In this document: positions 1-64,000 of the stretch, piece by piece
Layout of the letters: every line of letters begins with the position of its first letter
How positions within the stretch are numbered: the first letter of the stretch is position 1
Assembly (NCBI GenBank): GCA_017439235.1
Contig: JAFSJN010000005.1
Coordinates: 3,066-67,065 of the forward strand
DNA length: 64,000 nucleotides
Direction: 5' to 3'
From: Paludibacteraceae bacterium
Lineage (GTDB): Bacteria > Bacteroidota > Bacteroidia > Bacteroidales > Paludibacteraceae
The notes under the pieces: model-generated
The model's database searches: none
What the model saw: the letters and a program-made list of their open reading frames with translations, nothing else
Told to the model about the DNA's origin: nothing
Translations under genes and position numbers: made by a program

Positions 1-155
1 ATACTGACATCTGCCAACGACACAATCTTGTCGCGAGCATAGGTCGGCATACGCTTTCCGTCCACCAACGATTCTACAATCAACATGTTATTACCGTGAC
101 TAATCAGTTTCCATAAACCCGGCTTGCCGGTAATAGAGAGAATGTTCTTAAGCAT
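1..155 (-). CDS. DUF5606-like protein (5' part; gene continues beyond the left edge)
   Basis: Minus-strand ATG at 155-153 opens MLKNILSITGKPGLWKLISHGNNMLIVESLVDGKRMPTYARDKIVSLADVS with no stop before position 1. The N-terminus resembles the Bacteroidota DUF5606 family as I remember it. It has its own promoter at 186-217. Confidence 0.55.
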   Translation of the reverse strand, partial: MLKNILSITGKPGLWKLISHGNNMLIVESLVDGKRMPTYARDKIVSLADVS

Positions 156-185
156 AAACAATAGCGTTTTTGTCAATTTCGGCTG

Positions 186-217
186 CAAAAGTACAACTTT
201 TTTTGCGTATCTGCAAA
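186..217 (-). promoter_or_regulatory. Bacteroidota sigma-A promoter (TTTG-N20-TACTTTTG) for the DUF5606-like gene
   Basis: Plus-strand caaaagta at 186-193 is the reverse complement of TACTTTTG (-7 box). caaa at 214-217 is the reverse complement of TTTG (-33 box). The spacer is exactly 20 nt. Confidence 0.7.
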
Positions 218-233
218 TTTTTATGTAATTTTG
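202..233 (+). promoter_or_regulatory. Bacteroidota sigma-A promoter for smpB
   Basis: TTTG at 202-205 and TAATTTTG at 226-233 with a 20-nt spacer, 20 nt upstream of the smpB ATG. It interleaves with the divergent promoter at 186-217. Confidence 0.7.
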
Positions 234-252
234 CACCCCAAATCGCTTAAAA

Positions 253-711
253 ATGCGTCTGAAGAGTGATGTCAATATTAAAAACCGTCGCGCGTATTTC
301 GATTACGAAGTGCTCGATCGGCTTGTCGCCGGTATCCAACTCTATGGTACCGAGATTAAGTCTATCCGCGAATCCAAGGCCTCACTGTCGGATACCTATT
401 GCCAGTTTGTCGGCAATGAGTTGTATGTCAAACAGATGCACATAGCCGAGTATCGTTTCGGTTCGTACGCCAATCATGAGGTCAGACGCGACCGCAAACT
501 GCTCCTGCAGCGCAAAGAACTGCGCAAACTCAAACGACAGACGATGGAAAGCGGTAAGACGATTATCCCCTTGCGGATGTTTATCAACGATAAAGGCTTG
601 GCCAAAATGGAGATAGGCCTTTGTGTAGGTAAGCATGCCTACGACAAACGGCAGAGCATACGCGAGAAAGATGATAAACGCGAGATGGATAGATTGATGA
701 AGAAATACTAA
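253..711 (+). CDS. smpB: SsrA-binding protein SmpB
   Basis: 152 aa. [40 protein letters not shown] and the basic C-terminal tail are typical SmpB. Confidence 0.95.
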
Positions 712-722
712 TAATCAACGAT

Positions 723-2243
723 ATGAAAGCCTTATTGATGATTCTCGATGGCTGGGGAATCGGTGCAAAAACTACAGCCAACGCTATCTACTCGACCAAT
801 ACGCCCCACTGGAATGCCTTGCTGGAACAATATCCTCATTCGCAACTCCAAGCCAGTGGCGAGAATGTCGGTCTGCCCGACGGCCAGATGGGCAATAGTG
901 AGGTAGGTCACCTCAACATAGGTGCGGGTAGAGTGGTTTATCAGGATTTGGTAAAAATCAACCGCGCCATCAAAGACGAGTCGATACTCCAAAACCCGGA
1001 GATTATCTCCGCTTTTACGGCAGCACAACAAGCCGGACGTAAGTTGCATATAATGGGTCTGGTCTCCAATGGCGGTGTGCACTCTTCGCTTGACCATCTT
1101 TTCTACCTTCTCAAGATAGCTAAAGACTATGGCTTGGACGGGCGCACCTTCGTTCATTGTTTTATGGATGGCCGCGATACCGACCCGCGTTCGGGTATAG
1201 GCTTTATCGACCGTTTGGAGGCGCAGATGCAGAAGACATGCGGTGAGATAGCCTCTATCCAGGGGCGTTTCTATGCCATGGACCGCGATAAACGCTGGGA
1301 ACGTGTGAAGATAGGTTACGACCTGTTGGTGAACGGCCAAGGCGCTGCCTTCGAGTCGATGCACCAAGCTATGGAGGCTTCCTATGCGGCAGAGGTGACC
1401 GATGAGTTTATTAAGCCTATCGTTCATGTACGCAACGGACAACCGGTAGCTACGATTGCCGAAGACGATGTAGTCATCTTCTTTAATTATCGTAACGACC
1501 GCGCACGCGAGATGACCATCGTGCTCACGCAGCAGGATATGCCAGAACAGGGGATGAAGACGATTCCTAACCTGCACTACTACTGCATGACACCTTACGA
1601 GTCCACCTTCCATGGATTGCACATCCTCTTCCCCAAAGAGAATGTACAAAATACCATGGGCGAGATAGTCGCCAAAGCCGGTATGCGCCAACTGCGTATC
1701 GCTGAGACGGAGAAGTTCGCTCACGTCACCTTCTTCTTCTCCGGAGGTCGTGACGCTCAGTTCGAGAATGAAGACCGTATCCTTATCCCCTCGCCCAAGG
1801 TGGCTACCTACGACTTGCAACCCGAGATGTCTGCTCCCGAAGTGGCTGCGGCCTTGAGTGATGCTCTCGATACGCAAAAGTACGATTTTATTGCCCTCAA
1901 CTTCGCTAACGGCGATATGGTCGGACACACCGGAGTGTACTCGTCCATCCAACAGGCAGTCGTTACTATCGATATCTGCGTCGACCGCGTAGTTAAAGCT
2001 GCCCGTAAGAACGGTTACGAGGTCATCATTATCGCAGACCACGGCAATGCTGACAATGCGGTCAATGAAGACGGTACACCCAATACCGCCCATTCGCTCA
2101 ATCCTGTGCCGTTCGTCTATATCAGCGATAAGAAAAACGCTAAGTGCGAAGACGGTATCTTAGCCGATGTCGCTCCGTCGCTATGCCACATCTTAGGTAT
2201 CAAACAACCTAAGGAGATGACCGGCCATTGCCTGATTTATTAA
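723..2243 (+). CDS. gpmI: 2,3-bisphosphoglycerate-independent phosphoglycerate mutase
   Basis: 506 aa. [28 protein letters not shown] and ADHGNAD motifs match iPGM. Confidence 0.95.
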
Positions 2244-2264
2244 TGTGCGAGTGCATAAAAAAGC

Positions 2265-2301
2265 AAGCGGGCGGGTGATAACACTCGTCCGTTTGTCTTT
2301 T
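2265..2301 (+). terminator. Putative rho-independent terminator after gpmI
   Basis: 13-bp stem (aagcgggcgggtg / cactcgtccgttt, three G-U pairs) with loop ataa, followed by gtctttt. Confidence 0.45.
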
Positions 2302-2302
2302 G

Positions 2303-2376
2303 TAGCGGGGCCCGGGATTGAACCGGGGACCTCATGATTATGAATCATGCGCTCTAACCAGCTGAGCTACCCCGCC
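2303..2376 (-). tRNA. tRNA with CAU anticodon (elongator Met or lysidine-modified Ile2)
   Basis: The reverse complement GGCGGGGTAGCTCAGCTGGTTAGAGCGCATGATTCATAATCATGAGGTCCCCGGTTCAATCCCGGGCCCCGCTA folds as a 74-nt cloverleaf (T8 A9, GTTCAATCC T-loop). The anticodon loop is TTCATAA. It lacks the initiator hallmarks (no C1xA72 mismatch, no three G-C pairs in the anticodon stem). Confidence 0.9.
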
Positions 2377-2400
2377 TCACTTTTTTTGCAAAAGCGGGTG

Positions 2401-2432
2401 CAAAGGTACTGCTTTTTTTTGAAAGTACCAAA
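2401..2432 (-). promoter_or_regulatory. Promoter for tRNA(CAU)
   Basis: caaaggta at 2401-2408 (reverse complement TACCTTTG) and caaa at 2429-2432, 20-nt spacer. The predicted transcription start is about 17-20 nt before the mature tRNA 5' end. Confidence 0.7.
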
Positions 2433-2441
2433 TAATTTGTG

Positions 2442-2478
2442 AAAAAAAACTGCATTTCGCGCGGAAATGCAGTTTTTT
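2442..2478 (-). terminator. Rho-independent terminator downstream of the acyl-CoA ligase gene
   Basis: Perfect 9-bp stem ctgcatttc / gaaatgcag (2450-2458 and 2464-2472) with loop gcgcg. It is flanked by A8 on the left and T6 on the right, so it gives a U-run on both strands. Confidence 0.8.
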
Positions 2479-2498
2479 AGGGCCTTTAAGCAGACAGA

Positions 2499-4118
2499 TT
2501 ACTTGTACATGAAGCGTTTGATGGACTTTTTCGGTGTCTTCTCAAACTCTTGCTCCACCAACTCAATCTCACTGATCTGGCTGTACGAGGGAAGCAGTTT
2601 ATTCACTTTGAGCAGTTGTTGGTTCAAGTCCTCCTGCACTTTGGCTAAGTTGGTCAAATCCTCCGGGAAGACCAAAGCTACCAGCTTGCCTTCGCGTTCT
2701 ACAACTACGGACTCTACTACACCCTCCATCGAGTTAATCTTATCCTCAATCTCCTCGGGGTAGATATTTTGGCCACTGGCACCTAAAATCATGTTCTTGG
2801 AGCGACCACGCAGGTAGATATTGCCTTTTTTGTCGATAATACCTATATCTCCCGTGCGCATCCAACCGTCATCGGTAAAGATATTGTCCGTAGCCTGTAC
2901 GTTCTTATAGTAACCTCGCATCACATTGTCGCCGCGTACGAGCAACTCACCTTCTACATGATACGGATCGCTGCTGTCAATCTTCAATGCCATACGGTCT
3001 ACAATACGTCCGCACGAACGGAAAGCATACGTCTTAGGATGTGCATAAGCCAATAACGGAGCACACTCCGTCATTCCGTAACCGCACGTGTAGGGGAAGC
3101 CTATCTGACGCATGGCGCGTTCTACATCCTCATTAAGCGCGGCACCACCGATAATCAGGAAGTCCAGATGACCACCAAAACTCTCCATCAACTGTTTGTA
3201 TACCTTATGACGGATAATTTGACCGATAACCGGTGTGTACCATAAAATCTTAACCAAGGGCTTCTGGATAGCCGGCAGGATCTTTTTCTTGAAGATTTTC
3301 TCTACTACCAACGGCACCGTCAGAATCATGAACGGCTGTACGTCGTGGAAGGCTTTCATCAGCAATGCCGGTGTCAGACTCTTGGTCACAAAATAGATGT
3401 GCGTGCCACCTGCCAATTGATAGATGAACTCAAACATCAAACCGAACATATGAGCCAGCGGCAACATCGATACGATAGGACGATTGTTGCGGTTGGGGAT
3501 ATTGTCCTGACCGAAGATAACATTCGAACTCATGTTGCGATGCGTTACCATTACACCCTTGGGGTTACCGGTCGAACCGGAGGTGTAGTTGATGAGCGCT
3601 ACATCGTCTAAGTTGTCAACTGGATAGTTCACATCCTTGATACTGAAGCCGTTGGGATAGCGTTTGGTAAACAACGTATCGATAGCTGCTAAGTCAATCG
3701 TCTTAGCCGACTTCATGATACTCAGGTCCTGAATGGCAATAAAAGTATCTATGCCGGGCATCTGATCCAAATCAATACGACCGCGTACCCACGGACCTAC
3801 AAACAATAACTTGGCATCCGAATGGTTCACCAAATCATGAATGCTCTCCGATGTGAATTCGGGTAATATACTTACGGCAATACCTCCGTATGTGGCAATA
3901 GCCAAATAACAAACCGCCCAGTTGGAAGAGTTACGACCGCAAATAGCCATCTTATCACCGGGCTTCAATCCGGCTTTCTCAAATACCAAATGCATCCAGG
4001 CTACCTTTTGGGCCATCTCCCCGTATGAATAATTAACGGTCCCTTCGAAGTCGCTCAAGGCCGGCTTGTTCCAACCCTTCTCCATCGACTCCTTAATGTA
4101 AGTTAAATAATGTTTCAT
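2499..4118 (-). CDS. AMP-dependent synthetase/ligase (long-chain fatty acid-CoA ligase-like)
   Basis: 539 aa. YTSGSTGNPKGVMVTH (AMP-binding P-loop), GYGMTE and TGDIG motifs. Confidence 0.9.
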   Translation of the reverse strand: MKHYLTYIKESMEKGWNKPALSDFEGTVNYSYGEMAQKVAWMHLVFEKAGLKPGDKMAICGRNSSNWAVCYLAIATYGGIAVSILPEFTSESIHDLVNHSDAKLLFVGPWVRGRIDLDQMPGIDTFIAIQDLSIMKSAKTIDLAAIDTLFTKRYPNGFSIKDVNYPVDNLDDVALINYTSGSTGNPKGVMVTHRNMSSNVIFGQDNIPNRNNRPIVSMLPLAHMFGLMFEFIYQLAGGTHIYFVTKSLTPALLMKAFHDVQPFMILTVPLVVEKIFKKKILPAIQKPLVKILWYTPVIGQIIRHKVYKQLMESFGGHLDFLIIGGAALNEDVERAMRQIGFPYTCGYGMTECAPLLAYAHPKTYAFRSCGRIVDRMALKIDSSDPYHVEGELLVRGDNVMRGYYKNVQATDNIFTDDGWMRTGDIGIIDKKGNIYLRGRSKNMILGASGQNIYPEEIEDKINSMEGVVESVVVEREGKLVALVFPEDLTNLAKVQEDLNQQLLKVNKLLPSYSQISEIELVEQEFEKTPKKSIKRFMYK

Positions 4119-4161
4119 GCGCGTATATTATTAATGTATACAATATTGCAAAATTGCGCTG

Positions 4162-4193
4162 CAAAGGTACTGCTTTTTGGTGATACGGGCAAA
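4162..4193 (-). promoter_or_regulatory. Promoter for the acyl-CoA ligase gene
   Basis: caaaggta at 4162-4169 (reverse complement TACCTTTG) and caaa at 4190-4193, 20-nt spacer. Confidence 0.7.
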
Positions 4194-4270
4194 TAAATGG
4201 TATTTGGAATGGCGAGTTGGTATGAAAGTGGCTATTTTGGGGTGGAATATAGGTATTCTGGGGTGAAAAT

Positions 4271-4302
4271 TTTGTGTAATTCACGAAAAAAGTGTAATTT
4301 TG
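4271..4302 (+). promoter_or_regulatory. Promoter for parE
   Basis: TTTG at 4271-4274 and TAATTTTG at 4295-4302, 20-nt spacer. The box lies inside the track ORF extension (4197-4325), which supports ATG 4326 as the real start. Confidence 0.7.
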
Positions 4303-4325
4303 CACTCAAATTAAATTGGCGTATT

Positions 4326-6245
4326 ATGGCTGAAAATGTGCAGACAACACCGACCGTAACAGAGTACAATAACGACAGCATCATCCATTTGGATGATCGC
4401 GAACATATTCGTCGACGTCCGGGTATGTATATCGGTAAGTTGGGCGACGGAAGTCACTCCGACGATGGTATATATGTGCTCATGAAAGAGACTATCGACA
4501 ATTCGATAGACGAGTTCCGAATGGGCGAAGGAAAGGTCATAGAGGTGACGGTGCAAGAGGGGAAAGTGACCGTCCGCGACTACGGACGAGGAATACCCTT
4601 GGGCAAATTGGTGGAGGCGGTGTCGATACTCAATACCGGAGGTAAGTACGACAGTAAGGCCTTTAAGAAGTCCGTTGGTTTGAACGGAGTCGGGACCAAA
4701 GCGGTCAATGCGTTGTCGATGGACTTTATGGTAGAGTCGTTCCGTGATAATCAGATGCGCCGGGCGGAGTTCCATCAGGGACACCTGGTCAGCGATACGG
4801 ACGTTCAGCCGTATAGCGGTCCCGAGAAACGCGGTACACGTATCGAGTTCACGCCGGACGGGTCGAAGGGATTGTTTGAGAACTACCAGTTCCGTGACGA
4901 CTATATAGAGACCATGCTACGCAACTATGCTTATCTGAATACCGGTTTGACATTGGTGTACAATGGGCGTAAGTTCTCCTCTAAGAATGGTCTGTTTGAT
5001 CTCTTGACCGAGAATATGACGGTAGAACCGCTTTATCCCATTATTCACATCACCGGTGAGGACATAGAGATAGCCTTGACGCACACCGACCAAAACAACG
5101 ATGAGTATTATTCATTTGTCAACGGTCAGCACACTATACAAGGTGGAACACACCAGGCCGCTTATCGCGAAGCGATAGGACGTACTATCAAAGAGTTCTT
5201 TAATAAGAATCAGGACCTGGCCGACATCCGTAACGGCGTGGTTGGCGCGATAGCCATCAATGTAGAAGAACCGGTCTTTGAGAGTCAGACGAAGGTGAAG
5301 TTAGGCTCTAAAGATATGTCCCCTACAGGTGGCATATCGGTCAATAAATTCGTCAATGATTTCGTTAAGCAGCACTTGGATAACTACCTGCACAAGCACC
5401 CGGAAGTAGCTGAGGTGATGCTGCAAAAGATTCAAGACTCCGAGAAAGAACGCAAGGCTATTGCCGCTGTCAGCAAGGAAGCGCGTGAGCGCACCAAGAA
5501 GAATCTGGTGAACAATCCTAAACTGCGTGATTGTCAAGTACATTATAACGATGCTAAACCAGTACGCTCGGCTAAGGATGCCGATGATGACTTACGTCAG
5601 GAGAGTTGTATCTTTATTACCGAGGGGTTGTCGGCCTCCGGCAGTATAACCAAGAGTCGCGATGTACGCACGCAAGCCGTTTTCTCGCTTCGCGGTAAAC
5701 CGCTCAACTGCTACGGACTAACCAAGAAAGTGGTGTATGAGAACGAGGAGTTCAACTGCCTGCAATCGGCGCTCAACATAGAAGACGGTTTGGATGAATT
5801 GCGCTACAACAAGGTCATCATTGCTACCGATGCCGATGTCGACGGTATGCATATTCGCCTGCTGATGTTGACTTTCTTCTTGCAGTTCTTCCCAGATCTG
5901 GTTAAGAAAGGACACGTATATATCTTGCAAACGCCTCTCTTCCGCGTTAAGAATAAACAGGAAATACGCTATTGCTATAGCGAAGATGAACGTCTCAAAG
6001 CCTTGTCTGAACTGAAGAACCCCGAGATTACCCGATTCAAAGGTTTGGGTGAGATTTCTCCCGATGAATTCAAGGGTTTCATTGGTCAAGAGATACGTCT
6101 GGATCAGGTGACTTTGCGTAAAGAAGACCAGGTGAGTGACCTGCTGTCGTACTATATGGGTAAGAACACTCTGGAGCGCCAAAACTTCATCATCGATAAC
6201 CTGGTAGTAGAGGAAGACGCCGTCGAGGGCGATGTGGCTGTATGA
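4326..6245 (+). CDS. parE: DNA topoisomerase IV subunit B (type IIA topoisomerase B subunit)
   Basis: The track ORF is 4197..6245. The start is trimmed to MAENVQTT at 4326, downstream of the promoter. [28 protein letters not shown], the Toprim EGLSA(S)G and [11 protein letters not shown] motifs are present. The GDGSxxDDGIYVL pattern is what I associate with the Bacteroidota ParE type rather than GyrB. Confidence 0.88.
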
Positions 6246-6652
6246 TACCTTTGATTCTCTTTATAACCTTAGGACTGACTATCCTCATCCTCTTTGAGTG
6301 GCGAGCTCGTAAGAAGGCGAAAAATACCGATGAAACCGAGCCTTTGAGAACTACTCCCGTAGCGGATGACTCGGGTTGCTGCGGTCAGCACTTGGTGTGC
6401 GAACGGGAGACGCTCCTACAGACCAATGCCGAGATTATCTACTACGACGATGAAGAATTAGATGCCCTCTCCGGCATCCCCTATACCGAGTATACAGCCG
6501 AGCAGGCTGAACAAATCAGGGAGGTGTTTCGCACTATGCAGGAGAAAGATGTGCCCGGTTGGGTGCGCAGTCTGCAGTTGCGCAATATTCAGTTGCCGGC
6601 CGATGTGCGTGAAGAGGCTTTACTCATCGTTGTGGAGCGCCGCAATAAATAG
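6242..6652 (+). CDS. Hypothetical membrane-anchored protein with a GCCGxHLVC cysteine motif
   Basis: 136 aa. Its ATG overlaps the parE stop (ATGA at 6242-6245). It has an N-terminal TM helix ([17 protein letters not shown]) followed by RARKKAK. I recognise no family. Its 3' end overlaps the convergent CPBP gene by 64 nt. Confidence 0.6.
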
Positions 6653-7497
6653 ATGCCCACCATCGTCGCACCCAGACTAACCCATCCTAACCATAGGGTG
6701 TCGGCGGTCCCCAAACTATCCATTTGTTTGATATCCCAACCATTTTGCAATGCCAGGTGATAGAGTAAGGTCACTATGGCGTTGTTGGTGCAGTGCATAA
6801 CGATAGGCACCCATAGACTGCCGCTCCAGGCGAGAGCATAGCCGAAGAGTGCTCCCATCAGCATCCGCGGGATAAAACCGTAGAATTGCACGTGTATGGC
6901 GGAAAAGATAATAGCTGCCAACCAGATAGCTGCGTGGGGCGTACGTTGGTCCTCTCTATCGGAAAAGATGCCCTGCATTACCCCTCTAAAGCAAAACTCC
7001 TCACTTACCGCCGCCAATATGGCTACTACTAACAGGTTGATGACTAAGTTGCCCCAACCGGCAGCGCTGAGCAGTTTCTCGGTCATCTGCATGCCTGCCT
7101 CTTCTTTGGCGCGCATCCATTCTTCTAAGGCACTCAGGGAGGCGGGAAGAGTCATCGCCTGATTCCACGAGCTGATAAGGTTGATGCCCGGCAAGGCAAC
7201 TATCATCAGCACTATAGCGCTAAGCCAGGTCATGGCCGATGCCCCTTTATGGACGTGCAGCCATTCTGCCGGTTGCTCACTCCATATATAGGCGGCTATA
7301 AGTCCGGGCAGGATAAACAGTCCGATATCCTGTGCTGTGACTAACCACCACATAGCGGAGACCGTAGACAGATCTTTTCCGCTGGAGATACAAAAGGCCA
7401 TGCCGACTAAGAAGAGTATACCGAAGCCCAGTATGATACCGAACCATAAAGCCAAGCGCCCGAGGGGCGACAGAGAAGTCCATTTTGATGCTTTCAT
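6589..7497 (-). CDS. CPBP family intramembrane glutamic endopeptidase (CAAX protease-like)
   Basis: This is the C-terminal 302 aa of the 911-aa track ORF, starting at MKASKW (ATG 7497). It is multi-TM and carries the CPBP motifs SEEFCFRG and FSAIH. The upstream part of the track ORF is antisense to typA and runs through two promoters. Confidence 0.85.
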   Translation of the reverse strand: MKASKWTSLSPLGRLALWFGIILGFGILFLVGMAFCISSGKDLSTVSAMWWLVTAQDIGLFILPGLIAAYIWSEQPAEWLHVHKGASAMTWLSAIVLMIVALPGINLISSWNQAMTLPASLSALEEWMRAKEEAGMQMTEKLLSAAGWGNLVINLLVVAILAAVSEEFCFRGVMQGIFSDREDQRTPHAAIWLAAIIFSAIHVQFYGFIPRMLMGALFGYALAWSGSLWVPIVMHCTNNAIVTLLYHLALQNGWDIKQMDSLGTADTLWLGWVSLGATMVGIYLLRRSTTMSKASSRTSAGN

Positions 7498-7501
7498 GCT
7501 G

Positions 7502-7533
7502 CAAAAGTATAAAAAAATTTGCATGTATGCAAA
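7502..7533 (-). promoter_or_regulatory. Promoter for the CPBP protease gene (predicts a leaderless or near-leaderless mRNA)
   Basis: caaaagta at 7502-7509 (reverse complement TACTTTTG) and caaa at 7530-7533, 20-nt spacer. Only 4 nt separate the -7 box from the ATG at 7497. Confidence 0.65.
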
Positions 7534-7549
7534 AAAAAGCGTAACTTTG
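7518..7549 (+). promoter_or_regulatory. Promoter for typA
   Basis: TTTG at 7518-7521 and TAACTTTG at 7542-7549, 20-nt spacer. It overlaps the divergent CPBP promoter. Confidence 0.7.
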
Positions 7550-7572
7550 CACGTTTTTTGGTGTTTTAGAAT

Positions 7573-9381
7573 ATGCAAAAGATTAGAAACATAGCGATTA
7601 TCGCACACGTCGACCATGGTAAGACTACTTTGGTGGACAAAATGTTGTACACGGCTAAGGTGGTACAGGAGTCCCGTCAAGAGGGAGTAGCTAACAAGGA
7701 GTTGATATTGGATAACAATGACTTGGAGCGTGAACGAGGTATCACCATCTTGGCTAAGAATGTAGCTATCGAGTACAAGGGTTACAAGATTAATATCATC
7801 GACACTCCGGGTCACGCGGACTTTGGAGGTGAGGTGGAGCGTGTGCTGAATATGGCAGACGGCGTGTTGCTGCTGGTGGATGCCTTTGAGGGACCGATGC
7901 CGCAGACGCGTTTTGTGTTGCAGAAGGCTTTGCAACTCAACCTCAAACCTATTGTGGTGATCAACAAAGTAGATAAACTCAACTGCCGTCCCGATGAGGT
8001 GCAAGAGGCCGTCTTTGACCTGATGGTTAACCTGGACGCTACGGATGACCAATTGGATTTCCAGACTATCTTCGGTTCGGCTAAGAACGGTTGGATGTCT
8101 ACCGATTGGCGTAAGCCGACGACGGATCTGACAGCCCTCATGGAGGCGATCATTGAGTACATCCCCGAACCGGAAGTATTGGAAGGAACACCTCAGATGC
8201 TGATTACCAGTTTGGACTATAACCCTTATGTAGGTCGTATCGCTATTGGCCGTGTGCACCGTGGTACTTTGCGCGACGGACAAGCCGTGACGCTGGCTAA
8301 GAAAGACGGAGCGCGTATTAAGACTAAGATCAAAGAACTGCACACCTTCCAGGGTATGACGCACGTCAAGACAGACGCCGTCAGCAGTGGTGATATATGT
8401 GCGCTGATAGGTATTGACGGCTTTGAGATTGGTGATACTATCTGCGATATCAACGAGCCGGAGGCTTTGCAACCCATCGCTATTGACGAACCCACTATGT
8501 CGATGGTGTTCACTATTAACGATAGTCCGTTCTTCGGTCAGGAAGGTAAGTTTGTGACCTCGCGTCATATCCATGAGCGCTTGATGAAAGAGTTGGAGAA
8601 GAACCTGGCCTTGCGTGTGGAGAAATCGCCTACCGAAGATGTATGGCACGTATACGGTCGCGGTGTGCTGCACTTGAGCGTACTTATCGAGACGATGCGA
8701 CGCGAGGGATATGAGTTGCAGGTAGGTCAACCGCAGGTTATCATCAAAGAGATTGATGGCGTTAAATGCGAGCCGGTGGAGCAACTGACCGTTAATACTC
8801 CCGAAGAGTGCAGCGGTAAGATTATCGAATACGTCAGCACCCACAAAGGGGAGATGACCCGTATGGAGATGGTCAACGACCGCGTGCAACTGGAGTTCAC
8901 TATTCCTTCCCGCGGTGTCATCGGTATGCGTACGTATGTGATGAATGTCAGTGCCGGTGAGGCTATTATGGCGCACCGCTTCCTGGAGTTCCAACCCTAC
9001 AAGGGCGAGATCGAGAAACGCACCAACGGCAGTCTGATTGCTATGGAGTCGGGTACGGCTTATGCGTACGCCCTGGATAAGTTGCAAGACCGCGGACGCT
9101 TCTTTATCTATCCGCAAGATGAGGTCTATGCCGGTCAGGTAGTAGGTGAGAACTCCAAAGAGGGCGATATCGTCATCAATGTGACCAAGTCGAAGAAACT
9201 GACCAATATGCGTAGTAAATCGGCGGACGATAAGGCCGTCCTGCCGCCTCCTATCATCTTCTCGCTGGAGGAAGCATTGGAATATATCAAAGAGGACGAG
9301 TACGTAGAGGTAACACCTACTCATATGCGTCTGCGCAAAATTATACTGGACGAATTGGAGCGTAAGCGCGCCAATCGCTAA
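7573..9381 (+). CDS. typA: Translational GTPase TypA/BipA
   Basis: 602 aa. AIIAHVDHGKTTLVD, DTPGHADFGGEVER and NKVD G-motifs, with TypA-type C-terminal domains. Confidence 0.96.
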   Translation: MQKIRNIAIIAHVDHGKTTLVDKMLYTAKVVQESRQEGVANKELILDNNDLERERGITILAKNVAIEYKGYKINIIDTPGHADFGGEVERVLNMADGVLLLVDAFEGPMPQTRFVLQKALQLNLKPIVVINKVDKLNCRPDEVQEAVFDLMVNLDATDDQLDFQTIFGSAKNGWMSTDWRKPTTDLTALMEAIIEYIPEPEVLEGTPQMLITSLDYNPYVGRIAIGRVHRGTLRDGQAVTLAKKDGARIKTKIKELHTFQGMTHVKTDAVSSGDICALIGIDGFEIGDTICDINEPEALQPIAIDEPTMSMVFTINDSPFFGQEGKFVTSRHIHERLMKELEKNLALRVEKSPTEDVWHVYGRGVLHLSVLIETMRREGYELQVGQPQVIIKEIDGVKCEPVEQLTVNTPEECSGKIIEYVSTHKGEMTRMEMVNDRVQLEFTIPSRGVIGMRTYVMNVSAGEAIMAHRFLEFQPYKGEIEKRTNGSLIAMESGTAYAYALDKLQDRGRFFIYPQDEVYAGQVVGENSKEGDIVINVTKSKKLTNMRSKSADDKAVLPPPIIFSLEEALEYIKEDEYVEVTPTHMRLRKIILDELERKRANR

Positions 9382-9392
9382 ATGATGAATCT

Positions 9393-11396
9393 ATGAAACG
9401 AATTCTTTACTTTGCAACTATGGCTCTTATGGCAGTCGCTTGCACCCACCAACCTCTCGGCATCGGTGTTCGTCCCGAGAACTTAGATACTACTGTTGCC
9501 CCCAGTCAGGACTTTTATGCATTCGCTTGCGGCGGATGGATGAAGAATAATCCCTTACCGGACGAGTATAGCCGCTTTGGCTCGTTCGACCAGTTGGCTC
9601 TCAATAATATGGAGCAGGTCAATGGTCTGATTACCGACTTGGCCGCAGAGACTAACGAGCACGGCTCGGTAGCGCAAAAGATAGGTGATCTCTATAACCT
9701 CTGTATGGATACCGCACGTCGCAATCTGGAAGGCGTACAACCTGTGTGGCCTACTATCAGCGAGGTACATGCTATCTCTGATCGCAGTCAACTGAGTGCT
9801 GCTCTCGGTCGTGCTATGGAGTACGGCTTATGGGCATTGTATGTCGAGGCGGACGCTATGAACTCGTCGATGAATATCCTCAACGAGGCACAGGCCGGAT
9901 ATGCGTTGGGCGAGCGTGATTATTATCTGGATAATGACGACCACTCACGTATGATTCGTAAGGAGTATTTGAAACATATCGAACGTATGTTTGCTCTCTT
10001 CGGTTATACCGATGGTGCCGACCGCGCCAAGACGATTCTGCGTATGGAAACCCGTTTGGCTAAGGCTGCCCTGTCGAATGTCGAACTGCGTGACCCGCAG
10101 AAGAACTACAATAAGATGTCCATTGCCGAGCTGCAGACGTTAGTGCCGCAAGTGGATTGGAAAGCCTATATGCAGGCTATGGGCATTGCAACTGACAGTA
10201 TCTCAGTAGGTCAGGTGGCTCACCTGCAAGAGGCGGGTAAGATGTTAGAAGACGAAGATTTGGAAGACCTCAAGACGCTGTTCTTGTGGCAAGTCATCGA
10301 TGGTGCCGCCGACTATCTGACGGATGAGATATTCATGCAGAACTTCCATTTTTATGGTGAGATCATGAGTGGCAGCAAGGAGCCGAGACAGTTGTGGAAG
10401 CGTGCCGTAGGTATCGTTAACGGTTCGCTGGGCGAGGCTGTCGGTCAGATGTATGTCAAGAAATATTTCCCCGAGGAGAATAAACAACGCATGCTCCGTC
10501 TGGTGCGCAACTTGCAGACGACCTTAGGGGAGCGCATCCAAGCCGTAGATTGGATGTCGGATACGACTAAGGCTAAAGCGCTGGAGAAACTGCAAGCCTT
10601 CACCATCAAGATCGGTTATCCTGATACCTGGCGCGACTATACGGCCTTGGATATCGATCCGGCCATCAGTTTCTACGAGAACCTGATGCGTTCGGCTCGC
10701 TTTGAGCAGGAGTATAGTCTCAGTTTCCTGGATAAGCCTGTGGATAAGTCCAAGTGGTATATGACTCCGCAGACGGTGAATGCCTATTACAATCCTTCCA
10801 GCAATGAGATTTGCTTCCCCGCCGGCATATTGCAATATCCGTTCTTTGACATGAGTGCCGACGATGCCTTTAACTACGGAGCTATTGGCGTAGTCATCGG
10901 TCACGAGATGACGCATGGCTTTGATGACCAAGGTTGTCAGTTTGATAAGGACGGTAACCTGCGTAACTGGTGGACCGACGAAGATAGGGTTCGCTTTGAG
11001 GAGCGCACCAAGGTGATGGAAGAGTATTTCGATGCTATCGAAGTGGCTCCCGGTGTGCATGCTAACGGCGCCTTCACCTTAGGTGAGAATATCGCCGACC
11101 ACGGTGGTCTGCAGGTGTCCTATCAGGCGTTCAGTAAGATTAAGGATACTAACTGCCGGAGAGAAGGTGAAGCCTATACGCCCGAACAGCGTTTCTTCCT
11201 TAGTTATGCTAATGTATGGGCAGGCAATATACGTGATGCCGAAGTGCTGCGTCGCACCAAGTCGGATCCTCACTCGTTGGGTCGCTGGCGTGTCAATGGT
11301 GCCCTGCCGCATATAGCAGCTTGGTACGAGGCTTGGGGTATAGATGAGTCGTCACCCTTATACGTGGCGCCGGAGAAACGAGTACATATCTGGTAA
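9393..11396 (+). CDS. M13 family metallopeptidase (PepO / endothelin-converting-enzyme-like), lipoprotein
   Basis: 667 aa. Signal plus lipobox MALMAVAC, NAYY, the zinc motif VIGHEMTHGFD, and GENIADHGG. Confidence 0.92.
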   Translation: MKRILYFATMALMAVACTHQPLGIGVRPENLDTTVAPSQDFYAFACGGWMKNNPLPDEYSRFGSFDQLALNNMEQVNGLITDLAAETNEHGSVAQKIGDLYNLCMDTARRNLEGVQPVWPTISEVHAISDRSQLSAALGRAMEYGLWALYVEADAMNSSMNILNEAQAGYALGERDYYLDNDDHSRMIRKEYLKHIERMFALFGYTDGADRAKTILRMETRLAKAALSNVELRDPQKNYNKMSIAELQTLVPQVDWKAYMQAMGIATDSISVGQVAHLQEAGKMLEDEDLEDLKTLFLWQVIDGAADYLTDEIFMQNFHFYGEIMSGSKEPRQLWKRAVGIVNGSLGEAVGQMYVKKYFPEENKQRMLRLVRNLQTTLGERIQAVDWMSDTTKAKALEKLQAFTIKIGYPDTWRDYTALDIDPAISFYENLMRSARFEQEYSLSFLDKPVDKSKWYMTPQTVNAYYNPSSNEICFPAGILQYPFFDMSADDAFNYGAIGVVIGHEMTHGFDDQGCQFDKDGNLRNWWTDEDRVRFEERTKVMEEYFDAIEVAPGVHANGAFTLGENIADHGGLQVSYQAFSKIKDTNCRREGEAYTPEQRFFLSYANVWAGNIRDAEVLRRTKSDPHSLGRWRVNGALPHIAAWYEAWGIDESSPLYVAPEKRVHIW

Positions 11397-11397
11397 A

Positions 11398-12399
11398 CTA
11401 TTCCGTGCAATTGCTGCACATGCTTATTCCGCTGCGATGGTTCATCACCTCGCGGCGGAATTCTTTTGCTCGCTCGCTATTCCAAATCTCGCGTAGCGAC
11501 TGTTGCCGGATATTGCCTAAGATATATTTCCCCTCTTTATCGAAGCAGCAGGGGCGCACATTACCTTCTACATCGATGACGCAGCCGGTCCATAGGCGAT
11601 GACACACGGCGCGGCGGGACGGATGGAGGCGGTTCTTAGGATGATAGAGGCCGTCGGCGCCTACGATATAACGACTATATCTTGGATCGGAGGGCATCAG
11701 CGGGTGACCATTTTCGTAGTCGTATAGTTGTGCCGTCTTGAAGGTCAGACTGTCGGCTCCCATCTTGCGGTAGGTGCGGCGCATCATTGCCCATTCGTGT
11801 TCGTTGCTCTTGAGGCGCAGACATTGCAATTCGATGTGTGTGCGGGCGTGCAGTTCTTCTTTAGCTTGGCGCAGCATCGTCAGTCCTTCTAACGCTTTAT
11901 GCAGACTGCCGCCGATGCGGTATTGCTGATAACTATCCTCACTCATGCCGTCGATGGATACGATAAGGCGGTTCAAGCCGCTCTCCATCAGTCGTCGGGC
12001 TAAGATAGGCGTGACGGCTAAGGCGTTGGTGGAGACAATAGTATAGATACGCGCACGACGTGCGCAGGTTATCAGGTCGGGTAGGTGAGGATGGAGTAAG
12101 GGCTCGCCCTGAAAGAAGAGCTGTATCGTGTCGACTTGTCCTTCTATCTGGCGTACTATCTCCTGCATATCTTCGATGCTCAGCAGTCGTGTGGGACGAG
12201 TGTCGCCGGCTTTGTTGCGCAGGCCTACCAGACACTCCGGGCAGCGCAGTTGACAGCGATTAACGGGCTCGATGCTCACGAAGGAAGGCATCAGCGGATG
12301 GCGCTCTATTCCCATACGGGACAGCGCGTAGTACCATTCGTTGCGAAGGCGGTTACAGAGGGATTTTGTTGATACGGCGCTCATGACGACCACCCTCAA
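11398..12399 (-). CDS. Radical SAM / SPASM-domain protein
   Basis: CQLRCPEC (CxxxCxxC) lies near the N-terminus. The C-terminus is Cys-rich (CHRLWTGC, RPCCFD, CSNC), consistent with SPASM/twitch auxiliary clusters. The start is uncertain: 12399 and 12384 overlap rpiB, and ATG 12315 (MGIERH) would not. Confidence 0.8.
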   Translation of the reverse strand: MRVVVMSAVSTKSLCNRLRNEWYYALSRMGIERHPLMPSFVSIEPVNRCQLRCPECLVGLRNKAGDTRPTRLLSIEDMQEIVRQIEGQVDTIQLFFQGEPLLHPHLPDLITCARRARIYTIVSTNALAVTPILARRLMESGLNRLIVSIDGMSEDSYQQYRIGGSLHKALEGLTMLRQAKEELHARTHIELQCLRLKSNEHEWAMMRRTYRKMGADSLTFKTAQLYDYENGHPLMPSDPRYSRYIVGADGLYHPKNRLHPSRRAVCHRLWTGCVIDVEGNVRPCCFDKEGKYILGNIRQQSLREIWNSERAKEFRREVMNHRSGISMCSNCTE

Positions 12400-12799
12400 A
12401 ATCGGTGCTGAAGAATATCTGTACCAATTCTATGGCTTTCTCGCGGGAGATAAAGTTGGCCGGCAGGCCCAAGACGTTAGCATTGTTGTGCTGGCGTGCC
12501 AGGCGTGCTAAGTCGTTGTCCCAACATAGTGCTGCGCGTATGCCTTGGTGTTTATTGGCGGTCATGCAGATACCGTTACCGGTGGAGCAGATAGTGATAC
12601 CGAAATCATATTCTCCCTTCTCTACGGCTGCGGCCATAGGATGGGCGAAGTCGGGATAGTCGCAACTGTTGGTACTGTAGCATCCGAAGTCGTGTGTGGT
12701 TGCTCCTTGATCCGTCAGGTAAGCTATAACATCTTGTTTGAGTGCATAGCCGGCGTGATCGCTGGCTAAGGCAATGCGGAGTTCAGATAATGCTTTCAT
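12353..12799 (-). CDS. rpiB: Ribose-5-phosphate isomerase B
   Basis: 148 aa. IALASDHAGYALK and CSTGNGICMTANK match the RpiB/LacAB family. Confidence 0.93.
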   Translation of the reverse strand: MKALSELRIALASDHAGYALKQDVIAYLTDQGATTHDFGCYSTNSCDYPDFAHPMAAAVEKGEYDFGITICSTGNGICMTANKHQGIRAALCWDNDLARLARQHNNANVLGLPANFISREKAIELVQIFFSTDFEGGRHERRINKIPL

Positions 12800-12803
12800 A
12801 GTG

Positions 12804-13394
12804 TCAGAAGATAAGAGCTAAGTTGCCAAATATCAGTTTTACGGCTATGGCTAATACGATAATGCCGAAGAACTTACGAATGATGTATAGCGAAGTCTGT
12901 CCCAGATAACGGGTGAGCCAGTGGGTGCCGATGAGTACCAAATAGAGCACCAGTATACTGAGTATCAGGGCTACAATCATGTTGAGGGTACTATATTCTG
13001 CCGTCATGGACAGTACGGCGGTGAAGGCACCCGGTCCGGCGTACATAGGGAAGGCTAAGGGTACTATACTGCCTTCGCCGTCTAAGGTGTCGTTCTTGAA
13101 GATAGTGATGTCCAAAATCATCTCCAAAGCCATCAGGAAGATGACGAATCCTCCGGCTATGGCGAAGTATTCTATTTTTACGTCAAAGAGTTTGAGGACC
13201 CATTCTCCCAGCAGCAGGAAGGTGATGAGTATGATGATACTGGCCAGGCATACGCGTAACGGGTGTATCTTAGTGCCATTTCGTTCCAGGTTGATGGTCA
13301 CCGGGATATTTCCCAGCGGGTCGATAATAGCAATCAGGAATACAAATGCCGGCAGTATCTGCCAAATGTCCAATGTCCCAAGAAATTCTTTCAT
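12804..13394 (-). CDS. MarC family (UPF0056) integral membrane protein
   Basis: 196 aa with six predicted TM segments. IDPLGNIP near the N-terminus is the MarC signature. Confidence 0.85.
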   Translation of the reverse strand: MKEFLGTLDIWQILPAFVFLIAIIDPLGNIPVTINLERNGTKIHPLRVCLASIIILITFLLLGEWVLKLFDVKIEYFAIAGGFVIFLMALEMILDITIFKNDTLDGEGSIVPLAFPMYAGPGAFTAVLSMTAEYSTLNMIVALILSILVLYLVLIGTHWLTRYLGQTSLYIIRKFFGIIVLAIAVKLIFGNLALIF

Positions 13395-13432
13395 GATATA
13401 GTGTTATTATGGTGTCTCAATTAAAGCGACTG

Positions 13433-13464
13433 CAAAGGTACAACAAAAATTGCACATACGCAAA
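13433..13464 (-). promoter_or_regulatory. Promoter for the marC-rpiB-radical SAM gene string
   Basis: caaaggta at 13433-13440 and caaa at 13461-13464, 20-nt spacer. The extended -33 region reads aaaaatttgcgtatgtgc on the minus strand. Confidence 0.7.
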
Positions 13465-13526
13465 TTTTTCAGTGTGTTTTTGGCGTAGCAGAATGATATT
13501 CTGCGATTATCGTCAGCTATAAGGCT

Positions 13527-13817
13527 ATGCAGATAGCGTATATATATGCGTGGCATCCATTCTTCGTTGTTGCCAGTGACGGTACGCCGTATATATTGAT
13601 GAACAACGGCAATAAGAACTTGGCAGAACCGCAGTATCTGCCGTTGGGCGATCTGGCAAGCTTCAAGAGCGGCGCACAATTCGCACTGGAAGACCTGAAT
13701 AACGACGGTTATCTAGACATTATCTCTTCGCAGAATGATGTCAACGACCTCCTGACTCCGGGAACGGAAGGATTATATGTATGGTACATGGGTGCTAACG
13801 GCGCCATGGTGCGATAA
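13527..13817 (+). pseudogene. Possible gene remnant: C-terminal FG-GAP/VCBS-repeat-like fragment (96-aa ORF)
   Basis: ALEDLNNDGYLDIISS resembles an FG-GAP/VCBS calcium-binding repeat. There is no signal peptide and no TTTG/TAnnTTTG promoter upstream, and an in-frame stop lies 30 nt before the ATG. A good terminator follows. Confidence 0.35.
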
Positions 13818-13840
13818 TTCGTTAAGCTGATAAATAGGGA

Positions 13841-13868
13841 AAAAGTGCTCTTCGGGGCACTTTTTTTT
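13841..13868 (+). terminator. Rho-independent terminator
   Basis: GTGCTC-TTCG-GGGCAC hairpin (13845-13860, UUCG tetraloop) followed by T8. Confidence 0.8.
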
Positions 13869-13897
13869 GCATATATGCAAAATATTTTGTACCTTTG
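13866..13897 (+). promoter_or_regulatory. Orphan consensus promoter with no downstream plus-strand gene
   Basis: TTTG at 13866-13869 and TACCTTTG at 13890-13897, 20-nt spacer, as good as the ssrA and ompA promoters. The next ~90 nt have no ATG and run head-on into tRNA-Asn. Confidence 0.55.
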
Positions 13898-13952
13898 CCG
13901 GCAAATTGGATCCTTGACAGGTTGGAAGGAGTGGGGACGGGGAGAAAGGTGT

Positions 13953-13986
13953 TGAAAAACAAAGAGAGCTTCCGAAGAAACTCTCT
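13953..13986 (-). terminator. Rho-independent terminator of tRNA-Asn
   Basis: On the minus strand, AGAGAGTTTC-TTCG-GAAGCTCTCT (10 bp, UUCG loop) is followed by TTGTTTTT. On the plus strand the G-U pair becomes a C-A mismatch and no U-run follows. Confidence 0.8.
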
Positions 13987-13989
13987 CTG

Positions 13990-14063
13990 CGCTCCCTCTA
14001 GGACTTGAACCTAGGACCCCCTGATTAACAGTCAGATGCTCTAACCGACTGAGCTAAGGAAGC
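13990..14063 (-). tRNA. tRNA-Asn (GUU)
   Basis: The reverse complement GCTTCCTTAGCTCAGTCGGTTAGAGCATCTGACTGTTAATCAGGGGGTCCTAGGTTCAAGTCCTAGAGGGAGCG is a 74-nt cloverleaf with anticodon loop CTGTTAA. Confidence 0.93.
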
Positions 14064-14087
14064 ATGCTTTTTTGCGAAAAGCGGGTG

Positions 14088-14119
14088 CAAAGGTACTGCT
14101 TTTTTTTGATATGACCAAA
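14088..14119 (-). promoter_or_regulatory. Promoter for tRNA-Asn
   Basis: caaaggta at 14088-14095 and caaa at 14116-14119, 20-nt spacer. About 30 nt (aaaagcgggtgcaaaggtactgcttttttttga) are nearly identical to the tRNA(CAU) promoter at 2389-2422. Confidence 0.7.
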
Positions 14120-14159
14120 TTTTTTTGAGAAAAAATACAAAAAAACTGATTTTTTAATC

Positions 14160-15158
14160 ATGAAAAAGGTTTTAGGGCTCGGAAATGCACTTACAGATGT
14201 GCTTTTACAGGTCTCCGAAGATGAGTTGCGCGAACTCGGATTACCCAAGGGTAGCATGAATCTCATCAATATGGAGCAGGCAGAAGAAATCCAACGTCAT
14301 TTTATCTCCGTACGCACGCGTATGGTGGCCGGAGGAAGTGCCAGTAACACCATCACTACCATCACCCAGTTGGGCGGCAAGGCGGCCTTTATCGGTAAGA
14401 TAGGTAATGACGAGGTTGGCGACTTCTACCGCGAGGACCTGATAAAGAACGGCGTCAAGCCCCTGCTGCTGCAATCGGAGAAGATGTCCGGCTGCTCCAT
14501 CGTATTGATTACCCCTGACGGCGAACGCACCTTTGCTACATACTTAGGCGCAGCCGCCGACATGCACGCGGACGATATACGTAAGGAAGCCTTTATCGGT
14601 TACGACATCTTCCATATAGAAGGTTACATGCTCCAGGACCACGAATTGATAGAGAACGCCATCCGCATGGCTAAAGAAGCCGGGTGTATGATATCGTTAG
14701 ACCTGGCATCGTATAACGTAGTCAACGAGAACCACCTGTTCCTGAAAGGACTGATACGGCAATACGTAGATATCGTCTTTGCCAACGAGGACGAGTCGTT
14801 CGCCTATACCCACCTCAATGCCGAAGAGTCGGTGAACAAGATTGCCCAACAATGCGACATAGCCGTAGTCAAAGTAGGTAAACGCGGCAGTTATGTGCAA
14901 CAGGGCGACAAGATGCACCATATAGGCGCTATCACCACTTCGTGTACTGACTCGACAGGTGCGGGTGACCTATACGCCGGTGGATTCCTGCATGCGCTGA
15001 GTGACGGCTTCGATATCCGCCGCTGTGCCGAGATAGGTACGATAGCCGCCGGACGCGTGGTAGAGATTATCGGTACCAAACTGAGTGAAGAGACCTGGGA
15101 AGAGATACGCCGTATATGCGCTATGTACCGCGGCTTTATGCTTAAATACACCGTATGA
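14160..15158 (+). CDS. PfkB-family carbohydrate/nucleoside kinase (adenosine kinase-like)
   Basis: 332 aa. GGSASN near the N-terminus and the C-terminal DSTGAGDLYAGGFL PfkB signature. Confidence 0.88.
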   Translation: MKKVLGLGNALTDVLLQVSEDELRELGLPKGSMNLINMEQAEEIQRHFISVRTRMVAGGSASNTITTITQLGGKAAFIGKIGNDEVGDFYREDLIKNGVKPLLLQSEKMSGCSIVLITPDGERTFATYLGAAADMHADDIRKEAFIGYDIFHIEGYMLQDHELIENAIRMAKEAGCMISLDLASYNVVNENHLFLKGLIRQYVDIVFANEDESFAYTHLNAEESVNKIAQQCDIAVVKVGKRGSYVQQGDKMHHIGAITTSCTDSTGAGDLYAGGFLHALSDGFDIRRCAEIGTIAAGRVVEIIGTKLSEETWEEIRRICAMYRGFMLKYTV

Positions 15159-15877
15159 GAACGCTCGTCAATATCTTCAAGGGCATATACCAATATGTCA
15201 TCTTCTTTCCCGTGATGTGGCTCACCACCACCATTACGGCGCTTATCACCATACTCTTCTTCCCGTGGAAGAACGCCTACTGGATTAACCGCGTACAAGC
15301 TTATTGGGCTCGTCTGTATTGCTGGTGCTGGGCTATTCCGGTGAGCATATCGGGTGAGGAACATATCCGCAAAGGGCAGTCGTATGTCTTTGTCGCCAAT
15401 CACCAATCGGCGTGGGACGTGTTCTTAGTATACGGCTGGTTGCCGGTTATCTTCAAATGGATGCTCAAGAAAGAGTTGCGCCGTATACCCGTTATCGGTA
15501 CCGCCTGCGTGGCCTGCGGACACATCTTTGTCGACCGACGCCACCTCAAAGCCGCTGTGGCCAGTCTGAAAGCCGTGGAGAAAGAACTGCATGACGGTAT
15601 CAGCACCGTTATCTTCCCCGAAGGTACTCGCACCGAAGACGGCTCGGTAGGACGTTTCAAACGCGGCGCCTTCCAGATAGCTATGGACCTCAAACTGCCG
15701 GTTATACCCCTGTCGATAAGCGGATGTTATGAGGTGTATCCCAAACACCGACATCTTATCTCCCGCCATCCTATCCACCTGCACATAGGCGAAGAGATTG
15801 ACCTCTCGCAGTTTGCTACTACCGAAGAGGCCATGGACTACGTACGCGAAAAAATGATAGAACATGTGCATGCGTAG
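15155..15877 (+). CDS. plsC: 1-acyl-sn-glycerol-3-phosphate acyltransferase
   Basis: 240 aa. NHQSAWD (HX4D) and FPEGTR motifs. ATGA overlap with the kinase gene. Confidence 0.9.
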   Translation: MRTLVNIFKGIYQYVIFFPVMWLTTTITALITILFFPWKNAYWINRVQAYWARLYCWCWAIPVSISGEEHIRKGQSYVFVANHQSAWDVFLVYGWLPVIFKWMLKKELRRIPVIGTACVACGHIFVDRRHLKAAVASLKAVEKELHDGISTVIFPEGTRTEDGSVGRFKRGAFQIAMDLKLPVIPLSISGCYEVYPKHRHLISRHPIHLHIGEEIDLSQFATTEEAMDYVREKMIEHVHA

Positions 15878-17279
15878 GTTATTTCTGCTCTTAGGTATAT
15901 GGGGTGTCTTATGGGCGTATGCTGCGCCGATAGACCGTCTGACTGAAAATCCCGCTACCACGTGGGCCAATATAGGTGTATATATCAAAAACCTCACTAC
16001 CGGTGAGGTCATCGACTCGTACCGTAGTCGTAATCTTATCCCGCCGGCCTCGACGATGAAACTGTTTTCTACGGCTACCGCCTTGGAGTCGTTAGGCGCC
16101 TCGGCGCGTTATCCGACTATTATAGCCTACAGCGGCTATATCCGCGAGGGTGTGCTGCACGGCGACCTCTACATACGCGGCTATGGAGACCCGACATTGG
16201 GTAATCTGAATAGCGGTACTAACTTCCTCTATCATTGGTCGAACGCCGTACGCAAAGCCGGCATTCGCACCATCACCGGTTCCGTTATCGGCGATGCTTC
16301 CTACTACGACGGCGATGCCCTTAATCCCGGATGGATTTGGGAAGATGTGGGTAACTACTACGCCCCCGGTATCTTTGCTATCGCCTATATGGACAATACC
16401 TGTCATGTGCAACTGCGTAGCGGACCGGTAGGCAGTGTGGCTACGGTCATCAAGACCCTGCCCGACATACCCGGACTGACATTCGAGAATCATATCCGAT
16501 GCACCGAGATAGACTATGACGGAGCGTTTGTGCACGGCCTGCCCTACCAAAACTGCCGTTATCTGACCGGTAGTGTGCCTTCTAACAGAGGTATATTCGG
16601 TGTACAGGGCGACATACCCAATCCGCCGCTCTTGTTGGCGCAACACTTCACGGCACGCCTGTTGGCCGACGGCGTAGAGGTGCAGGGTGCACCGCGTTAC
16701 CTGAGCGAGAGCGATAATCGGCCGACGACGCAACTCTATACCCATTATTCGGACACCTTAGGCTCTATTATCGCCGAGACCAATATGCGGAGTATCAACC
16801 TCTATGCCGAGATGATCTTCCGTAACTTAGGTGCCCGTCGCGGTCTGCCGTGCACTATCCACAATGCTGCCGAGATAGTGAGAGACTTCTGGCACAACAG
16901 AGGTGTCGACTTGCGCACGGCACAGATATTAGACGGCTGCGGCCTGGCTCCGCAAGATGCTATCAGTGCCGAGCACTTTGTCAACCTGCTGGAATATATG
17001 AACCGCAGCGCCAACCGCGAGGTCTTTGAGGCGTCGCTACCGGTGAGCGGAGTAAGCGGGACACTCAAATTCGTCCTGGCGGGCACCGAACTGCAGGGCC
17101 GCGTACATGCTAAATCGGGCACCATCAAAGGTACCAAGAACTACGCCGGCTATATCCTTATGCCCAATGGTGACCGCTGGGCTTTTGCCGTTCTCGTCAA
17201 CTCGGCTACCGGCAAACAACGGCAGATACAACGCGCTATAGAACAGTACCTATTGGATGTATATCAGGCAAACAAATAG
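15864..17279 (+). CDS. dacB: D-alanyl-D-alanine carboxypeptidase/endopeptidase (PBP4, peptidase S13)
   Basis: 471 aa. Signal peptide, PASTMKL (SxxK) and KSGT motifs. Confidence 0.9.
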   Translation: MCMRRLFLLLGIWGVLWAYAAPIDRLTENPATTWANIGVYIKNLTTGEVIDSYRSRNLIPPASTMKLFSTATALESLGASARYPTIIAYSGYIREGVLHGDLYIRGYGDPTLGNLNSGTNFLYHWSNAVRKAGIRTITGSVIGDASYYDGDALNPGWIWEDVGNYYAPGIFAIAYMDNTCHVQLRSGPVGSVATVIKTLPDIPGLTFENHIRCTEIDYDGAFVHGLPYQNCRYLTGSVPSNRGIFGVQGDIPNPPLLLAQHFTARLLADGVEVQGAPRYLSESDNRPTTQLYTHYSDTLGSIIAETNMRSINLYAEMIFRNLGARRGLPCTIHNAAEIVRDFWHNRGVDLRTAQILDGCGLAPQDAISAEHFVNLLEYMNRSANREVFEASLPVSGVSGTLKFVLAGTELQGRVHAKSGTIKGTKNYAGYILMPNGDRWAFAVLVNSATGKQRQIQRAIEQYLLDVYQANK

Positions 17280-19494
17280 CACCAACACCCTTATCCGCAG
17301 TTGCGAGGACGCACGTCCTGCGCAGGTAGAGGCGGCGCCGGAAGATACGTTGTATCCTTCGCTACTCACGCTGCGCGCCGGTTATCAGACAGCAGGACGC
17401 GGACAACAGGGTAATGGTTGGGAGAGTGAACCGCAGGCTAATCTGCTGTTCTCCACCCTTATCCGTCCTGATGCGCTGCCTGCCGATAGACAATTTATCC
17501 TCTCGGTGATGGTAAGTGTAGCTTTATGGCGCATGGTGGCGACTCTGCCGGGCATAGAGGCCGACAGGCTGACTATCAAATGGCCCAATGACCTGTATTA
17601 CGACGATGGCAAATTGGCGGGCATGCTCATTGAGAATACCTTGAGCGCCGGACAGGTAAGTAGTGCCGTAGCCGGCATAGGTCTCAATGTCAACCAGACG
17701 ACTTTTACCGCTGCCCCCAATCCTATATCGTTGAAGATGATCACCGGTCGCAAGTATGCATGTCAGGACTTGCTACTTGGTTTCCTGGAGCAGTTGAAGG
17801 AGGCGTTGGAGGAAGCGGAAGAGAGTATTTGGCAGACGTACCGCGAGCACCTGTACAGACGTCAAGGATGGTGGTGGTGGCAACCGCGTGAGGTGGATAC
17901 GACGCCTAACCTGCCTGTATGGAAGGCCGACGAGACGGATAACTCGCGTTTTGAGGCCGCCATCGACGAGGTGACCGAGGACGGACGCTTGGGATTAGTG
18001 ACGCGGCAGGGCGAGAAACGGCATTATCATTTTAAGCAGATACGCTACATACACTACCTTTTGTTGCTGCTCTTGACGTTGGTGGGGTTTGGCTGTAAGG
18101 AACGTAACGTACCGGAGGAGGAACAGTCGGTCAATGATACCACCGATACCCGCACCGCCGACCAGAAACGCAACCCGGCCTACCTGTACGATATAACGGC
18201 TGTGCCGGAGATAACCATCACCGTGACCGAGGAAGACTGGAATACCTACCTGCATAATTTTGACCGCAATCATCATAACTCAATCTATGTGCCGGCTAAA
18301 TGGACTTTCCGCAAGGGTGACGAGGTCTGGCATCGCGACAGCGTAGGACTGCGTGCTCGTGGCAATACCAGTCGTAGGCGTCCGGAAGGCAGTGCCGGTC
18401 AAGACCATGTGCGTAACGGTGCCGAATGGCATCATGCGCATTTTGGTATCAAGTTTACCGAATACACCACCGGCGAACGCTTCTTCGGCAGCGACCGCGT
18501 AGTACTCAAATGGTTCAATAACGACCCGTCCTACTGCCGTGAGATCTTCTGTTACGACCTCTTCCGCCGTTTCGACGTGTGGAGTGCTCCGCGGGCGAGT
18601 TATTGTAGGTTGTATATTCATATCGAGGGCGATGACGAGCCGGCCTATTTTGGTGTCTACGCCTTGATAGAAGGTGTGCGCAAAGGATGGCTGGACGACC
18701 GCAAGAAAGACGGTTATCTGCCCGACAATACAGGTAATATATGGAAGGCGGCCTACAATATGTGCGGACAGGCCGACTTGAGTGACTTCAACTCGACACG
18801 CACCGGCAAGATGGGCGTGGCGGATGACGAGCACCTCTATTCGTATGCACTAAAGACGAATAAAGAGAAGTTATCTGCCGCCAAGACGGAACTGTATAAC
18901 TTCATGGAGAAGATGCGTCCCCTGACCAGCGGTACCGAGCAACTGAAGACCTATTTGGAGGAGAATATGGATGTAGACTTATTCCTGCGGGCCTTGGCTG
19001 TCAATGTAGCGGTAGGTATGTGGGACGACTATTGGGTGAATGCCAATAACTACTACTTCTATTTCGATGCCAATCATCGTTTTTACTTTGTCCCTTACGA
19101 CTACGACAATACCTTAGGTACCACCAAACCCATTAACGGTTTGCAGAATGCGGGCACACAAAATCCGCTCTATTGGGGTTCACGTAACGGGGATAGGTTA
19201 TTGATACGCAAGGTGCTCAGTATATCCGCCTATGAGCAGAAGTACAAAGACTATTTGAAACAAATCATCACTTCGCCTAATCTGATGGAACCAGAAGCGG
19301 CTATGCAACGTGTACGCGACCTGCAAGCCCTCGTTCGCGACTATGTGCCCAACGATACGGGAGAAGATAACGAGATAGCCGACCGACCCAGTCCGGAAGG
19401 CAGTAATATACAATATCGTCTGCTGTCAGGCGATAGTCAAGGACGCGACAATAGTAATTTTTTCCGTACCAAAGCCGCGTCTATCACTTGGTAA
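17257..19494 (+). CDS. birA: Fused ORF: biotin-[acetyl-CoA-carboxylase] ligase (BirA, about aa 1-262) joined in frame to a CotH kinase-family protein (about aa 262-745)
   Basis: The N-terminal part has STN and GRGQQGNGWES (GRGRxGRxW-type biotin-binding loop). From aa ~262 comes a lipoprotein-like signal RYIHYLLLLLLTLVGFGC, then CotH-type motifs (RGNTSRR, WDDYWVNANNYYFYFD, VPYDYDNTLG). No stop codon separates the two parts. Confidence 0.8.
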   Translation: MYIRQTNSTNTLIRSCEDARPAQVEAAPEDTLYPSLLTLRAGYQTAGRGQQGNGWESEPQANLLFSTLIRPDALPADRQFILSVMVSVALWRMVATLPGIEADRLTIKWPNDLYYDDGKLAGMLIENTLSAGQVSSAVAGIGLNVNQTTFTAAPNPISLKMITGRKYACQDLLLGFLEQLKEALEEAEESIWQTYREHLYRRQGWWWWQPREVDTTPNLPVWKADETDNSRFEAAIDEVTEDGRLGLVTRQGEKRHYHFKQIRYIHYLLLLLLTLVGFGCKERNVPEEEQSVNDTTDTRTADQKRNPAYLYDITAVPEITITVTEEDWNTYLHNFDRNHHNSIYVPAKWTFRKGDEVWHRDSVGLRARGNTSRRRPEGSAGQDHVRNGAEWHHAHFGIKFTEYTTGERFFGSDRVVLKWFNNDPSYCREIFCYDLFRRFDVWSAPRASYCRLYIHIEGDDEPAYFGVYALIEGVRKGWLDDRKKDGYLPDNTGNIWKAAYNMCGQADLSDFNSTRTGKMGVADDEHLYSYALKTNKEKLSAAKTELYNFMEKMRPLTSGTEQLKTYLEENMDVDLFLRALAVNVAVGMWDDYWVNANNYYFYFDANHRFYFVPYDYDNTLGTTKPINGLQNAGTQNPLYWGSRNGDRLLIRKVLSISAYEQKYKDYLKQIITSPNLMEPEAAMQRVRDLQALVRDYVPNDTGEDNEIADRPSPEGSNIQYRLLSGDSQGRDNSNFFRTKAASITW

Positions 19495-19497
19495 AAA

Positions 19498-20643
19498 ATG
19501 AACAACACTATGAATACAATCCTTATCACCGGCGGAGCCGGATTTATCGGCAGCCATGTAGTGCGCCTGTTTGTCAACAAGTACCCGGAGTATCGTATTA
19601 TCAATGTAGATAAACTGACCTACGCCGGTAATCTGGCTAACCTCAAGGATATAGAGGAAAAGCCTAATTATCGTTTTGTGAAGGCCGACATCTGCGATTT
19701 TGATACCATCAGTGCCCTGATGCGTGACGAACAGGTGAGCGGTATTATCCACTTAGCGGCTGAGAGTCACGTGGATCGCAGTATCAAAGACCCGTTCACC
19801 TTTGCCCGCACCAATGTGTTGGGCACACTGAGTCTGCTGCAGGCCGCTCGTCTATATTGGGAGTCGCTGCCCGAGAAATACGAAGGCAAGCGTTTCTATC
19901 ATATTTCTACCGACGAGGTATACGGCGCTTTGGAGATGACGCATCCAGAAGGTATCCAACCGCCCTTCACCACTACCGCCTCGTCGACGGAGCATCACTT
20001 AGCATACGGCGAAGAGTTCTTCTACGAGACAACGAAGTATAATCCTCATAGTCCCTATTCGGCCTCCAAAGCTTCCAGTGACCACTTCGTGCGTGCCTTC
20101 CACGATACCTACGGAATGCCCGTTATCGTAACCAACTGCTCGAATAACTACGGCCCGTATCAGTTCCCGGAAAAACTGATACCCCTCTTCATCAATAATA
20201 TCCGTCATCGCAAACCGCTGCCGGTATATGGTAAGGGCGAGAATGTGCGCGACTGGCTGTTTGTAGAAGACCACGCACGGGCTATCGACCTGATATTCCA
20301 TAAGGGTACTATTGCCGAGACCTACAACATAGGCGGGTTCAATGAATGGAAGAATATCGACCTTATCAAGGTAGTTATCCGCACCGTGGATAAGTTGCTC
20401 GGCCGCAAGGAGGGGGAGGACTTAGACTTGATCACCTTTGTTACTGACCGCGCCGGTCACGATATGCGTTATGCTATCGATAGCACCAAACTGCAACGCG
20501 AATTAGGTTGGGAACCCTCGCTACAGTTCGAAGAGGGCATAGAAAAAACAGTCCGCTGGTACTTGGACCATCAGGACTGGTTAGACAATATTACATCTGG
20601 TGAGTACGAGAAGTACTACGAGTCGATGTATAAGGACAGATAA
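19498..20643 (+). CDS. rfbB: dTDP-glucose 4,6-dehydratase
   Basis: 381 aa. GGAGFIGSH Rossmann motif, YSASKASSD catalytic YxxxK, and overall RfbB layout. Confidence 0.95.
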   Translation: MNNTMNTILITGGAGFIGSHVVRLFVNKYPEYRIINVDKLTYAGNLANLKDIEEKPNYRFVKADICDFDTISALMRDEQVSGIIHLAAESHVDRSIKDPFTFARTNVLGTLSLLQAARLYWESLPEKYEGKRFYHISTDEVYGALEMTHPEGIQPPFTTTASSTEHHLAYGEEFFYETTKYNPHSPYSASKASSDHFVRAFHDTYGMPVIVTNCSNNYGPYQFPEKLIPLFINNIRHRKPLPVYGKGENVRDWLFVEDHARAIDLIFHKGTIAETYNIGGFNEWKNIDLIKVVIRTVDKLLGRKEGEDLDLITFVTDRAGHDMRYAIDSTKLQRELGWEPSLQFEEGIEKTVRWYLDHQDWLDNITSGEYEKYYESMYKDR

Positions 20644-21209
20644 TGGTATAACCGTTCTACCGGCAGGCCCATCACATTGAAATAGGAGCCGTTGATGCCG
20701 GTGACTCCGATATATCCTATCCATTCCTGGATACCGTATGCACCCGCTTTGTCGTAAGGACGATAGCGGGTGACATATTCTTGTATCTCCGTATCCGTTA
20801 AGGCGCGAAAAGTGACATCCGTGGTATCGTAGAACGAGACTGCCTCATGCGTGGCGGCTAACTCGCCCATAGGTGTCAAGGTCACACCGGTATATACCTG
20901 GTGCGTCTTGCCACTCAGTAGATGTAGCATGTGACACGCCTCCTGTTCGTCTCTGGGTTTGCCCATCACCTGCCCCTCTAACCAGACGATGGTATCGGCT
21001 GTAATGAGCAGTCCTTGTTGATGAGGATAGCACTCTACATACGCCTGCGCCTTCGCGCGCGAGATATATAAAGGTATCTCGCCGCCCTGCAACGACGGTG
21101 GATAGGTCTCTTCGATTTCCACGGCTACAATATCGTAGGGAATATTCAGACCACCCAATAACTCACGTCGGCGAGGCGATTGACTGCACAGAAAAAGGGG
21201 AGGATACAT
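20616..21209 (-). CDS. maf: Maf family nucleoside triphosphate pyrophosphatase
   Basis: 197 aa. LCSQSPRRRELL, ADTIV and DKAGAYGIQ motifs. Convergent 28-nt overlap with rfbB. Confidence 0.92.
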   Translation of the reverse strand: MYPPLFLCSQSPRRRELLGGLNIPYDIVAVEIEETYPPSLQGGEIPLYISRAKAQAYVECYPHQQGLLITADTIVWLEGQVMGKPRDEQEACHMLHLLSGKTHQVYTGVTLTPMGELAATHEAVSFYDTTDVTFRALTDTEIQEYVTRYRPYDKAGAYGIQEWIGYIGVTGINGSYFNVMGLPVERLYHYLSLYIDS

Positions 21210-21212
21210 GGT

Positions 21213-22166
21213 CTATAAGCAACGCTCGATAACAAAACTGTACAAGATACCCATCAGCATGGTGAACTTAACGACCAGTTGTGCCGTGCGGTAGTCGGAG
21301 GGGATACGAGCCGCCCACATCAACCACATCGCACACCACAGAGGCGTGAGGATACCAAAGAGTATATAGCGCGAACTGAGGGTGTTCCATGCATGCGGAT
21401 AGGGCAAGGTGAAGAGTCCTATCCAGCATAAGAGTGCCGTTGTCACCCCTGCTATGACGGTTACGAGAATCTTAGTAGCCGTATCGCCCAAACGGATGGG
21501 TAGAGTGTGGCACTCCAGTTCGCGGTCGCCTTCTTGGTCTTGCAGGTCTTTGATGATCTCGCGTATCCACGTGATGAGGAAAGCAAACAAAGCAAAGCCT
21601 CCCAACCACATATATAAGTCGTGTTCGCAGGAGGAGTAACTCATGATAGCCCCAAAACGATGGCGCAGGAGACCCACATTGGCCATTGCTATAGTGATCG
21701 GTGGTAAGGCGGCCAGAAAGGAGACAATGAGGTTGCCTACAAAAAACTGACGCTTATACGATGAGGAATAGAACCACAGCAGACCGGGGGTGAAGAGCAT
21801 CACGAGCGCCAACATCCAACTGCGTGTCAACCATGCTGCGGCTAATCCGCAGAGGACACCAAAGACCGAGAAGGACAGGTGCAAACGCATAGCGGCCTGT
21901 TTGCTGACAGCGGCCGAGACGATGAGACGCTCCGGACGGTTGATGCGGTCAATCTTAATGTCGAAATAGTCATTGATGACATAGCCTCCTGCCGCGATAA
22001 AAACCACCGCCATCATGAGCAACATCAGCACGTACCAGGGCATCTGAGCACCGAAATGCAGGTGGTTGAGCACCGGCTCAGCCACCCACAACTCCATGAC
22101 GCCCATCAGCACGAGGAGCATCAGCAGGTTAGACCATCGTATAAGACGCAAGTAGGCAGAGAACAT
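21213..22166 (-). CDS. UbiA family prenyltransferase
   Basis: 317 aa, multi-TM. NDYFDIKIDRINRPERL (NDxxDxxxD) motif. Confidence 0.88.
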   Translation of the reverse strand: MFSAYLRLIRWSNLLMLLVLMGVMELWVAEPVLNHLHFGAQMPWYVLMLLMMAVVFIAAGGYVINDYFDIKIDRINRPERLIVSAAVSKQAAMRLHLSFSVFGVLCGLAAAWLTRSWMLALVMLFTPGLLWFYSSSYKRQFFVGNLIVSFLAALPPITIAMANVGLLRHRFGAIMSYSSCEHDLYMWLGGFALFAFLITWIREIIKDLQDQEGDRELECHTLPIRLGDTATKILVTVIAGVTTALLCWIGLFTLPYPHAWNTLSSRYILFGILTPLWCAMWLMWAARIPSDYRTAQLVVKFTMLMGILYSFVIERCL

Positions 22167-22167
22167 C

Positions 22168-23826
22168 TTATTTCTTGGCTTTAGTAGCTTTGGTTATTTG
22201 CAGGATGACGCTCTTCCAAGCCGGTAATGTCAGGCATACAGGCTCGGTAGAGGAGAACGGCAAGCGGGCATACTTGGTGCCAGTCAATAGGTCGACAGCC
22301 TTAGCTTCAGCCCATTCATCGAGACCCAGGTATTCGAACGCTTTAGCTGGGATACGCACTTTGACATCCACTGGCTTATCATCGAAGTTCATGACAATCA
22401 GCAATGTCTCACCTTTGGTACTGCGAATAAAGGCATACTGCTGTTGACGATTGAAACCGTCACCCTGGGCATACTCCAAGTCATACATCTTGCCTTCGTT
22501 GATAGCTTTGTGGTCACGGGCTATAGTGAGCAGGTGTTGATAGAAGAAGCGTAGCGATTTCTGTTCCTCATTGAGCAGTTTGCCGTCAAACTTACCATTA
22601 TTTGCCCAGGCCTGCAGCGACTTAACGCCCCAGTAGTCGAATATACTGCTGCGGCCGTCTATGCCGCTGAATCCTTCTACATCCATTCCTGTCTCGCCCA
22701 GCTCCTGACCGGCATAAACCATGACAGGGTTAGTACCTAAGGTGGCCGCTACCGTCATGGCAGGCTCGGCACACATACCGCGACCGCAGAAGAAGCCGGA
22801 AGCCAGACGTTGCTCATCGTGGTTCTCCAGGAAATAGAGCATATGATCACGAATATCTTCTACGGCTTGCCATTGACCAGTGATGCCTTCGGCTGTCCAC
22901 CCCTTGGAAGTCACGCCACGCAGGTATTCATACATACCGACCTTGTCGTAGAGGTATTCGAAGCCGGCGGCTAAGAAATCACGATAGCACTCGGGTTTGT
23001 AGCACTCGGCAATGAGTTGCACATGCGGGAAGGACTTGTGTAACGCAGGGATAACCCAACGCCAAAATTCGATGGGCACCATCTCCGCCATGTCGACACG
23101 AAAAGCATCGACACCCTTGCCCGCCCAGAACTTAAGGATGCCGCGCATCTTAAGCCAGGTGTCGGGAATAGGGTCAAACTGTTTCTCGCCGCCACCCAGA
23201 TAGTGTACACCGTAATTCAGTTTGATAGTCTCGTACCAGTCATCACGTGTCGGATGAGGAGTGAAACAATCGTTACCGGTAGCTTTAGCCGGATACTCTT
23301 CGTAACCTTCGATGGGGAACTGAGGTGCAAAGGGCTGACCGGGGATATAGTAAAAGTTGTTGAGCGGAGAGAAAGCCCATTCAGGATGGTCGTTCTGTCC
23401 TAAGTCTTTTACTCCGCGAGGTTTGCACTTGGATTTATATTCGCGACTGACATGATTGGGGATAAAGTCGATGATGACTTTTAACCCTGCAACATGCGTG
23501 CGCGCCACTAAAGCCTCAAACTCTTCCATGCGCTTGGTCTCATCTTCTGCTAAGTCGGGATCGACATCATAGTAGTCGGTGATAGCATACGGACTGCCGG
23601 CCTTGCCTTTGGTTATCGAAGGATTATTATGCTCGGCGGTAGCGTGACGTATGACGCCCGTGTACCAAACATGCGTAGCACCTAAATCCACGATAGTCTT
23701 GAGGGCTTTAGGGGTAATCAGGTTAAAGGTCCCGCAACCATTCTGCTCACGCGTGCCGTTGGGGAGACGCGTCGTGTTGTAATTGGTGAAGGTACGCGGG
23801 AAGAGTTGATAGATGATAGGTTTCAT
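22168..23826 (-). CDS. Alpha-amylase family glycoside hydrolase (GH13)
   Basis: 552 aa. GH13 conserved regions DFIPNHVS, GVDAFRVDMA, IAECY and FLENHDEQR. No signal peptide is visible. Confidence 0.9.
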   Translation of the reverse strand: MKPIIYQLFPRTFTNYNTTRLPNGTREQNGCGTFNLITPKALKTIVDLGATHVWYTGVIRHATAEHNNPSITKGKAGSPYAITDYYDVDPDLAEDETKRMEEFEALVARTHVAGLKVIIDFIPNHVSREYKSKCKPRGVKDLGQNDHPEWAFSPLNNFYYIPGQPFAPQFPIEGYEEYPAKATGNDCFTPHPTRDDWYETIKLNYGVHYLGGGEKQFDPIPDTWLKMRGILKFWAGKGVDAFRVDMAEMVPIEFWRWVIPALHKSFPHVQLIAECYKPECYRDFLAAGFEYLYDKVGMYEYLRGVTSKGWTAEGITGQWQAVEDIRDHMLYFLENHDEQRLASGFFCGRGMCAEPAMTVAATLGTNPVMVYAGQELGETGMDVEGFSGIDGRSSIFDYWGVKSLQAWANNGKFDGKLLNEEQKSLRFFYQHLLTIARDHKAINEGKMYDLEYAQGDGFNRQQQYAFIRSTKGETLLIVMNFDDKPVDVKVRIPAKAFEYLGLDEWAEAKAVDLLTGTKYARLPFSSTEPVCLTLPAWKSVILQITKATKAKK

Positions 23827-25016
23827 ACCAGAGCTTGGGTATCTAATGCAATCATTAATTCTTCATCGGTGGGGATGACGCACACCTTGACGCGGCTCGT
23901 AGGAGTAGAGATAATCTTCTCTTCACCGCGTGAACCGTTATTGGCGTTCTCGTCTAATTCGAGACCAAGATAACTGAGTCCTTTAGCTATCTCGCCGCGG
24001 ATATACCAGTCGTTCTCACCTATACCTCCGGTGAAGACCAATATATCCAACCCATTCATGGCAGCCGCATAGGCACCGATGTATTTCTTTACGCGATAGA
24101 TAAACATACGACGAGCGAGGTCGGCGCGGGCATTACCCTGTTGGATGGCGGCATCTATGTCGCGGGCATCACTGGACACACCACTTACACCCATCAGTCC
24201 GGATTTCTTATTGACGAGGTTAGAGAACTCGGCGGTGGTCAGGTGCTCCTTATCCATGATATAAGTAGCGGCACCTAAGTCCAAATCGCCGGCGCGTGTA
24301 CCCATCATCAGACCCTCTACCGGGGTAAGACCCATAGAGGTATCTACCGATTGACCATCTTTAACGGCTGCACAACTACCACCATTACCAATATGGGCAG
24401 TAACTATCTTAGTGCCTTTTGCGGGAATGCCCAAGAACTCGCACACGCGGGCAGAGACATAACGGTGACTCGTACCGTGGAAACCGTAACGACGGATGGC
24501 ATATTTCTCATATAACTCATAGGGCAGGGCATACATATACGCCTCGTCGGGCATGGTCTGGTGGAAGGCAGTATCGAAGACGCCTACCTGCGGTACGCCG
24601 GGCAGAGTTTGCTCGATAGCATCTATACCTTTGAGATTGGCGGGATTGTGTAGCGGAGCCAGGTCGGCACATTTAACAATCATGTCCTTCACCTCGGGAG
24701 TGATCAGTACCGATTTGTTGAATTTCTCGCCACCATGTACTACGCGATGACCAACGGCATTGATCTCATTGAGCGACTTCAGGCAACCAATTTTCGGGTC
24801 CACCAACGTGTCCAGGATAAGACGAATACCTACAGTATGTTCCGGCATAGGTTTCTCTATCTTTACTTTCTCACCGTTGGGTAACTTAACTTGCAGGAAG
24901 GAATCGGGCAGACCTATCTTTTCTACGCCGCCTTGTGCCATTACTTGCTTGCTCTCCATAGCGAAGAGCTTGTATTTAATGCTACTGCTACCGCAGTTCA
25001 AAACCAGAATTTTCAT
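23823..25016 (-). CDS. ackA: Acetate kinase
   Basis: Start trimmed to MKILVLNCGSSSIKYKLF (ATG 25016). This ATG overlaps the pta stop (ATGA on the minus strand at 25016-25013). The stop overlaps the GH13 start in the same way. Confidence 0.95.
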   Translation of the reverse strand: MKILVLNCGSSSIKYKLFAMESKQVMAQGGVEKIGLPDSFLQVKLPNGEKVKIEKPMPEHTVGIRLILDTLVDPKIGCLKSLNEINAVGHRVVHGGEKFNKSVLITPEVKDMIVKCADLAPLHNPANLKGIDAIEQTLPGVPQVGVFDTAFHQTMPDEAYMYALPYELYEKYAIRRYGFHGTSHRYVSARVCEFLGIPAKGTKIVTAHIGNGGSCAAVKDGQSVDTSMGLTPVEGLMMGTRAGDLDLGAATYIMDKEHLTTAEFSNLVNKKSGLMGVSGVSSDARDIDAAIQQGNARADLARRMFIYRVKKYIGAYAAAMNGLDILVFTGGIGENDWYIRGEIAKGLSYLGLELDENANNGSRGEEKIISTPTSRVKVCVIPTDEELMIALDTQALV

Positions 25017-26011
25017 TTTATTGCTTGATTTGCTGTTATTACTACCATTTGAACAATATCTTGTACCTTGCATCCGCGGCTCAGGTCGTTAACCGGAGCA
25101 GCTATACCCTGCAAGATGGGGCCTACGGCGTCAGCGCCGCTGAAGCGTTCTACTAACTTATAACCGATATTTCCGGCCTGCAGGTCGGGGAATACCAATA
25201 CATTCGCCTTGCCGGCCACAGGACTGTCGGGAGCTTTGGTAGCAGCCACAGAGGCTATCAGTGCGGCATCCGCTTGCAGTTCGCCGTCTATGCTGAGGTT
25301 GGGAGCTAACTCTTTAGCGATGCGGGTAGCTTCGCTGACCTTGTCTACCAATTCATGTTTGGCGCTGCCCTTAGTAGAGAACGACAGCATAGCTACGCGC
25401 GGTTCGATACCGGCAATGCTGCGAGCTGTCTCGGCTGTGGAGACGGCTATCTCGGCCAACTGTTGTGCATCCGGATTGGGGTTGACGGCGCAGTCGGCAA
25501 AGAGCAGGAATCCGTTCTCGCCCAAGTGGGTAGCTTTAGTGAACATGAGGAACGCACCACTCACGATAGAGCAGCCGGGTTGGGTCTTCAGTATCTGGAA
25601 GGCCGGGCGGATGGTGTCGGCCGTAGTGCCGCGTGCACCGGCTAATTCGCCGTCAGCATCACCGTTCTTAATCATCAGACAGCCTAAGTACAGCGGATCA
25701 TGCGCTTTCTTCAATGCTTCCTCTTCGGTCATACCTTTCGCTTTGCGCAGTTCATAGAGCAGATTGGCATAGGCCTGCACCTTAGCGTCTGTAGCGGGAT
25801 CAAAGATGGTAGCACGTGAGATATATTCATAACCTTTCTCGGCGGCCATACTGAGGATTTTGTCCTTTGGACCGATGAGAATCAACTGAGCCAATCCATC
25901 ACGTAAGATGATGTTGGCAGCTTCCAGGGTACGCGGTTCGTCGCCTTCCGGCAATACGATACGTTGCGGGTTCTTCTTCGCCCGCTCCGTCATTTGTTCA
26001 AGAATAGTCAT
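25013..26011 (-). CDS. pta: Phosphate acetyltransferase
   Basis: 332 aa. Typical short-form Pta (RIVLPEGDEPR, SGADAVGPILQG). Confidence 0.95.
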   Translation of the reverse strand: MTILEQMTERAKKNPQRIVLPEGDEPRTLEAANIILRDGLAQLILIGPKDKILSMAAEKGYEYISRATIFDPATDAKVQAYANLLYELRKAKGMTEEEALKKAHDPLYLGCLMIKNGDADGELAGARGTTADTIRPAFQILKTQPGCSIVSGAFLMFTKATHLGENGFLLFADCAVNPNPDAQQLAEIAVSTAETARSIAGIEPRVAMLSFSTKGSAKHELVDKVSEATRIAKELAPNLSIDGELQADAALIASVAATKAPDSPVAGKANVLVFPDLQAGNIGYKLVERFSGADAVGPILQGIAAPVNDLSRGCKVQDIVQMVVITANQAIK

Positions 26012-26075
26012 ATGTGGATTTAAATATTAATGATTTCAATTTTCAATTTTCAAATTTGTGATTTGTTACACGCTA

Positions 26076-26107
26076 CAAAGTTACAAAATCTGTTCCACAT
26101 ACGCAAG
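26076..26107 (-). promoter_or_regulatory. Possible promoter for the pta-ackA string (imperfect -33)
   Basis: caaagtta at 26076-26083 (reverse complement TAACTTTG). At the 20-nt position there is only caag (26104-26107) instead of caaa. Confidence 0.4.
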
Positions 26108-26143
26108 CATATACGTGAATTTTTGTTTTTTTTTGCTAAAATA

Positions 26144-26175
26144 TTTGCATATTTCAAAAAAAAGCAGTACCTTTG
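26144..26175 (+). promoter_or_regulatory. Promoter for the OmpA/LysM gene
   Basis: TTTG at 26144-26147 and TACCTTTG at 26168-26175, 20-nt spacer. It lies inside the track ORF extension, which supports ATG 26213. Confidence 0.7.
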
Positions 26176-26212
26176 CACCCCGAATGTGATTTTACACAGC
26201 AAATACTGCCGT

Positions 26213-27787
26213 ATGATGTATAGAAAACTCTTATTGACCCTTGTAGCCATCTGTGGCGCAACGATGATGTTCGCTCAGGATGTAGAGGCACAATACGAGC
26301 CGCCCCGTAAGCAGGGTGTGCACCCGTATAAGGACATTGAGCCGATTAATGATACACTCTCTAACTGGAGTATCTTCCTGCATGGCGGTTTCAATATCTT
26401 TGACGGTGATTTCAAGAGTGAGAAAAAGCATGTAGTCGGTGGTCCGTCCGTGGGTTTGGGTTTTGAGTATAACTTCAATCCTACATGGGGTATCGGTGCT
26501 GAGTACACATTCCGTGAGTACAACGTATCCGGTAAGAATAATGCCTCGACAGCGGCGACTTTGTTGGAAGGTCATATGCATCAGATGGACGCATTTATCA
26601 CATTCGATATCTTCAACGCTTGGCGTTCGCAGAATAAGAAAAAACTCTTTGCCCTGAACCTGATGCTCGGTGGCGGTGTGATGTGGTACAAAAACGGTAC
26701 ACAATACCCCAATCAGATGGGTTGGCGTACTGATCCGGCTACGGGAAATCAGTATCAATATATCATGTATCAAACCAAGAATCAGACGCCGGAGAAGATG
26801 AATGCGTATCGTTCTTATGGTGTATTCTTGGGTGGTGCGATGTTTGAGTTTAACGTCAATCGCAGTCTGACTGTTGGTGCTCGTGCTGTATATAACTACT
26901 TCACCAAAGATGAGGTAGACGCTCGTCCGCGCGGCAATAACAACGACGCTATCTTTGACGCCGAGATTATGCTTCGCTATAAGATTGACGCTGTTAAACA
27001 TTCGCACGTACGTAATATGTTAGGCTTAGAAGAGCTTACGATGCGTAAGATGGCTCAAGATGCAGCAACCAATGCGTTGGCGGATATGGGTGATCGTGAG
27101 AAGGATACCGTGGTTATCTATCATCGTGATACCATTGTGGTTGTCAATCGTATACGAGAATACGAAGAGGTGGCTTTGGATGACTACTACTACGTATACT
27201 TCGATAATAACGAGGATCGCATCTATGATCAGGGTCTGAGCACTATCCAACAGTGCGCTAACCGTTTGATGCGTGATGCTAACTTGTGTATCGAGATCGT
27301 CGGTTATTGCGACAATACCGGTACGGATGAATATAACAAGACCTTAGGTTATCGTCGTGCAGCCAATGTGGCGGATGAGTTCATCGGCGAATACGGATTG
27401 GATAGTGCACGCGTGAAAGTTGTTGGTAAGGGTATTATCCGCGGTAAGCGTTCTACGGCTGCTTATGGTCCTAACCGTCGTGCCGAGATTCGCGTGATGA
27501 CGAAAGCTGAGTTCGAAAAGAAATATAATCCCACACCGTCCAATCAGGATATACCTGAAGGAAAGAAGGTGGTTGTAGAGCCGGGTATATCTCTGGCTAA
27601 GTTGGCCCGTAAGTACTATAGCAATACCAATTGCTGGGTATATATCTTCAAAGCTAATATGGATATCCTGCCTACGCCGAATAGTTTGCGTACCGGAATG
27701 GAGTTGGTTATCCCCAACCTGTCGGAGTCGCAGCGTATGATTTCGCACCAACAAGCAGAGGAAATATACGAGAAGATTAAACTATAA
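26213..27787 (+). CDS. OmpA-family outer membrane protein with a C-terminal LysM domain
   Basis: Start trimmed to MMYRKLLLTLVAICGATMMFAQD (signal peptide). The N-terminal half is Y/G-rich and beta-barrel-like. OmpA_C motifs are present (IVGYCDNTGTDEYNKTLGYRRA, NRRAEIRV). A LysM-like tail follows (VEPGISLAKLARKYY...GMELVIP). Confidence 0.88.
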   Translation: MMYRKLLLTLVAICGATMMFAQDVEAQYEPPRKQGVHPYKDIEPINDTLSNWSIFLHGGFNIFDGDFKSEKKHVVGGPSVGLGFEYNFNPTWGIGAEYTFREYNVSGKNNASTAATLLEGHMHQMDAFITFDIFNAWRSQNKKKLFALNLMLGGGVMWYKNGTQYPNQMGWRTDPATGNQYQYIMYQTKNQTPEKMNAYRSYGVFLGGAMFEFNVNRSLTVGARAVYNYFTKDEVDARPRGNNNDAIFDAEIMLRYKIDAVKHSHVRNMLGLEELTMRKMAQDAATNALADMGDREKDTVVIYHRDTIVVVNRIREYEEVALDDYYYVYFDNNEDRIYDQGLSTIQQCANRLMRDANLCIEIVGYCDNTGTDEYNKTLGYRRAANVADEFIGEYGLDSARVKVVGKGIIRGKRSTAAYGPNRRAEIRVMTKAEFEKKYNPTPSNQDIPEGKKVVVEPGISLAKLARKYYSNTNCWVYIFKANMDILPTPNSLRTGMELVIPNLSESQRMISHQQAEEIYEKIKL

Positions 27788-27805
27788 AAGTCGCGTTCGC
27801 GCGCT

Positions 27806-27880
27806 GGTTCCATAGCTCAGTTGGTTAGTAGCACCTGACTCATAATCAGGGGGTCGTAGGTTCAAGCCCTACTGGAACCA
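27806..27880 (+). tRNA. tRNA with CAU anticodon (Ile2-lysidine or elongator Met)
   Basis: GGTTCCATAGCTCAGTTGGTTAGTAGCACCTGACTCATAATCAGGGGGTCGTAGGTTCAAGCCCTACTGGAACCA is a 75-nt cloverleaf with anticodon loop CTCATAA. The sequence differs from the other CAU tRNA at 2303-2376. Confidence 0.9.
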
Positions 27881-27884
27881 CAAA

Positions 27885-27909
27885 GGAGGTCGCTGTTGCG
27901 ACCCCCTTT
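27885..27909. terminator. Hairpin between the tRNA and the convergent response regulator gene (possible bidirectional terminator)
   Basis: ggtcgc-tgtt-gcgacc stem (27888-27903) followed by ccctttg. It sits between the tRNA 3' end and the regulator stop codon. Confidence 0.45.
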
Positions 27910-27927
27910 GCTATTCATAAGAAACAG

Positions 27928-28605
27928 TTATCCGTTTATTAACTTATATCCTTTGCCGTGAACGGAGAGAAGCTGTGCTTGCGAACCTTTCAGGTAACTG
28001 CGTAGATGATGGATAAAGACCGATAGGGAACGTGAGGCAAAATAATTATCTGTTTTCCAGACGGACTTGAGTATATGGCTGCGTTCTACAATCTGATTAG
28101 AATGACGGCAGAGAAGTAGTAATATCTCATTCTCATGCGAGCTTAAATGCACTCCGCCCAAGTCTTGATGTACTGAATCAAAAGTTAATCCACCAATCGA
28201 GAATTGTGTTTCGTTTTCTTCTTCATACGTACGAATACGGCGAATGAGCGCGTTAATCTTACATACCAGTACTTCCATAGAGAAGGGCTTAGTGATGTAA
28301 TCGTCCGCTCCGGCTTCGTAACCGGCAATTAAGTCGTCTTGCGTGGCGCGAGCCGAGACTATCACTACGGGGATGCGACGATTGGTCAAGCGTAACTCCT
28401 GCAACATTTCTAAGCCGTTCATGCGCGGCATCATAATGTCCAAAAGCAGCAGGTCGTAATGGGAAGCATTGATCTTCTCAAGGCCTTCGAGGCCGTCCGT
28501 AGCCACATCAACATGGAACCCGCGTGTCCGTAAATCATCGGCCATCAGGGTGCGCACGGTTACGTCATCTTCGCACAATAATATGCTGCAATAGCGTTGC
28601 TCCAT
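27928..28605 (-). CDS. OmpR/PhoB-type response regulator (receiver plus winged-helix DNA-binding domain)
   Basis: 225 aa. Receiver motifs are present (CEDD, LLLLDIMMPRMNG, the conserved K in ITKPF), plus a C-terminal trans_reg_C-like domain. No histidine kinase gene is adjacent. Confidence 0.9.
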   Translation of the reverse strand: MEQRYCSILLCEDDVTVRTLMADDLRTRGFHVDVATDGLEGLEKINASHYDLLLLDIMMPRMNGLEMLQELRLTNRRIPVVIVSARATQDDLIAGYEAGADDYITKPFSMEVLVCKINALIRRIRTYEEENETQFSIGGLTFDSVHQDLGGVHLSSHENEILLLLCRHSNQIVERSHILKSVWKTDNYFASRSLSVFIHHLRSYLKGSQAQLLSVHGKGYKLING

Positions 28606-28623
28606 AGTATTCTATTTCGACTG

Positions 28624-28654
28624 CAAAGGTACAAAAAAAAATGGATATATCAAA
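28624..28654 (-). promoter_or_regulatory. Promoter for the response regulator gene
   Basis: caaaggta at 28624-28631 and caaa at 28651-28654, 19-nt spacer. Confidence 0.6.
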
Positions 28655-28669
28655 AAAATCACACAAAAA

Positions 28670-28701
28670 TTTGCGTATGTGCAATTTTTATTGTATCTTT
28701 G
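28670..28701 (+). promoter_or_regulatory. Promoter for secDF (about 100-nt leader)
   Basis: TTTG at 28670-28673 and TATCTTTG at 28694-28701, 20-nt spacer. Confidence 0.7.
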
Positions 28702-28808
28702 CAGGCTTTTTCGTTGCGTATGCGTGTGCGAACGTAGATAGATGCGTCGCTCAACGCGCGTGACGAGACATAAGTAGAATAGATTAAAATTAAATAAAAC
28801 AACACATT

Positions 28809-31800
28809 ATGCAAAACAAAGGACTTGTTCGAATCCTGGCTGTATGCCTTGCTTTGGTATGCGCCTTCTACTTGTCGTTTAGTTTCGTAACTTCGCACTA
28901 TGACAAGAAAGCGAAAGCTTACGCTAACGGCGATGCAGCAAAGGAGTACTTCTATCTGGACTCTATTGCATCTCAGAAAGTGTGGTTCCGTTACACCCTG
29001 AAAGAGTGCCGCGAGAAAGAGATTAACCTCGGTCTGGACTTAAAGGGTGGTATGAACGTAACGATGGAAGTGTCGGTGCCCGACATTCTTCGTTCGCTCA
29101 GCGGTCACAACACCAGTGACATTTTCAATCAGGCCATGTCTATGGCTCAACAAAAACAAAAATCCAGCGGTGCTGACTTTGTTACCCTCTTTATCGAGTC
29201 GTACAAGGAGATCGATCCTCAGGCACAGTTGGCTGCTGTCTTCTCGACTTTTGAATTGAAGGATAAGGTGACCACCACCTCTACCGATGCTGAGGTAGAG
29301 AAGGTGATTCGCGAAGAGGTAGACGGCGCTATCAATAACTCGTTCAACGTGCTCCGTACGCGTATAGACCGTTTCGGTGTTGTACAACCTAACATCCAAA
29401 AGCTTAGCCAGGCAGGTCGTATCCTTATCGAGTTGCCGGGTATTAAGGAGCCTGAGCGTGTACGTAAACTCTTACAAGGTTCGGCTAATCTGGAATTCTG
29501 GGAGACGTATGAGTTGTCGGATATCCTGCCCCAATTGGCTCAAATCAATAACGAGTATGCCAAGGTTGAGGCTGTTGCCGAGGAGACCAAGGCTGACAAT
29601 AAGGAAGCCAAGGCTGAAGCTAAACCTGCTGCCGATGATGTAGATGCATTGGTGGAGAACCTGAATGCCGATTCTGCTGCTATCGAGGCTGATCAGGAGG
29701 CTCAGATTGCTCAATACAAGAAACAGAACCCCTTATTTGCCATCCTCAATCCCAGCATCAACCAAGCCGGTCAGGCTTATGGCGGTCCTGTTGTAGGTAC
29801 GGTACATTATACCGATACAGCTCGCGTGAACGCCATGCTGACCTCGACAACGGCTAAGCAGGTGTTGCCGCGTGACTTGCGCTTCTATTGGAGTGTTAAG
29901 GCTATTGATGAGGCCGGTGCTTATTACCAGCTCGTAGCCCTGAAGGCTCAGCGTGACGGTCGTGCTTCGTTGGAAGGTGATGTAATCACCGACGCTCGTG
30001 CCGACTTCTCACAACTTAGTGCTTATGCCAACGTATCAATGTCGATGAATGCTGAAGGCGCTAAGGCTTGGCAGCGTATTACCAAAGACAATATCGGTAA
30101 GTCTATCGCTATCGTATTGGACGGATATGTATATTCCTTCCCGACGGTACAAAATGAGATCGCAGGCGGTAATAGTCAGATTACCGGTCGCTTCACCGTT
30201 GAAGAGGCTAAGGACTTGGCTAATACCCTCAAATCCGGCAAGATGCCGGCTCCTGCTCGCATTATCCAAGAGGATGTAGTTGGTCCTTCGCTGGGTCATG
30301 AGGCTATCGTGAACGGTATGTGGAGCTTTGCTCTGGGCTTTGTGCTCATCCTGCTCTATATGCTCTTCTACTATGGCGTTATCCCCGGTTTGATTGCCGA
30401 CGCAGCGCTGTTGTGCAACGTCTTCCTGTTGATAGGTATCTTAGCTTCCTTCTCGGCTGTATTGACTTTGCCGGGTATTGCCGGTATCGTATTGACGATG
30501 GGTATGGCCGTCGATGCTAACGTGCTTATCTACGAGCGTATCCGTGAGGAAATGAAAGCCGGTAAGAATCTGAGCAAGGCTATTCAAGACGGTTTCCAAG
30601 GTGCTATCTCCGCTATTGTGGATGCCAACGTAACCTCGTTCTTGACGGGTGCTATCTTGGCCATCTTCGGAACAGGCCCCATCAAAGGTTTCGCTGTTAC
30701 GTACATGATTGGTATTATCTCGTCCTTCCTGACGGCTGTCTTCCTGACTCGTCTGTGGTTGGAGGCTTATGCTAAGCGCGAGAATGCTAAACCGCTCAGC
30801 TTTACCACTAAACTGATGGAGAACTTCCTGCAGAATATCCACGTTAACTGGGTAGGTAAGAAGACCGTATTCTATATTATCTCCGGAACATTGGTAGTTG
30901 TCGGTTTGCTCGGTCTGGAGCCTCATATGTTTGGTAAACTGAATTTGGGTATCGACTTCTCCGGTGGTCGCAACTATGTTGTTCGCTTCGCTCAAGAGGT
31001 CAACACTCAGGCTGTAGAGAAGACCCTCACCGATGCTTTCATGGCTCAGAATCCTGAAGGCGAGAACTTGAGTATGCGTGTTATCACGATTGGTGATAAG
31101 AACCAGATTCGTGTATCTACTAACTTCAAGATTCAGGAGAACAGTGAGACCCTGGATGATGAAATCGAAGCTTTGCTGTATGAGGGTTGCAAACCCTATC
31201 TGCCAGAAGATTTGACATTAGAACAGTTCAAGTCGACCGAGATCAATCCTGAGATTGGTATCATGCAGAGTCAGAAGGTAGGTCCGGCTATTGCAGATGA
31301 CATTACCTCGGCAGCTATCGTAGCTATCATCTGCGCATTGATCGGTATCTTCCTCTATATCCTGCTCCGCTTCCGTAACTTTGCTTACTCGGTAGGTGCA
31401 GTAACGGCTTTGACTCACGATGCTATCCTTGTTTTGGGTGCGTATGCTCTATTGTGGAAGGTAATGCCCTTCTCTATGGAGATTGACCAAAGCTTTATCG
31501 CGGCCATCTTGACCGTTATCGGTTATTCGATTAACGATACCGTGGTTATCTTCGACCGTATCCGTGAATACAACACCCTCTATCCCAAACGTGACCGTGC
31601 AGACAATATCAACGGTGCCATCAACGCTACGCTTAGCCGTACGTTCTCGACTTCGATGTCTACATTCGTTGTTTTGGCAGCCATCTTCGTATTTGGCGGT
31701 GAGAGTATCCGTGGATTCATCTTCGCCCTGTTGATTGGTGTGATTGTCGGTACATACTCCAGTATGTGTATAGCTCCGATGATTGCTAACGAGATACAAA

Positions 31801-31844
31801 ATGCGCAAGCGCGTCGTCGCGAACGCAAAGCCCAAGCGAAATAA
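28809..31844 (+). CDS. secDF: Protein translocase subunit SecDF (fused)
   Basis: 1011 aa. The SecD periplasmic domain and its six-TM block are followed by a SecF block. The single-gene fusion is typical of Bacteroidota. Confidence 0.95.
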   Translation: MQNKGLVRILAVCLALVCAFYLSFSFVTSHYDKKAKAYANGDAAKEYFYLDSIASQKVWFRYTLKECREKEINLGLDLKGGMNVTMEVSVPDILRSLSGHNTSDIFNQAMSMAQQKQKSSGADFVTLFIESYKEIDPQAQLAAVFSTFELKDKVTTTSTDAEVEKVIREEVDGAINNSFNVLRTRIDRFGVVQPNIQKLSQAGRILIELPGIKEPERVRKLLQGSANLEFWETYELSDILPQLAQINNEYAKVEAVAEETKADNKEAKAEAKPAADDVDALVENLNADSAAIEADQEAQIAQYKKQNPLFAILNPSINQAGQAYGGPVVGTVHYTDTARVNAMLTSTTAKQVLPRDLRFYWSVKAIDEAGAYYQLVALKAQRDGRASLEGDVITDARADFSQLSAYANVSMSMNAEGAKAWQRITKDNIGKSIAIVLDGYVYSFPTVQNEIAGGNSQITGRFTVEEAKDLANTLKSGKMPAPARIIQEDVVGPSLGHEAIVNGMWSFALGFVLILLYMLFYYGVIPGLIADAALLCNVFLLIGILASFSAVLTLPGIAGIVLTMGMAVDANVLIYERIREEMKAGKNLSKAIQDGFQGAISAIVDANVTSFLTGAILAIFGTGPIKGFAVTYMIGIISSFLTAVFLTRLWLEAYAKRENAKPLSFTTKLMENFLQNIHVNWVGKKTVFYIISGTLVVVGLLGLEPHMFGKLNLGIDFSGGRNYVVRFAQEVNTQAVEKTLTDAFMAQNPEGENLSMRVITIGDKNQIRVSTNFKIQENSETLDDEIEALLYEGCKPYLPEDLTLEQFKSTEINPEIGIMQSQKVGPAIADDITSAAIVAIICALIGIFLYILLRFRNFAYSVGAVTALTHDAILVLGAYALLWKVMPFSMEIDQSFIAAILTVIGYSINDTVVIFDRIREYNTLYPKRDRADNINGAINATLSRTFSTSMSTFVVLAAIFVFGGESIRGFIFALLIGVIVGTYSSMCIAPMIANEIQNAQARRRERKAQAK

Positions 31845-31850
31845 TTTATC

Positions 31851-31880
31851 AGTAAGAGCGGGCTTAGGTCCGCTCTTACT
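31851..31880 (+). terminator. Hairpin terminator after secDF
   Basis: 11-bp perfect stem agtaagagcgg / ccgctcttact with an 8-nt loop. The downstream U-tract (attctat) is weak. Confidence 0.6.
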
Positions 31881-31936
31881 ATTCTATCGGCATGCGTGCG
31901 CGCATTACGCGTACACGCACTAAAAAATAAATAGGT

Positions 31937-32911
31937 ATGATGCAACGTCATTGGATGATTATTTTCCTACTGCTGCTCTGCTCATACACGGCAGCGCAGA
32001 CCTATAAGGTAGGTGACATAATGGTTAAGGATAATATCCCTTGTCTTGTAGTATATGTAGACTCCACCGGACAACACGGACTCATCATGACTCCGCCAGC
32101 CTTGCGTGAACAAGACTTTGATGGGTGGAAGAAACGCACCTTATCGCTTTTAGAAGATCAAAAGGTCTTTGCGCAACGTTATGCGAAGCGTCAAGCCCAT
32201 AAACGCAAATCACGTTTCCGCGGTTCGCAGGAGCAGATAGACTCGATATGCGATTTGACCCGTCGGGTCGTTACCGCTATGGAGAAGATGCCGCGCTTAC
32301 CTTATCATCCCGAGATACGTGAACGCCAGATGCAAGAGAGGGAGGAGGCTATTGTCTCGCGATGTGGAGGACAAGGAATCGCCAATAGAGAGCAAATCAG
32401 TCAATATTGTGCCGAGAATGGTATACTTATGGCTCTTTATTTCCCTGAGATCTATTGGGCATCCTTATTAGGCAACGATTGGTTCATCCCCGGTACCGAA
32501 GAGACGACTTTGATTTTGGGTAGTCTATATGGAGGTGTAGGAAGACAATACCGAATACCCTATAAGTACCGCCGCCGCAAACATCGCTATGAGCATGTCT
32601 ATCAACCGCTCCTACGTCGCTACGAGCAGGTCTCGTTAGGACGTTACCTCGACTATCGTCATAATACCTCCTATATGCGTCTCTATCCACTACGCACGAT
32701 GACATCTACCGCTGTCGGATGTCCGTGGAGCGAGGTTAATAGGAAGCAAGTAGAAAGTTTTGACCAAGACTATGCGGCACCCTTCTACAGCGTAGATTGG
32801 ATTAAGCCCGGTAATTATTTCAAATATACTCCCTCCGCACGCTATCAGGTAACATACGAAAACGGTTATCCTACTATCCCCGTAGCAATCTGTGCGGTAG
32901 CATGGTTTTAA
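31937..32911 (+). CDS. Hypothetical secreted protein
   Basis: 324 aa. Signal peptide MMQRHWMIIFLLLLCSYTAAQ. YKVGD...CLVVYVDSTGQHGLI and NDWFIPGTEE loosely recall DUF1566-type domains. The central region is very basic. I am not confident of any family. Confidence 0.65.
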   Translation: MMQRHWMIIFLLLLCSYTAAQTYKVGDIMVKDNIPCLVVYVDSTGQHGLIMTPPALREQDFDGWKKRTLSLLEDQKVFAQRYAKRQAHKRKSRFRGSQEQIDSICDLTRRVVTAMEKMPRLPYHPEIRERQMQEREEAIVSRCGGQGIANREQISQYCAENGILMALYFPEIYWASLLGNDWFIPGTEETTLILGSLYGGVGRQYRIPYKYRRRKHRYEHVYQPLLRRYEQVSLGRYLDYRHNTSYMRLYPLRTMTSTAVGCPWSEVNRKQVESFDQDYAAPFYSVDWIKPGNYFKYTPSARYQVTYENGYPTIPVAICAVAWF

Positions 32912-32923
32912 TGACAAACGATT

Positions 32924-33586
32924 ATGAAGAACGACTTTTTGAAATTTGCTATCAGTCGTGGCATGAACTCCGTCAATGTAGAGAAGGTAATGCGCGACAG
33001 TTATATCTCTCCTTCTATTCTGGAGGAGCGTCAACTCAATGTTACCCAAATGGACGTGTTCTCGCGTCTGATGATGGATCGTATTATCTTTTTGGGTACA
33101 GAGGTAAATGACTATACTGCCAATGTTATCCAGGCCCAACTGCTCTATTTGGATTCTGCGGATGCGGAGAAAGATATTCACATCTACCTCAATACTCCCG
33201 GCGGCAGTGTCTATTCGGGACTGGGTATATATGATACAATGCAATTTGTAAAGAGTCGTGTTGCTACTATCTGCACTGGTATGGCAGCTTCGATGGGTGC
33301 TGTACTATTGGTGGCTGGCGAGAAAGGCATGCGTGCCGCATTGCCTCATAGTCGTGTGATGATTCACCAGCCGATGGGTGGTATTCAAGGACAGGCTTCC
33401 GATATAGAGATTACTGCCAAGGAGATCCTCAAACTCAAAGACGAGCTCTATCATATTATTGCTACGCATAGCGGTCAAACTCCCGAGCGTATCCGTCAAG
33501 ATGCCGACCGTGACTATTGGATGACCGCTGAAGAGGCTCTTCAGTATGGTATGATTGATCGTATTCACTACAAGAAAGAGGAGTAA
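32924..33586 (+). CDS. clpP: ATP-dependent Clp protease proteolytic subunit
   Basis: 220 aa. GMAASMGA (active-site Ser) and MIHQP (His) motifs. Confidence 0.96.
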
Positions 33587-33590
33587 AACA

Positions 33591-34847
33591 ATGGCAAAAG
33601 CGAAGGGAGACGAAGTTTGTAGTTTCTGCGGTCGTACTGTCCCGCACCTTTTTCAGGGACAGGATGGTTCGCTTATTTGTCCCGATTGCATAGAAGCCGG
33701 GCACAAGATGGTGCAGGATATGTATGCTAAGCAAGCTCAAGCACAAAAGATGGACTTGCTTAGTCTGAATAACCTGCCCAAGCCGCAAGATATAAAAAAT
33801 TTTTTAGACCAATATGTCATTGGCCAGGATGAGGCTAAGCGTTTCTTGAGTGTAGCCGTCTATAACCACTATAAACGTATCCTACAATACGATAACAGCA
33901 AACATGATGATGCCTACAAAAATGTAGAGATAGAGAAGTCCAATATCATCATGGTGGGTTCGACAGGAACCGGCAAGACTCTCATGGCCCGCACTATTGC
34001 CAAGTTATTGGCGGTTCCGTTCACTATTGTGGATGCAACCGTTATTACCGAGGCCGGTTATGTAGGCGAAGATGTGGAAAGCCTGTTGGTACGTCTATTG
34101 CAAGAGGCTGAATACGATGTGGCTAAGGCCGAAAGAGGTATTGTCTTTATCGATGAGATAGATAAGATCGCCCGCAAAGGGGATAATCCCAGCATCACAC
34201 GCGATGTGAACGGAGAGGGTGTGCAACAGGCCTTGCTCAAACTTCTGGAAGGCAGTATCGTCAATGTGCCGCCCAAAGGAGGACGCAAGCATCCGGAGCA
34301 GGAGTTTATTAAGGTCAACACTCAAAATATACTCTTCATTTGTGGCGGAGCTTTTGATGGTATCGAACGTCGCATTGCACAGCGTCTTAATACTCAGGTG
34401 ATTGGTTTTGATACGCAGCATAAGCAGCATATAGACAAGAAAAACCTTCTGCAATATATTGCTCCGCAAGACCTCAAGGCTTTTGGTTTGATACCCGAGA
34501 TTGTGGGTCGTTTGCCTATCTTGACCTATTTGGAGCCCCTCGATCGTTCGGCATTACGCAGTATTCTTATTGAACCTCACAACGCTATCACTAAGCAATA
34601 CCAAAAACTCATGGCTATGGATGGCATTACGTTGACATTTACGGATGAGGCTTTGGATTATATAGTGGATAAGGCCATTGAGTTTAAGTTGGGCGCTCGC
34701 GGTTTGCGTGCATTGGTGGAGACCATTATGATGGACTATATGTTTGAGTTGCCCGGTCAAAACAAGAGCGAGCTCGCTATTACTCGCGAACTCGCCCAAT
34801 CGAAGATAGAGAAAGCCAATGACCTGCGTTTACAGAACGCGGTGTAA
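33591..34847 (+). CDS. clpX: ATP-dependent Clp protease ATP-binding subunit ClpX
   Basis: Start trimmed to [15 protein letters not shown] (ATG 33591, 5 nt after the clpP stop). Zinc-finger CSFCG...CPDC, Walker A GSTGTGKT, and Walker B FIDEIDK. Confidence 0.96.
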
Positions 34848-34849
34848 AA

Positions 34850-36481
34850 TCACATACGGCTCATTACCTCTACCGCTTTCTTAGTAATCTCATCATCGCG
34901 TTCGAAGAGGGGGAAGAAACCTTCGTCACCTAATATATTTCGAACGATATAGGCATTGATTAGTCGCGTCAATAATGGGCGCGACTTTTCTATTTGTGCC
35001 TTGTCGGGTTCGATACCTTTCTCTTTAGCAAAGGCGATGAACTCCGGCAGCCAGTTGGCCCCCAGGAGGTGTTTCTCCAGAGCTTTCCAGTCCTTAAAAA
35101 GACTCAGTTGTTTGCGGTGGGCATCGGTATAACGATAAGCAAACTGATAGGTGTATGCCAAGTTGACACAGCGATTATAATAGGGGGTATTGAGAGTGGT
35201 GTCGCGTCCAACAAAGATATCGGGCATAATACCACCACCTCCGTACACTACGCGACCGGATTTGGTAAAATAGAGGGTACTATCTTGCAGGTGAACACTA
35301 TCGGCGTTGTAAAACTCTCCCCGTTCGAAACGCTCCAGGAGTTCTTTTTGATAATCATCCTGCTCACCTAATTTATAGGGCTTTTGGATGCAACGTCCGG
35401 AAGGAGTATAGTAGCGTGCTACAGTCAGACGCACCGCACTACCATCGGGGAAGGGTAGTTGTTGTTGTACCAGTCCCTTGCCGAACGAACGACGTCCGAT
35501 AATCTGTGCACGGTCGTTGTCCTGCATGGCGCCGGAGAATATCTCGCTGGCAGAGGCAGAGAAGTCATCAATGAGCACGATGAGTGGTACTTGTTTGAAG
35601 CGTCCGGCTCCATTGGCACGTGCCTCGTATTTAGGATAGGCACGACCCTCGCTATAGACAATCATCTCACCGCTCTCCAAGAACTCGTTGGCCATCCGGA
35701 TAGCTTGATCCATAAAGCCTCCGGAGTTCTCACGCAGGTCAACGATATAGCCTTTTGCGCCCTGCATTTTTAGGGTTGCCAGGGCGGAGATAAACTCATC
35801 GTAGGTGTTCTCGCCAAATTTATTGACACGCACGAAGCCAATCTTATCTATATGATGTACGCCGCCGGCTTGGATGGGGATGATGAATTTCGCATCTACG
35901 CTATGGACAGGTATATCGCCACGGGTGACAGTATAGTACAAGGTCTCCGGTGTTCCGGAACGCTTGATTCCTAAGGTGACTTGGGTACCCTTTTCGCCTC
36001 GTAGGGTGTGCATCACTTTCTCGTTGTTGATGCGTTTACCGACAAAGGTGGAGTCGTCTACCTCTACAATCTTATCGCCGGCTAATATACCTACACCTTC
36101 GGACGGACCGCCGGATATGACCGCTACGATATGTACTGTATCGTTTTGGATGTTGAATTGCACACCGATACCGGAGAACGAGGCCGACAATTCGGAGTTG
36201 ACAATTTCCAAGTCTTTCTTGGGGATATATGCCGAGTGAGGATCGAGTTTTTGCACCAGGTCTTGCATTACCTCATCGGTGATAGAGTCGGTGTCAATCT
36301 CCTCTACATAGGCTGACTGCATGAGTTGCAGCAGTTGGTCAATCTTGGAAGTTGACGAGAATATTTGCCCATTGTGAATGTAAAAGCGCTGGGCTGCGGC
36401 TTTGTTGGAGATAGCATTGCCCAAGAGGAAACCTAATAACAGGCAGGCTATCGTCAAGGTGGGGATGATATACTTTTTCAT
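34850..36481 (-). CDS. S41 family C-terminal processing peptidase
   Basis: 543 aa. N-terminal TM/signal, a PDZ-like segment, LRENSGG and FSASASEIF (catalytic Ser) motifs. Confidence 0.9.
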   Translation of the reverse strand: MKKYIIPTLTIACLLLGFLLGNAISNKAAAQRFYIHNGQIFSSTSKIDQLLQLMQSAYVEEIDTDSITDEVMQDLVQKLDPHSAYIPKKDLEIVNSELSASFSGIGVQFNIQNDTVHIVAVISGGPSEGVGILAGDKIVEVDDSTFVGKRINNEKVMHTLRGEKGTQVTLGIKRSGTPETLYYTVTRGDIPVHSVDAKFIIPIQAGGVHHIDKIGFVRVNKFGENTYDEFISALATLKMQGAKGYIVDLRENSGGFMDQAIRMANEFLESGEMIVYSEGRAYPKYEARANGAGRFKQVPLIVLIDDFSASASEIFSGAMQDNDRAQIIGRRSFGKGLVQQQLPFPDGSAVRLTVARYYTPSGRCIQKPYKLGEQDDYQKELLERFERGEFYNADSVHLQDSTLYFTKSGRVVYGGGGIMPDIFVGRDTTLNTPYYNRCVNLAYTYQFAYRYTDAHRKQLSLFKDWKALEKHLLGANWLPEFIAFAKEKGIEPDKAQIEKSRPLLTRLINAYIVRNILGDEGFFPLFERDDEITKKAVEVMSRM

Positions 36482-36484
36482 AAC

Positions 36485-36925
36485 TTATTCTCCTAAAAAG
36501 ATTACTTCTATACCGGCGCGTTGCAATAACTCCACACCATCCATGATGCGGTATTTCTCACCATATACGACGCGTTTGATACCACTTTGAATAATCAGTT
36601 TGGAACACTCCATGCAGGGACTGGTAGTGACGTACAGGGTTGCTCCGTCTGACGAGTTATTGGAACGGGCAACTTTGGTAATAGCATTGGCTTCGGCATG
36701 CAACACGTACGGGAAGGAAACGTTATTCTCGTCCTCGCACACGTTAGGGAAGCCGCTGGGGGTACCATTATAGCCATCTGAGATAATCATTTGATGCTTG
36801 ACCAATAAAGCACCTACTTTACGGCGCACACAATAGCTATTCTCTGACCATGTGCGGGCCATCTTCATATACAAATGATCACGTTTGGTTTGTTTGTCCA
36901 TATTATTATACATTGATGATTTCAA
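36485..36925 (-). CDS. Deoxycytidylate (dCMP) deaminase
   Basis: 146 aa. HAEANAI and PCMECSKLI zinc-binding motifs. Confidence 0.92.
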   Translation of the reverse strand: MKSSMYNNMDKQTKRDHLYMKMARTWSENSYCVRRKVGALLVKHQMIISDGYNGTPSGFPNVCEDENNVSFPYVLHAEANAITKVARSNNSSDGATLYVTTSPCMECSKLIIQSGIKRVVYGEKYRIMDGVELLQRAGIEVIFLGE

Positions 36926-36933
36926 TTGATAAT

Positions 36934-38967
36934 TTATGCTCTGATAATGTCTAATCGATTCTCCATTGCGAGCAGTTCGTCGCGTAGCAGAGCTGCTGAA
37001 TGAAAGTCCAGATTTTTGGCAGCCTCCAGCATGCGTTTGCGTTGTTGTTCGACCGCTTTATCCAAATCGCGTGCATTCATCTTCTGCCAGTCGGCTTGTT
37101 TCCAACTCTCGCGAATCTTATCCTCCATCTGTTGACGTTCTGTCTCGGCATTATGGTATAAGGCTGCCAGCGGGTTCGAGTCTAAACTCTTCTTTACAGC
37201 GTGCGGTGTAATATGGTGTGCCTCGTTGTAAGCCATTTGTTTAGCGCGTCGACGATTGGTCTCGTCTATGGTCATCTGCATGGAGCGCGTAATCTTATCG
37301 CCGTACATGATTACTTTTCCTTCGATGTGTCTGGCTGCACGTCCTGCTGTTTGTGTGAGACTGCGGTGATCGCGCAGGAAACCCTCTTTATCTGCATCCA
37401 GAATGGCCACCAGACTAACTTCGGGCAAATCCAAACCTTCGCGCAAGAGGTTGACACCCACTAAGACATCGTATAACCCTTTACGTAGGTCATCCATAAT
37501 TTTGACGCGTTCGATAGTGTCGATATCGGAATGGATATAGGCAGAGCGGATGCCGTATTTGCGCAGGTATTCGTCCAGCTCTTCCGCCATACGTTTGGTA
37601 AGGGTGGTGACGAGTACGCGTTGTTCTTTTTCAATGCGCTGCTGTATTTCTTCCATCAAGTCGTCTACCTGATGGAGGGTGGGGCGAACTTCTATCTCAG
37701 GATCGAGGAGTCCGGTAGGTCGAATAACTTGGTCAACTACGATGCCTTCGGATTGCTCCAATTCGTATTCGGCAGGGGTGGCACTCAAGTAGATGGTCTG
37801 GCCAATTTTTTGTTCCCATTCTTCAAAGGTCAGCGGACGATTGTCGCGTGCGGCAGGCAGACGGAATCCGTAGTTAACGAGGTTGTCTTTGCGGGCCCGG
37901 TCGCCTCCGTACATGGCGTGTATCTGAGGAACAGTAACATGACTCTCGTCTACAACCACCAACATATCTTTAGGAAAATAATCCAACAGGCAGTAAGGTG
38001 GTGTGCCGGGGGCACGTCCGTCAAAGTACCGCGAGTAGTTCTCAACACCGGAGCAGTAGCCTAACTCCTCAATCATCTCTAAATCGTATTTGACGCGCTC
38101 TTCGATACGCTTGGCGTATAGTTCTTCGCCTATCTCCTGAAAGTGCATCACCTGGTTGGCTAAGTCCAATTTGATTTGTCCCATCGCCGTTTGGATGCGT
38201 TCGGGAGAGGTGCAGAAGATAGTAGCAGGATAAATATTGATGTGTTCGTATTCTTCTTCTATCTCCATAGTAGCGGGATTGAGACGCAGGATGGAATCCA
38301 CTTCGTTACCGAAGAACTCGATACGAATGACCTCATCGCTATAGGCCAGGTTGATGTCAACGGTATCCCCTTTGACACGGAAACGTCCTCGTACAAAGTC
38401 GATATCGTTGCGCACATACTGGGCATCTACCAATCCGCGCAGCAGACTATCCATCGGCATTACCTGACCATGGATGATAGATAGACACGAACCAGAAAAG
38501 TCTTGCGGACTGCCGATGCCGTACAGGCAACTGACCGATGAGACGACGATGACATCTTTGCGACCAGAGAGCAGAGCCGCTGTGGCACGTAAGCGTAGAC
38601 GATCGATTTCTTCGTTGATGCTCAAGTCTTTTTCTATATAGGTATCCGTGGATGGGATATAGGCTTCCGGTTGGTAATAATCGTAATAGGAGACGAAATA
38701 TTCTACCGCGTTGTGAGGGAAGAACGTCTTCATCTCGGTATAGAGTTGTGCCGCCAGGGTTTTGTTGTGGCTCAAGATTAGCGTGGGGCGATTGAGCGAT
38801 GCGATGACGTTGGCGATCGTGAAGGTCTTGCCGGAACCTGTAACGCCCAAGAGCGTCTGAGCTTTTGCTCCCGCACGTACTCCTTCCGTCAGTTGACGGA
38901 TAGCCTCAGGTTGGTCGCCTGTAGGCTGAAAAGATGATATGAGTTCAAAGCGATCCGTACTAACTAT
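36934..38967 (-). CDS. uvrB: Excinuclease ABC subunit B
   Basis: The track ORF starts at an internal TTG (38850). However, the conserved UvrB N-terminus FELISSFQPTGDQPEAIRQLTEGV...LLGVTGSGKTF continues in frame upstream to a TAA at 38973-38971. The only start-like codon in that interval is ATA (38967-38965). The C-terminal UVR domain is present. Confidence 0.85.
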   Translation of the reverse strand: MVSTDRFELISSFQPTGDQPEAIRQLTEGVRAGAKAQTLLGVTGSGKTFTIANVIASLNRPTLILSHNKTLAAQLYTEMKTFFPHNAVEYFVSYYDYYQPEAYIPSTDTYIEKDLSINEEIDRLRLRATAALLSGRKDVIVVSSVSCLYGIGSPQDFSGSCLSIIHGQVMPMDSLLRGLVDAQYVRNDIDFVRGRFRVKGDTVDINLAYSDEVIRIEFFGNEVDSILRLNPATMEIEEEYEHINIYPATIFCTSPERIQTAMGQIKLDLANQVMHFQEIGEELYAKRIEERVKYDLEMIEELGYCSGVENYSRYFDGRAPGTPPYCLLDYFPKDMLVVVDESHVTVPQIHAMYGGDRARKDNLVNYGFRLPAARDNRPLTFEEWEQKIGQTIYLSATPAEYELEQSEGIVVDQVIRPTGLLDPEIEVRPTLHQVDDLMEEIQQRIEKEQRVLVTTLTKRMAEELDEYLRKYGIRSAYIHSDIDTIERVKIMDDLRKGLYDVLVGVNLLREGLDLPEVSLVAILDADKEGFLRDHRSLTQTAGRAARHIEGKVIMYGDKITRSMQMTIDETNRRRAKQMAYNEAHHITPHAVKKSLDSNPLAALYHNAETERQQMEDKIRESWKQADWQKMNARDLDKAVEQQRKRMLEAAKNLDFHSAALLRDELLAMENRLDIIRA

Positions 38968-38972
38968 TGCTT

Positions 38973-38997
38973 ACTACTATATGGACTATATAGTAGT
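38973..38997 (-). promoter_or_regulatory. Perfect 10-bp palindrome in the uvrB 5' leader
   Basis: actactatat (38973-38982) / atatagtagt (38988-38997) with a 5-nt spacer. It lies between the predicted transcription start (~39002) and the coding region. Confidence 0.4.
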
Positions 38998-39007
38998 GAT
39001 TCGGGTA

Positions 39008-39039
39008 CAAAGGTATAAAAAAAAATGCACTCGTGCAAA
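39008..39039 (-). promoter_or_regulatory. Promoter for uvrB
   Basis: caaaggta at 39008-39015 and caaa at 39036-39039, 20-nt spacer. Confidence 0.7.
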
Positions 39040-39054
39040 TAAATCCATTAAAAA

Positions 39055-39086
39055 TTTGCGTATATCAAAATATTTTTATACTTTTG
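39055..39086 (+). promoter_or_regulatory. Promoter for secG
   Basis: TTTG at 39055-39058 and TACTTTTG at 39079-39086, 20-nt spacer. Confidence 0.7.
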
Positions 39087-39127
39087 CAGGCTCAAAAGAA
39101 TATTTAATGAAATAAAATATAGAGACT

Positions 39128-39466
39128 ATGTACATTTTCTTTACGATCATCATTGTGATGGCAGCCATCCTGTTGATATTGCTGGTGCTGATTCAGAACA
39201 GCAAGGGTGGTGGTTTAGCCGCAGGTTTTGCTAGCGGTAATCAGGTAATGGGTGCGCCTAAGACGGCTGACTTCTTAGAGAAAGCCAGTTGGACTTTAGC
39301 TGGCATTATCGTGGTATTGTCGGTATTCGCTGTCGGTTTCAGCCGCGCCAATCAGGACGCTGTTCGTGGTGACAGTGCTATTACCGAGCAGGTAGAAGCT
39401 GCTGCTGAGGCTCTGCCTCAGGTGGCTCAGCCGGCTGCTGATTTCTCGGCAGAAGACGCAGAGTAA
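39128..39466 (+). CDS. secG: Preprotein translocase subunit SecG
   Basis: 112 aa. LLILLVLIQNSKGGGLAAGF is the SecG signature, and a second TM helix is present. Confidence 0.9.
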   Translation: MYIFFTIIIVMAAILLILLVLIQNSKGGGLAAGFASGNQVMGAPKTADFLEKASWTLAGIIVVLSVFAVGFSRANQDAVRGDSAITEQVEAAAEALPQVAQPAADFSAEDAE

Positions 39467-40207
39467 TCACCAGCTATGGCGGAACAGACCGCCAATCAGG
39501 CAAACGAGCATATACCAGGGGTAAATCAACTCTAAGAGTAATGCTATCCAAAGAGAGACGGAAGAGTCTCTCTTTTTTATAAGTGCATATTCTATCGGAA
39601 ACTTAATAAGGATGATAGGCAGAAAAAGGAGTTGGAGCATATTGGCGGCCAATATAATGGCGCCATATTGACGTATCAGCGGGTCACGGTAGTGTGGCGC
39701 TTTGCCTGCCCAGCGCATGCGTTGACGCAAGAGGGCGCGCCAATCGGTGAGGGCGGTAACGGTAGCGGTATATGCCGGGGCATCCTTGCAGGCGATACGT
39801 AAGCCGCGCCGACGAAAACTCTCCAATAGAAACATGTCATCGCCTGATGGGATTTCGGGATGCAGGTCTTGGTACGATTCCAACCAACGCTCGCGTCGCA
39901 CAATCATATTTGCTCCCGAACAGAGGACTGCTTTGCCGCGCAGGGCGGTAGACATCGTCACCTCTTGTATGGCTGCATATTCAGCTATCTGCAAGCGCTC
40001 GAGTAGCGAGTCGCCGCCGGTCATGCGTAAGGGTAGAATGAGCAGGTCGGCATCGGTCTCGGGTGCCATAGTCGGCACTATTACATCATCATCCGTCAGC
40101 CATACATATTCTGTCGTGGCGGCAGAGATGAGTTGATGGAGTGCAAATTTCTTACCACGCCCTTGGTCGTTGATGCCTCGTTGCGGTATTATTCGTGTAA
40201 TTTGCAT
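39467..40207 (-). CDS. Glycosyltransferase family 2-like protein, short at the N-terminus
   Basis: 246 aa. A DxD-type LTDDDV motif sits at aa 38-43, much closer to the N-terminus than I expect for GT2. SGANM and QRMRWA motifs and C-terminal TM helices are present. An in-frame TAA 27 nt upstream of the ATG prevents extension. Confidence 0.7.
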   Translation of the reverse strand: MQITRIIPQRGINDQGRGKKFALHQLISAATTEYVWLTDDDVIVPTMAPETDADLLILPLRMTGGDSLLERLQIAEYAAIQEVTMSTALRGKAVLCSGANMIVRRERWLESYQDLHPEIPSGDDMFLLESFRRRGLRIACKDAPAYTATVTALTDWRALLRQRMRWAGKAPHYRDPLIRQYGAIILAANMLQLLFLPIILIKFPIEYALIKKRDSSVSLWIALLLELIYPWYMLVCLIGGLFRHSW

Positions 40208-41238
40208 AGTTGTTGCATAAAGAGGGGATACGACTTATTCACGCATGCGGTATCATCTACCTGATAGCCTGCTATCATAGCGGCCATAGCGATGCGGTGG
40301 TCTTGATAAGTTTGAACTATTTGCGTAGGAGGAGTGTTCAGTAGTGCGTCCACGGTCTTGAGGCGGTTACTCTCCTTATACTTCAAACCCTCGCCATTCA
40401 CAATACGGAGGGGGTGTCCCAACTTAGCTGCCGTGACAGCCAAGGCCGGATAGAGGTCGGGATAGAGTTGACAATCCAATAGTAATTCTGGGCGTTGTTC
40501 GTTGGATGCAATACCTTTTAAGATGGCACCTTGCGGTGTGTATTCCGTCTGCACACCTAAAGGCAGGAAGTAATCGGCGGCGATGCGATCGCCTTGCCGG
40601 CTGTCGGCTGTCAGATCCGTTAAGAGTAACTCGCCTCCGAATAATGCTACATGTTCGTACCAAAAGGCAGCACTGCTCCAATCGCGTTCGGGGACAATCG
40701 TCTTGCCTTCAACGCAGTAGTCATACAGCATGCGGCGTGTCAGGTCGATATAGGGAGACTGTTGTTTGGTGGTGACACGCAGGCCGGCTAAAAGGAGTGC
40801 GGACACAAACTGCGATGATACCGAGCGCGGCATATAGTATGGCTCGGCTTGAATAGGCAGCAGTCGTCCGCGGATATGCAGAGGCGGAAAGCCATTACAG
40901 TCCATATACTCTATGTCGGCCCCCAATAGCCCCAAGGCTTCTACCAGCGGACAGATAGGTCGTTGCCGCATGCGCTCGGAGCCGTCTACGATTACTTCTA
41001 TGCCTTCGGTAGAGGCACAATAGGCTGTGAGAAAACGCATCGCCGTTCCGCAGTTGTCTACATTAACGGAGCAACAGGTATCGCCGGCTGCGGCTATCTG
41101 AGTCAATGCACGGTGCATAACCACCACATCATCCGGCATATCGGAGGTGAGGGGTAGGAGTGCATCGCCACATTTGGCTTGGATGATGAGCAGGCGATTA
41201 GCCATGCTTTTAGAGAGAGGAAGGTCGATACGGATCAT
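40189..41238 (-). CDS. aroA: EPSP synthase family protein (compact 3-phosphoshikimate 1-carboxyvinyltransferase-like)
   Basis: 349 aa. LPLSKSMANR, GTAMRF, RMRQRP, SVSSQF, DWSSA, KYKESNR, DHRIAMA and NKSYP align with the catalytic positions of E. coli AroA as I recall them. The loops are shortened, making it about 70-80 aa shorter than usual. Confidence 0.7.
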   Translation of the reverse strand: MIRIDLPLSKSMANRLLIIQAKCGDALLPLTSDMPDDVVVMHRALTQIAAAGDTCCSVNVDNCGTAMRFLTAYCASTEGIEVIVDGSERMRQRPICPLVEALGLLGADIEYMDCNGFPPLHIRGRLLPIQAEPYYMPRSVSSQFVSALLLAGLRVTTKQQSPYIDLTRRMLYDYCVEGKTIVPERDWSSAAFWYEHVALFGGELLLTDLTADSRQGDRIAADYFLPLGVQTEYTPQGAILKGIASNEQRPELLLDCQLYPDLYPALAVTAAKLGHPLRIVNGEGLKYKESNRLKTVDALLNTPPTQIVQTYQDHRIAMAAMIAGYQVDDTACVNKSYPLFMQQLCKLHE

Positions 41239-42515
41239 AGAGTTTCCTCCTCCGGAGTAGGGGTGAGCAGGAATAGTCGGTCGCCGCGACGAACGACACG
41301 ATCGGTACGTAGGGCAAAGAGTTGTCCTTGAGGGACAGTATGTACGCTCTTGCCTGCCTCGTCATGCAGGTCGTTCGCCACCAATTCGTAAGCGCCTGTC
41401 GTCTCGCCGGTGATGAGCAGTTCATCGCCTTCGCTGAGACTGGGAACGGCTTCCAGACTGAACTCGGCTACCGAGAGATTCTTGAAGAAGTTGGTGCACC
41501 GTCCGACGTAGTTCTTGCGACGTGTAGCCCGTGAGCCATAATGATGTGTCCATTCGCCGAGGCGCTGCCCTTGGTAGTAACCATCCCAGAAACCGCGATT
41601 GAATACTCGTGCCAAGCGTTTATCCCACTCGGCGATACGAGCGTCTATCTCGGGCTGAGCATATTCGCCTTGTTGCCACGCTTCCACCGCTTCGCGATAA
41701 CACTCGACGACGGTCTTCACATAGTCGGCTCCGCGAGCGCGACCTTCGATTTTGAGTACCGACACACCGGCATCGAGTAGTTTATTAAGGAAATGAATCG
41801 TCTTCAGGTCCTTGGGCGACATTATATATTGGTTGTCGACCTCCAGTTCCAGTTCCGACTCTTTATCTTTGACAATATATCCGCGTCGGCACACTTGCAT
41901 GCAGGCGCCTCTATTGGCAGAAGAGCCGAGGTTATTCAGACTCAGGTAGCATTTTCCGCTGACGGCCATACACAGGGCGCCGTGGCAAAACATCTCGATA
42001 CGTATGAGTTCGCCTTTGGGACCGCATATCTGTTGCTCCACTATGTCGCGATGAATAGCAGCTACCTGTTCCATATTCAGTTCGCGGGCCAGCACGACAA
42101 CATCGGCGTAGCGGGCATAGAAGCGCAGGGCTTCGGTATTGGCAATATTGAGTTGGGTAGACAGGTGCACCTCTACGCCTACTGAGCGGGCATATTCCAG
42201 TACAGCTATGTCTGCAGCGATAATAGCATCCAATCCGGCTTGTCGGGCATTATCCACTATCTCCCGCATCAGGGGGAGGTCTTCGGGATACATGACCGTA
42301 TTCAGGGTCAGATAGGTGCGTACACCGGCTTGGCGACAGATTGCGACAATGCGATGCAGGTCATCGGTAGTGAAGTTCGCCGATGAGCGCGCGCGCATAT
42401 TCAGGTGCTCGATACCGAAATAGATGCTGGTAGCACCAGCCTCCAAGGCGGCCGCCAGACTCTCCCACGAGCCTACCGGGGCCATTATCTCAATATTTGA
42501 GACGGGGGAAGTCAA
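41235..42515 (-). CDS. Peptidase U32 family protein (PrtC-like)
   Basis: 426 aa. U32-type N-terminal barrel ([24 protein letters not shown]) and Cys-containing central motifs. ATGA overlaps at both ends. Confidence 0.85.
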
Positions 42516-43534
42516 CTTTTTGCAGTTTGGTGAATCAAGTATTCGGCTATCTGCACGGCGTTGAGGGCAGCGCCTTTGCGAATCTGGTCACTCACGCACC
42601 AGAAACTCAGTCCGTTCTCGTTAGACAGGTCTTTGCGTACGCGCCCGATGAAGACCTCGTCTTTGCCACTTAAGAAGAGGGGCATAGGGTAGGTCTTGGT
42701 CTCAGGATCGTCCATGAGCACGCAACCCTGTGCGGCAGCAAATGCTTCTTTAGCCTGCTCTACAGAAAGGGGCTGCTCTGTCTCTACCCACACGCTCTCG
42801 CTATGAGCGCGGAGGGAAGGAACGCGAACACAGGTGGCGCTTACTTTGACATCGGAGTGCATGATTTTGCGTGTCTCATTGTACATCTTCATCTCCTCTT
42901 TGGTGTAGCCATTGTCGGTGAATACATCAATATGGGGGATGAGGTTGTATGCCAACTGATAGGCGAACTTATTGACCGTCACTTCTTCGCCATTGAGTAT
43001 CTGGCGATACTGTGTCTCCAGTTCTTTCATCGCCTGTGCACCGGCTCCGGAGGCAGCCTGATAGGTGGATACGTGTACGCGGCGGATATGACTGACGTGT
43101 TCGATGGCCTGTAAGGCTACTACCATCTGGATGGTGGTGCAGTTAGGATTGGCAATGATGTTACGCGGAGTGAGAAGAGCATCTGAGGCATTCACTTCAG
43201 GTACCACCAAGGGCACATCATCGTCCATGCGGAAGGCGGACGAGTTGTCTATCATCAGAGCACCGAAGCGTGTGATGTCTTCGGCATATTCGCGCGATAC
43301 ACCGGCCCCTGCGCTGGTGAAGACCAGATCTACACCGCGAAAGAGATCACCATGACGGAGCAATTCGACGGTATAGGTCTTGCCGTTGAAGGTATACGTT
43401 GTACCGGCACTACGTTCAGAACCGAATAGACGCAAACCGCTCATGGGGAATTGACGTTCAGCCAATACCTTGAGCAGTTCTTGTCCTACGGCGCCGGATG
43501 CTCCGACGATAGCTATGTTGGGGAATTTTACCAT
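42512..43534 (-). CDS. asd: Aspartate-semialdehyde dehydrogenase
   Basis: 340 aa. [10 protein letters not shown] Rossmann motif, NPNCTT active-site Cys, and SGAG. Confidence 0.95.
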
Positions 43535-44781
43535 TTCTTAAACAGCAGGCATACGTTCTGACCGCCGAACCCGAAGGAGTTGGAGAGAGCATAACGCAGG
43601 TCGCGTTGTTGTGCTTTGTTAAAGGTGAAGTTGAGACGATAGTCGATATTCTCGTCTTCATCGCCGTCCTCATGGTTGATAGTAGGCGGCACAATACCAT
43701 CTTTTACTGCCATGACGGTAGCTACAGCTTCTACGGCACCCGAGGCACCCATCATGTGTCCGGTCATGGACTTAGTAGACGATATATTCAAGCGGTAGGC
43801 ATCTTCGCCCCATACGCTCTGTATGGCCTTAAGTTCGCAGATGTCTCCTAAGGGAGTAGAGGTGCCGTGTGCGTTGATATAATCTACCTTATCGGGCGTT
43901 ATATCGGCATCGTTCATTGCCTCCTTCATCACGCGTGCAGCACCGCGACCTTCGGAGTCGGGAGCGGTCATGTGGAAAGCATCGGCATTCATACCTGCGC
44001 CGACCATTTCGGCATATATCTTAGCTCCGCGAGCTTTAGCGTGCTCCAACTCTTCCAATATCAGGCAGGCAGCACCTTCGCCCAATACAAAGCCGTCGCG
44101 TGACTTACTGAAGGGACGGGAAGCAGTCTCGGGACTATCGTTGCGGGTAGAGAGGGCGTGCATCGAGTTGAAGCCACCGATACCCGAATAGGTAATGTCG
44201 GCATCGCTACCGCCGGTAACGATAATGTCGGCGCGTCCTAAGCGGATGGCGTCAAAAGCCGAAGCGATAGCATGTCCGGAAGACGAGCAAGCCGAAGCTA
44301 CGCCGTAGTTAATACCTTTTAAACCAAAGGTGAGGGATATATGTCCTGCACCCATGTTGATAATAGCTTTAGGGATATAGAAGGGGCTGAAACGCGGTGT
44401 TCCGTCCCCTGCACCGAAGGGCATTAGGTCTTCTTCTATACCGTGCAGTCCGCCCATACCGCTGGCCCATATAGAACCGATACGTTCCAAGTTTTCCTGC
44501 TCCAGGTCTAAGCCTGCATCTTTAATGGCCTCATTGGCTGTCCATACGGCAAAATGGGCGAAGCGGTCCATCTTGCGTGCTTCTTTGCGGTCCAATAAGG
44601 AGGATATATCAAAGTCTTTCACTTCGCAAGCAAAGTGCGTCTTGTATTTTTCTGAATCAAAGGATGTAATAGGTGCGCATCCGCTCTTCCCCTGCTTCAT
44701 AGCCTCCCACATACTCTTTACATCGTTTCCCACGGGTGTCAAGGCACCCAACCCGGTCACTACAACTCTTTTCAATTCCAT
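43528..44781 (-). CDS. fabF: Beta-ketoacyl-ACP synthase II
   Basis: Start trimmed to [12 protein letters not shown] (ATG 44781). [10 protein letters not shown] (active-site Cys), HGTSTPLGD and NSFGFGGQN motifs. Confidence 0.95.
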
Positions 44782-44849
44782 AATAGTAAGTATAAAGTAC
44801 GAGCCCACAGGTATAGCCGCAGACTCGTACAAAACAATTTCAAATTTGT

Positions 44850-45086
44850 TTAACCAATTGCTTTCTCCAAGTATGCAATAGCATCACCAACGGTCGAGAT
44901 CTTCTGTGTATCCTCATCGGGAATAGTAATGTCGAACTCTTTCTCAAACTCCATAATCAACTCAACAGTGTCCAACGAGTCTGCATTCAGATCAGCCGAG
45001 AAACTAGCTTCATTGGTAACTTGTGCCTCATCCACGCCCAATTTTTCAACGATGATGGCTTTAACTTTCGATTCAATTTCTGACAT
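44850..45086 (-). CDS. acpP: Acyl carrier protein
   Basis: 78 aa. [16 protein letters not shown] carries the phosphopantetheine-attachment Ser. Confidence 0.96.
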
Positions 45087-45148
45087 AATAGTATTGTTTT
45101 AAGTTAATATTTTATATTCTTTTTTCGCTTCTATTTCAAAAACGGGTG

Positions 45149-45180
45149 CAAAGTAACAAATTTTTTTTTGAATATGCAAA
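45149..45180 (-). promoter_or_regulatory. Promoter for acpP-fabF (imperfect -7 box)
   Basis: caaagtaa at 45149-45156 (reverse complement TTACTTTG, one mismatch to TAnnTTTG) and caaa at 45177-45180, 20-nt spacer. Confidence 0.5.
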
Positions 45181-45215
45181 TTTTTTAACAATATTCATTG
45201 TTTTTACTCCATATT

Positions 45216-46988
45216 TTAGAACTTTCCTGCCAATTCTTCGTCCGTAAGGACGGAAATAATAGTTTTTCCATCTTCGGTATAGCGGTAGTCGCTCAGGTGG
45301 AAGAGTTGGCTTATGAGGTCTTCTTTTTCGGCAGGTGTTAATGTCTTGCCATAAGGAATAGCTGTATCGGCCGCTAAGGCTAAGGCGATACGGCGGCGCC
45401 ACACGTCAGTGGCTGTAGTTCCTGTCTCGCGGACGGAAGAGAGGATATGTTGCAGGGTAGATATCGGATCTTGTCCGCTCAGCAGCGAGGGTACGCCACT
45501 GATGGAATACTGACGCGGGCCGAGTTGTTCGATATCGAACCCTATATGTCTGAGGTCTTCGGCGATGGTAGCAAATAGGAGCATATCATCAGCCGAGAGG
45601 TCCAGCACTTCGGGGAAGAGCAACTGCTGTACGGGTGCTTGTCCGTGCGACAGTTGGTCGATATAGGTCTTGTATAAAACGTGCGTATGAGCGCGATGTT
45701 GGTCCACAAACATCAGTCCTTCGGACGAAGGCACGAGCAGGTAGCGTCCGTGGTATTGGTATATATCGGACGGGATAGTGGGCTTGTCTTTTTCTTCTTG
45801 TGGCAGCTGCGGCTCGTAGAGCGATTGCCAATTGGCGGGTGCTGCTACAGGCCGCTCGTGTGTGCGCGTGAAAGGATTATAAGAGGTGTCTACCTGAATA
45901 GGCAGGCGGTTAGCCGGGCGATACGTGGAGGATGCATTAGGTGTTGGCATTTCGACGTATCCTTCGCGGTCGAAGTCGAGTGAGGGCGCTACATTAAACT
46001 TACCCAAAGCCTCGCGCACGGTGGCCAATAGGATTTGGAAGATAGGTTGTTCGTCTTGGAACTTAATCTCCGTCTTGGTGGGGTGGATATTGACGTCTAT
46101 ATTCTCCGGGTTGACCTCCATGCAGATAAAATAGGATGGTTCCTGGTCACCTGTGAGCAGGTTCGTATAGGCCGTCATTACCGCCTTGTGGAAATAGGGG
46201 TGACGCATAAAGCGTCCGTTGACAAAGAAGTATTGCCGTGCTCCTCGTCCGGCTGCTTCGGGTTTGCCTACCAATCCGCGGATAGTCACCAATTCCGTCT
46301 CGGTATGTATGTCAACGAGGTTGAGGGTGAAGGTAGGTTTGCTGGGTTTGCCGAATACCTGTTCGATGCGTTGCTTGAAAGAAGCTTCCGGCAATTCGTG
46401 CATTATCTCGTCGTTGTGGACGAAGGTGAATTGTACCTGAGGCCATACTAAGACGATGCGGTAGAACTCGCTGAGCAGGTTGCGCAACTCGGTCTGGTCG
46501 GTCTTGAGGAACTTACGGCGTACGGGAATGTTGAAGAAAAGGTTTTTGACCTTCATATTGGTGCCGACGGGACAGGTGGCGGGCTCTTGTCGTACTACTT
46601 GTGAGCCGTGTATCTCGAGCAGGGTGCCCACTTCATCTTCGGCTCGGCGTGTGAGCACTTCCACTTGTGCCACGGCGCATATACTGGGCAGCGCCTCACC
46701 ACGAAAGCCCATTGTACGCAAGTTGAACAGGTCGGCAGCTTCGCGTATCTTGGATGTAGCATGCCGTTCGAAAGCCATACGGGCGTCTGTCTCGCTCATG
46801 CCCTGACCGTTGTCGATAACTTGCAGCAGGGTGCGTCCGGCATCGCGCACGATGATTTGTATGCGCGTAGCACCGGCATCCAACGAGTTCTCCACTAATT
46901 CCTTGAGACAACTGGCGGGACGCTGAATCACTTCACCTGCGGCTATTTGGTTAGCAACAGAGTCGGGTAGGAGACGGATGACATCCAT
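45216..46988 (-). CDS. mutL: DNA mismatch repair endonuclease MutL
   Basis: 590 aa. IAAGEVIQRPASCLKELVENSLDAGA and GFRGEAL (GHKL ATPase) motifs, plus a C-terminal dimerisation region. Confidence 0.94.
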   Translation of the reverse strand: MDVIRLLPDSVANQIAAGEVIQRPASCLKELVENSLDAGATRIQIIVRDAGRTLLQVIDNGQGMSETDARMAFERHATSKIREAADLFNLRTMGFRGEALPSICAVAQVEVLTRRAEDEVGTLLEIHGSQVVRQEPATCPVGTNMKVKNLFFNIPVRRKFLKTDQTELRNLLSEFYRIVLVWPQVQFTFVHNDEIMHELPEASFKQRIEQVFGKPSKPTFTLNLVDIHTETELVTIRGLVGKPEAAGRGARQYFFVNGRFMRHPYFHKAVMTAYTNLLTGDQEPSYFICMEVNPENIDVNIHPTKTEIKFQDEQPIFQILLATVREALGKFNVAPSLDFDREGYVEMPTPNASSTYRPANRLPIQVDTSYNPFTRTHERPVAAPANWQSLYEPQLPQEEKDKPTIPSDIYQYHGRYLLVPSSEGLMFVDQHRAHTHVLYKTYIDQLSHGQAPVQQLLFPEVLDLSADDMLLFATIAEDLRHIGFDIEQLGPRQYSISGVPSLLSGQDPISTLQHILSSVRETGTTATDVWRRRIALALAADTAIPYGKTLTPAEKEDLISQLFHLSDYRYTEDGKTIISVLTDEELAGKF

Positions 46989-47221
46989 TAGCGTAAGAAG
47001 AGGTATAACAACAATCCGAGTACCAATAATGCTATCCAGAAGCCCAACTTAGAGCGATTGCGCATACGTTGGGTGGACATATTCTTCTCGTGTTCCTCGC
47101 GGAACGACCCGCGATGAAGGCGCGCAAGTTTGTCCTTGCGCGCCTCTTTTTCCTCATCGTAGTAAATGGGGCGATAGTCCCATTTCGGGGGTTGATTAAC
47201 TTTCGGAAATAATACCGACAT
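46988..47221 (-). CDS. Small hypothetical C-terminally anchored membrane protein
   Basis: 77 aa. It has 1-nt overlaps with the upstream TPR gene stop and the downstream mutL start. The middle is basic and the C-terminal TM is FWIALLVLGLLLYLFL. Confidence 0.6.
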   Translation of the reverse strand: MSVLFPKVNQPPKWDYRPIYYDEEKEARKDKLARLHRGSFREEHEKNMSTQRMRNRSKLGFWIALLVLGLLLYLFLR

Positions 47222-48912
47222 TATTTAACGATAGCTTTGAAAGCGTCGTCCTCGGCAAATTTCGCGAACTCGATGTCGTTAGCAGCTTTCTGCTTCATAG
47301 CGGCATCCTTAGCAACAGCCACTTTCAGGTTGCTGTAAACAGCCTCGCGGTCGTTGGTGCGGGCACCTACTACAGCGCTCAGATAAGCGGTGGTAGCGTT
47401 GGGTTCAGCTACAGCGGCCAGGGTCTTGCGAGCACCTGCGTAGTCCTCGTTGAGGATCTGTTGAACAGCGGCGTTGTTGCTGGCATTGTTGCCATAAGCG
47501 CTCTTAGCCTTAGCATAGTCACCCTTCATGGTGTAGAGGGTACCTTGAGCGGCGCGCAGGTCACCTTGTGTGCCGGCAGCCTTGCCAAGATAGGTCTCAG
47601 CCTTAGCTAAGTCGTTGTCAGCCATAGCAGCCAGAGCGGCGTTGTAGTTAACATCGGCATTGTTGGGAGCAATCTCCAGGGCCTTAGCATAGCAGCGGCG
47701 AGCCTCGTCGATGTTCTCTTGTGCGTAGTAGCACATACCCATGTTGTTCCATCCACGGTAGTCGGCAGCGTAGAACTCGGTAGTTTTCTTATAGATAGCC
47801 AGCTTAGCAGCGTTGTCGTTGGTGAGGGTAGCAGCATAGAGCAACTCCTCGACATTGAGTTTAGCGGGATCGTTAGCGGCCAGAGCGGCAATCTCCTCGT
47901 CGGATTTACCAATCAGGTCGGTAGTGAGGATGAGGCGGCTGCGACGCAGAGCGGGCAGGATCTCGTTAGCCAGAGTCTTGTAAACATTGCTCAGGTTCTT
48001 AATTTGAGCCTCGCGCTCTTCAGGATCGCTATACATAGCCAACACGCGCAGGATGACTTCTTTGTCTTGCAGGTTGCTAGCCTCAACGAGTTTCTGGAAA
48101 CCTTCCCAGTCCTCAGCGGTAACCTCCGATTCGATCTCGGCTTCTACTTTATCTTTCTTAATCTGTTGAGCCAGGAACTTCTGAGCGTTAGCCTGACGTT
48201 TTTCAGCCAATTTGCTGTTCAGGTCCATACCACCATCGGGGCTGGCGTAACCGGCAACCTCCAATTTATTGATGGCTTTCTTCTCGTTCTGGTCAGCCTC
48301 TTTAATAGCAGCTTTCAGGTCCTTGATGCTCTGGCTGGCGGTCTCGCTGTTGCGCAGGTTAGCCTGTTGGATCAGGAACTTGATGTCAGCTTCCTGCATC
48401 TCTTGGATGATGCGCTGGAATTTGTCGGCCGTGATTTGAGGTTCTACATCCTCGGCAACAGCCAACTTAGCGGTAGAGATAACGCCGTCAGCAACTTTTA
48501 CCTCAGGAATCTCAACGACTTTTTTACCCTTCTTAGCCTCAAAACGGAGCCACAATTCAGACTGAGCCATTTCGGGAACATAGTCGAAACTGGCGTTTTG
48601 CGAATAAGCGCCACCGGCTTTGTAGTTAACGGTTTTACCGTTCTCTTTAACTTTCTCACCTACATAGGTCTCGGGCTCGCCCAGAACTTCGGTGCCGTTG
48701 AATTTGAGCACGGGAGTAACGGTAACTACGGCGTTTTTAGCGAACTTCTTAGCAGGGAAAGTACCCGTAATCTGGGCATTTACCTTGTTGCCAACAACAG
48801 CCAGGGGATTAGGATTGACGCTGATTTGTTCGGGCTGAACAGGAGCGCCGCAAGAGGTCAGCATAGCTATCGCTATAACAGACACAAAAAAGATAGTTTT
48901 TTTCATAAGCAT
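47221..48912 (-). CDS. Lipoprotein with C-terminal tetratricopeptide repeats
   Basis: 563 aa. Signal plus lipobox AIAMLTSC. A central AGYASPDGGMDLNSKLAEKRQ motif is OmpA_C-like. TPR-like repeats fill the last ~200 aa. Confidence 0.8.
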   Translation of the reverse strand: MLMKKTIFFVSVIAIAMLTSCGAPVQPEQISVNPNPLAVVGNKVNAQITGTFPAKKFAKNAVVTVTPVLKFNGTEVLGEPETYVGEKVKENGKTVNYKAGGAYSQNASFDYVPEMAQSELWLRFEAKKGKKVVEIPEVKVADGVISTAKLAVAEDVEPQITADKFQRIIQEMQEADIKFLIQQANLRNSETASQSIKDLKAAIKEADQNEKKAINKLEVAGYASPDGGMDLNSKLAEKRQANAQKFLAQQIKKDKVEAEIESEVTAEDWEGFQKLVEASNLQDKEVILRVLAMYSDPEEREAQIKNLSNVYKTLANEILPALRRSRLILTTDLIGKSDEEIAALAANDPAKLNVEELLYAATLTNDNAAKLAIYKKTTEFYAADYRGWNNMGMCYYAQENIDEARRCYAKALEIAPNNADVNYNAALAAMADNDLAKAETYLGKAAGTQGDLRAAQGTLYTMKGDYAKAKSAYGNNASNNAAVQQILNEDYAGARKTLAAVAEPNATTAYLSAVVGARTNDREAVYSNLKVAVAKDAAMKQKAANDIEFAKFAEDDAFKAIVK

Positions 48913-48983
48913 AAACTTGTATTTGATATATGTTTTTTGCTTTATTTACGGGTGGACATTGTTATTCCACACCTTATCGGCCG

Positions 48984-49015
48984 CAAAATTACAAAATATT
49001 TCTGATATGTGCAAA
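48984..49015 (-). promoter_or_regulatory. Promoter for the TPR-lipoprotein / small protein / mutL string
   Basis: caaaatta at 48984-48991 (reverse complement TAATTTTG) and caaa at 49012-49015, 20-nt spacer. Confidence 0.7.
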
Positions 49016-49052
49016 TTTTTATTTCTTAATTTTTTATTTTTAGTGCAATTTA

Positions 49053-49084
49053 TTTGCATACGTGCGATCTTTTTTATACCTTTG
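49053..49084 (+). promoter_or_regulatory. Promoter for the 239-aa lipoprotein gene
   Basis: TTTG at 49053-49056 and TACCTTTG at 49077-49084, 20-nt spacer. It lies inside the track ORF extension, which supports ATG 49103. Confidence 0.7.
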
Positions 49085-49102
49085 CATCCAATTTTGGAAA
49101 GT

Positions 49103-49822
49103 ATGAAGCGTCATTTTGTATTTTTTGCGTTCTTTGTTGCCTGTGTGGCGACCGTGTGTTGGGGGCTTGTCTCGTGTGCCAAGCGTCCCTCGCGTGTAGA
49201 GGTCCTGCGAGCGGAGAAAGCCGCTAAGGATAGTACGACTTATGCGCATGCTGTTGCGACTGTGGCTTATTCTGATTCGTTGTTGCCCATTCGCTTGCAA
49301 CAGGCCGACTCGTTGCTTACTTTTTTTAGGTATGAGAAGAATGAAAAAGCCGAGGATCACGGGCATTATGTTCATAAGATGTTGGTGACGAGTGCAAATA
49401 CTTCGCGCAACTTCCTGCAGGCGTATGTGTCGGACAATCACCGGTTGAGTGTACAGAGTTATTACTACGGTTCGGGTGCGCATGACCAATATGGCGTGCG
49501 TATCGCGGATGGAGATTTGTATGTAGAGGTAGAAGGTTCGAATTATGCGTTCGATGTGGAAGGGCGTCACGAGATACTGACGGTAACGGATGATGACGCG
49601 TTACGTCTGCTGGCTTTTGTGGCAGAACGTGAGACTGCGCGGCTGAAGGTGACGTCCTTGGGCAAACGCACGGTACAATATATATTGTCGGACAAGGAGA
49701 AACGGGCGTTAGCCGATACGTATGCGCTTGCCTTGGTGATGCGCGATATCGACCATTTAGAACGGGCTATTCATACTGCCAGAATGCAGATGGATAAGTA
49801 CGAAAAAAAGCACCGGCAATGA
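49103..49822 (+). CDS. Hypothetical lipoprotein
   Basis: Start trimmed to MKRHFVFFAFFVACVATVCWGLVSC (signal plus lipobox). 239 aa. I recognise no motif. Confidence 0.7.
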   Translation: MKRHFVFFAFFVACVATVCWGLVSCAKRPSRVEVLRAEKAAKDSTTYAHAVATVAYSDSLLPIRLQQADSLLTFFRYEKNEKAEDHGHYVHKMLVTSANTSRNFLQAYVSDNHRLSVQSYYYGSGAHDQYGVRIADGDLYVEVEGSNYAFDVEGRHEILTVTDDDALRLLAFVAERETARLKVTSLGKRTVQYILSDKEKRALADTYALALVMRDIDHLERAIHTARMQMDKYEKKHRQ

Positions 49823-49860
49823 GCTGATGCTTTTCTTTTTCTTTAGCATAAAGTAACATT

Positions 49861-50298
49861 TTAATCATCGTAGTCCATTCCGATGAGTTGGAAGGACTTA
49901 GTGAACTTCAACTCGACGCGGTTGTTGAGGGTAATCTCATAGTCGTCGCGGTCGACGGAGTACTTGATGATGTAGCAGTCGGGATATCTCTGTCCGGCCA
50001 TCTTAACGATCGGAGCGGGGATGACTGCGGGAGGCACGGGAGCGCCGCTCATCATGTCAACTTTGTCAATTGTGCCGTTGCCGTTAAATTCCCATTTATC
50101 CATGTTGTTCATCGTCACGTCATAGTCGGCAAAAGGACCGAAACCGTCTTGGGTGATAAACATGATTTCTGCGGGATTGGCATGTTGCGTCAGTATCTCC
50201 TGAGCTTTTGCAGGGAGTTGCTCAAACGAAATGGGGCTGTCGTCTGCGCAGGCTGTAATAGCAAGCGCGCAGAGTACGGTAAAGAGTAATTTTCTCAT
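49861..50298 (-). CDS. PepSY-like (DUF2874-type) small lipoprotein
   Basis: 145 aa. Signal plus lipobox LAITAC. The two-lobed LPAKAQEIL...YDV / ...YEITLNNRVELKF pattern matches my recollection of the Bacteroidales PepSY-like beta-lactamase-inhibitor-like family. Confidence 0.7.
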   Translation of the reverse strand: MRKLLFTVLCALAITACADDSPISFEQLPAKAQEILTQHANPAEIMFITQDGFGPFADYDVTMNNMDKWEFNGNGTIDKVDMMSGAPVPPAVIPAPIVKMAGQRYPDCYIIKYSVDRDDYEITLNNRVELKFTKSFQLIGMDYDD

Positions 50299-50329
50299 GC
50301 TTCAAGTTGTTTAATGTTTAATTTGGCTG

Positions 50330-50361
50330 CAAAGGTACTGCTTTTTTGCGATATGTGCAAA
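50330..50361 (-). promoter_or_regulatory. Promoter for the PepSY-like gene
   Basis: caaaggta at 50330-50337 and caaa at 50358-50361, 20-nt spacer. Confidence 0.7.
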
Positions 50362-50402
50362 TTTTTCTTAATTTCTATGCTAAAAAAAAAATCCAAACTT
50401 CA

Positions 50403-50468
50403 ACGACTCAACTACGAGACTGGAACGAGGGAATCACGAGACATTAACGAGGCATTAACGAGAGTAAA
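50403..50468. repeat. Six helically phased 11-bp units with an invariant ACGA(G/C) core
   Basis: ACGAC at 50403, then ACGAG at 50414, 50425, 50436, 50447 and 50458, spaced exactly 11 nt apart. The units are acgactcaact / acgagactgga / acgagggaatc / acgagacatta / acgaggcatta / acgagagtaaa. Confidence 0.85.
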
Positions 50469-50510
50469 ATGTAAAAATCTGTTCATAAGTTACTTAAAAA
50501 TGAAGAAAAA

Positions 50511-50542
50511 TTTGCGTATATGAAAAAGTTTTTGTATTTTTG
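50511..50542 (+). promoter_or_regulatory. Promoter for the giant ORF
   Basis: TTTG at 50511-50514 and TATTTTTG at 50535-50542, 20-nt spacer. The TTG used as the track ORF start (50540) lies inside the -7 box. Confidence 0.7.
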
Positions 50543-50569
50543 CGGCCAATTTTTAATGTACCTATTAAA

Positions 50570-53500
50570 ATGGCTTGTAAAATGCACATGAAAAGCATGA
50601 GAAATATACGTAGTTGGTCAGTATGCGCTTTGATGTGTGTGGCGCTTTTTTGCTCTCCTGCGCGCATGCATGCTGACGGATGGACGCCGACGGATGGTGG
50701 TTTGGTAGTGAACCTTGAGCAAGGTGATCGCTTCCTGCTGTCGGTAATGGTGGATCATGATAATAACCCGTCCACACCGGATCGAGAGTATTTCGTTGTC
50801 AATTATTCGCGATATGAGGGCGATGACTATTTCCATTACAAGAAAAATGATAAATTCATATATGCGGAAGGTAAACACCTCAAGTTAGCGCAACAGGATG
50901 CCCATGCGACGGAGCCGTCGGAGATGTCCATCTGGTCGGTAGGTGCACCCTTGACACGTGTAATCGGCGGTAAGGATTATTCGTTGGGCGCGAATGCCGG
51001 CCATGTGTATACGATCTGGAATGATGGTAAGACGCTGAGAATGAACAATACCAGCTACCAGTTCTTTGGCGATCTGACGAGTGATTACAACTACAAAGAT
51101 GCTGCAGATGTGGTATTTGTCATTCCGACAACTCATACCGGTATCACTTCTTTTGACCCGAATAAGACCTTAAAAGAGATATATAAACGCGAGGATCAAG
51201 ATGCGACTACTGGTTTGATCAATGGTAAGATCGGAAAGGGTTTCTTGGGCATGACCTACCGCGAGGTATATATGTTGGATATCCCTAAACAGAACAACCC
51301 TATATCGTACACGAATGCATCGCTGGTCTGCTTTAATACTACTGCCAAGGATACAACCTATGCAAAACCCAATGCCGGTTCCGGCCTTAAGGTGGGAAGC
51401 GGTATGCCAGTATATGCCTTTGCGGATCCCAAGCATAGAGCGACGGTCCGTACGCTCTTCCGTCTCTATTTGCTGGATAAACCGTTCAATTATTGCAGCA
51501 GTTATTTCTTTGCGACGGATGGGCAGGACTTCATGAACTACCGCTATACGCAGAGCTTGCCCGGAGATAGTACGGCGAAGAAGAAAATCTACACCATCGA
51601 TTGGATGAGCCCGATGAAGCGTGTCGGTACCTCTGATACCTTCAAAACGGACTTTATGACGGTGCCTACGGATGATAGTACGTGTTACTATGTCGGATAC
51701 AAAAACGATTTCCGTACCACGGGAGAGTCTTTAGGTTCGAATACCGCCAAGTCGGCCTTCAAGAAGATACGTACCTTACCGCTGACGACTTTACCGTCAC
51801 CTTTCGTGGTGCCGGCTGGTGCGTATGGACAGATGGTCGTAGATACGAGTTCAACGGATAACAACTTAGGCGTCAAGTTCGAACCCGCGGGCTATTTCCT
51901 GAAGGTTAGTTCCGGTAAAAACGTCAGCATGCATGATAACGGCGATGGTACCTGGATAACCGAAGAGATGTGGACGATTAACGAGGAATGGGTAGGAAAA
52001 ACTATCAAAGCCACGCTGATGACCGGCGCCAGTTTTAGCGAGACCGACCCGGGAGCGGATGTGGCAGGATGGAGTATTGACGTATCCGGATCGGATGTGC
52101 CGGTAAAGGATCACAGCGATTGGACTCCGGTAGGTCAGTCCGGTTATGCGCAGATCACGACCAGTAGTAATGAAGCAAACGGAGATATGGTCTTTATCTT
52201 AGCGGATCAAACGAAATGGCTTCGCTATGACAACAACGGTTTAGTAGGCTTGGAGATGCCGCTCCAGTATCCTTTGGAAGGTAAAAGTTCTGTAACGCTG
52301 ATGGCGCCTCGTATCAAACCGGGATATACGTTCTACGGTTGGTGCGAGAAAGCCGATGGTTCGAGTGATACCTTAAAGGTGGGCAGTACTTATACATTGA
52401 CAGGAACAGGCGCCGACACGCTATATGCACTTGCTTCGTATGAAGGTACGTTGCATATTGCGATATCGTTTAAAAAGGACGACGGCAAGCGTTACTTCCT
52501 TACCCACCCGGGAACGGGTACCGGTTTCCGTTATGCCCGTGCCCGTCATTTCGATAGTTGGGTAAATACCTGGCAGGGCATGGAGAACGCGCAAAACCTC
52601 AACCCGAACTACCTCAGTACATATGAGGTACGGCACCCGATAGCGAAGATCAAGAAGAAAGACGACGGCGTTATATCCGACATATCTCCCAAAGAGCATG
52701 TGTTGGACCCGCGAAGCTACACGATGAAGGGGCAGACGGACTCGCTGACGTTCTACGAGAACTTCCACCCGACCCATGATGAGTACCTCGGTTTGTACTA
52801 TCAGAGTCCAAACACTATCTTGGCGAACAACACCTGGGCGGGCTTATTCACAACGACCAGTACCGCTCCTACCAGTTGGCCGACCTATTTAGTACCGTAT
52901 ATCGAAAGTGCTAAAATCAAATCCGAGCGGTATGTAGAGGAGTATGATAAGGAGAATAAACCCGATTCGCTGATTCTCAAAAGGCGTATTAATTACACGG
53001 AGCCGTATGTGAAATATGACACTGTAAATGATCAGTTTAACGGACAAGCCGATTCGGCGACTGCCACGGATTTCCAGCTGACGGCTGTATCTGTATCGGA
53101 CGAGCACTATGTCCTGCTGCCGGATACGGCATATGCGTGGCAGGACACGATCACCTTCGATTACCATCAGGCGAGACAGACGACGGAAGATATATGGTCG
53201 GCATTGGTCGGTAAGCAGTTGATGGCGGTAATGGTAGTAGATCGCGATACGGTTTATTTCCACCCGAACCGCAAGAAGCATATCACGGACCCGAACGACC
53301 TGTATCTGTCTCCGGAGTTCCGTATAACGCAGCTCTTTAAATGGATTCCGGATAGCCGTGTAACGACGGTAGCGGAAGAGAACCGTGTGGCCCATTCGAC
53401 AACCGATCACTACTGGCATCATACTGTTACCAGCGGTATGAACAGTCCGATGGACGTGAAGGATAAGAGCGGTAACTATATCGATATCGTCGATACGTTC

Positions 53501-56500
53501 AGTATTACCCTCAGTCAAGGCGCTATCAGTAAGATCAAGAAATACTACGGTCGCTGGGAGAAGCAAGGCGAAGATGACGGTTTGACGGTTAGTGCCGACG
53601 GTTTGACGCGTCAGCGCAATATTATCGTCAAGACCAAGACCTATCACTATGGTGAAGAGCAGACACGTATGGTGCTCAAGCCGGAGAAAGAGAGTTATGA
53701 TTTCGGTCCGCTGGCAAACCAATCGCAGAAGATCAATTTCATTCTCACCCGCGTACATGTCCATGACTTATTGGATGCGCAGGGTAATTTTGTGCGTGAA
53801 GATATCATCTCCATCGATACTTTGACAACGCAGTTAGGTATGCAGCCGGGTCAGTGTACGTTTAGGGTTGGTACCGCCTTTGAAAAGGTAGAGGCTGAAA
53901 CAAGGGATAGTCATGCTACAGTTCGCGTAATAAACGATAATACCTCGGGTATCAACTACGATACGTTGGTTGTGACGGGATACCTATATGACAACAAACC
54001 TCAAACGTGCGATGTACGTATACCGTTGATGCAAGCGCCTCTGGAAGGAAATGATTTGTTGTGGTCGGTTATGCATAACGGTCAGCGTTATTTCATCATG
54101 GCAGGAAAGGGGACGACCCAAGACAGTCTTATCTTCCGTCAATACACCCAACGCGGCAACACGCTTTATAAGCGCATCGGAGGAAATCAGCTGATCATGG
54201 GAGCTAAAGACAAGACGAACCGCGATGAAGGATACATCACACCTTGGCAATTTACCTATGTCGATAAGGAAAATCACCAGTTCACGCTCAAGATCGGATT
54301 AACGAGCGATACGCTTCTCTTCAACATAGCAAGTGCGGCCACTCCTGCTGTTGGTGATTCCGCGAGTACATTGACGTATGTGTTTACGGATGTGTACGCA
54401 AACGACAACGCGAACTACGAGGAGCAGGTGAAACTCAAGTACGGACCGAATAATTGGCTGAAGTTCAACGGTTCGGCACTGGAGTTGACGACAAATGAAT
54501 TGGAGGCGGACACTTTCTCGTTGGCTTACCCGCTGCTGGAGTTCAACCTGCTCAATAATGGTACGTACCCCAGCCAAAATCAAGCTGCGTTCGGTTATAA
54601 TGCTACGGCATCGGCATCGATCACAACGGCGTACCAAGGATACTGCGAGTACTCCACGCTGCTGGATAATAAATTGACGTATTTCGCACGTGAGTCGCGA
54701 AACACACGTGAAGCTTTGACCAGTACGGATGCGGCCTATCGCTGGAAGACGACTTGTAAGATCGATACGTTGCGTGACAGGCGCACAACTACGGAGAGTG
54801 GTTTGACATTTAGTAATAGCAGTAATAGTTTTACCTCCACGATCACGCCTACGGGCTTGAGTCCGCGCAATGTGAAGGACGCAAGTGGCAACCATATCGA
54901 TATTGTGGATACGCTGTGTGTGACGCTCGGTCTGCAAACGGATGCTCCTTCGTATCGGTTTAAAGGCGATTGGAGCGGATTCAAGCGCATTGATGACGGT
55001 AATCTGAAGATACCTTTGGTACGTAAAACTTATCATGAGGCAAGTTTCGACTCATTGATCTGCGAGGAAGTGACGAAAGCCGAACGACACTCATTCCCGG
55101 CGGTACTTACAGAAGGTGTCAACGATACGGTTCTGCTGAAATTCAGCACGATCCGTCGTGAGGGTACCCGTTTGCTGAATACAGCGAACGAAGTGATTTC
55201 CGTCATCAGTTCAACATCCTCCTATGTGACGCGTGATATCAAGTATAAAAATGACAGTAGTACCGACAGTATCAAGGGTATGCACCTCAACAACAAGGAC
55301 TTAGCCGAGGTGCGTCTGATGGATGAATACGGTAATACACCTACGTGGTGCAAGATCAAAGCGAAGGGCGATAGTACGGTGACGATACAGTGTTTATCGG
55401 ACGGTGTGCGTTCTCCGCGTTCAACGGAACTCTATCTCGTCTATGTCATCACCATAGAGGAGAACATGCGCATTTTGACCTACCATGTGACCATATCGCA
55501 AGCCAGCCATTTCGATTATGCCAATAACCAGCGGTTGATTCATACCTCCGGTGCGTCAGGTGACCCAATTGGTGCATACGGTTTGCAGCAGGTGCATCAG
55601 AACAAGCGCATCCTTTATTACTATCCGGAACAAGATGTTGAATTACCGGTTCGTGAACGTAACTTCTACGGATGGTGGCGTTGGTACAGAGAAGGACTCG
55701 ACGTGAAGGGCGATTCCGTCTCGGATTCCGATGTACCTGATTCGATATGGCGTTTACCGCCTCGCAATGTAGGTAAATACAACTACCCATACCGTATCAT
55801 CGGCGACTCGGTGATGTTAAAGAAAAAGGATGGGACGGACTCTGTAAAGGTGTTGGTAACGATGGGTCGCTGGACGGTATTCCACTACAGGTCAGAAGAC
55901 TACGGCGGATCGAAGAAAGATCCACCTGCTAAGAACCCGCGTGTAGCGCCGCCGATCACCGAGTTGGGATTAGCTACCAAGCCGACCTTGACTTACGCTG
56001 TCGATATCAGTAACTACTACGATAATCTGCCGATGTCCTTATCGCAGAAGAACCAAGTCGATACGGCCTTGTTGGATACGATTCTGGAGATTAAAGAACC
56101 GACCCTTTCGCTGCGCGAAGTGTTTGAACTGCACCCGTGGACAGAGATGGCAGACACGCTGAATCATTATAAGAGTCTGAGAACGACAAACGACGAGGGT
56201 GAGTATGAGTTAGAGAATGAGCATTATATGGAGGATCATGTAGTCATGGCGCCTACGGGCAATAAACTGTTGCTCTCTACGGAACAACGCTACAACGTTA
56301 ATAATGTTCATGAAGGCGGTTCCTCGGAGTCCTTGTTGGGATATTACATGCTCGACGATAACTGGTGGAAATGGAGCGCCAACAGAGTGCGTCAGGATAC
56401 GATGATCTGGTGCGGCGGTTGGGATGCCGACTGCTTATGGTACACCTATAACCCCCGCTCCAAGACATACACAAGGTGCAATTTATCCATCACCAAGGCC

Positions 56501-59500
56501 GATGACTTCCTGCAAGTGCCGGTGAGGAACAATGTGGATACGGTTTATTATTGTTTGCGTGCACGCAGTAAGAAATCAACCTTCTCCACCGATGGGGACA
56601 ACGCTACAGTAACTACGGTAGAGGGCGACAGCATGTTCAACATCTGCCGTTACAAAGTCTGCTATCACTATCCGTATAAATACGGACCGAGAATGGAGAC
56701 GATATTGAATAATATCCCCAAAGCGTTGATTACCAACGATGAGATCGAGCAGAAGTATGATGTATTGGAGCGGTTGAACTTCGATTACAATGAACCCGGT
56801 CCCGGCTACACCGTTTATCCGCACCCGCTGCCTTGGGGCGATGCATCGTACGGTTATACCTATCCGGAGACCTCGGATCTGCCGCATAACCGCCTTCACA
56901 AAGAGACCGACTTCCCGAACCACGGCGAGTACGGTCTGATCAACCGCTTCCCCTACACCTCCTACTGGAATAAGATGGAGCAGCATGGCGGTGCCGAAAA
57001 AGGTTACATGATTTACTGCGACGGTATGTCTTCGTCCGGTCAGGTAGCCGCCCTCTCGCTCTCTACCGTCCTTTGTTCGGGTCAGAAGATGTTCCTCTCT
57101 GCTTATGTAGGTAACCCGAGTAACCAAACCGGAAAAGCGAATCCGAACTTTATTTTCTCCATACAGGGTAAGACGGATGATATGTTGGATTGGGAAGACA
57201 TCACGACCTATATAACCGGCGATATAGAGCCGGCGACCAGGTGGTATCAGATCCTTATTCCGATTAACCACACCCGTTCCCACAAAGAGGAGTACGAACA
57301 TTTCCGTATTCGTATCTATAACTTAGCGTCGAATTTCGACGGAAACGACTTCATCATCGACGACCTGTGCGTCTTTGCTACCAAACCGCCGTTGATCGCT
57401 TATCAGGCCAATACGGCATGTAAGGAGGAAGATTCTGAAAAGGATACACACGTGATCATGCGTATTGACTACCAGGGTATCCCTTCCGATGATGAGTATA
57501 ACAACGACACCGTTTACTATACGGTCCGTAAAATTCACGGCGATACAAGTTTCATAGCGCTGACCGATCATTATTTGGGCGAGCAGACATACGGTGGTGC
57601 GGATAAGGATACCCCGAGTGTGTACGGTAAGTTGTATATCCCGGCAAAAAACTATGTACCGACAAGCGAAGACTCGGTCTTCGTTAACCTGAACGACTTG
57701 TTAGACCGCTTCGATGAGACCTATAAAGCATATAAAGCGCATGAAGAAGACCCTGCGCTACCGGAGGTGGATATCTTCCGGGAAGGCTATATCTATGAAA
57801 CATTGGAGGGCATCAGTCGTCCGGTGAAGTATGTGATACACAACGCGCTGATGGATCCGGAAGATACGATCACGGTGCATATATCCGGTGAAGTCAGGGA
57901 ATTGCTAAATAGTATCTGCGGTATGACGAGCCATTTGCACGTGAGCAACCGGATGGTGCTCGAACTGAACGGTCTGGAGAACCCCCATACGGAAGTAACT
58001 GGTCTATGCGTCAACTCGACCTATGACATCAGTCTGCGCGTGAAAGGTTCGCTTTATCTGGACAGCGTGGCTCCGATTGACCTCAACGGCTCGTGTATCA
58101 ACGACTGGTTGCTCTACGGCGATACGGCGGATGCGTCGAGCAATGAACGGTACGGCTACTACTACAGCGATATCAAGAAGGTGATCACCGAGATCCTGCG
58201 TACGGAGCCGATGTCCTACAGAACGAACAGGAACCAGTTTGCGCCGAACCTCTCGTCCATCAATAAGAGTGATTTAAGGTATTATGCTGCCGGCAAGAAA
58301 TTCAAGCAATCCGGGCTGGATCCGTACACTCTCATCTCGGATTTGGTGAAGAAAGGTTTCCTCACGCTCTATAAGTCGAAGATCACGACGACGGTGACTA
58401 CCGGCGACTCGGCGAAATACGTCATCTTCCCGATTGTAGGAACCGGTACGGACGCGCTCAACAAAGCGAATGTAGAGGTTTGTCCGCTGCCAATCGTCGT
58501 CAAACTCAAACCGGATGAGTCAGCGGCCGGTGTGCCGTTGATGATAGGTGGTTTGCATCGTGATACGACGGAAATTTCCAAACCTATTGAGGTGCTGATG
58601 TCGGAGAAAGCAGCGAACGAAGGATTTAAGTTGATAGTTGATTCCATTATGCCCCTTGTCGGTATCAAAAATATCACGCTTCGTTCGACCAATGACCCGA
58701 ACTTCCGCGAAGGAGTACACTCGCTGCGCTTATTACCGGATATCTCGTATCCGACATCGGGTACTTATTACACAAAGGGTGATAGTATAGACTTTTCTCC
58801 GGCTCCTGGCAGTTATCACATGCAACCGGGTTATAGTTATACTTTTAATGTTGTGATGCAGACGTTTGGCGGTTTGGATACCTTAGTCGGTGGTTGCGCC
58901 GTAGGTACGATACCGTTTATTCTCTCCGTCATGCCCGACTACCTGCGTTGGGATCCGCAGTCTGCACAAAGCAACGAGTGGAATAATGCCGATAACTGGA
59001 TAGGTGTTACGAAAGAGAATGTGCCCATCCATGAGGATGCCCACTATGCCCCGATGGCCGAAACGTATGTGGTTATTCCTCAAGTGGAGGCCGGTCTGCC
59101 TTATCCTGTAGTGCCCCCGTTGCCAACCGTATGGAAAGACTCGGTACAGAAGGTGAACTTTGAGTACAACAACTGTAATGTGATTCGTTTCTTGCCGGGT
59201 GCTGCGATGGGTCAGCAGCAAAGGATGCGTTATAGCGATGCGGTTATCGATATGGAGATGCCGCAACAAAAATGGGCGTTCCGTGCAGCTCCGGTAACCG
59301 GTATGCTGAGTGGAGATATCTATATGTCGAACGTCGACCTCAACTGGGCATCCAACCCGTGGAAGGTGGCTGAGTTTGATGCCAGTGGTCGTTCGTATAA
59401 GACAGGTAACGGATCGTTCTGGCTGTCGGTTTATAGTCGCAATACGATTCATCAAACCGAAGATGAGACGGAGGCGCGCTCGGCAAAAGCAGACTGGTCA

Positions 59501-60733
59501 AAAGTAACAAATGGTCTTAATCTCTCGTTGCCGGCCGGACAGGGATATGCCGTATATGCGCGTACCAAATCCGGCAAAGACGCTGTAGTACGTCTGCCTA
59601 AGCATGACGATATCTACTATTACTACGGCTCGTATGGCGAGACCCTCTATGACCACTATGTGAACGAATTGGAAACGGCGCGTAGCACGAATGCGGCACC
59701 CAGAACAGCCGGTAAATTGGCGTTCCATGAGGACAGCGAGGGGTATACCATGAGCAATGATAACTCGGTATCCACGACGGGCTTCGTATTCGGCAATCCC
59801 ACAATGGGTTATATTGATATATGGGGCTTCATTGATGACAATTGTCTGGTAGAGGAATTCGGTTATTTGGACGAGAGTGGTGCGGCCAGTATCTATCGGA
59901 CTGTTAGCAGGGAAGCGGCGATGGCCTCCACGGATACGATTATTGAGCAGAAGCGCTACTTGCCGCCGATGCGCTCCATCATGGTGCAGAAGTCGTCAGC
60001 GGCTACTTCACTTCCTGTGACGCTCAATTCCAACCGCGTGGTGACAGATCCAAGTCAGGTAGTTCCCTCTGTTCGATGTGGCGGCGGAGATGACCAAAGT
60101 CTGGCTCAAACTCCCCAACGCGGCGATGCTGCCGTTTTGCGAAAAGGTATTATGACCGTCACGGCTATTAACCCCTGCTCGCCGCGATGCACTTCGTATC
60201 TGTTGCTCGGTCAGGGTTATCACGCCGATATACTGTCCGGAGAGGATGCCTTATTGACGACCCTCAATATCGATAACTTCTCCACGACCGGTACTCCGAC
60301 TACACCTTTTAATATATACGCGAAGGAGGATAGTTGTGGATTGAGTATTGACCTTAGGGACGAGATTGTCAATGTACCGATATCGTTCTATATGAGTAAG
60401 ATGACGTACGACAATGTGACTCATCTGTGGTTTACAGGTGTAAATGCTATTGACGGACCGTTGGTTCTTTACGATGCACAGACAGACACCGAGCGTGCGA
60501 TTATCGATGGTATATGCCTGGATATCGCTACTCCGAAGACCAATCACGAGACACGCTACTATATCCGTCGCCGCGGATGGACTCCGGATAGCGGTTGGGG
60601 AAGCGGAGTAACTACCGACATACGCCCCGTATCTGCAGAAACGAATCAGACGATGAAGATTATTCACGAAGGTCATGTACTGATCATCCGTAATGGTCAA
60701 GTATTTACCATGATGGGACAACAAGTAAGATGA
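50570..60733 (+). CDS. Giant secreted/surface protein of unknown family (~3,387 aa)
   Basis: Uninterrupted 10.2-kb frame. The first ATG after the promoter is 50570, with in-frame alternatives at 50582, 50588 and 50597. Signal peptide MKSMRNIRSWSVCALMCVALFCSPARMHA. Only patchy resemblance to known modules (see findings). Confidence 0.85.
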   Translation: MACKMHMKSMRNIRSWSVCALMCVALFCSPARMHADGWTPTDGGLVVNLEQGDRFLLSVMVDHDNNPSTPDREYFVVNYSRYEGDDYFHYKKNDKFIYAEGKHLKLAQQDAHATEPSEMSIWSVGAPLTRVIGGKDYSLGANAGHVYTIWNDGKTLRMNNTSYQFFGDLTSDYNYKDAADVVFVIPTTHTGITSFDPNKTLKEIYKREDQDATTGLINGKIGKGFLGMTYREVYMLDIPKQNNPISYTNASLVCFNTTAKDTTYAKPNAGSGLKVGSGMPVYAFADPKHRATVRTLFRLYLLDKPFNYCSSYFFATDGQDFMNYRYTQSLPGDSTAKKKIYTIDWMSPMKRVGTSDTFKTDFMTVPTDDSTCYYVGYKNDFRTTGESLGSNTAKSAFKKIRTLPLTTLPSPFVVPAGAYGQMVVDTSSTDNNLGVKFEPAGYFLKVSSGKNVSMHDNGDGTWITEEMWTINEEWVGKTIKATLMTGASFSETDPGADVAGWSIDVSGSDVPVKDHSDWTPVGQSGYAQITTSSNEANGDMVFILADQTKWLRYDNNGLVGLEMPLQYPLEGKSSVTLMAPRIKPGYTFYGWCEKADGSSDTLKVGSTYTLTGTGADTLYALASYEGTLHIAISFKKDDGKRYFLTHPGTGTGFRYARARHFDSWVNTWQGMENAQNLNPNYLSTYEVRHPIAKIKKKDDGVISDISPKEHVLDPRSYTMKGQTDSLTFYENFHPTHDEYLGLYYQSPNTILANNTWAGLFTTTSTAPTSWPTYLVPYIESAKIKSERYVEEYDKENKPDSLILKRRINYTEPYVKYDTVNDQFNGQADSATATDFQLTAVSVSDEHYVLLPDTAYAWQDTITFDYHQARQTTEDIWSALVGKQLMAVMVVDRDTVYFHPNRKKHITDPNDLYLSPEFRITQLFKWIPDSRVTTVAEENRVAHSTTDHYWHHTVTSGMNSPMDVKDKSGNYIDIVDTFSITLSQGAISKIKKYYGRWEKQGEDDGLTVSADGLTRQRNIIVKTKTYHYGEEQTRMVLKPEKESYDFGPLANQSQKINFILTRVHVHDLLDAQGNFVREDIISIDTLTTQLGMQPGQCTFRVGTAFEKVEAETRDSHATVRVINDNTSGINYDTLVVTGYLYDNKPQTCDVRIPLMQAPLEGNDLLWSVMHNGQRYFIMAGKGTTQDSLIFRQYTQRGNTLYKRIGGNQLIMGAKDKTNRDEGYITPWQFTYVDKENHQFTLKIGLTSDTLLFNIASAATPAVGDSASTLTYVFTDVYANDNANYEEQVKLKYGPNNWLKFNGSALELTTNELEADTFSLAYPLLEFNLLNNGTYPSQNQAAFGYNATASASITTAYQGYCEYSTLLDNKLTYFARESRNTREALTSTDAAYRWKTTCKIDTLRDRRTTTESGLTFSNSSNSFTSTITPTGLSPRNVKDASGNHIDIVDTLCVTLGLQTDAPSYRFKGDWSGFKRIDDGNLKIPLVRKTYHEASFDSLICEEVTKAERHSFPAVLTEGVNDTVLLKFSTIRREGTRLLNTANEVISVISSTSSYVTRDIKYKNDSSTDSIKGMHLNNKDLAEVRLMDEYGNTPTWCKIKAKGDSTVTIQCLSDGVRSPRSTELYLVYVITIEENMRILTYHVTISQASHFDYANNQRLIHTSGASGDPIGAYGLQQVHQNKRILYYYPEQDVELPVRERNFYGWWRWYREGLDVKGDSVSDSDVPDSIWRLPPRNVGKYNYPYRIIGDSVMLKKKDGTDSVKVLVTMGRWTVFHYRSEDYGGSKKDPPAKNPRVAPPITELGLATKPTLTYAVDISNYYDNLPMSLSQKNQVDTALLDTILEIKEPTLSLREVFELHPWTEMADTLNHYKSLRTTNDEGEYELENEHYMEDHVVMAPTGNKLLLSTEQRYNVNNVHEGGSSESLLGYYMLDDNWWKWSANRVRQDTMIWCGGWDADCLWYTYNPRSKTYTRCNLSITKADDFLQVPVRNNVDTVYYCLRARSKKSTFSTDGDNATVTTVEGDSMFNICRYKVCYHYPYKYGPRMETILNNIPKALITNDEIEQKYDVLERLNFDYNEPGPGYTVYPHPLPWGDASYGYTYPETSDLPHNRLHKETDFPNHGEYGLINRFPYTSYWNKMEQHGGAEKGYMIYCDGMSSSGQVAALSLSTVLCSGQKMFLSAYVGNPSNQTGKANPNFIFSIQGKTDDMLDWEDITTYITGDIEPATRWYQILIPINHTRSHKEEYEHFRIRIYNLASNFDGNDFIIDDLCVFATKPPLIAYQANTACKEEDSEKDTHVIMRIDYQGIPSDDEYNNDTVYYTVRKIHGDTSFIALTDHYLGEQTYGGADKDTPSVYGKLYIPAKNYVPTSEDSVFVNLNDLLDRFDETYKAYKAHEEDPALPEVDIFREGYIYETLEGISRPVKYVIHNALMDPEDTITVHISGEVRELLNSICGMTSHLHVSNRMVLELNGLENPHTEVTGLCVNSTYDISLRVKGSLYLDSVAPIDLNGSCINDWLLYGDTADASSNERYGYYYSDIKKVITEILRTEPMSYRTNRNQFAPNLSSINKSDLRYYAAGKKFKQSGLDPYTLISDLVKKGFLTLYKSKITTTVTTGDSAKYVIFPIVGTGTDALNKANVEVCPLPIVVKLKPDESAAGVPLMIGGLHRDTTEISKPIEVLMSEKAANEGFKLIVDSIMPLVGIKNITLRSTNDPNFREGVHSLRLLPDISYPTSGTYYTKGDSIDFSPAPGSYHMQPGYSYTFNVVMQTFGGLDTLVGGCAVGTIPFILSVMPDYLRWDPQSAQSNEWNNADNWIGVTKENVPIHEDAHYAPMAETYVVIPQVEAGLPYPVVPPLPTVWKDSVQKVNFEYNNCNVIRFLPGAAMGQQQRMRYSDAVIDMEMPQQKWAFRAAPVTGMLSGDIYMSNVDLNWASNPWKVAEFDASGRSYKTGNGSFWLSVYSRNTIHQTEDETEARSAKADWSKVTNGLNLSLPAGQGYAVYARTKSGKDAVVRLPKHDDIYYYYGSYGETLYDHYVNELETARSTNAAPRTAGKLAFHEDSEGYTMSNDNSVSTTGFVFGNPTMGYIDIWGFIDDNCLVEEFGYLDESGAASIYRTVSREAAMASTDTIIEQKRYLPPMRSIMVQKSSAATSLPVTLNSNRVVTDPSQVVPSVRCGGGDDQSLAQTPQRGDAAVLRKGIMTVTAINPCSPRCTSYLLLGQGYHADILSGEDALLTTLNIDNFSTTGTPTTPFNIYAKEDSCGLSIDLRDEIVNVPISFYMSKMTYDNVTHLWFTGVNAIDGPLVLYDAQTDTERAIIDGICLDIATPKTNHETRYYIRRRGWTPDSGWGSGVTTDIRPVSAETNQTMKIIHEGHVLIIRNGQVFTMMGQQVR

Positions 60734-61152
60734 TGCAAGGAATGAAAATATATAGATGGATGTTGATAGCATGGCTGCTATTATGCAGCGTGTCCTCCGC
60801 CTGGGCGTGGGGACAGACTACACCATCTGCGGCGTGGAATGCGGCGCCGACTATGAGTCAGGATGTGTATCCAACGTATCAGTTCCGCTCCACTTCTACG
60901 TGCCAGCCGATAGTAGGTCAGACTTCGTATACCTCCAATCCTTATGCTCCGGGAGCAACAGGAGTGCGTAGAGCACAGAGGGATGGTGAAGGAACAACGT
61001 ATAATCCTGAAGGTTGGAATGAAGATGAGAATGAACCTATCGGATTCGTGAATACGGAGCCCGTAGGTGAACCTTATATACTGCTCCTGTTGGCCGCCTT
61101 GTATATGGCGGTAGTGGGTCTTAAAAGAATGCGTCAAGAGAGGAGAAAGTAA
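60730..61152 (+). CDS. Small secreted, C-terminally anchored protein coupled to the giant ORF
   Basis: 140 aa. Its ATG 60730 overlaps the giant ORF's TGA (ATGA). Signal peptide MKIYRWMLIAWLLLCSVSSAWA, a T/S/P/Q/Y-rich middle, an acidic patch, then GEP-YILLLLAALYMAVVGL-KRMRQERRK. Confidence 0.7.
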   Translation: MMQGMKIYRWMLIAWLLLCSVSSAWAWGQTTPSAAWNAAPTMSQDVYPTYQFRSTSTCQPIVGQTSYTSNPYAPGATGVRRAQRDGEGTTYNPEGWNEDENEPIGFVNTEPVGEPYILLLLAALYMAVVGLKRMRQERRK

Positions 61153-62957
61153 TGGATTCATTTGTGTTTTTGGGTTTTGGAGCGGATGCATGGATTACCA
61201 TCATCACGGTATTTGTGATGTTCACCATCCTGCTGTTTACCAAACTGCGCTCGGATGTAGTCTTTCTGTGCGCTGTAGGCGTGTTATATGTCACCGGAGT
61301 ATTGGATACTAAAGAGACGCTGTCGGGTATCAGTCAGGCTTCGGTAGCGGTAGTCGGTGTGCTATTTGTGGTTATTGCCGGATTGATGCATACGGGCGTG
61401 CTTCAATGGATTGTGAAGCATTTGCTGGGCATTCCTAAGACGTATGCTAAAGCCGTGTTGCGACTGATGCTGCCTGTAGCAGGTCTGAGTTCATTCCTGA
61501 GCAATACGACCGTGGTGGCGCTATTCGTAAACATCGTTAAGATGTGGTCGAAGAAATTAGGAGTGTCGCCATCGAAACTGCTTATTCCGCTAAGTTATGC
61601 GTCCGGTATGGGTGGCGTATGTACGTTGATAGGAACACCACCGAACCTGATTATCAGTGGTCTATACGAAGAACATACGGGGCACGCGATGAATATATTG
61701 GCTACCACTATTCCGGGACTCTTCTGCCTGGCTATCGGTGTGCTGTCGATTATCGCCATGCGGCGATTGTTGCCGAATAGGAAGTCGCCTGAAGAGGCGT
61801 TTGAGAGTACGGGTGACTACACGGTGGAGATGTTGGTGCCGTCCGATAATTCGCATATCGGCATGAGTATAGGTGAGTTGGGATTGAATAAGGTGAACGG
61901 AGGCAGCCTGATTGAGTTGCGTCATTTTGATGACGAAAAGATATTATCTCCTGTGCCGGACGATGAGCCGCTGATGGGTGGTGACCGCCTCATCTATGCC
62001 GGTCAGATAGGGGAGTTGTTGGAGTTGGAGATGACGCACGGCTTGGTTAATGCCGACCATCCGGTGTTCCATTATGAAGATGCCCCGAAGAACCGGCATC
62101 ACCTGCGTACGGCGTATGTCCATTTTGGCAGTAGTCTGATCGGTACCACGATGGGAACGAACGGCTTTGAAAAAGAACATAACGTGACCCTGGTGGCCGT
62201 CAGTCGTAGAGGTAGCCGTATAGAACAATCGCCGCGAGAGGTAGTATTGAAGGCGGGTGATACATTGTTGATGGAAAGCGTGAATGCACTGACCACCGAC
62301 ACTCAATCGATGAGTCGCGATTTGCATTTCTTTGAATCGGAAGATATACCCAATATAGGATGGGGAACTGTGGTGTCCAGTTTGGTGATGATTAGTATGG
62401 TCGCCTTGTCGGCATTAGGAGTGATGCCGCTACTACAATGTGCTATATTGGCTGTTTTTGCGATGCTTATCTTCCGTTGTTGCACCCCCGAACAGGCTAT
62501 GCGGTCGGTCAACTGGGATATACTGATGATCTTTGCCTGCAGCACCGTATTGGGTATTGCTATTCAGAAAACGGGTATAGCAGAGCGTATGGCGACCGGT
62601 ATATTGGACGTATGCGGTACGAATCCGATAGTAGTGATGACGGCTATCTGCTTTGCCGGAACGTTTATCACGGAGTTTATCTCGAATACGGCTGCCGGAG
62701 CGATGTTTTTCCCCATCATGTATGAGGCGGCAGAGAAATTAGGGTATGAGCCTTATCCGTTCTTGATAGCGCTGATGATAGCGGTAAGCAGCAGTTTTGC
62801 AACGCCTATCGGTTCGCCGACACACATGTTGGTATACGGTCCAGGCGGATATAGGTTCAGCGATTTCCTGAAGATAGGTCTGATAATGAACCTTATCATC
62901 TTGGCGGCGAATATTTTGATTGTCAATATCGTCTATCCGTTAACGCCCCTACCATGA
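61152..62957 (+). CDS. SLC13/DASS-family permease with two internal TrkA-C (RCK_C) domains
   Basis: 601 aa. Multi-TM N- and C-terminal halves flank a soluble duplicated segment (IGELGL...GDRLIYAG / ...GDTLLMES). Its ATG shares one base with the preceding TAA. Confidence 0.85.
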   Translation: MDSFVFLGFGADAWITIITVFVMFTILLFTKLRSDVVFLCAVGVLYVTGVLDTKETLSGISQASVAVVGVLFVVIAGLMHTGVLQWIVKHLLGIPKTYAKAVLRLMLPVAGLSSFLSNTTVVALFVNIVKMWSKKLGVSPSKLLIPLSYASGMGGVCTLIGTPPNLIISGLYEEHTGHAMNILATTIPGLFCLAIGVLSIIAMRRLLPNRKSPEEAFESTGDYTVEMLVPSDNSHIGMSIGELGLNKVNGGSLIELRHFDDEKILSPVPDDEPLMGGDRLIYAGQIGELLELEMTHGLVNADHPVFHYEDAPKNRHHLRTAYVHFGSSLIGTTMGTNGFEKEHNVTLVAVSRRGSRIEQSPREVVLKAGDTLLMESVNALTTDTQSMSRDLHFFESEDIPNIGWGTVVSSLVMISMVALSALGVMPLLQCAILAVFAMLIFRCCTPEQAMRSVNWDILMIFACSTVLGIAIQKTGIAERMATGILDVCGTNPIVVMTAICFAGTFITEFISNTAAGAMFFPIMYEAAEKLGYEPYPFLIALMIAVSSSFATPIGSPTHMLVYGPGGYRFSDFLKIGLIMNLIILAANILIVNIVYPLTPLP

Positions 62958-63604
62958 GCGGTCACTCGTCCATAATCGTTCCGGAAGGCTGTCATCAAGT
63001 GTTGCTGCATGCCTGTTGTGCGCCATGCTCGAGTGCGATAGTAGAATGGCTGTTGGCGCACGATATAGAGCCGGTCATATACTACTATAATCCGAATATC
63101 TATCCGCGTGAGGAGTACGAGATTCGCAAGCAGGAGAGTCAACGTCATGCTCAGAGTCTGGGAATCATGTGGATAGATGATGACGGGTTACGGGGTATGG
63201 GTTACGGGAAGGCCCACGAAGCTTGGCGCGAAGCGGTCTGCGGCCTCGAGAACGAACCCGAACGAGGCAGACGCTGCGAGACTTGTTTTTACTTCCGTTT
63301 ACTCGCTACGGCTCGCAAGGCACAGAAGTTAGACATCCCCTTCTTCGCCACCACGCTGGCCTCATCGCGGTGGAAAAACCTCGACCAAATCAACGCCGCG
63401 GGACGGAAAGCGCAGGAAGCGGTTAGGGATGACGGGTTACGGGTGACGGGTGACGGGACACCGATATTCTGGCCGCAGAACTGGCGCAAAGACGGACTGC
63501 AGGAACGGCGTAACGAGTTGCTTAGAACCTATCAATTCTACAATCAACAGTACTGCGGTTGCGAGTTTTCGTGCGCAAATAGCAGTGCGGGAATGAAAAA
63601 ATAA
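62954..63604 (+). CDS. queH: Epoxyqueuosine reductase QueH
   Basis: 216 aa. LLHACCAPCS and C-terminal CGCEFS cysteine motifs match the DUF208/QueH family. ATGA overlap with the permease gene. Confidence 0.88.
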   Translation: MSGHSSIIVPEGCHQVLLHACCAPCSSAIVEWLLAHDIEPVIYYYNPNIYPREEYEIRKQESQRHAQSLGIMWIDDDGLRGMGYGKAHEAWREAVCGLENEPERGRRCETCFYFRLLATARKAQKLDIPFFATTLASSRWKNLDQINAAGRKAQEAVRDDGLRVTGDGTPIFWPQNWRKDGLQERRNELLRTYQFYNQQYCGCEFSCANSSAGMKK

Positions 63605-63612
63605 CTGAAATA

Positions 63613-63644
63613 TTTGCATATTTCAAAAAAAAGCAGTACCTTTG
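63613..63644 (+). promoter_or_regulatory. Promoter for ssrA
   Basis: TTTG at 63613-63616 and TACCTTTG at 63637-63644, 20-nt spacer. About 26 nt (atatttgcatatttcaaaaaaaagcagtacctttg) are identical to the OmpA/LysM promoter at 26141-26175. Confidence 0.75.
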
Positions 63645-63666
63645 TCGTCGCTAACAAAAATACCTT

Positions 63667-64000
63667 GGGGATAATTGGTTTTGACAGCAGGTAGAATGGG
63701 TATGTAAGCACGCCGAGCATGGATAACGCTCGTAAATCGGGTCCAAACAATTAACTGGCAACTATGACTATGCTCTCGCTGCTTAATCGAAGTACAGTAG
63801 ATTAGCCTTATTTCGGCACCAGGTGCTGAATCGAGACATCGCTCCAAGCCGATCCTTGCGGCTGAATGGGTCAAGCGGTGCGGAAATAGCAGGGATAGTC
63901 AGCGCAGGCTGCGATGCGCTGATGAAGATGAAGCAGATAAGGTAACGGTTGGTGGCTTGGGTCTTGCCGTTGCTCGAAAACGAAGGCCAAGATAAGCGTG
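63667..64000 (+). ncRNA. ssrA: tmRNA (ssrA), 5' ~330 nt; the 3' end lies beyond the window
   Basis: The 5' end GGGGATAATTGGTTTTGACAGC matches the tmRNA acceptor/D-arm pattern GGGG...GGnTTnGAC. The tag reading frame is GGC AAC TAT GAC TAT GCT CTC GCT GCT TAA at 63757-63786, giving (A)GNYDYALAA. No T-arm or CCA end appears before position 64000. Confidence 0.88.

What the first reader, a model, noticed from the sequence alone, without database searches (positions are those of the whole stretch)
50403..50468. Six ACGAG motifs at exact 11-bp spacing between the divergent PepSY-like and giant-ORF promoters
ACGAC at 50403 is followed by ACGAG at 50414, 50425, 50436, 50447 and 50458. The six cores therefore sit about one helical turn apart, on one face of the DNA. 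The 6 nt between cores vary. With unbiased base composition, five further ACGA tetramers at fixed offsets have a chance probability near (1/256)^5.

The invariant core with divergent spacers argues for selection on the core rather than recent slippage.

The array lies about -80 to -145 from the predicted giant-ORF transcription start, and a similar distance from the divergent PepSY-like promoter. An A10 tract (50382-50391) lies beside it.

An 11-bp head-to-tail periodicity is the classic arrangement of sites bound by winged-helix OmpR/PhoB-type regulators, and also of iteron-like arrays.

Inference: a multimeric regulator-binding array controlling one or both divergent genes.
Basis: partly seen in the sequence, partly recalled or inferred. 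Interest (0 to 1): 0.65.

Follow-up and report, generated by a model that had tools for sequence, protein, structure and literature searches.

The report
Mobile-island-derived 11-bp ACGAG repeat array
Six 11-bp repeats with an ACGAG core sit between two gut-bacterium promoters, but they are a recent, species-specific copy of a repeat array from a small phage-like island, not an ancestral control site of the neighbouring genes.

Summary
ACGAC/ACGAG cores lie at 50403, 50414, 50425, 50436, 50447 and 50458, exactly 11 bp apart. The array is unique in the window and lies midway between two canonical Bacteroidota promoters.

The array is absent upstream of every orthologue found: four PepSY relatives and three giant-ORF relatives. 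One of these is a sister lineage with the same gene order and both promoters conserved. There, window 50371-50469 is replaced by about 210 bp of unrelated DNA.

The array is collinear with an ACGAG array on a strain-specific, phage-like island of the same species. Spacers match in register at 15-17 of 30 positions (P about 2-4e-4). The 28 nt to the left match at 19 of 28. On the island the array lies 18 bp before a small-gene operon. Two island variants keep all 25 core bases while 12 of 30 spacer bases differ. More distant island relatives carry other 11-bp repeats at the same position.

Best reading: a relocated protein-docking array of mobile-element origin. Its binder is unknown and any effect on the flanking genes is unproven. 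A link to an OmpR-type regulator has no support. Interest is moderate to low.

The parts
50403..50468 (+). Array of six 11-bp units: ACGACTCAACT, ACGAGACTGGA, ACGAGGGAATC, ACGAGACATTA, ACGAGGCATTA, ACGAGAGTAAA. The core is ACGAG(R). There is also a 22-bp super-period.
   Evidence: One strain contig (L006) carries an extra 22-bp copy of units 2-3. The units are collinear with the island arrays of L196 and L198.
50375..50402 (+). 28-nt 'head' directly left of the array. It resembles the 28 nt left of the island array in L196, which there form the 3' end of a 150-aa gene.
   Evidence: 19 of 28 bases are identical in fixed register; P is 4e-4 against shuffles, and 1.6e-5 of real-sequence windows reach 19. 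A free local alignment of the flank alone was not significant.
50382..50391 (.). A10 tract whose length varies from A7 to A10 among strain contigs.
   Evidence: Alignment A1. One- and two-base deletions appear in other metagenomes.
50371..50469 (.). Lineage-specific segment (head, A10 tract and array) between the two conserved promoters. Sister lineage L193 has about 210 bp of unrelated DNA here.
   Evidence: flanking genes 92-95% nucleotide identity. Homology with L136 ends at 50370, and homology with L011 starts at about 50470.
50331..50362 (-). Promoter of the PepSY-like gene: -7 box TAccTTTG (plus-strand 50331-38) and -33 TTTG (plus-strand 50359-62).
   Evidence: Read. The sequence is conserved in L136, L192, L193 and L194. 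Hundreds of metagenome contigs pile up on 50319-50369, as expected for a generic Bacteroidales promoter consensus.
50511..50542 (+). Promoter of the giant ORF: -33 TTTG at 50511-14, a 20-nt spacer, and -7 TAttTTTG at 50535-42.
   Evidence: Read. It is conserved in L193 and L011. Contigs pile up on 50506-50556.
49861..50298 (-). PepSY-like lipoprotein gene (145 aa), divergent from the giant ORF.
   Evidence: Pfam PF11396, E = 2e-13. Its neighbours differ in L136, L192 and L194.
50588..60733 (+). Giant ORF (about 3381 aa) with a signal peptide and a weak Listeria-Bacteroides repeat match. The start codon is uncertain between 50582 and 50597, because ATG 50588 reads AAG in two strains.
   Evidence: Relatives are found only in Paludibacteraceae metagenome genomes.
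27928..28605 (-). Orphan OmpR-family response regulator, RprY-like.
   Evidence: Pfam Response_reg plus Trans_reg_C. NCBIfam RprY scores 233.6 bits, below its cut-off of 370. Neighbours are an OmpA-like gene, a tRNA and SecDF. There is no ACGAG array at 28606-28808.

Best explanation
The array is a relocated copy of a cis-acting direct-repeat array that belongs to a small phage-like mobile island of the same species.

On the island the array sits between a 150-aa gene and a 113-aa gene, 18 bp before the second gene's start codon. About 95 bp of such an element now fills the space between the PepSY-like and giant-ORF promoters in this lineage. That piece comprises the last 28 nt or so of the upstream island gene plus the array. 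Since arriving it has changed by 11- and 22-bp duplications.

Inferred mechanism: each ACGAG(R) core, one per helical turn and all on one face of the DNA, is a half-site for a protein that binds head to tail and cooperatively. If so, the array acts as an operator, iteron or centromere-like docking platform. The binder is more likely encoded by the island than by the host.

At this locus the array is not an ancestral operator of either neighbouring gene. If it is occupied it could still affect the two promoters, which lie 41-43 bp away on each side.

Shown: the array is real, it is specific to this lineage, it is homologous to the island arrays, and the core is kept while spacers change. Inferred: protein binding, the identity of the binder, and any effect on expression.
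For: - The array is real and unique in the window.
- The core is kept and the spacers vary.
- It is absent from sister lineage L193 despite the same gene order and conserved promoters. It is also absent from the other orthologous promoters.
- A second array lies in the same genome contig about 54 kb away, inside a strain-specific island. That island encodes an HNH protein, a WYL_2 protein and an HTH_36 / DnaD-O-like initiator.
- The window array is collinear with the island arrays. Spacers match in register at 17 of 30 with L198 and 15 of 30 with L196 (P = 2e-4 and 4e-4). The left flank matches at 19 of 28.
- Two island variants, whose flanking gene is 91% identical, keep 25 of 25 core bases while 12 of 30 spacer bases differ (Fisher P = 2e-4).
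- Island relatives at about 50% identity carry other 11-bp direct repeats at the same position: CCGTACnnAAA three times, and CCTATGTTTAA twice plus degenerate units. This is the pattern expected when a site co-varies with its cognate binding protein.
- In three viral contigs, variable-spacer ACGAG-N6 arrays lie inside O-like / DnaD-like initiator genes followed by DnaB-like helicase genes. Such arrays can therefore be true protein-binding iterons.
- In a capped scan of species genomes, loci with variable-spacer ACGAG arrays are almost all Bacteroidota: 13 of 31 Bacteroidota loci against 1 of 89 others (P = 3e-8; 3e-4 if repeat families are counted once).
Against: - No binding protein is identified. 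The island proteins next to the array have no Pfam, PHROG or PDB match.
- The island's own initiator gene carries different iterons, GCGGA-N5-TCCGC at a 21-bp period. On the island the ACGAG array is therefore probably not the replication origin.
- Island variant L196 has four identical units, as expected from plain slippage.
- One strain has the chromosomal array but lacks the island at that site (L004/L195). An island-encoded binder would be missing there unless the island sits elsewhere in that genome.
- Homology of the 28-nt head rests on an in-register test. A free local alignment was not significant.
- Only about 105 kb of this species' genome could be inspected.
Confidence: 0.5

Rival explanations
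1. Dedicated host operator or upstream activating site. A host winged-helix OmpR/PhoB-type regulator, such as the RprY-like orphan at 27928-28605, would bind the six direct repeats and control the giant ORF, the PepSY-like gene, or both.
For: Direct repeats spaced 11 bp centre to centre are the classic site architecture of this regulator family; ArcA, for example, uses 2-5 such repeats (PMC3798270, listed). The array lies symmetrically between two promoters. An OmpR-family regulator is encoded in the window. The core is conserved.
Against: The array is absent from all orthologous promoters, including the syntenic sister lineage whose promoters are conserved. The regulator's own promoter region has no ACGAG array, although RprY of P. 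gingivalis was tested for binding to its own promoter by gel shift (PMC3646045). The array is homologous to a mobile-island array. Its position at -80 to -147 is far for a class I or class II activator. No binding motif for RprY is published in the paper read.
Confidence: 0.12
2. Neutral minisatellite. An 11/22-bp tandem repeat that grows and shrinks by slippage, binds no protein and has no function, either here or on the island.
For: Unit number is polymorphic: a 22-bp duplication in L006. Units 4 and 5 differ by one base, and there is a 22-bp super-period. L196 has four identical units. Plain 11-bp tandem repeats containing ACGAG occur in many phyla. The array is dispensable in the sister lineage.
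Against: Mismatches avoid the core within the array. The same holds between orthologous island arrays: 0 of 25 core against 12 of 30 spacer differences. Other 11-bp repeats occupy the same island position in distant relatives. Loci with variable-spacer arrays are concentrated in Bacteroidota.
Confidence: 0.22
3. RNA-level element. The repeats would act in a 5' leader, as an unstructured, purine-rich docking site for an RNA-binding protein or the ribosome that tunes translation of the downstream gene.
For: On the island, and in several other Bacteroidales loci, the arrays lie 18-61 nt before a start codon. They are co-oriented with the genes in 7 of 7 co-directional intergenic regions (P = 0.008). 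The plus strand is predicted to be unstructured (z = +1.27). This resembles the TAACTGA repeats found close to start codons (PMC4679880).
Against: In the window the array lies upstream of the conserved -33/-7 promoter of the giant ORF. No metatranscriptome contig covers 50372-50623, although that is weak evidence. There is no Rfam match.
Confidence: 0.08
4. Active replication or partition site: iterons of an origin, or a parC-like centromere, working in the chromosome.
For: The repeats are phased next to A-rich DNA. ACGAG-N6 arrays lie inside phage initiator genes. From general knowledge, the parC site of plasmid R1 is built from 11-bp repeats.
Against: No rep or par gene lies next to the array; its neighbours are lipoprotein and surface-protein genes. 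The locus is an ordinary chromosomal region. The array is single-copy in metagenome assemblies. The island's initiator gene has its own, different iterons.
Confidence: 0.03

Closest known systems
Origin iterons inside phage initiator genes (lambda O / 'replisome organizer' type)
   Same: Several direct repeats in helical phase with a conserved core. In viral contigs L148, L140 and L166, ACGAG-N6 arrays with variable spacers lie inside DnaD-like / O-like initiator genes that are followed by DnaB-like helicase genes.
   Different: The window array has no initiator gene around or beside it. The related island's initiator gene carries different iterons, GCGGA-N5-TCCGC four times at a 21-bp period, followed by an AT-rich run.
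Operators of OmpR/PhoB-family response regulators (pho boxes, ArcA direct-repeat arrays)
   Same: Head-to-tail repeats spaced 11 bp centre to centre, several per site, close to promoters (PMC3798270, listed; otherwise general knowledge).
   Different: The array is not conserved at orthologous promoters. It lies 41-43 bp beyond each -33 box rather than overlapping or abutting it. No regulator link was found, and its origin is a mobile element.
parC centromere / operator of plasmid R1, bound by ParR (general knowledge, not tested here)
   Same: Contiguous 11-bp direct repeats on a mobile element, directly in front of an operon, bound cooperatively and also acting as the operator.
   Different: No ParM or ParR relatives were detected among the island proteins by Pfam or PHROG. 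The window copy has no adjacent operon of that kind.
Dispersed intergenic TAACTGA direct repeats of Beggiatoaceae, Cyanobacteria and some Bacteroidetes (PMC4679880)
   Same: Short direct repeats scattered in intergenic DNA, often just before start codons, next to genes of unrelated function, with an unknown binder. The ACGAG arrays of other Bacteroidales genomes behave similarly.
   Different: Those are contiguous heptamers with no spacer. Here a 5-6-nt core alternates with a 5-6-nt variable spacer at an exact 11-bp period, and the window copy lies upstream of a promoter.
Ordinary bacterial minisatellite (variable-number tandem repeat)
   Same: Head-to-tail units, copy-number polymorphism between strains, and recent unit duplications.
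   Different: Divergence is confined to spacer positions, both within the array and between orthologous arrays.

Membership tests
OmpR/PhoB-type response-regulator operator | Tandem direct repeats of a 5-7-bp half-site at 10-11 bp centre to centre | tested here: met
   Six cores at exactly 11 bp.
OmpR/PhoB-type response-regulator operator | Site overlaps or abuts the -35/-33 region, or lies within reach of RNA polymerase at the regulated promoter | tested here: inconclusive
   The array ends 43 bp before the giant-ORF -33 box and starts 41 bp beyond the PepSY -33 box. It is therefore about -80 to -147 from each predicted start.
OmpR/PhoB-type response-regulator operator | Site conserved at orthologous promoters of the regulon | tested here: not met
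   Absent in L193, L136, L192, L194, L011 and L013-15.
OmpR/PhoB-type response-regulator operator | A cognate regulator binds the site | not testable with these tools
   An RprY-like regulator lies 22 kb away. Its own promoter region has no ACGAG array.
Replication-origin iterons | Several phased direct repeats with a conserved core | tested here: met
   The same motif class lies inside phage initiator genes.
Replication-origin iterons | Initiator (rep) gene enclosing or adjoining the repeats | tested here: not met
   The neighbours are the PepSY-like gene and the giant ORF. On the island the initiator gene has different internal iterons.
Replication-origin iterons | Adjacent AT-rich unwinding element | tested here: inconclusive
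   An A10 tract and A-rich flanks are present, but the whole intergenic region is AT-rich promoter DNA.
Dispersed repeat family of mobile-element origin | Two or more homologous copies at unrelated loci of one genome or pangenome | tested here: met
   The window/L137 copy and the L196 island copy lie on the same contig. L198 and L199 are island variants. Collinearity gives P = 2-4e-4.
Dispersed repeat family of mobile-element origin | Presence/absence difference between close lineages with conserved flanks | tested here: met
   L193 compared with the window.
Dispersed repeat family of mobile-element origin | Many copies per genome | tested here: inconclusive
   Array depth equals flank depth in four metagenomes at 85% likeness or more. 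Only about 105 kb of this species was read. Paludibacter sp. has at least 4 copies of its own variant.
Neutral minisatellite | Copy-number polymorphism between strains | tested here: met
   L006 has 8 units; the other eight contigs aligned have 6.
Neutral minisatellite | Divergence spread evenly over unit positions | tested here: not met
   1 of 30 core against 15 of 36 spacer mismatches. Between island orthologues, 0 of 25 against 12 of 30.
Structured cis-regulatory RNA | Match to a known family, or a fold more stable than shuffled sequence | tested here: not met
   No credible Rfam match. Fold z-scores are +1.27 and -0.13.

The most novel reading that the evidence does not exclude
ACGAG-N6 arrays may form an undescribed class of helically phased docking repeats in Bacteroidales. 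They would be spread by phage-like islands and recognised by an element-encoded protein. The window copy would then wire that protein to the promoter region of a 3381-aa surface protein, so that a mobile element gains control of a host surface or adhesion gene through a captured operator.
Probability: 0.12. Interest if true: 0.7.

Novelty: new variant of a known kind. Interest (0 to 1): 0.38.

Why it matters
If the array really docks a protein, this would be a clear case of a mobile element's cis-site being copied into a host promoter region. That is one route by which new regulatory links can arise quickly in gut Bacteroidales. It would also point to an uncharacterised DNA-binding specificity: ACGAG once per helical turn.

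If the array binds nothing, the finding is an ordinary, slippage-prone repeat at a fast-evolving spacer between two promoters.

Either way, the array should not be annotated as a conserved operator of the PepSY-like gene or the giant ORF.

Tried and rejected
- Rfam, on the whole window at gathering threshold and on the locus at E up to 10, gave nothing credible at the array.
- RNA folding of both strands showed no excess stability.
- The sigma-70 and terminator scan was uninformative, because Bacteroidota promoters are not covered.
- blastn of 50370-50500 against plasmids and phages gave only chance-level hits.
- Metatranscriptome contigs show low-level expression of the PepSY-like gene and the giant ORF. 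None covers the array, and no 5' ends could be called.
- The orientation statistic first looked like 10 of 10. Divergent intergenic regions are uninformative by construction, which leaves 7 of 7 co-directional cases.
- A free local alignment of the flanks against the island was not significant. Only the in-register comparison was.
- The idea that the island's initiator uses the ACGAG array as its origin was dropped after finding other iterons inside that gene.
- Scans of viral contigs for the head-plus-array pattern, and for the island's 150-aa protein, found nothing.
- PDB sequence searches with the island's 78-aa and 113-aa proteins gave no hits.
- The literature gave no published RprY motif, and a search for Bacteroidales intergenic repeats was unproductive.
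- The 239-aa lipoprotein gene next to the PepSY-like gene is unrelated to the AraC gene of other species and to the PepSY neighbour in L136.

Full report
**Observation**

The sequence shows ACGAC at 50403 and ACGAG at 50414, 50425, 50436, 50447 and 50458, exactly 11 bp apart, with an A10 tract at 50382-50391. ACGAG-N6-ACGAG occurs four times in the 64-kb window, all at this site, against 0.08 expected. A relaxed scan over periods 6-15 finds no other such array. Tandem Repeats Finder reports periods of 11 and 22.

A random-sequence null is too easy, so I asked whether differences between units avoid the core. There is 1 mismatch in 30 core cells and 15 in 36 spacer cells. That gives P = 2e-4, or 2e-3 after correcting for register. 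Units 4 and 5 differ by one base and the array has a 22-bp super-period. Part of the similarity is therefore recent duplication, and the test overstates the number of independent events.

**Context**

The left neighbour (49861-50298, minus strand) is a PepSY-like lipoprotein gene. The right neighbour is an ORF of about 3381 aa with a signal peptide. Its relatives are all from Paludibacteraceae metagenome-assembled genomes of ruminant and other gut samples.

Both promoters are of the Bacteroidota type. The PepSY promoter has TAccTTTG at plus-strand 50331-38 and TTTG at 50359-62. The giant-ORF promoter has TTTG at 50511-14 and TAttTTTG at 50535-42. Independent support comes from metagenome contigs laid on the region. 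Hundreds to thousands pile up on exactly 50319-50369 and 50506-50556, the generic promoter consensus. Over the array, depth equals that of the single-copy flanks. The array thus lies 41-43 bp from each -33 box. No Rfam family, RNA structure or RNA contig covers it.

**Within the species**

Nine strain contigs keep the array. There are no substitutions in the 30 core positions and two in the 36 spacer positions. One contig (L006) has an extra 22-bp copy of units 2-3, and the A tract ranges from A7 to A10. The array is therefore stable but prone to slippage.

**Orthologous promoters**

- PepSY orthologues at 79, 74 and 74% identity sit in other gene neighbourhoods with a homologous promoter but no array.
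- Giant-ORF orthologues at 83% and 53% identity have an AraC-family gene upstream and no array.
- Most telling is contig L193, a sister lineage. Its PepSY protein is 97% identical and its flanking genes are 92-95% identical at the nucleotide level. It has the same gene order, and both promoters align well. Yet window 50371-50469 is replaced by about 210 bp of unrelated sequence holding a single ACGAGAG.

The array-bearing segment is therefore a lineage-specific filling of a fast-changing spacer between the promoters.

**Origin**

Extending the window by 10 kb through strain contigs uncovered a second array in the same genome contig, about 54 kb away (L196:6057-6111). Its sequence is ACGAGTCATTT four times followed by ACGAGAGTATT.

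It lies in a strain-specific island that another strain lacks at this site (L195). The island encodes an HNH nuclease, a WYL_2 protein, a winged-helix HTH_36 protein with weak DnaD-like / O-like initiator matches, and several small ORFs. There the array sits between a 150-aa gene and a 113-aa gene, 18 bp before the second gene's ATG.

An island variant (L198/L199) has a 150-aa protein 91% identical to that of L196. At the same place it carries ACGAGACTTGA, ACGAGACTTGA, ACGAGACTTTA, ACGAGTCATTT, ACGAGAGCATT.

Window units 2-6 are collinear with these arrays. Spacers match in register at 17 of 30 with L198 and 15 of 30 with L196 (P = 2e-4 and 4e-4). The 28 nt left of the array match the 3' end of the island's 150-aa gene at 19 of 28 in register (P = 4e-4). 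A free local alignment of that flank alone was not significant. I conclude that about 95 bp of an L196-like island, the gene tail plus the array, was copied into the chromosome.

**Is the array functional where it comes from?**

Three observations suggest that it is.
- The two island variants keep all 25 core bases while 12 of 30 spacer bases differ (P = 2e-4).
- Island relatives at about 50% identity have other 11-bp direct repeats at the same position: CCGTACnnAAA three times, and CCTATGTTTAA twice plus degenerate units. This is the pattern of a site that changes together with its cognate binding protein.
- In three unrelated viral contigs, ACGAG-N6 arrays with variable spacers lie inside DnaD-like / O-like initiator genes that precede DnaB-like helicase genes. 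This is the classic origin-within-the-initiator-gene layout.

Against a replication role on this island, its own initiator gene contains different iterons. These are GCGGA-N5-TCCGC four times at a 21-bp period, followed by an AT-rich run. On the island the ACGAG array is more likely an operator or another docking site. None of the adjacent small proteins has a recognisable fold family.

**Wider picture**

A capped scan of one genome per species for four ACGAG-N6 units returned 120 loci. Most are plain tandem repeats with identical spacers, from many phyla.

Loci with strongly variable spacers are almost all Bacteroidota: 13 of 31 Bacteroidota loci against 1 of 89 others (P = 3e-8; 3e-4 when repeat families are counted once). 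They form small families within single genomes. Paludibacter sp., for example, has four copies sharing a block of about 75 bp. They lie next to genes of unrelated function, including PFK, a 2-hydroxyacid dehydrogenase, RF3 and alr-murF. They are co-oriented with the genes in all seven co-directional intergenic regions.

This looks like a family of dispersed repeats, not a regulon. The scan was truncated and no control pentamers could be run, so this part is suggestive only.

**The named regulator**

The gene at 27928-28605 encodes an orphan OmpR-family protein. It is closest to RprY but scores below that model's cut-off. Its own promoter region has no ACGAG array. The RprY paper I read defines no binding motif. 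Nothing ties this regulator to the array.

**Verdict**

The best explanation (confidence about 0.5) is a relocated, mobile-island-derived, helically phased protein-docking array that is young at this locus.

A dedicated host operator for the two flanking genes is unlikely (about 0.12). A purely neutral minisatellite remains a serious rival (about 0.22).

The finding is a new variant of a known kind (iteron or operator-like direct repeats) and is of moderate to low interest. Interest would rise if an island protein were shown to bind the array and to affect the giant surface-protein gene.

Noticed in passing
L196:4825-4945 (same species; island initiator gene L196:4588-5421): GCGGAWTYAGTCCGC occurs four times at a 21-bp period, followed by an AT-rich run, inside the HTH_36 / DnaD-O-like gene. 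This looks like a lambda-O-style origin within the initiator gene.
   Followed up: partly
L196:~3100-7740 compared with L195 (about 2-7 kb upstream of the window's start, next to smpB): This is a strain-variable island site. One strain carries a phage-like module (HNH, WYL_2, initiator, small ORFs). Another carries AbiEii/DUF6922, AAA_14/DUF4143 and Peptidase_C10 genes. The shared right boundary is near L196:7740.
   Followed up: partly
L028, L078, L116, L125 (Bacteroidales RUG14814), L063, L100: Dispersed elements of about 190 bp, built from convergent 11-bp arrays: CAGAG-N6 three or four times, ACGAG-N6 four or five times, then CTCGT-N6 four or five times. All six lie in divergent intergenic regions between unrelated genes. 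They look like miniature inverted-repeat elements.
   Followed up: partly
L153, L182/L157, L188 (viral contigs): One phage family has four or five contiguous ACGAGAY-N4 units plus scattered ACGAGAT motifs. These lie in a noncoding early region of about 900 bp that also holds 40-bp tandem repeats, next to HNH endonuclease and anti-restriction genes.
   Followed up: partly
window 50319-50369 and 50506-50556: Both promoter cores match hundreds to thousands of unrelated gut-metagenome contigs at 85% likeness or more. An extended promoter consensus (AAAAAGCAGTACCTTTGC-like) therefore appears to be highly stereotyped in these bacteria.
   Followed up: no
window 50588-50590: The ATG used as the giant-ORF start reads AAG in strain contigs L001 and L005. 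The true start is therefore probably ATG 50582 or 50597.
   Followed up: no
L013:790-880: Three 22-bp tandem repeats (GGTAACAATACGTAAAAATTT) lie just upstream of the promoter of the AraC-family gene that precedes the giant-ORF orthologue in a related species.
   Followed up: no
L013-L015, L011: In other Paludibacteraceae an AraC/HTH_18 regulator gene lies directly upstream of the giant-ORF orthologue and in the same direction. This species has lost that arrangement.
   Followed up: partly
window 253-711 and 63667-64000: smpB lies at the left end of the window, and the tmRNA gene, cut at its 3' end, lies at the right end about 63 kb away.
   Followed up: no
L071, L109, L110, L127 (Paludibacter sp.): The four array copies share a tail, TCGAsnTTTCATTTTGTcAAA. 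They lie at a similar distance from the downstream gene: 173-200 bp to the ATG and 138-166 bp to a TAnnTTTG box. The space upstream of them varies from 101 to 438 bp.
   Followed up: partly

Follow-up and report, generated by a model that had tools for sequence, protein, structure and literature searches.

A giant gene and a small partner in a core-gene window

The window, by which we mean the whole 64-kb stretch of Paludibacteraceae DNA analysed, carries on its forward strand a giant gene and, overlapping its stop codon, a small partner gene. The features at this locus, from the upstream region to the partner, are as follows.

50403..50468, + strand: six tandem 11-bp units with ACGA[GC], about 70-130 bp upstream of the promoter boxes
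50511..50542, + strand: candidate Bacteroides-type promoter, TTTG (-33) at 50511 and TATTTTTG (-7) at 50535 with a 20-nt spacer; a pattern match only
50597..60733, + strand: coding sequence of the giant protein, 3,378 aa, with the start of the 100% identical NCBI protein P0001
50597..50674, + strand: predicted Sec (type I) signal peptide, residues 1-26, cleavage after ...RMHA
60730..61152, + strand: partner gene encoding a 140-aa putative bitopic protein, its ATG overlapping the giant stop codon TGA at 60731-60733 (ATGA)

A preliminary description of this DNA had reported a single uninterrupted plus-strand frame from 50540 to 60733, and inspection of the frame and its translation confirmed it: the frame runs without a break for 3,397 codons counted from the TTG, and stop-free translation from the ATG at 50570 yields 3,387 aa. 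That ATG had been taken as the first usable start. The frame is indeed open from there, but the identical 3,378-aa protein P0001, from an NCBI MAG of a Paludibacteraceae bacterium, begins at the ATG at 50597 (MRNIR...), and the N-termini of homologues align best with starts at 50588 or 50597; the in-frame alternatives to 50597 lie at 50570, 50582 and 50588. Given the expected frequency of stop codons in DNA of about 49% GC, an open frame of 3,400 codons cannot have arisen by chance. The full-length frame is preserved in more than 100 independent assemblies, and the giant ORF is a real, intact and conserved gene.

The N-terminus has the layout of a Sec signal peptide, with a basic n-region, a hydrophobic core and A-x-A, followed by the mature start (V/D)GWTPTDGG. 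The hydrophobic region and A-x-A are conserved among homologues, and the GWTP immediately after is invariant, so that the homologue alignment upholds the Sec-type signal noticed earlier. Because a Cys occupies the lipobox position in only 2 of 99 homologues, the signal is type I and not that of a lipoprotein. The computed composition (T 9.1%, D 7.3%, Y 6.1%, N 5.7% and W 1.7%) bears out the richness in W, Y, T, D and N that had been described. Self-BLAST detected no near-identical repeats within the giant protein, in agreement with the earlier view that it is not a train of such repeats; with one ancient duplication only, a repeat-train adhesin was ruled out.

The gene had also been credited with its own consensus promoter preceded by a phased array. 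Bacteroides sigma-AB promoters have a -33/-7 consensus, and both a pattern match to this pair and six phased copies of ACGA[GC] are present, the latter at 50403, 50414, 50425, 50436, 50447 and 50458 with a spacing of exactly 11 bp. Of about 60 homologous loci, L065 alone has a similar 11-bp array, built from another unit. The array is therefore not a conserved element of the module, and a conserved regulator site was rejected as its explanation (2 of about 60 loci, units differing). The genes flanking the giant gene are housekeeping genes, as expected from its description as the sole large non-housekeeping element in a core-gene window. A horizontal-transfer island was rejected on GC content, which is 0.46-0.51 in the gene versus 0.47-0.53 in the flanks.

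Family, domains and modelled folds

A protein search with the giant protein returned 320 matches, the best 120 of which are full length with 51-100% identity. Altogether there are more than 100 full-length homologues of 3,200-3,440 aa, 48-100% identical, and pairwise identity within the family is at least 48% throughout. Conservation is even from end to end, length is fixed, and invariant motifs include H..GASGD and WCGGWDADC. As to the distribution of the gene across Bacteroidales, a question raised by the preliminary description, the full-length homologues come from ruminant-gut MAGs only, as does every one of the 70 homologue loci (Paludibacteraceae/Bacteroidales). Thirteen MAGs hold at least two copies, 2-3 copies per genome are frequent, and full-length paralogues number 1-3 per genome, at times in tandem.

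None of the reference collections searched gave this family a name. The giant protein has no passing match in Pfam, no match in NCBIfam and no match among PDB sequences, and a 53-sequence family profile likewise produced no usable match against the three. Homologues are named 'hypothetical' or 'InlB B-repeat-containing' in all sources. These searches show the family to be uncharacterised, consistent with the earlier remark that the protein has hardly any nameable family signature; a full-length match to a characterised adhesin or enzyme family was looked for in Pfam, NCBIfam and PDB and was not found.

Alignment tiles, profiles and AlphaFold2 (AF2) models of segments nonetheless divide the protein into the following parts.

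52226..52429, + strand: probable InlB B-repeat / Listeria-Bacteroides repeat-like domain (PF09479, Flg_new, 23.4 bits; gathering score 27)
52466..53854, + strand: duplicated module, copy 1, residues about 624-1086 (hhalign on alignment tiles)
54065..55300, + strand: duplicated module, copy 2, residues about 1157-1568 (hhalign on alignment tiles)
55454..60586, + strand: conserved superfamily body, residues about 1620-3330, collinear with Bacteroidales relatives of 1,550-2,700 aa
55934..56776, + strand: predicted alpha/beta region, residues about 1780-2060 (AF2 block pLDDT mostly 75-95)
56930..57466, + strand: predicted CBM4/9/22-like / MAM-like beta-jelly-roll, residues about 2112-2290 (AF2 and Foldseek), with motifs MIYCDGM ... 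GNDFIIDD
60371..60571, + strand: predicted last beta-sandwich ('...LVLYDA..T..ER...RYYIRR'), AF2 strands at residues 866-932 of the C-terminal segment
60653..60730, + strand: conserved C-terminal tail of about 25 aa, KIIHEGHVLIIRNGQVFTMMGQQVR, at the site of the first CTD strands of relatives

Judged by its homologues, the N-terminal part of about 1,600 aa is a clade-specific extension. The sub-threshold match to PF09479 is the sole Pfam signal in the giant protein. A precomputed PF09479 match is present in about 30 of the best 120 homologues, one of them named 'InlB B-repeat-containing', and residues 544-611 likely form one Listeria-Bacteroides repeat domain. The likeness to surface proteins built on this repeat thus consists of one probable domain, together with neighbouring Flg_new-repeat genes whose products carry the giant protein's C-terminal tail; the repeat accounts for only about 2% of the giant protein, and does so below the Pfam threshold. 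Downstream of it, profile tiles revealed exactly one internal tandem duplication of about 450 aa per copy (hhalign probability up to 99%, E 5e-18), matching the one duplication reported before.

The remainder of the protein belongs to a much broader group. A profile search against 1.8 billion cluster representatives retrieved 379 clusters at E<=1e-3 and 117 at E<=1e-30, mostly of 1,550-2,700 aa. The HMM covers the body collinearly in 114 relatives, with E down to 1e-218, and Parabacteroides proteins match the body in a reciprocal search. Residues 1640-2010 are the portion of the body least common to distant relatives. Residues conserved across the superfamily are G, P, W, Y, C, D and N, together with a GNDFxxDD acidic cluster; no catalytic-looking set of His, Ser, Glu or Cys conserved superfamily-wide was found. 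A zinc protease was considered on account of a single HExxH (residue 2812) and rejected, the Glu not being kept in the family consensus. Some relatives contain lectin-type modules of the RicinB/Fascin or F5/8-type-C kinds. By sequence comparison, including the C-terminal domains described below, the giant protein is a member of a large unnamed Bacteroidales superfamily of big T9SS-type cargo or surface proteins.

The AF2 models of segments are of moderate quality (pLDDT 70-71). A Foldseek search against PDB gave 56 matches at E<=1e-3, and the best 50 of the 56 are mostly jelly rolls of the CBM/MAM type (HpiC1/FamC1, CBM22, CBM4-2, CBM16, CBM27 and meprin MAM; E 7.5e-6 to 4e-4), with a target TM of about 0.5-0.55 for single-domain targets. 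The jelly roll was positioned from alignment lengths of about 130-175 columns and from motifs; block pLDDT over it is about 55-89. It is here that the strongest superfamily conservation falls (D2142, C2160, W2216, N2242 and GNDF..DD). The models show that the predicted fold of residues about 2112-2290 resembles CBM4/9/16/22/27 and MAM jelly rolls (PDB 4xup, 2y64, 2zez, 1pmj, 4gwm, 6al6), although identity is only 12-18% and no CBM or MAM sequence model matches the giant protein. Because the listed PDB matches are mostly these jelly-roll alignments of about 130-175 columns, they assign no fold to residues about 1780-2060. In Foldseek searches the C-terminal 985 aa gave nothing at E<=1e-3 against PDB, and low-TM noise only against viral predicted structures. 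Within this segment, the last beta-sandwich aligns with relatives that have a classic CTD (hhalign probability 96.6%, E 5e-10), in which it precedes the CTD.

The C-terminal tail and the partner protein

TIGR04183 matched 45 of 54 sampled C-termini from the listed full-length superfamily relatives. One relative, P0172, scores 38.1 bits with this model (cut-off 23) and 27.3 bits with PF18962 (gathering score 27), and another, from Paludibacteraceae, is named 'T9SS type A sorting domain-containing protein' by NCBI. The superfamily profile also matches solved CTDs, namely RgpB (7pq4, E 1.9e-5), 8glk, 5hfs and HBP35 (5y1a). These profile matches show that most of the listed full-length relatives carry a C-terminal T9SS type A CTD.

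The whole clade of the giant protein ends instead in the short tail, without a recognisable CTD. Neither TIGR04183 nor PF18962 matches the whole giant protein at E<=0.1 or the isolated tail at E<=10, and scans of the isolated tail against Pfam and NCBIfam at E<=10 returned nothing relevant. The tail has the consensus K-[IV]-[IL]-x-[ND]-G-x-[LIV]-x-I-x-[RK]-x-G-x-x-Y-x-x-x-G-x-x-V and is modelled by AF2 as a disordered linker followed by three short strands. Both hhalign and MAFFT place it on CTD strands b1-b3, the alignments stopping at the b3-equivalent strand. Taken alone, the tail is only weakly similar to a CTD: in relatives' CTDs a tail HMM scored slightly higher on the N-terminal half, with a mean of 0.6 bits (>5 bits in 7 of 104), than on the C-terminal half, with -0.75 (none >5 bits), a weak signal on either half, compared with -2.6 and -1.9 for shuffled controls. 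The tail might alternatively be the counterpart of the last 22 CTD residues (motifs D and E). At one locus (L015), the end of a tandem paralogue is CTD-like, scoring 38 bits on an HMM built from relatives' CTDs and 19 bits with TIGR04183 (cut-off 23), and the adjoining copy bears the short tail. The tail also terminates unrelated surface-type neighbour proteins (LRR, DUF285, Flg_new) in these genomes.

The type A CTD folds as an Ig-like 3+4 beta-sandwich of strands b1-b7, with an Lb3b4 loop and a C-terminal motif that is conserved (PMC11285876), and C-terminal motifs of the CTD are reported to be required for T9SS secretion (PMC10202324, PMC11285876). As the giant protein ends after the b3-equivalent strand, it should not be a classical T9SS substrate. 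It resembles type A CTD cargo (TIGR04183 / PF18962; P. gingivalis RgpB, HBP35) in its Sec signal peptide, in its large multi-domain and presumably extracytoplasmic body, and in having its tail where the CTD starts in relatives. It differs in that its clade lacks the seven-stranded sandwich and motifs D and E, ending in about 25 aa of three predicted strands, and in that no CTD model detects it. A classic T9SS cargo is encoded in the same genome: locus L086, 100% identical to positions 1-10711 of the window, extends further upstream and has, 7.6-9.3 kb before the window, a gene for a Peptidase_C10 protein that matches TIGR04183 (27.8 bits, cut-off 23), which points to a T9SS in this organism. 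The genes porK-N, sov, porU and porV were absent from the 64-kb window and from about 20 kb of flanks, and a literature search on Paludibacteraceae or Paludibacter with T9SS found nothing specific.

The partner protein begins with a signal peptide and carries a conserved P-x-Y-x-F-[RQ]-S-T-S motif; an acidic stretch and PVGEP come next, then a TM helix followed by a basic tail. Its length ranges from about 110 to 200 aa across the family. In the preliminary description it was a translationally coupled, small tail-anchored protein. The ATGA overlap agrees with the coupling; the anchoring needs revision, since a signal peptide in addition to the C-terminal TM helix makes the partner a type I bitopic protein and not a strictly tail-anchored one. 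The partner HMM has a single match in the 64-kb window, and it matches 75 of 85 loci, distant relatives included, which bears on the earlier question of whether the small downstream ORF always accompanies the giant gene. In four distant-relative contexts (L076, L080, L082/L083 and L084) the partner lies upstream, and in two others (L077-79 and L081) it is absent. It is a near-obligate companion gene across the superfamily. The partner also lies beside relatives with an intact CTD, and the idea of a split CTD whose other half it supplies was rejected for this reason. It has no Pfam or NCBIfam match and no homologue of known function; a profile search found 496 relatives, none of them named and none with a Pfam match.

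Two known arrangements invite comparison. Type B CTD cargo, SprB with SprF among them, is paired with PorP-like partners (PMC9143113), and here too a giant protein of apparent T9SS lineage stands beside a dedicated small gene that travels with it across genomes. The present partner is, however, predicted to be bitopic with one TM helix and does not belong to the PorP/SprF outer-membrane beta-barrels, a type B CTD (TIGR04131) is missing from the giant protein, and no sequence search gave any similarity to SprB. The other comparison, offered as a lead only, is with PEP-CTERM/exosortase sorting signals, which have a tripartite C-terminal architecture: the partner's short motif with Pro and Glu (P[VI]G[ED]P), its hydrophobic helix and its basic cluster lie at or near the C-terminal end, but many copies have additional residues past the basic cluster. 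NCBIfam sorting-signal models did not match the partner at E<=0.1, and the locus flanks examined contained no exosortase or rhombosortase genes. One speculative scheme, to which we give a rather low probability, is that the tail is an undescribed sorting or anchoring signal of rumen Bacteroidales, either a 'mini-CTD' that the T9SS still reads or a tag for surface retention that works without the T9SS, and that the partner is a dedicated escort or anchor, possibly processed in a PEP-CTERM-like manner, the two forming a new display route for giant proteins.

Proposed role and its alternatives

With modest confidence, we favour the reading that the giant protein is an exported cell-surface protein of T9SS lineage with a non-enzymatic, adhesin-like role in binding glycans or particles, working with its small membrane partner. 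It would be exported by Sec with cleavage of the type I signal peptide, and would consist of four parts: an N-terminal extension of about 1,600 aa, a mostly beta-rich body of about 1,700 aa whose best-conserved element is the CBM/MAM-like jelly roll, probably Ca-binding, the last beta-sandwich and the tail of about 25 aa. In this rumen Paludibacteraceae bacterium the protein would most likely be delivered to the cell surface, where it may bind glycans or particles, and the partner may serve as its envelope tether, escort or anchor. A secreted or cell-surface location is supported by homology, because hundreds of Bacteroidales proteins match the C-terminal part of about 1,700 aa collinearly, and a CTD ends most of the full-length ones listed. 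Ligand binding is plausible because of the CBM/MAM-like jelly roll, the lectin-type modules in some relatives and the lack of a conserved catalytic set. The preliminary description had likewise proposed a giant binding protein, at the cell surface or secreted, from a family not yet characterised, a view that the unnamed family, the CTD-bearing relatives and the jelly roll support.

CBM-like domains commonly travel with catalytic modules, and the Foldseek matches to CBM22, CBM4 and CBM16 could accordingly be read as the targeting part of a secreted or surface enzyme, the jelly roll directing a novel glycoside hydrolase, lyase or protease module in residues about 1780-2060 or in another body domain to plant polysaccharide. 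Large multi-modular cellulases are secreted via T9SS in rumen Bacteroidales (PMC5831590); moreover, residues 1780-2060 are modelled confidently yet have no fold match, and the invariant H..GASGD and WCGGWDADC lack an explanation. We nevertheless judge an enzyme unlikely: Pfam, NCBIfam and PDB sequence searches returned no enzyme family, the superfamily-conserved residues are of structural types and include no His/Ser/Glu/Cys set, the family consensus does not keep the only HExxH (2812), and residues 1640-2010 are those least common to distant relatives.

A different possibility, about equally improbable, is that loss of the full CTD abolished outer-membrane translocation and left in the envelope, in the periplasm or at the inner leaflet, a giant structural or periplasm-spanning protein tethered by an inner-membrane partner. 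By the positive-inside rule a helical TM segment followed by a basic tail points to the inner membrane, as the partner's C-terminus would, and even conservation with a fixed length suits a structural component better than a fast-evolving adhesin. The tail also lacks b4-b7 and the C-terminal motif that matter for T9SS export (PMC11285876, PMC10202324). Against retention in the envelope, the partner also stands beside relatives with an intact CTD and so would not be a substitute for secretion, and the strong conservation of the tail and its reuse on LRR, DUF285 and Flg_new proteins argue that it actively serves sorting or anchoring and is no remnant. CBM-like and InlB-repeat modules, moreover, are typical of extracellular proteins. 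Fixed length and even conservation would also fit a coat- or S-layer-like structural protein whose 1-3 full-length paralogues per genome, at times tandem, assemble a layer, and here the T9SS-cargo lineage is a further parallel, the Tannerella S-layer proteins TfsA/TfsB being T9SS-secreted. The T. forsythia S-layer is the stated subject of PMC4604654. No sequence or structural likeness to any S-layer protein was found, which makes such a layer quite improbable. To our knowledge, moreover, known Bacteroidota S-layer subunits are all far smaller than 3,400 aa.

Rumen Paludibacteraceae are abundant and uncultured, and an adhesin-like surface protein, as proposed here, would bear on their attachment to feed particles and on the processing of these. 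Beyond what the preliminary description had recognised, the analysis adds three things: the T9SS-cargo superfamily, the replacement of the CTD by an uncatalogued tail and the near-obligate partner. The superfamily, of at least 379 clusters, is undescribed: neither Pfam nor NCBIfam has a model for it, and no structure of the body has been solved. The two-gene module with a small, predicted bitopic protein is likewise undescribed. The tail that takes the place of a T9SS CTD and is reused on unrelated proteins bears on the minimal signal read by the T9SS or by shuttle proteins; if it is a working signal, CTD-based predictions of the T9SS secretome would undercount cargo in these bacteria.

Giant gene, its signal peptide and its surroundings

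The frame that the preliminary description reported as uninterrupted is open on the plus strand over 3,397 codons (50540..60733), with stop-free translation from the ATG at 50570 (3,387 aa). A Paludibacteraceae MAG at NCBI encodes an identical protein (P0001, 'hypothetical protein IJP52_01360'), which begins at the ATG at 50597 and has 3,378 aa; residues of the giant protein are numbered here from that start. The giant protein begins with a type I signal peptide, in agreement with the Sec-type signal proposed earlier; homologues conserve its basic n-region, hydrophobic core and A-x-A cleavage site. An invariant mature start, (V/D)GWTPTDGG, follows A-x-A directly in these homologues, and a Cys occupies the lipobox position in only 2 of 99. 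The composition is 9.1% T, 7.3% D, 6.1% Y, 5.7% N and 1.7% W.

The gene is flanked by housekeeping genes (SecDF, MutL, UvrB, FabF, Asd, acetate kinase/Pta, SmpB, CitMHS transporter and QueH), as expected from the core-gene surroundings first described, and its GC content is the same as that of its flanks. Both elements previously read upstream, a consensus promoter and a phased array, are present as patterns: TTTG at 50511 and TATTTTTG at 50535 fit the Bacteroides-type -33/-7 pair by pattern match, forming a candidate promoter, and upstream of these boxes six ACGA[GC] units lie at a spacing of exactly 11 bp (50403-50468). Among ~60 homologous loci a comparable 6 x 11-bp array was found only in L065, with a different unit; the array may act less as a conserved operator than as a variable tandem repeat that influences expression. 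Immediately preceding the giant gene or a relative, AraC-type (HTH_18) regulator genes are found at L001:6674-7870 and L076:1734-4034, and uncharacterised ORFs of similar size (391-396 aa) occupy that position at L015:6996-8171 and L051:2637-3827. The window has no AraC-type gene upstream of the giant gene; a PepSY-like gene on the opposite strand is found there.

Downstream, the TGA of the giant gene overlaps the ATG of a 140-aa partner ORF at 60730, consistent with the coupling to a small protein gene that had been claimed. The partner ORF, a CitMHS/TrkA_C transporter gene (61152-62957) and QueH (62954-63604) share a strand with overlaps of 1 and 4 nt (60730-63604) and may therefore be co-transcribed with the giant gene in the window; genes 3' of the partner differ in other genomes (SSB, ribosomal protein L19 and others). 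Elsewhere in the window, a 911-aa ORF at 6589-9324 (-) is largely an antisense artefact against 7573-9381 (+), where gene calls on the identical contig give a 302-aa Rce1-like (CPBP) intramembrane protease (-) and a 602-aa BipA GTPase (+). A 745-aa protein encoded at 17257-19494 (+) is an unusual fusion of a BPL_LplA_LipB biotin/lipoate ligase (residues 41-144) and a CotH kinase (388-708).

Conservation, superfamily body and predicted folds

The giant protein had 320 matches among the 5.8 billion proteins searched, the best 120 being nearly all full length (3,200-3,440 aa) at 51-100% identity. Scanning one genome per GTDB species yielded 70 loci, all in gut MAGs of cattle, sheep, goat, yak, buffalo or deer labelled Paludibacteraceae or 'uncultured Bacteroidales', with two or three copies in 13 MAGs; the scan used two exact peptide patterns and therefore sets no bound on the taxonomic range of the family. 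Copies are at least 48% identical pairwise in a star-like pattern, and conservation is even over the full length, highest at residues ~1650-2300. An artefact or pseudogene is for practical purposes excluded.

The reported lack of a nameable family signature was upheld. The only Pfam match is Flg_new (InlB B-repeat) at 23.4 bits, under the gathering score of 27; NCBIfam gave nothing, nor did PDB sequence searches, whether run with the protein alone or with a profile of 53 sequences. About 30 of the best 120 homologues listed have a recorded PF09479 match, and one homologue among those listed is named 'InlB B-repeat-containing'.

A profile of residues 1561-2740 recovered 379 clusters at E<=1e-3 (117 at E<=1e-30) among 1.84 billion cluster representatives. 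Matches outside the window clade are mostly proteins of 1,550-2,700 aa and, by an HMM of residues 1620-3378, collinear with the giant protein (E-values down to 1e-218) from ~1640 (some relatives) or ~2010 (nearly all) to ~3330. The giant protein is therefore, on alignment, a clade-specific N-terminal extension of ~1,600 aa joined to a superfamily body of ~1,700 aa. The only relatives named at genus level are proteins of Parabacteroides and 'Bacteroidales bacterium' from isolates and MAGs of insect guts; all are 'hypothetical' and match the window clade reciprocally. Some relatives of that clade carry RicinB/Fascin-type or F5/8-type-C modules. Residue types conserved superfamily-wide are G, P, W, Y, C, D and N, including D2142, C2160, W2216, N2242, a GNDF..DD cluster, W..D.NW (2795-2801), RLPK (2999-3002) and GNP (3066-3068). 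The longer form of one motif, W...W..D.NW (LRWDPQ...EWNNADNWIG; residues 2785-2801, nt ~58949-58999), looks like the opening of autotransporter-associated beta-strand (PATR) repeats; NCBIfam gave no match in support of this.

Self-BLAST revealed no internal repeats, so the protein is not a train of near-identical repeats, as had been noted, and the single duplication claimed for it was recovered by profile-profile comparison.

Features of the giant protein (residues)
~624-1086 and ~1157-1568: single ancient tandem duplication (profile-profile alignment of tiles, prob 99%, E 5e-18)
~1547-1560, ~2378-2393 and ~3158-3172: gap-rich linkers (family alignment)
~1780-2060: confident alpha/beta region (AF2 model)
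~2112-2290: beta-jelly roll (AF2 model)

The AF2 model of residues 1561-2378 is of moderate confidence (mean pLDDT 71, pTM 0.68). Foldseek gave 56 PDB matches at E<=1e-3, and most of the 50 listed are jelly rolls of CBM or MAM type, including HpiC1/FamC1 cyclases, CBM22, CBM4-2, CBM16, CBM27 and meprin MAM (alignments of ~130-175 columns; target TM ~0.5-0.55 for single-domain targets). From alignment length and motifs, we assign these matches to the predicted MIYCDGM...GNDFIIDD domain. The model of residues 2394-3378, also of moderate confidence (pLDDT 70, pTM 0.64), is mostly beta with confident blocks; it had no PDB match at E<=1e-3, and a comparison with viral predicted structures gave only noise.

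Two kinds of C-terminus and type IX secretion

About 105 of 113 full-length relatives listed end, by eye, in '...VYD..GR......LP.GVY.V......K.V.K'. The C-termini of 45 of 54 sampled relatives match TIGR04183, the T9SS type A sorting domain (CTD), at E<=0.01; P0172 scores 38.1 bits (cut-off 23) and 27.3 bits with PF18962 (gathering score 27), and P0155 scores 26.3 bits with TIGR04183. Against the PDB, the superfamily profile matched only solved T9SS CTDs, through its C-terminal end alone: RgpB (7pq4, E 1.9e-5), 8glk, 5hfs/5ag8 and HBP35 (5y1a). One Paludibacteraceae relative is a 'T9SS type A sorting domain-containing protein' according to NCBI. To judge from these sequences, the superfamily relatives are T9SS cargo. 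No core T9SS genes were seen in the ~84 kb of the window's genome examined. L086, which extends that genome (100% identity over window 1-10711), encodes a streptopain-like Peptidase_C10 protein at 423-2105, which is 7.6-9.3 kb upstream of window position 1; because this protein passes TIGR04183 (27.8 bits, cut-off 23), the host of the giant gene very probably has a T9SS. An AbiEii/DUF4143 cluster lies near the Peptidase_C10 gene.

The last beta-sandwich of the giant protein ('...LVLYDA.T.TER...RYYIRR') aligns with the pre-CTD domain of relatives (hhalign prob 96.6%, E 5e-10). A variable linker follows, and the protein then terminates in ~25 conserved residues (in the window copy, KIIHEGHVLIIRNGQVFTMMGQQVR), which AF2 predicts to form three short strands; the same tail is found on seven relatives outside the window clade. 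Independently, hhalign and MAFFT placed it on CTD strands b1-b3, so that the protein stops at the end of the 'VYD..GR.I' strand. The similarity is weak: the tail alone against the CTD gave P 1.5e-3 by hhalign, versus 0.09 for a reversed control, and with a tail HMM the CTDs of relatives scored on average 0.6 bits in their N-terminal half and -0.75 bits in their C-terminal half, versus about -2 to -3 bits for shuffled controls. Published work describes the type A CTD as a 3+4 sandwich with a functionally important C-terminus and b3-b4 loop (PMC11285876); secretion requires its final 13-22 residues (motifs D and E), which sufficed in one case (PMC10202324). As the giant protein ends at the b3-equivalent strand, it does not carry a classical type A CTD, and the window clade as a whole is without this domain.

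The tail also ends an unrelated 1,079-aa DUF285/LRR/Flg_new protein encoded near a giant-type gene, and ORFs of 128 to >1,125 aa at seven loci (L006 to L057 below); its consensus on such neighbours is ...TGI[DE]... K[IV][LI].[ND]G.[LIV].I.[RK].G..Y...G..V. A decaying remnant was rejected, the tail being highly conserved and terminating unrelated proteins. On sequence grounds it is a modular C-terminal tag; neither Pfam nor NCBIfam holds a model for it.

Tail-bearing unrelated ORFs beside giant genes
L006:2-3380
L009:2137-3853
L014:1-1585
L026:14551-16321 (-)
L030:3361-3748
L039:1-484 (-)
L057:1050-3645
L077:121-3360 and 4184-4438

Partner protein and proposed role

Parts of the partner (60730-61152, +, 140 aa)
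Signal peptide and near-invariant P-x-Y-x-F-[RQ]-S-T-S motif
Variable Ser/Thr/Gly-rich linker, PRR motif and acidic W..DP.DD.PIG stretch
P[VI]G[ED]P, replaced in some copies by P.GD.PW; a single hydrophobic helix; basic tail

Where a window-type locus extends into the 3' flank, the partner essentially always follows the giant gene at a distance of -4 to +22 nt (+53 at one locus). Other neighbouring genes vary from locus to locus. Its HMM matched in 75 of 85 loci, once within the 64-kb window; the ten without a match are five that end before the 3' end of the giant gene, L038, and the distant-relative loci L077-79 and L081. Among distant relatives, the partner is upstream of the giant-type gene in four contexts, with P-V-G-D (L076, L080, L084) or P-I-G-D (L082/L083) as its motif, and its stop overlaps the start of that gene in L080 and L082/L083. 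These relatives have a classic CTD end in L080 and L082/L083 and the short tail in L076 and L084. Because it accompanies both end types, the partner goes with the superfamily body rather than with the kind of C-terminus. None of the 496 members of its family is named or has a Pfam match. We take its tripartite end to resemble PEP-CTERM-type sorting signals, as a lead only; no curated NCBIfam sorting-signal model matched, and no sortase-like gene was linked to it at the loci examined.

The giant protein is conserved, bears an export-type signal peptide and is descended from T9SS cargo. That it is a novel enzyme seems unlikely; the superfamily-wide conserved positions include no catalytic-looking residue set. 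We give equally little credence to a structural protein kept in the envelope after CTD loss; the classical CTD is missing, and the tail in its place is highly conserved. A coat or S-layer-like protein is less probable still. The most probable reading is a surface-binding protein, which would reach the cell surface via the T9SS, with the tail as a reduced signal, or via a related route. There the CBM-like jelly roll and beta-rich body would bind glycans or feed particles, and the bitopic partner may act in the envelope as escort, tether or anchor. The giant protein would work most like the large T9SS surface adhesins, although it lacks their CTD. Its dedicated neighbour recalls the SprB-SprF and type B CTD/PorP pairs (PMC9143113), but the partner is a different kind of protein from SprF/PorP. 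Superfamily body, tail and partner all appear to be undescribed in the libraries and papers searched.

Both end types co-occur in the same genomes. L015 (MAG RUG14367) contains a tandem pair of superfamily genes, both with a partner of their own directly after them: one (1-6522) has a CTD-like end (38 bits with an HMM from relatives' CTDs; 19 bits with TIGR04183, under the cut-off of 23) and the other (8288-18894) the short tail. This pair offers a natural side-by-side comparison of both end types within one MAG.
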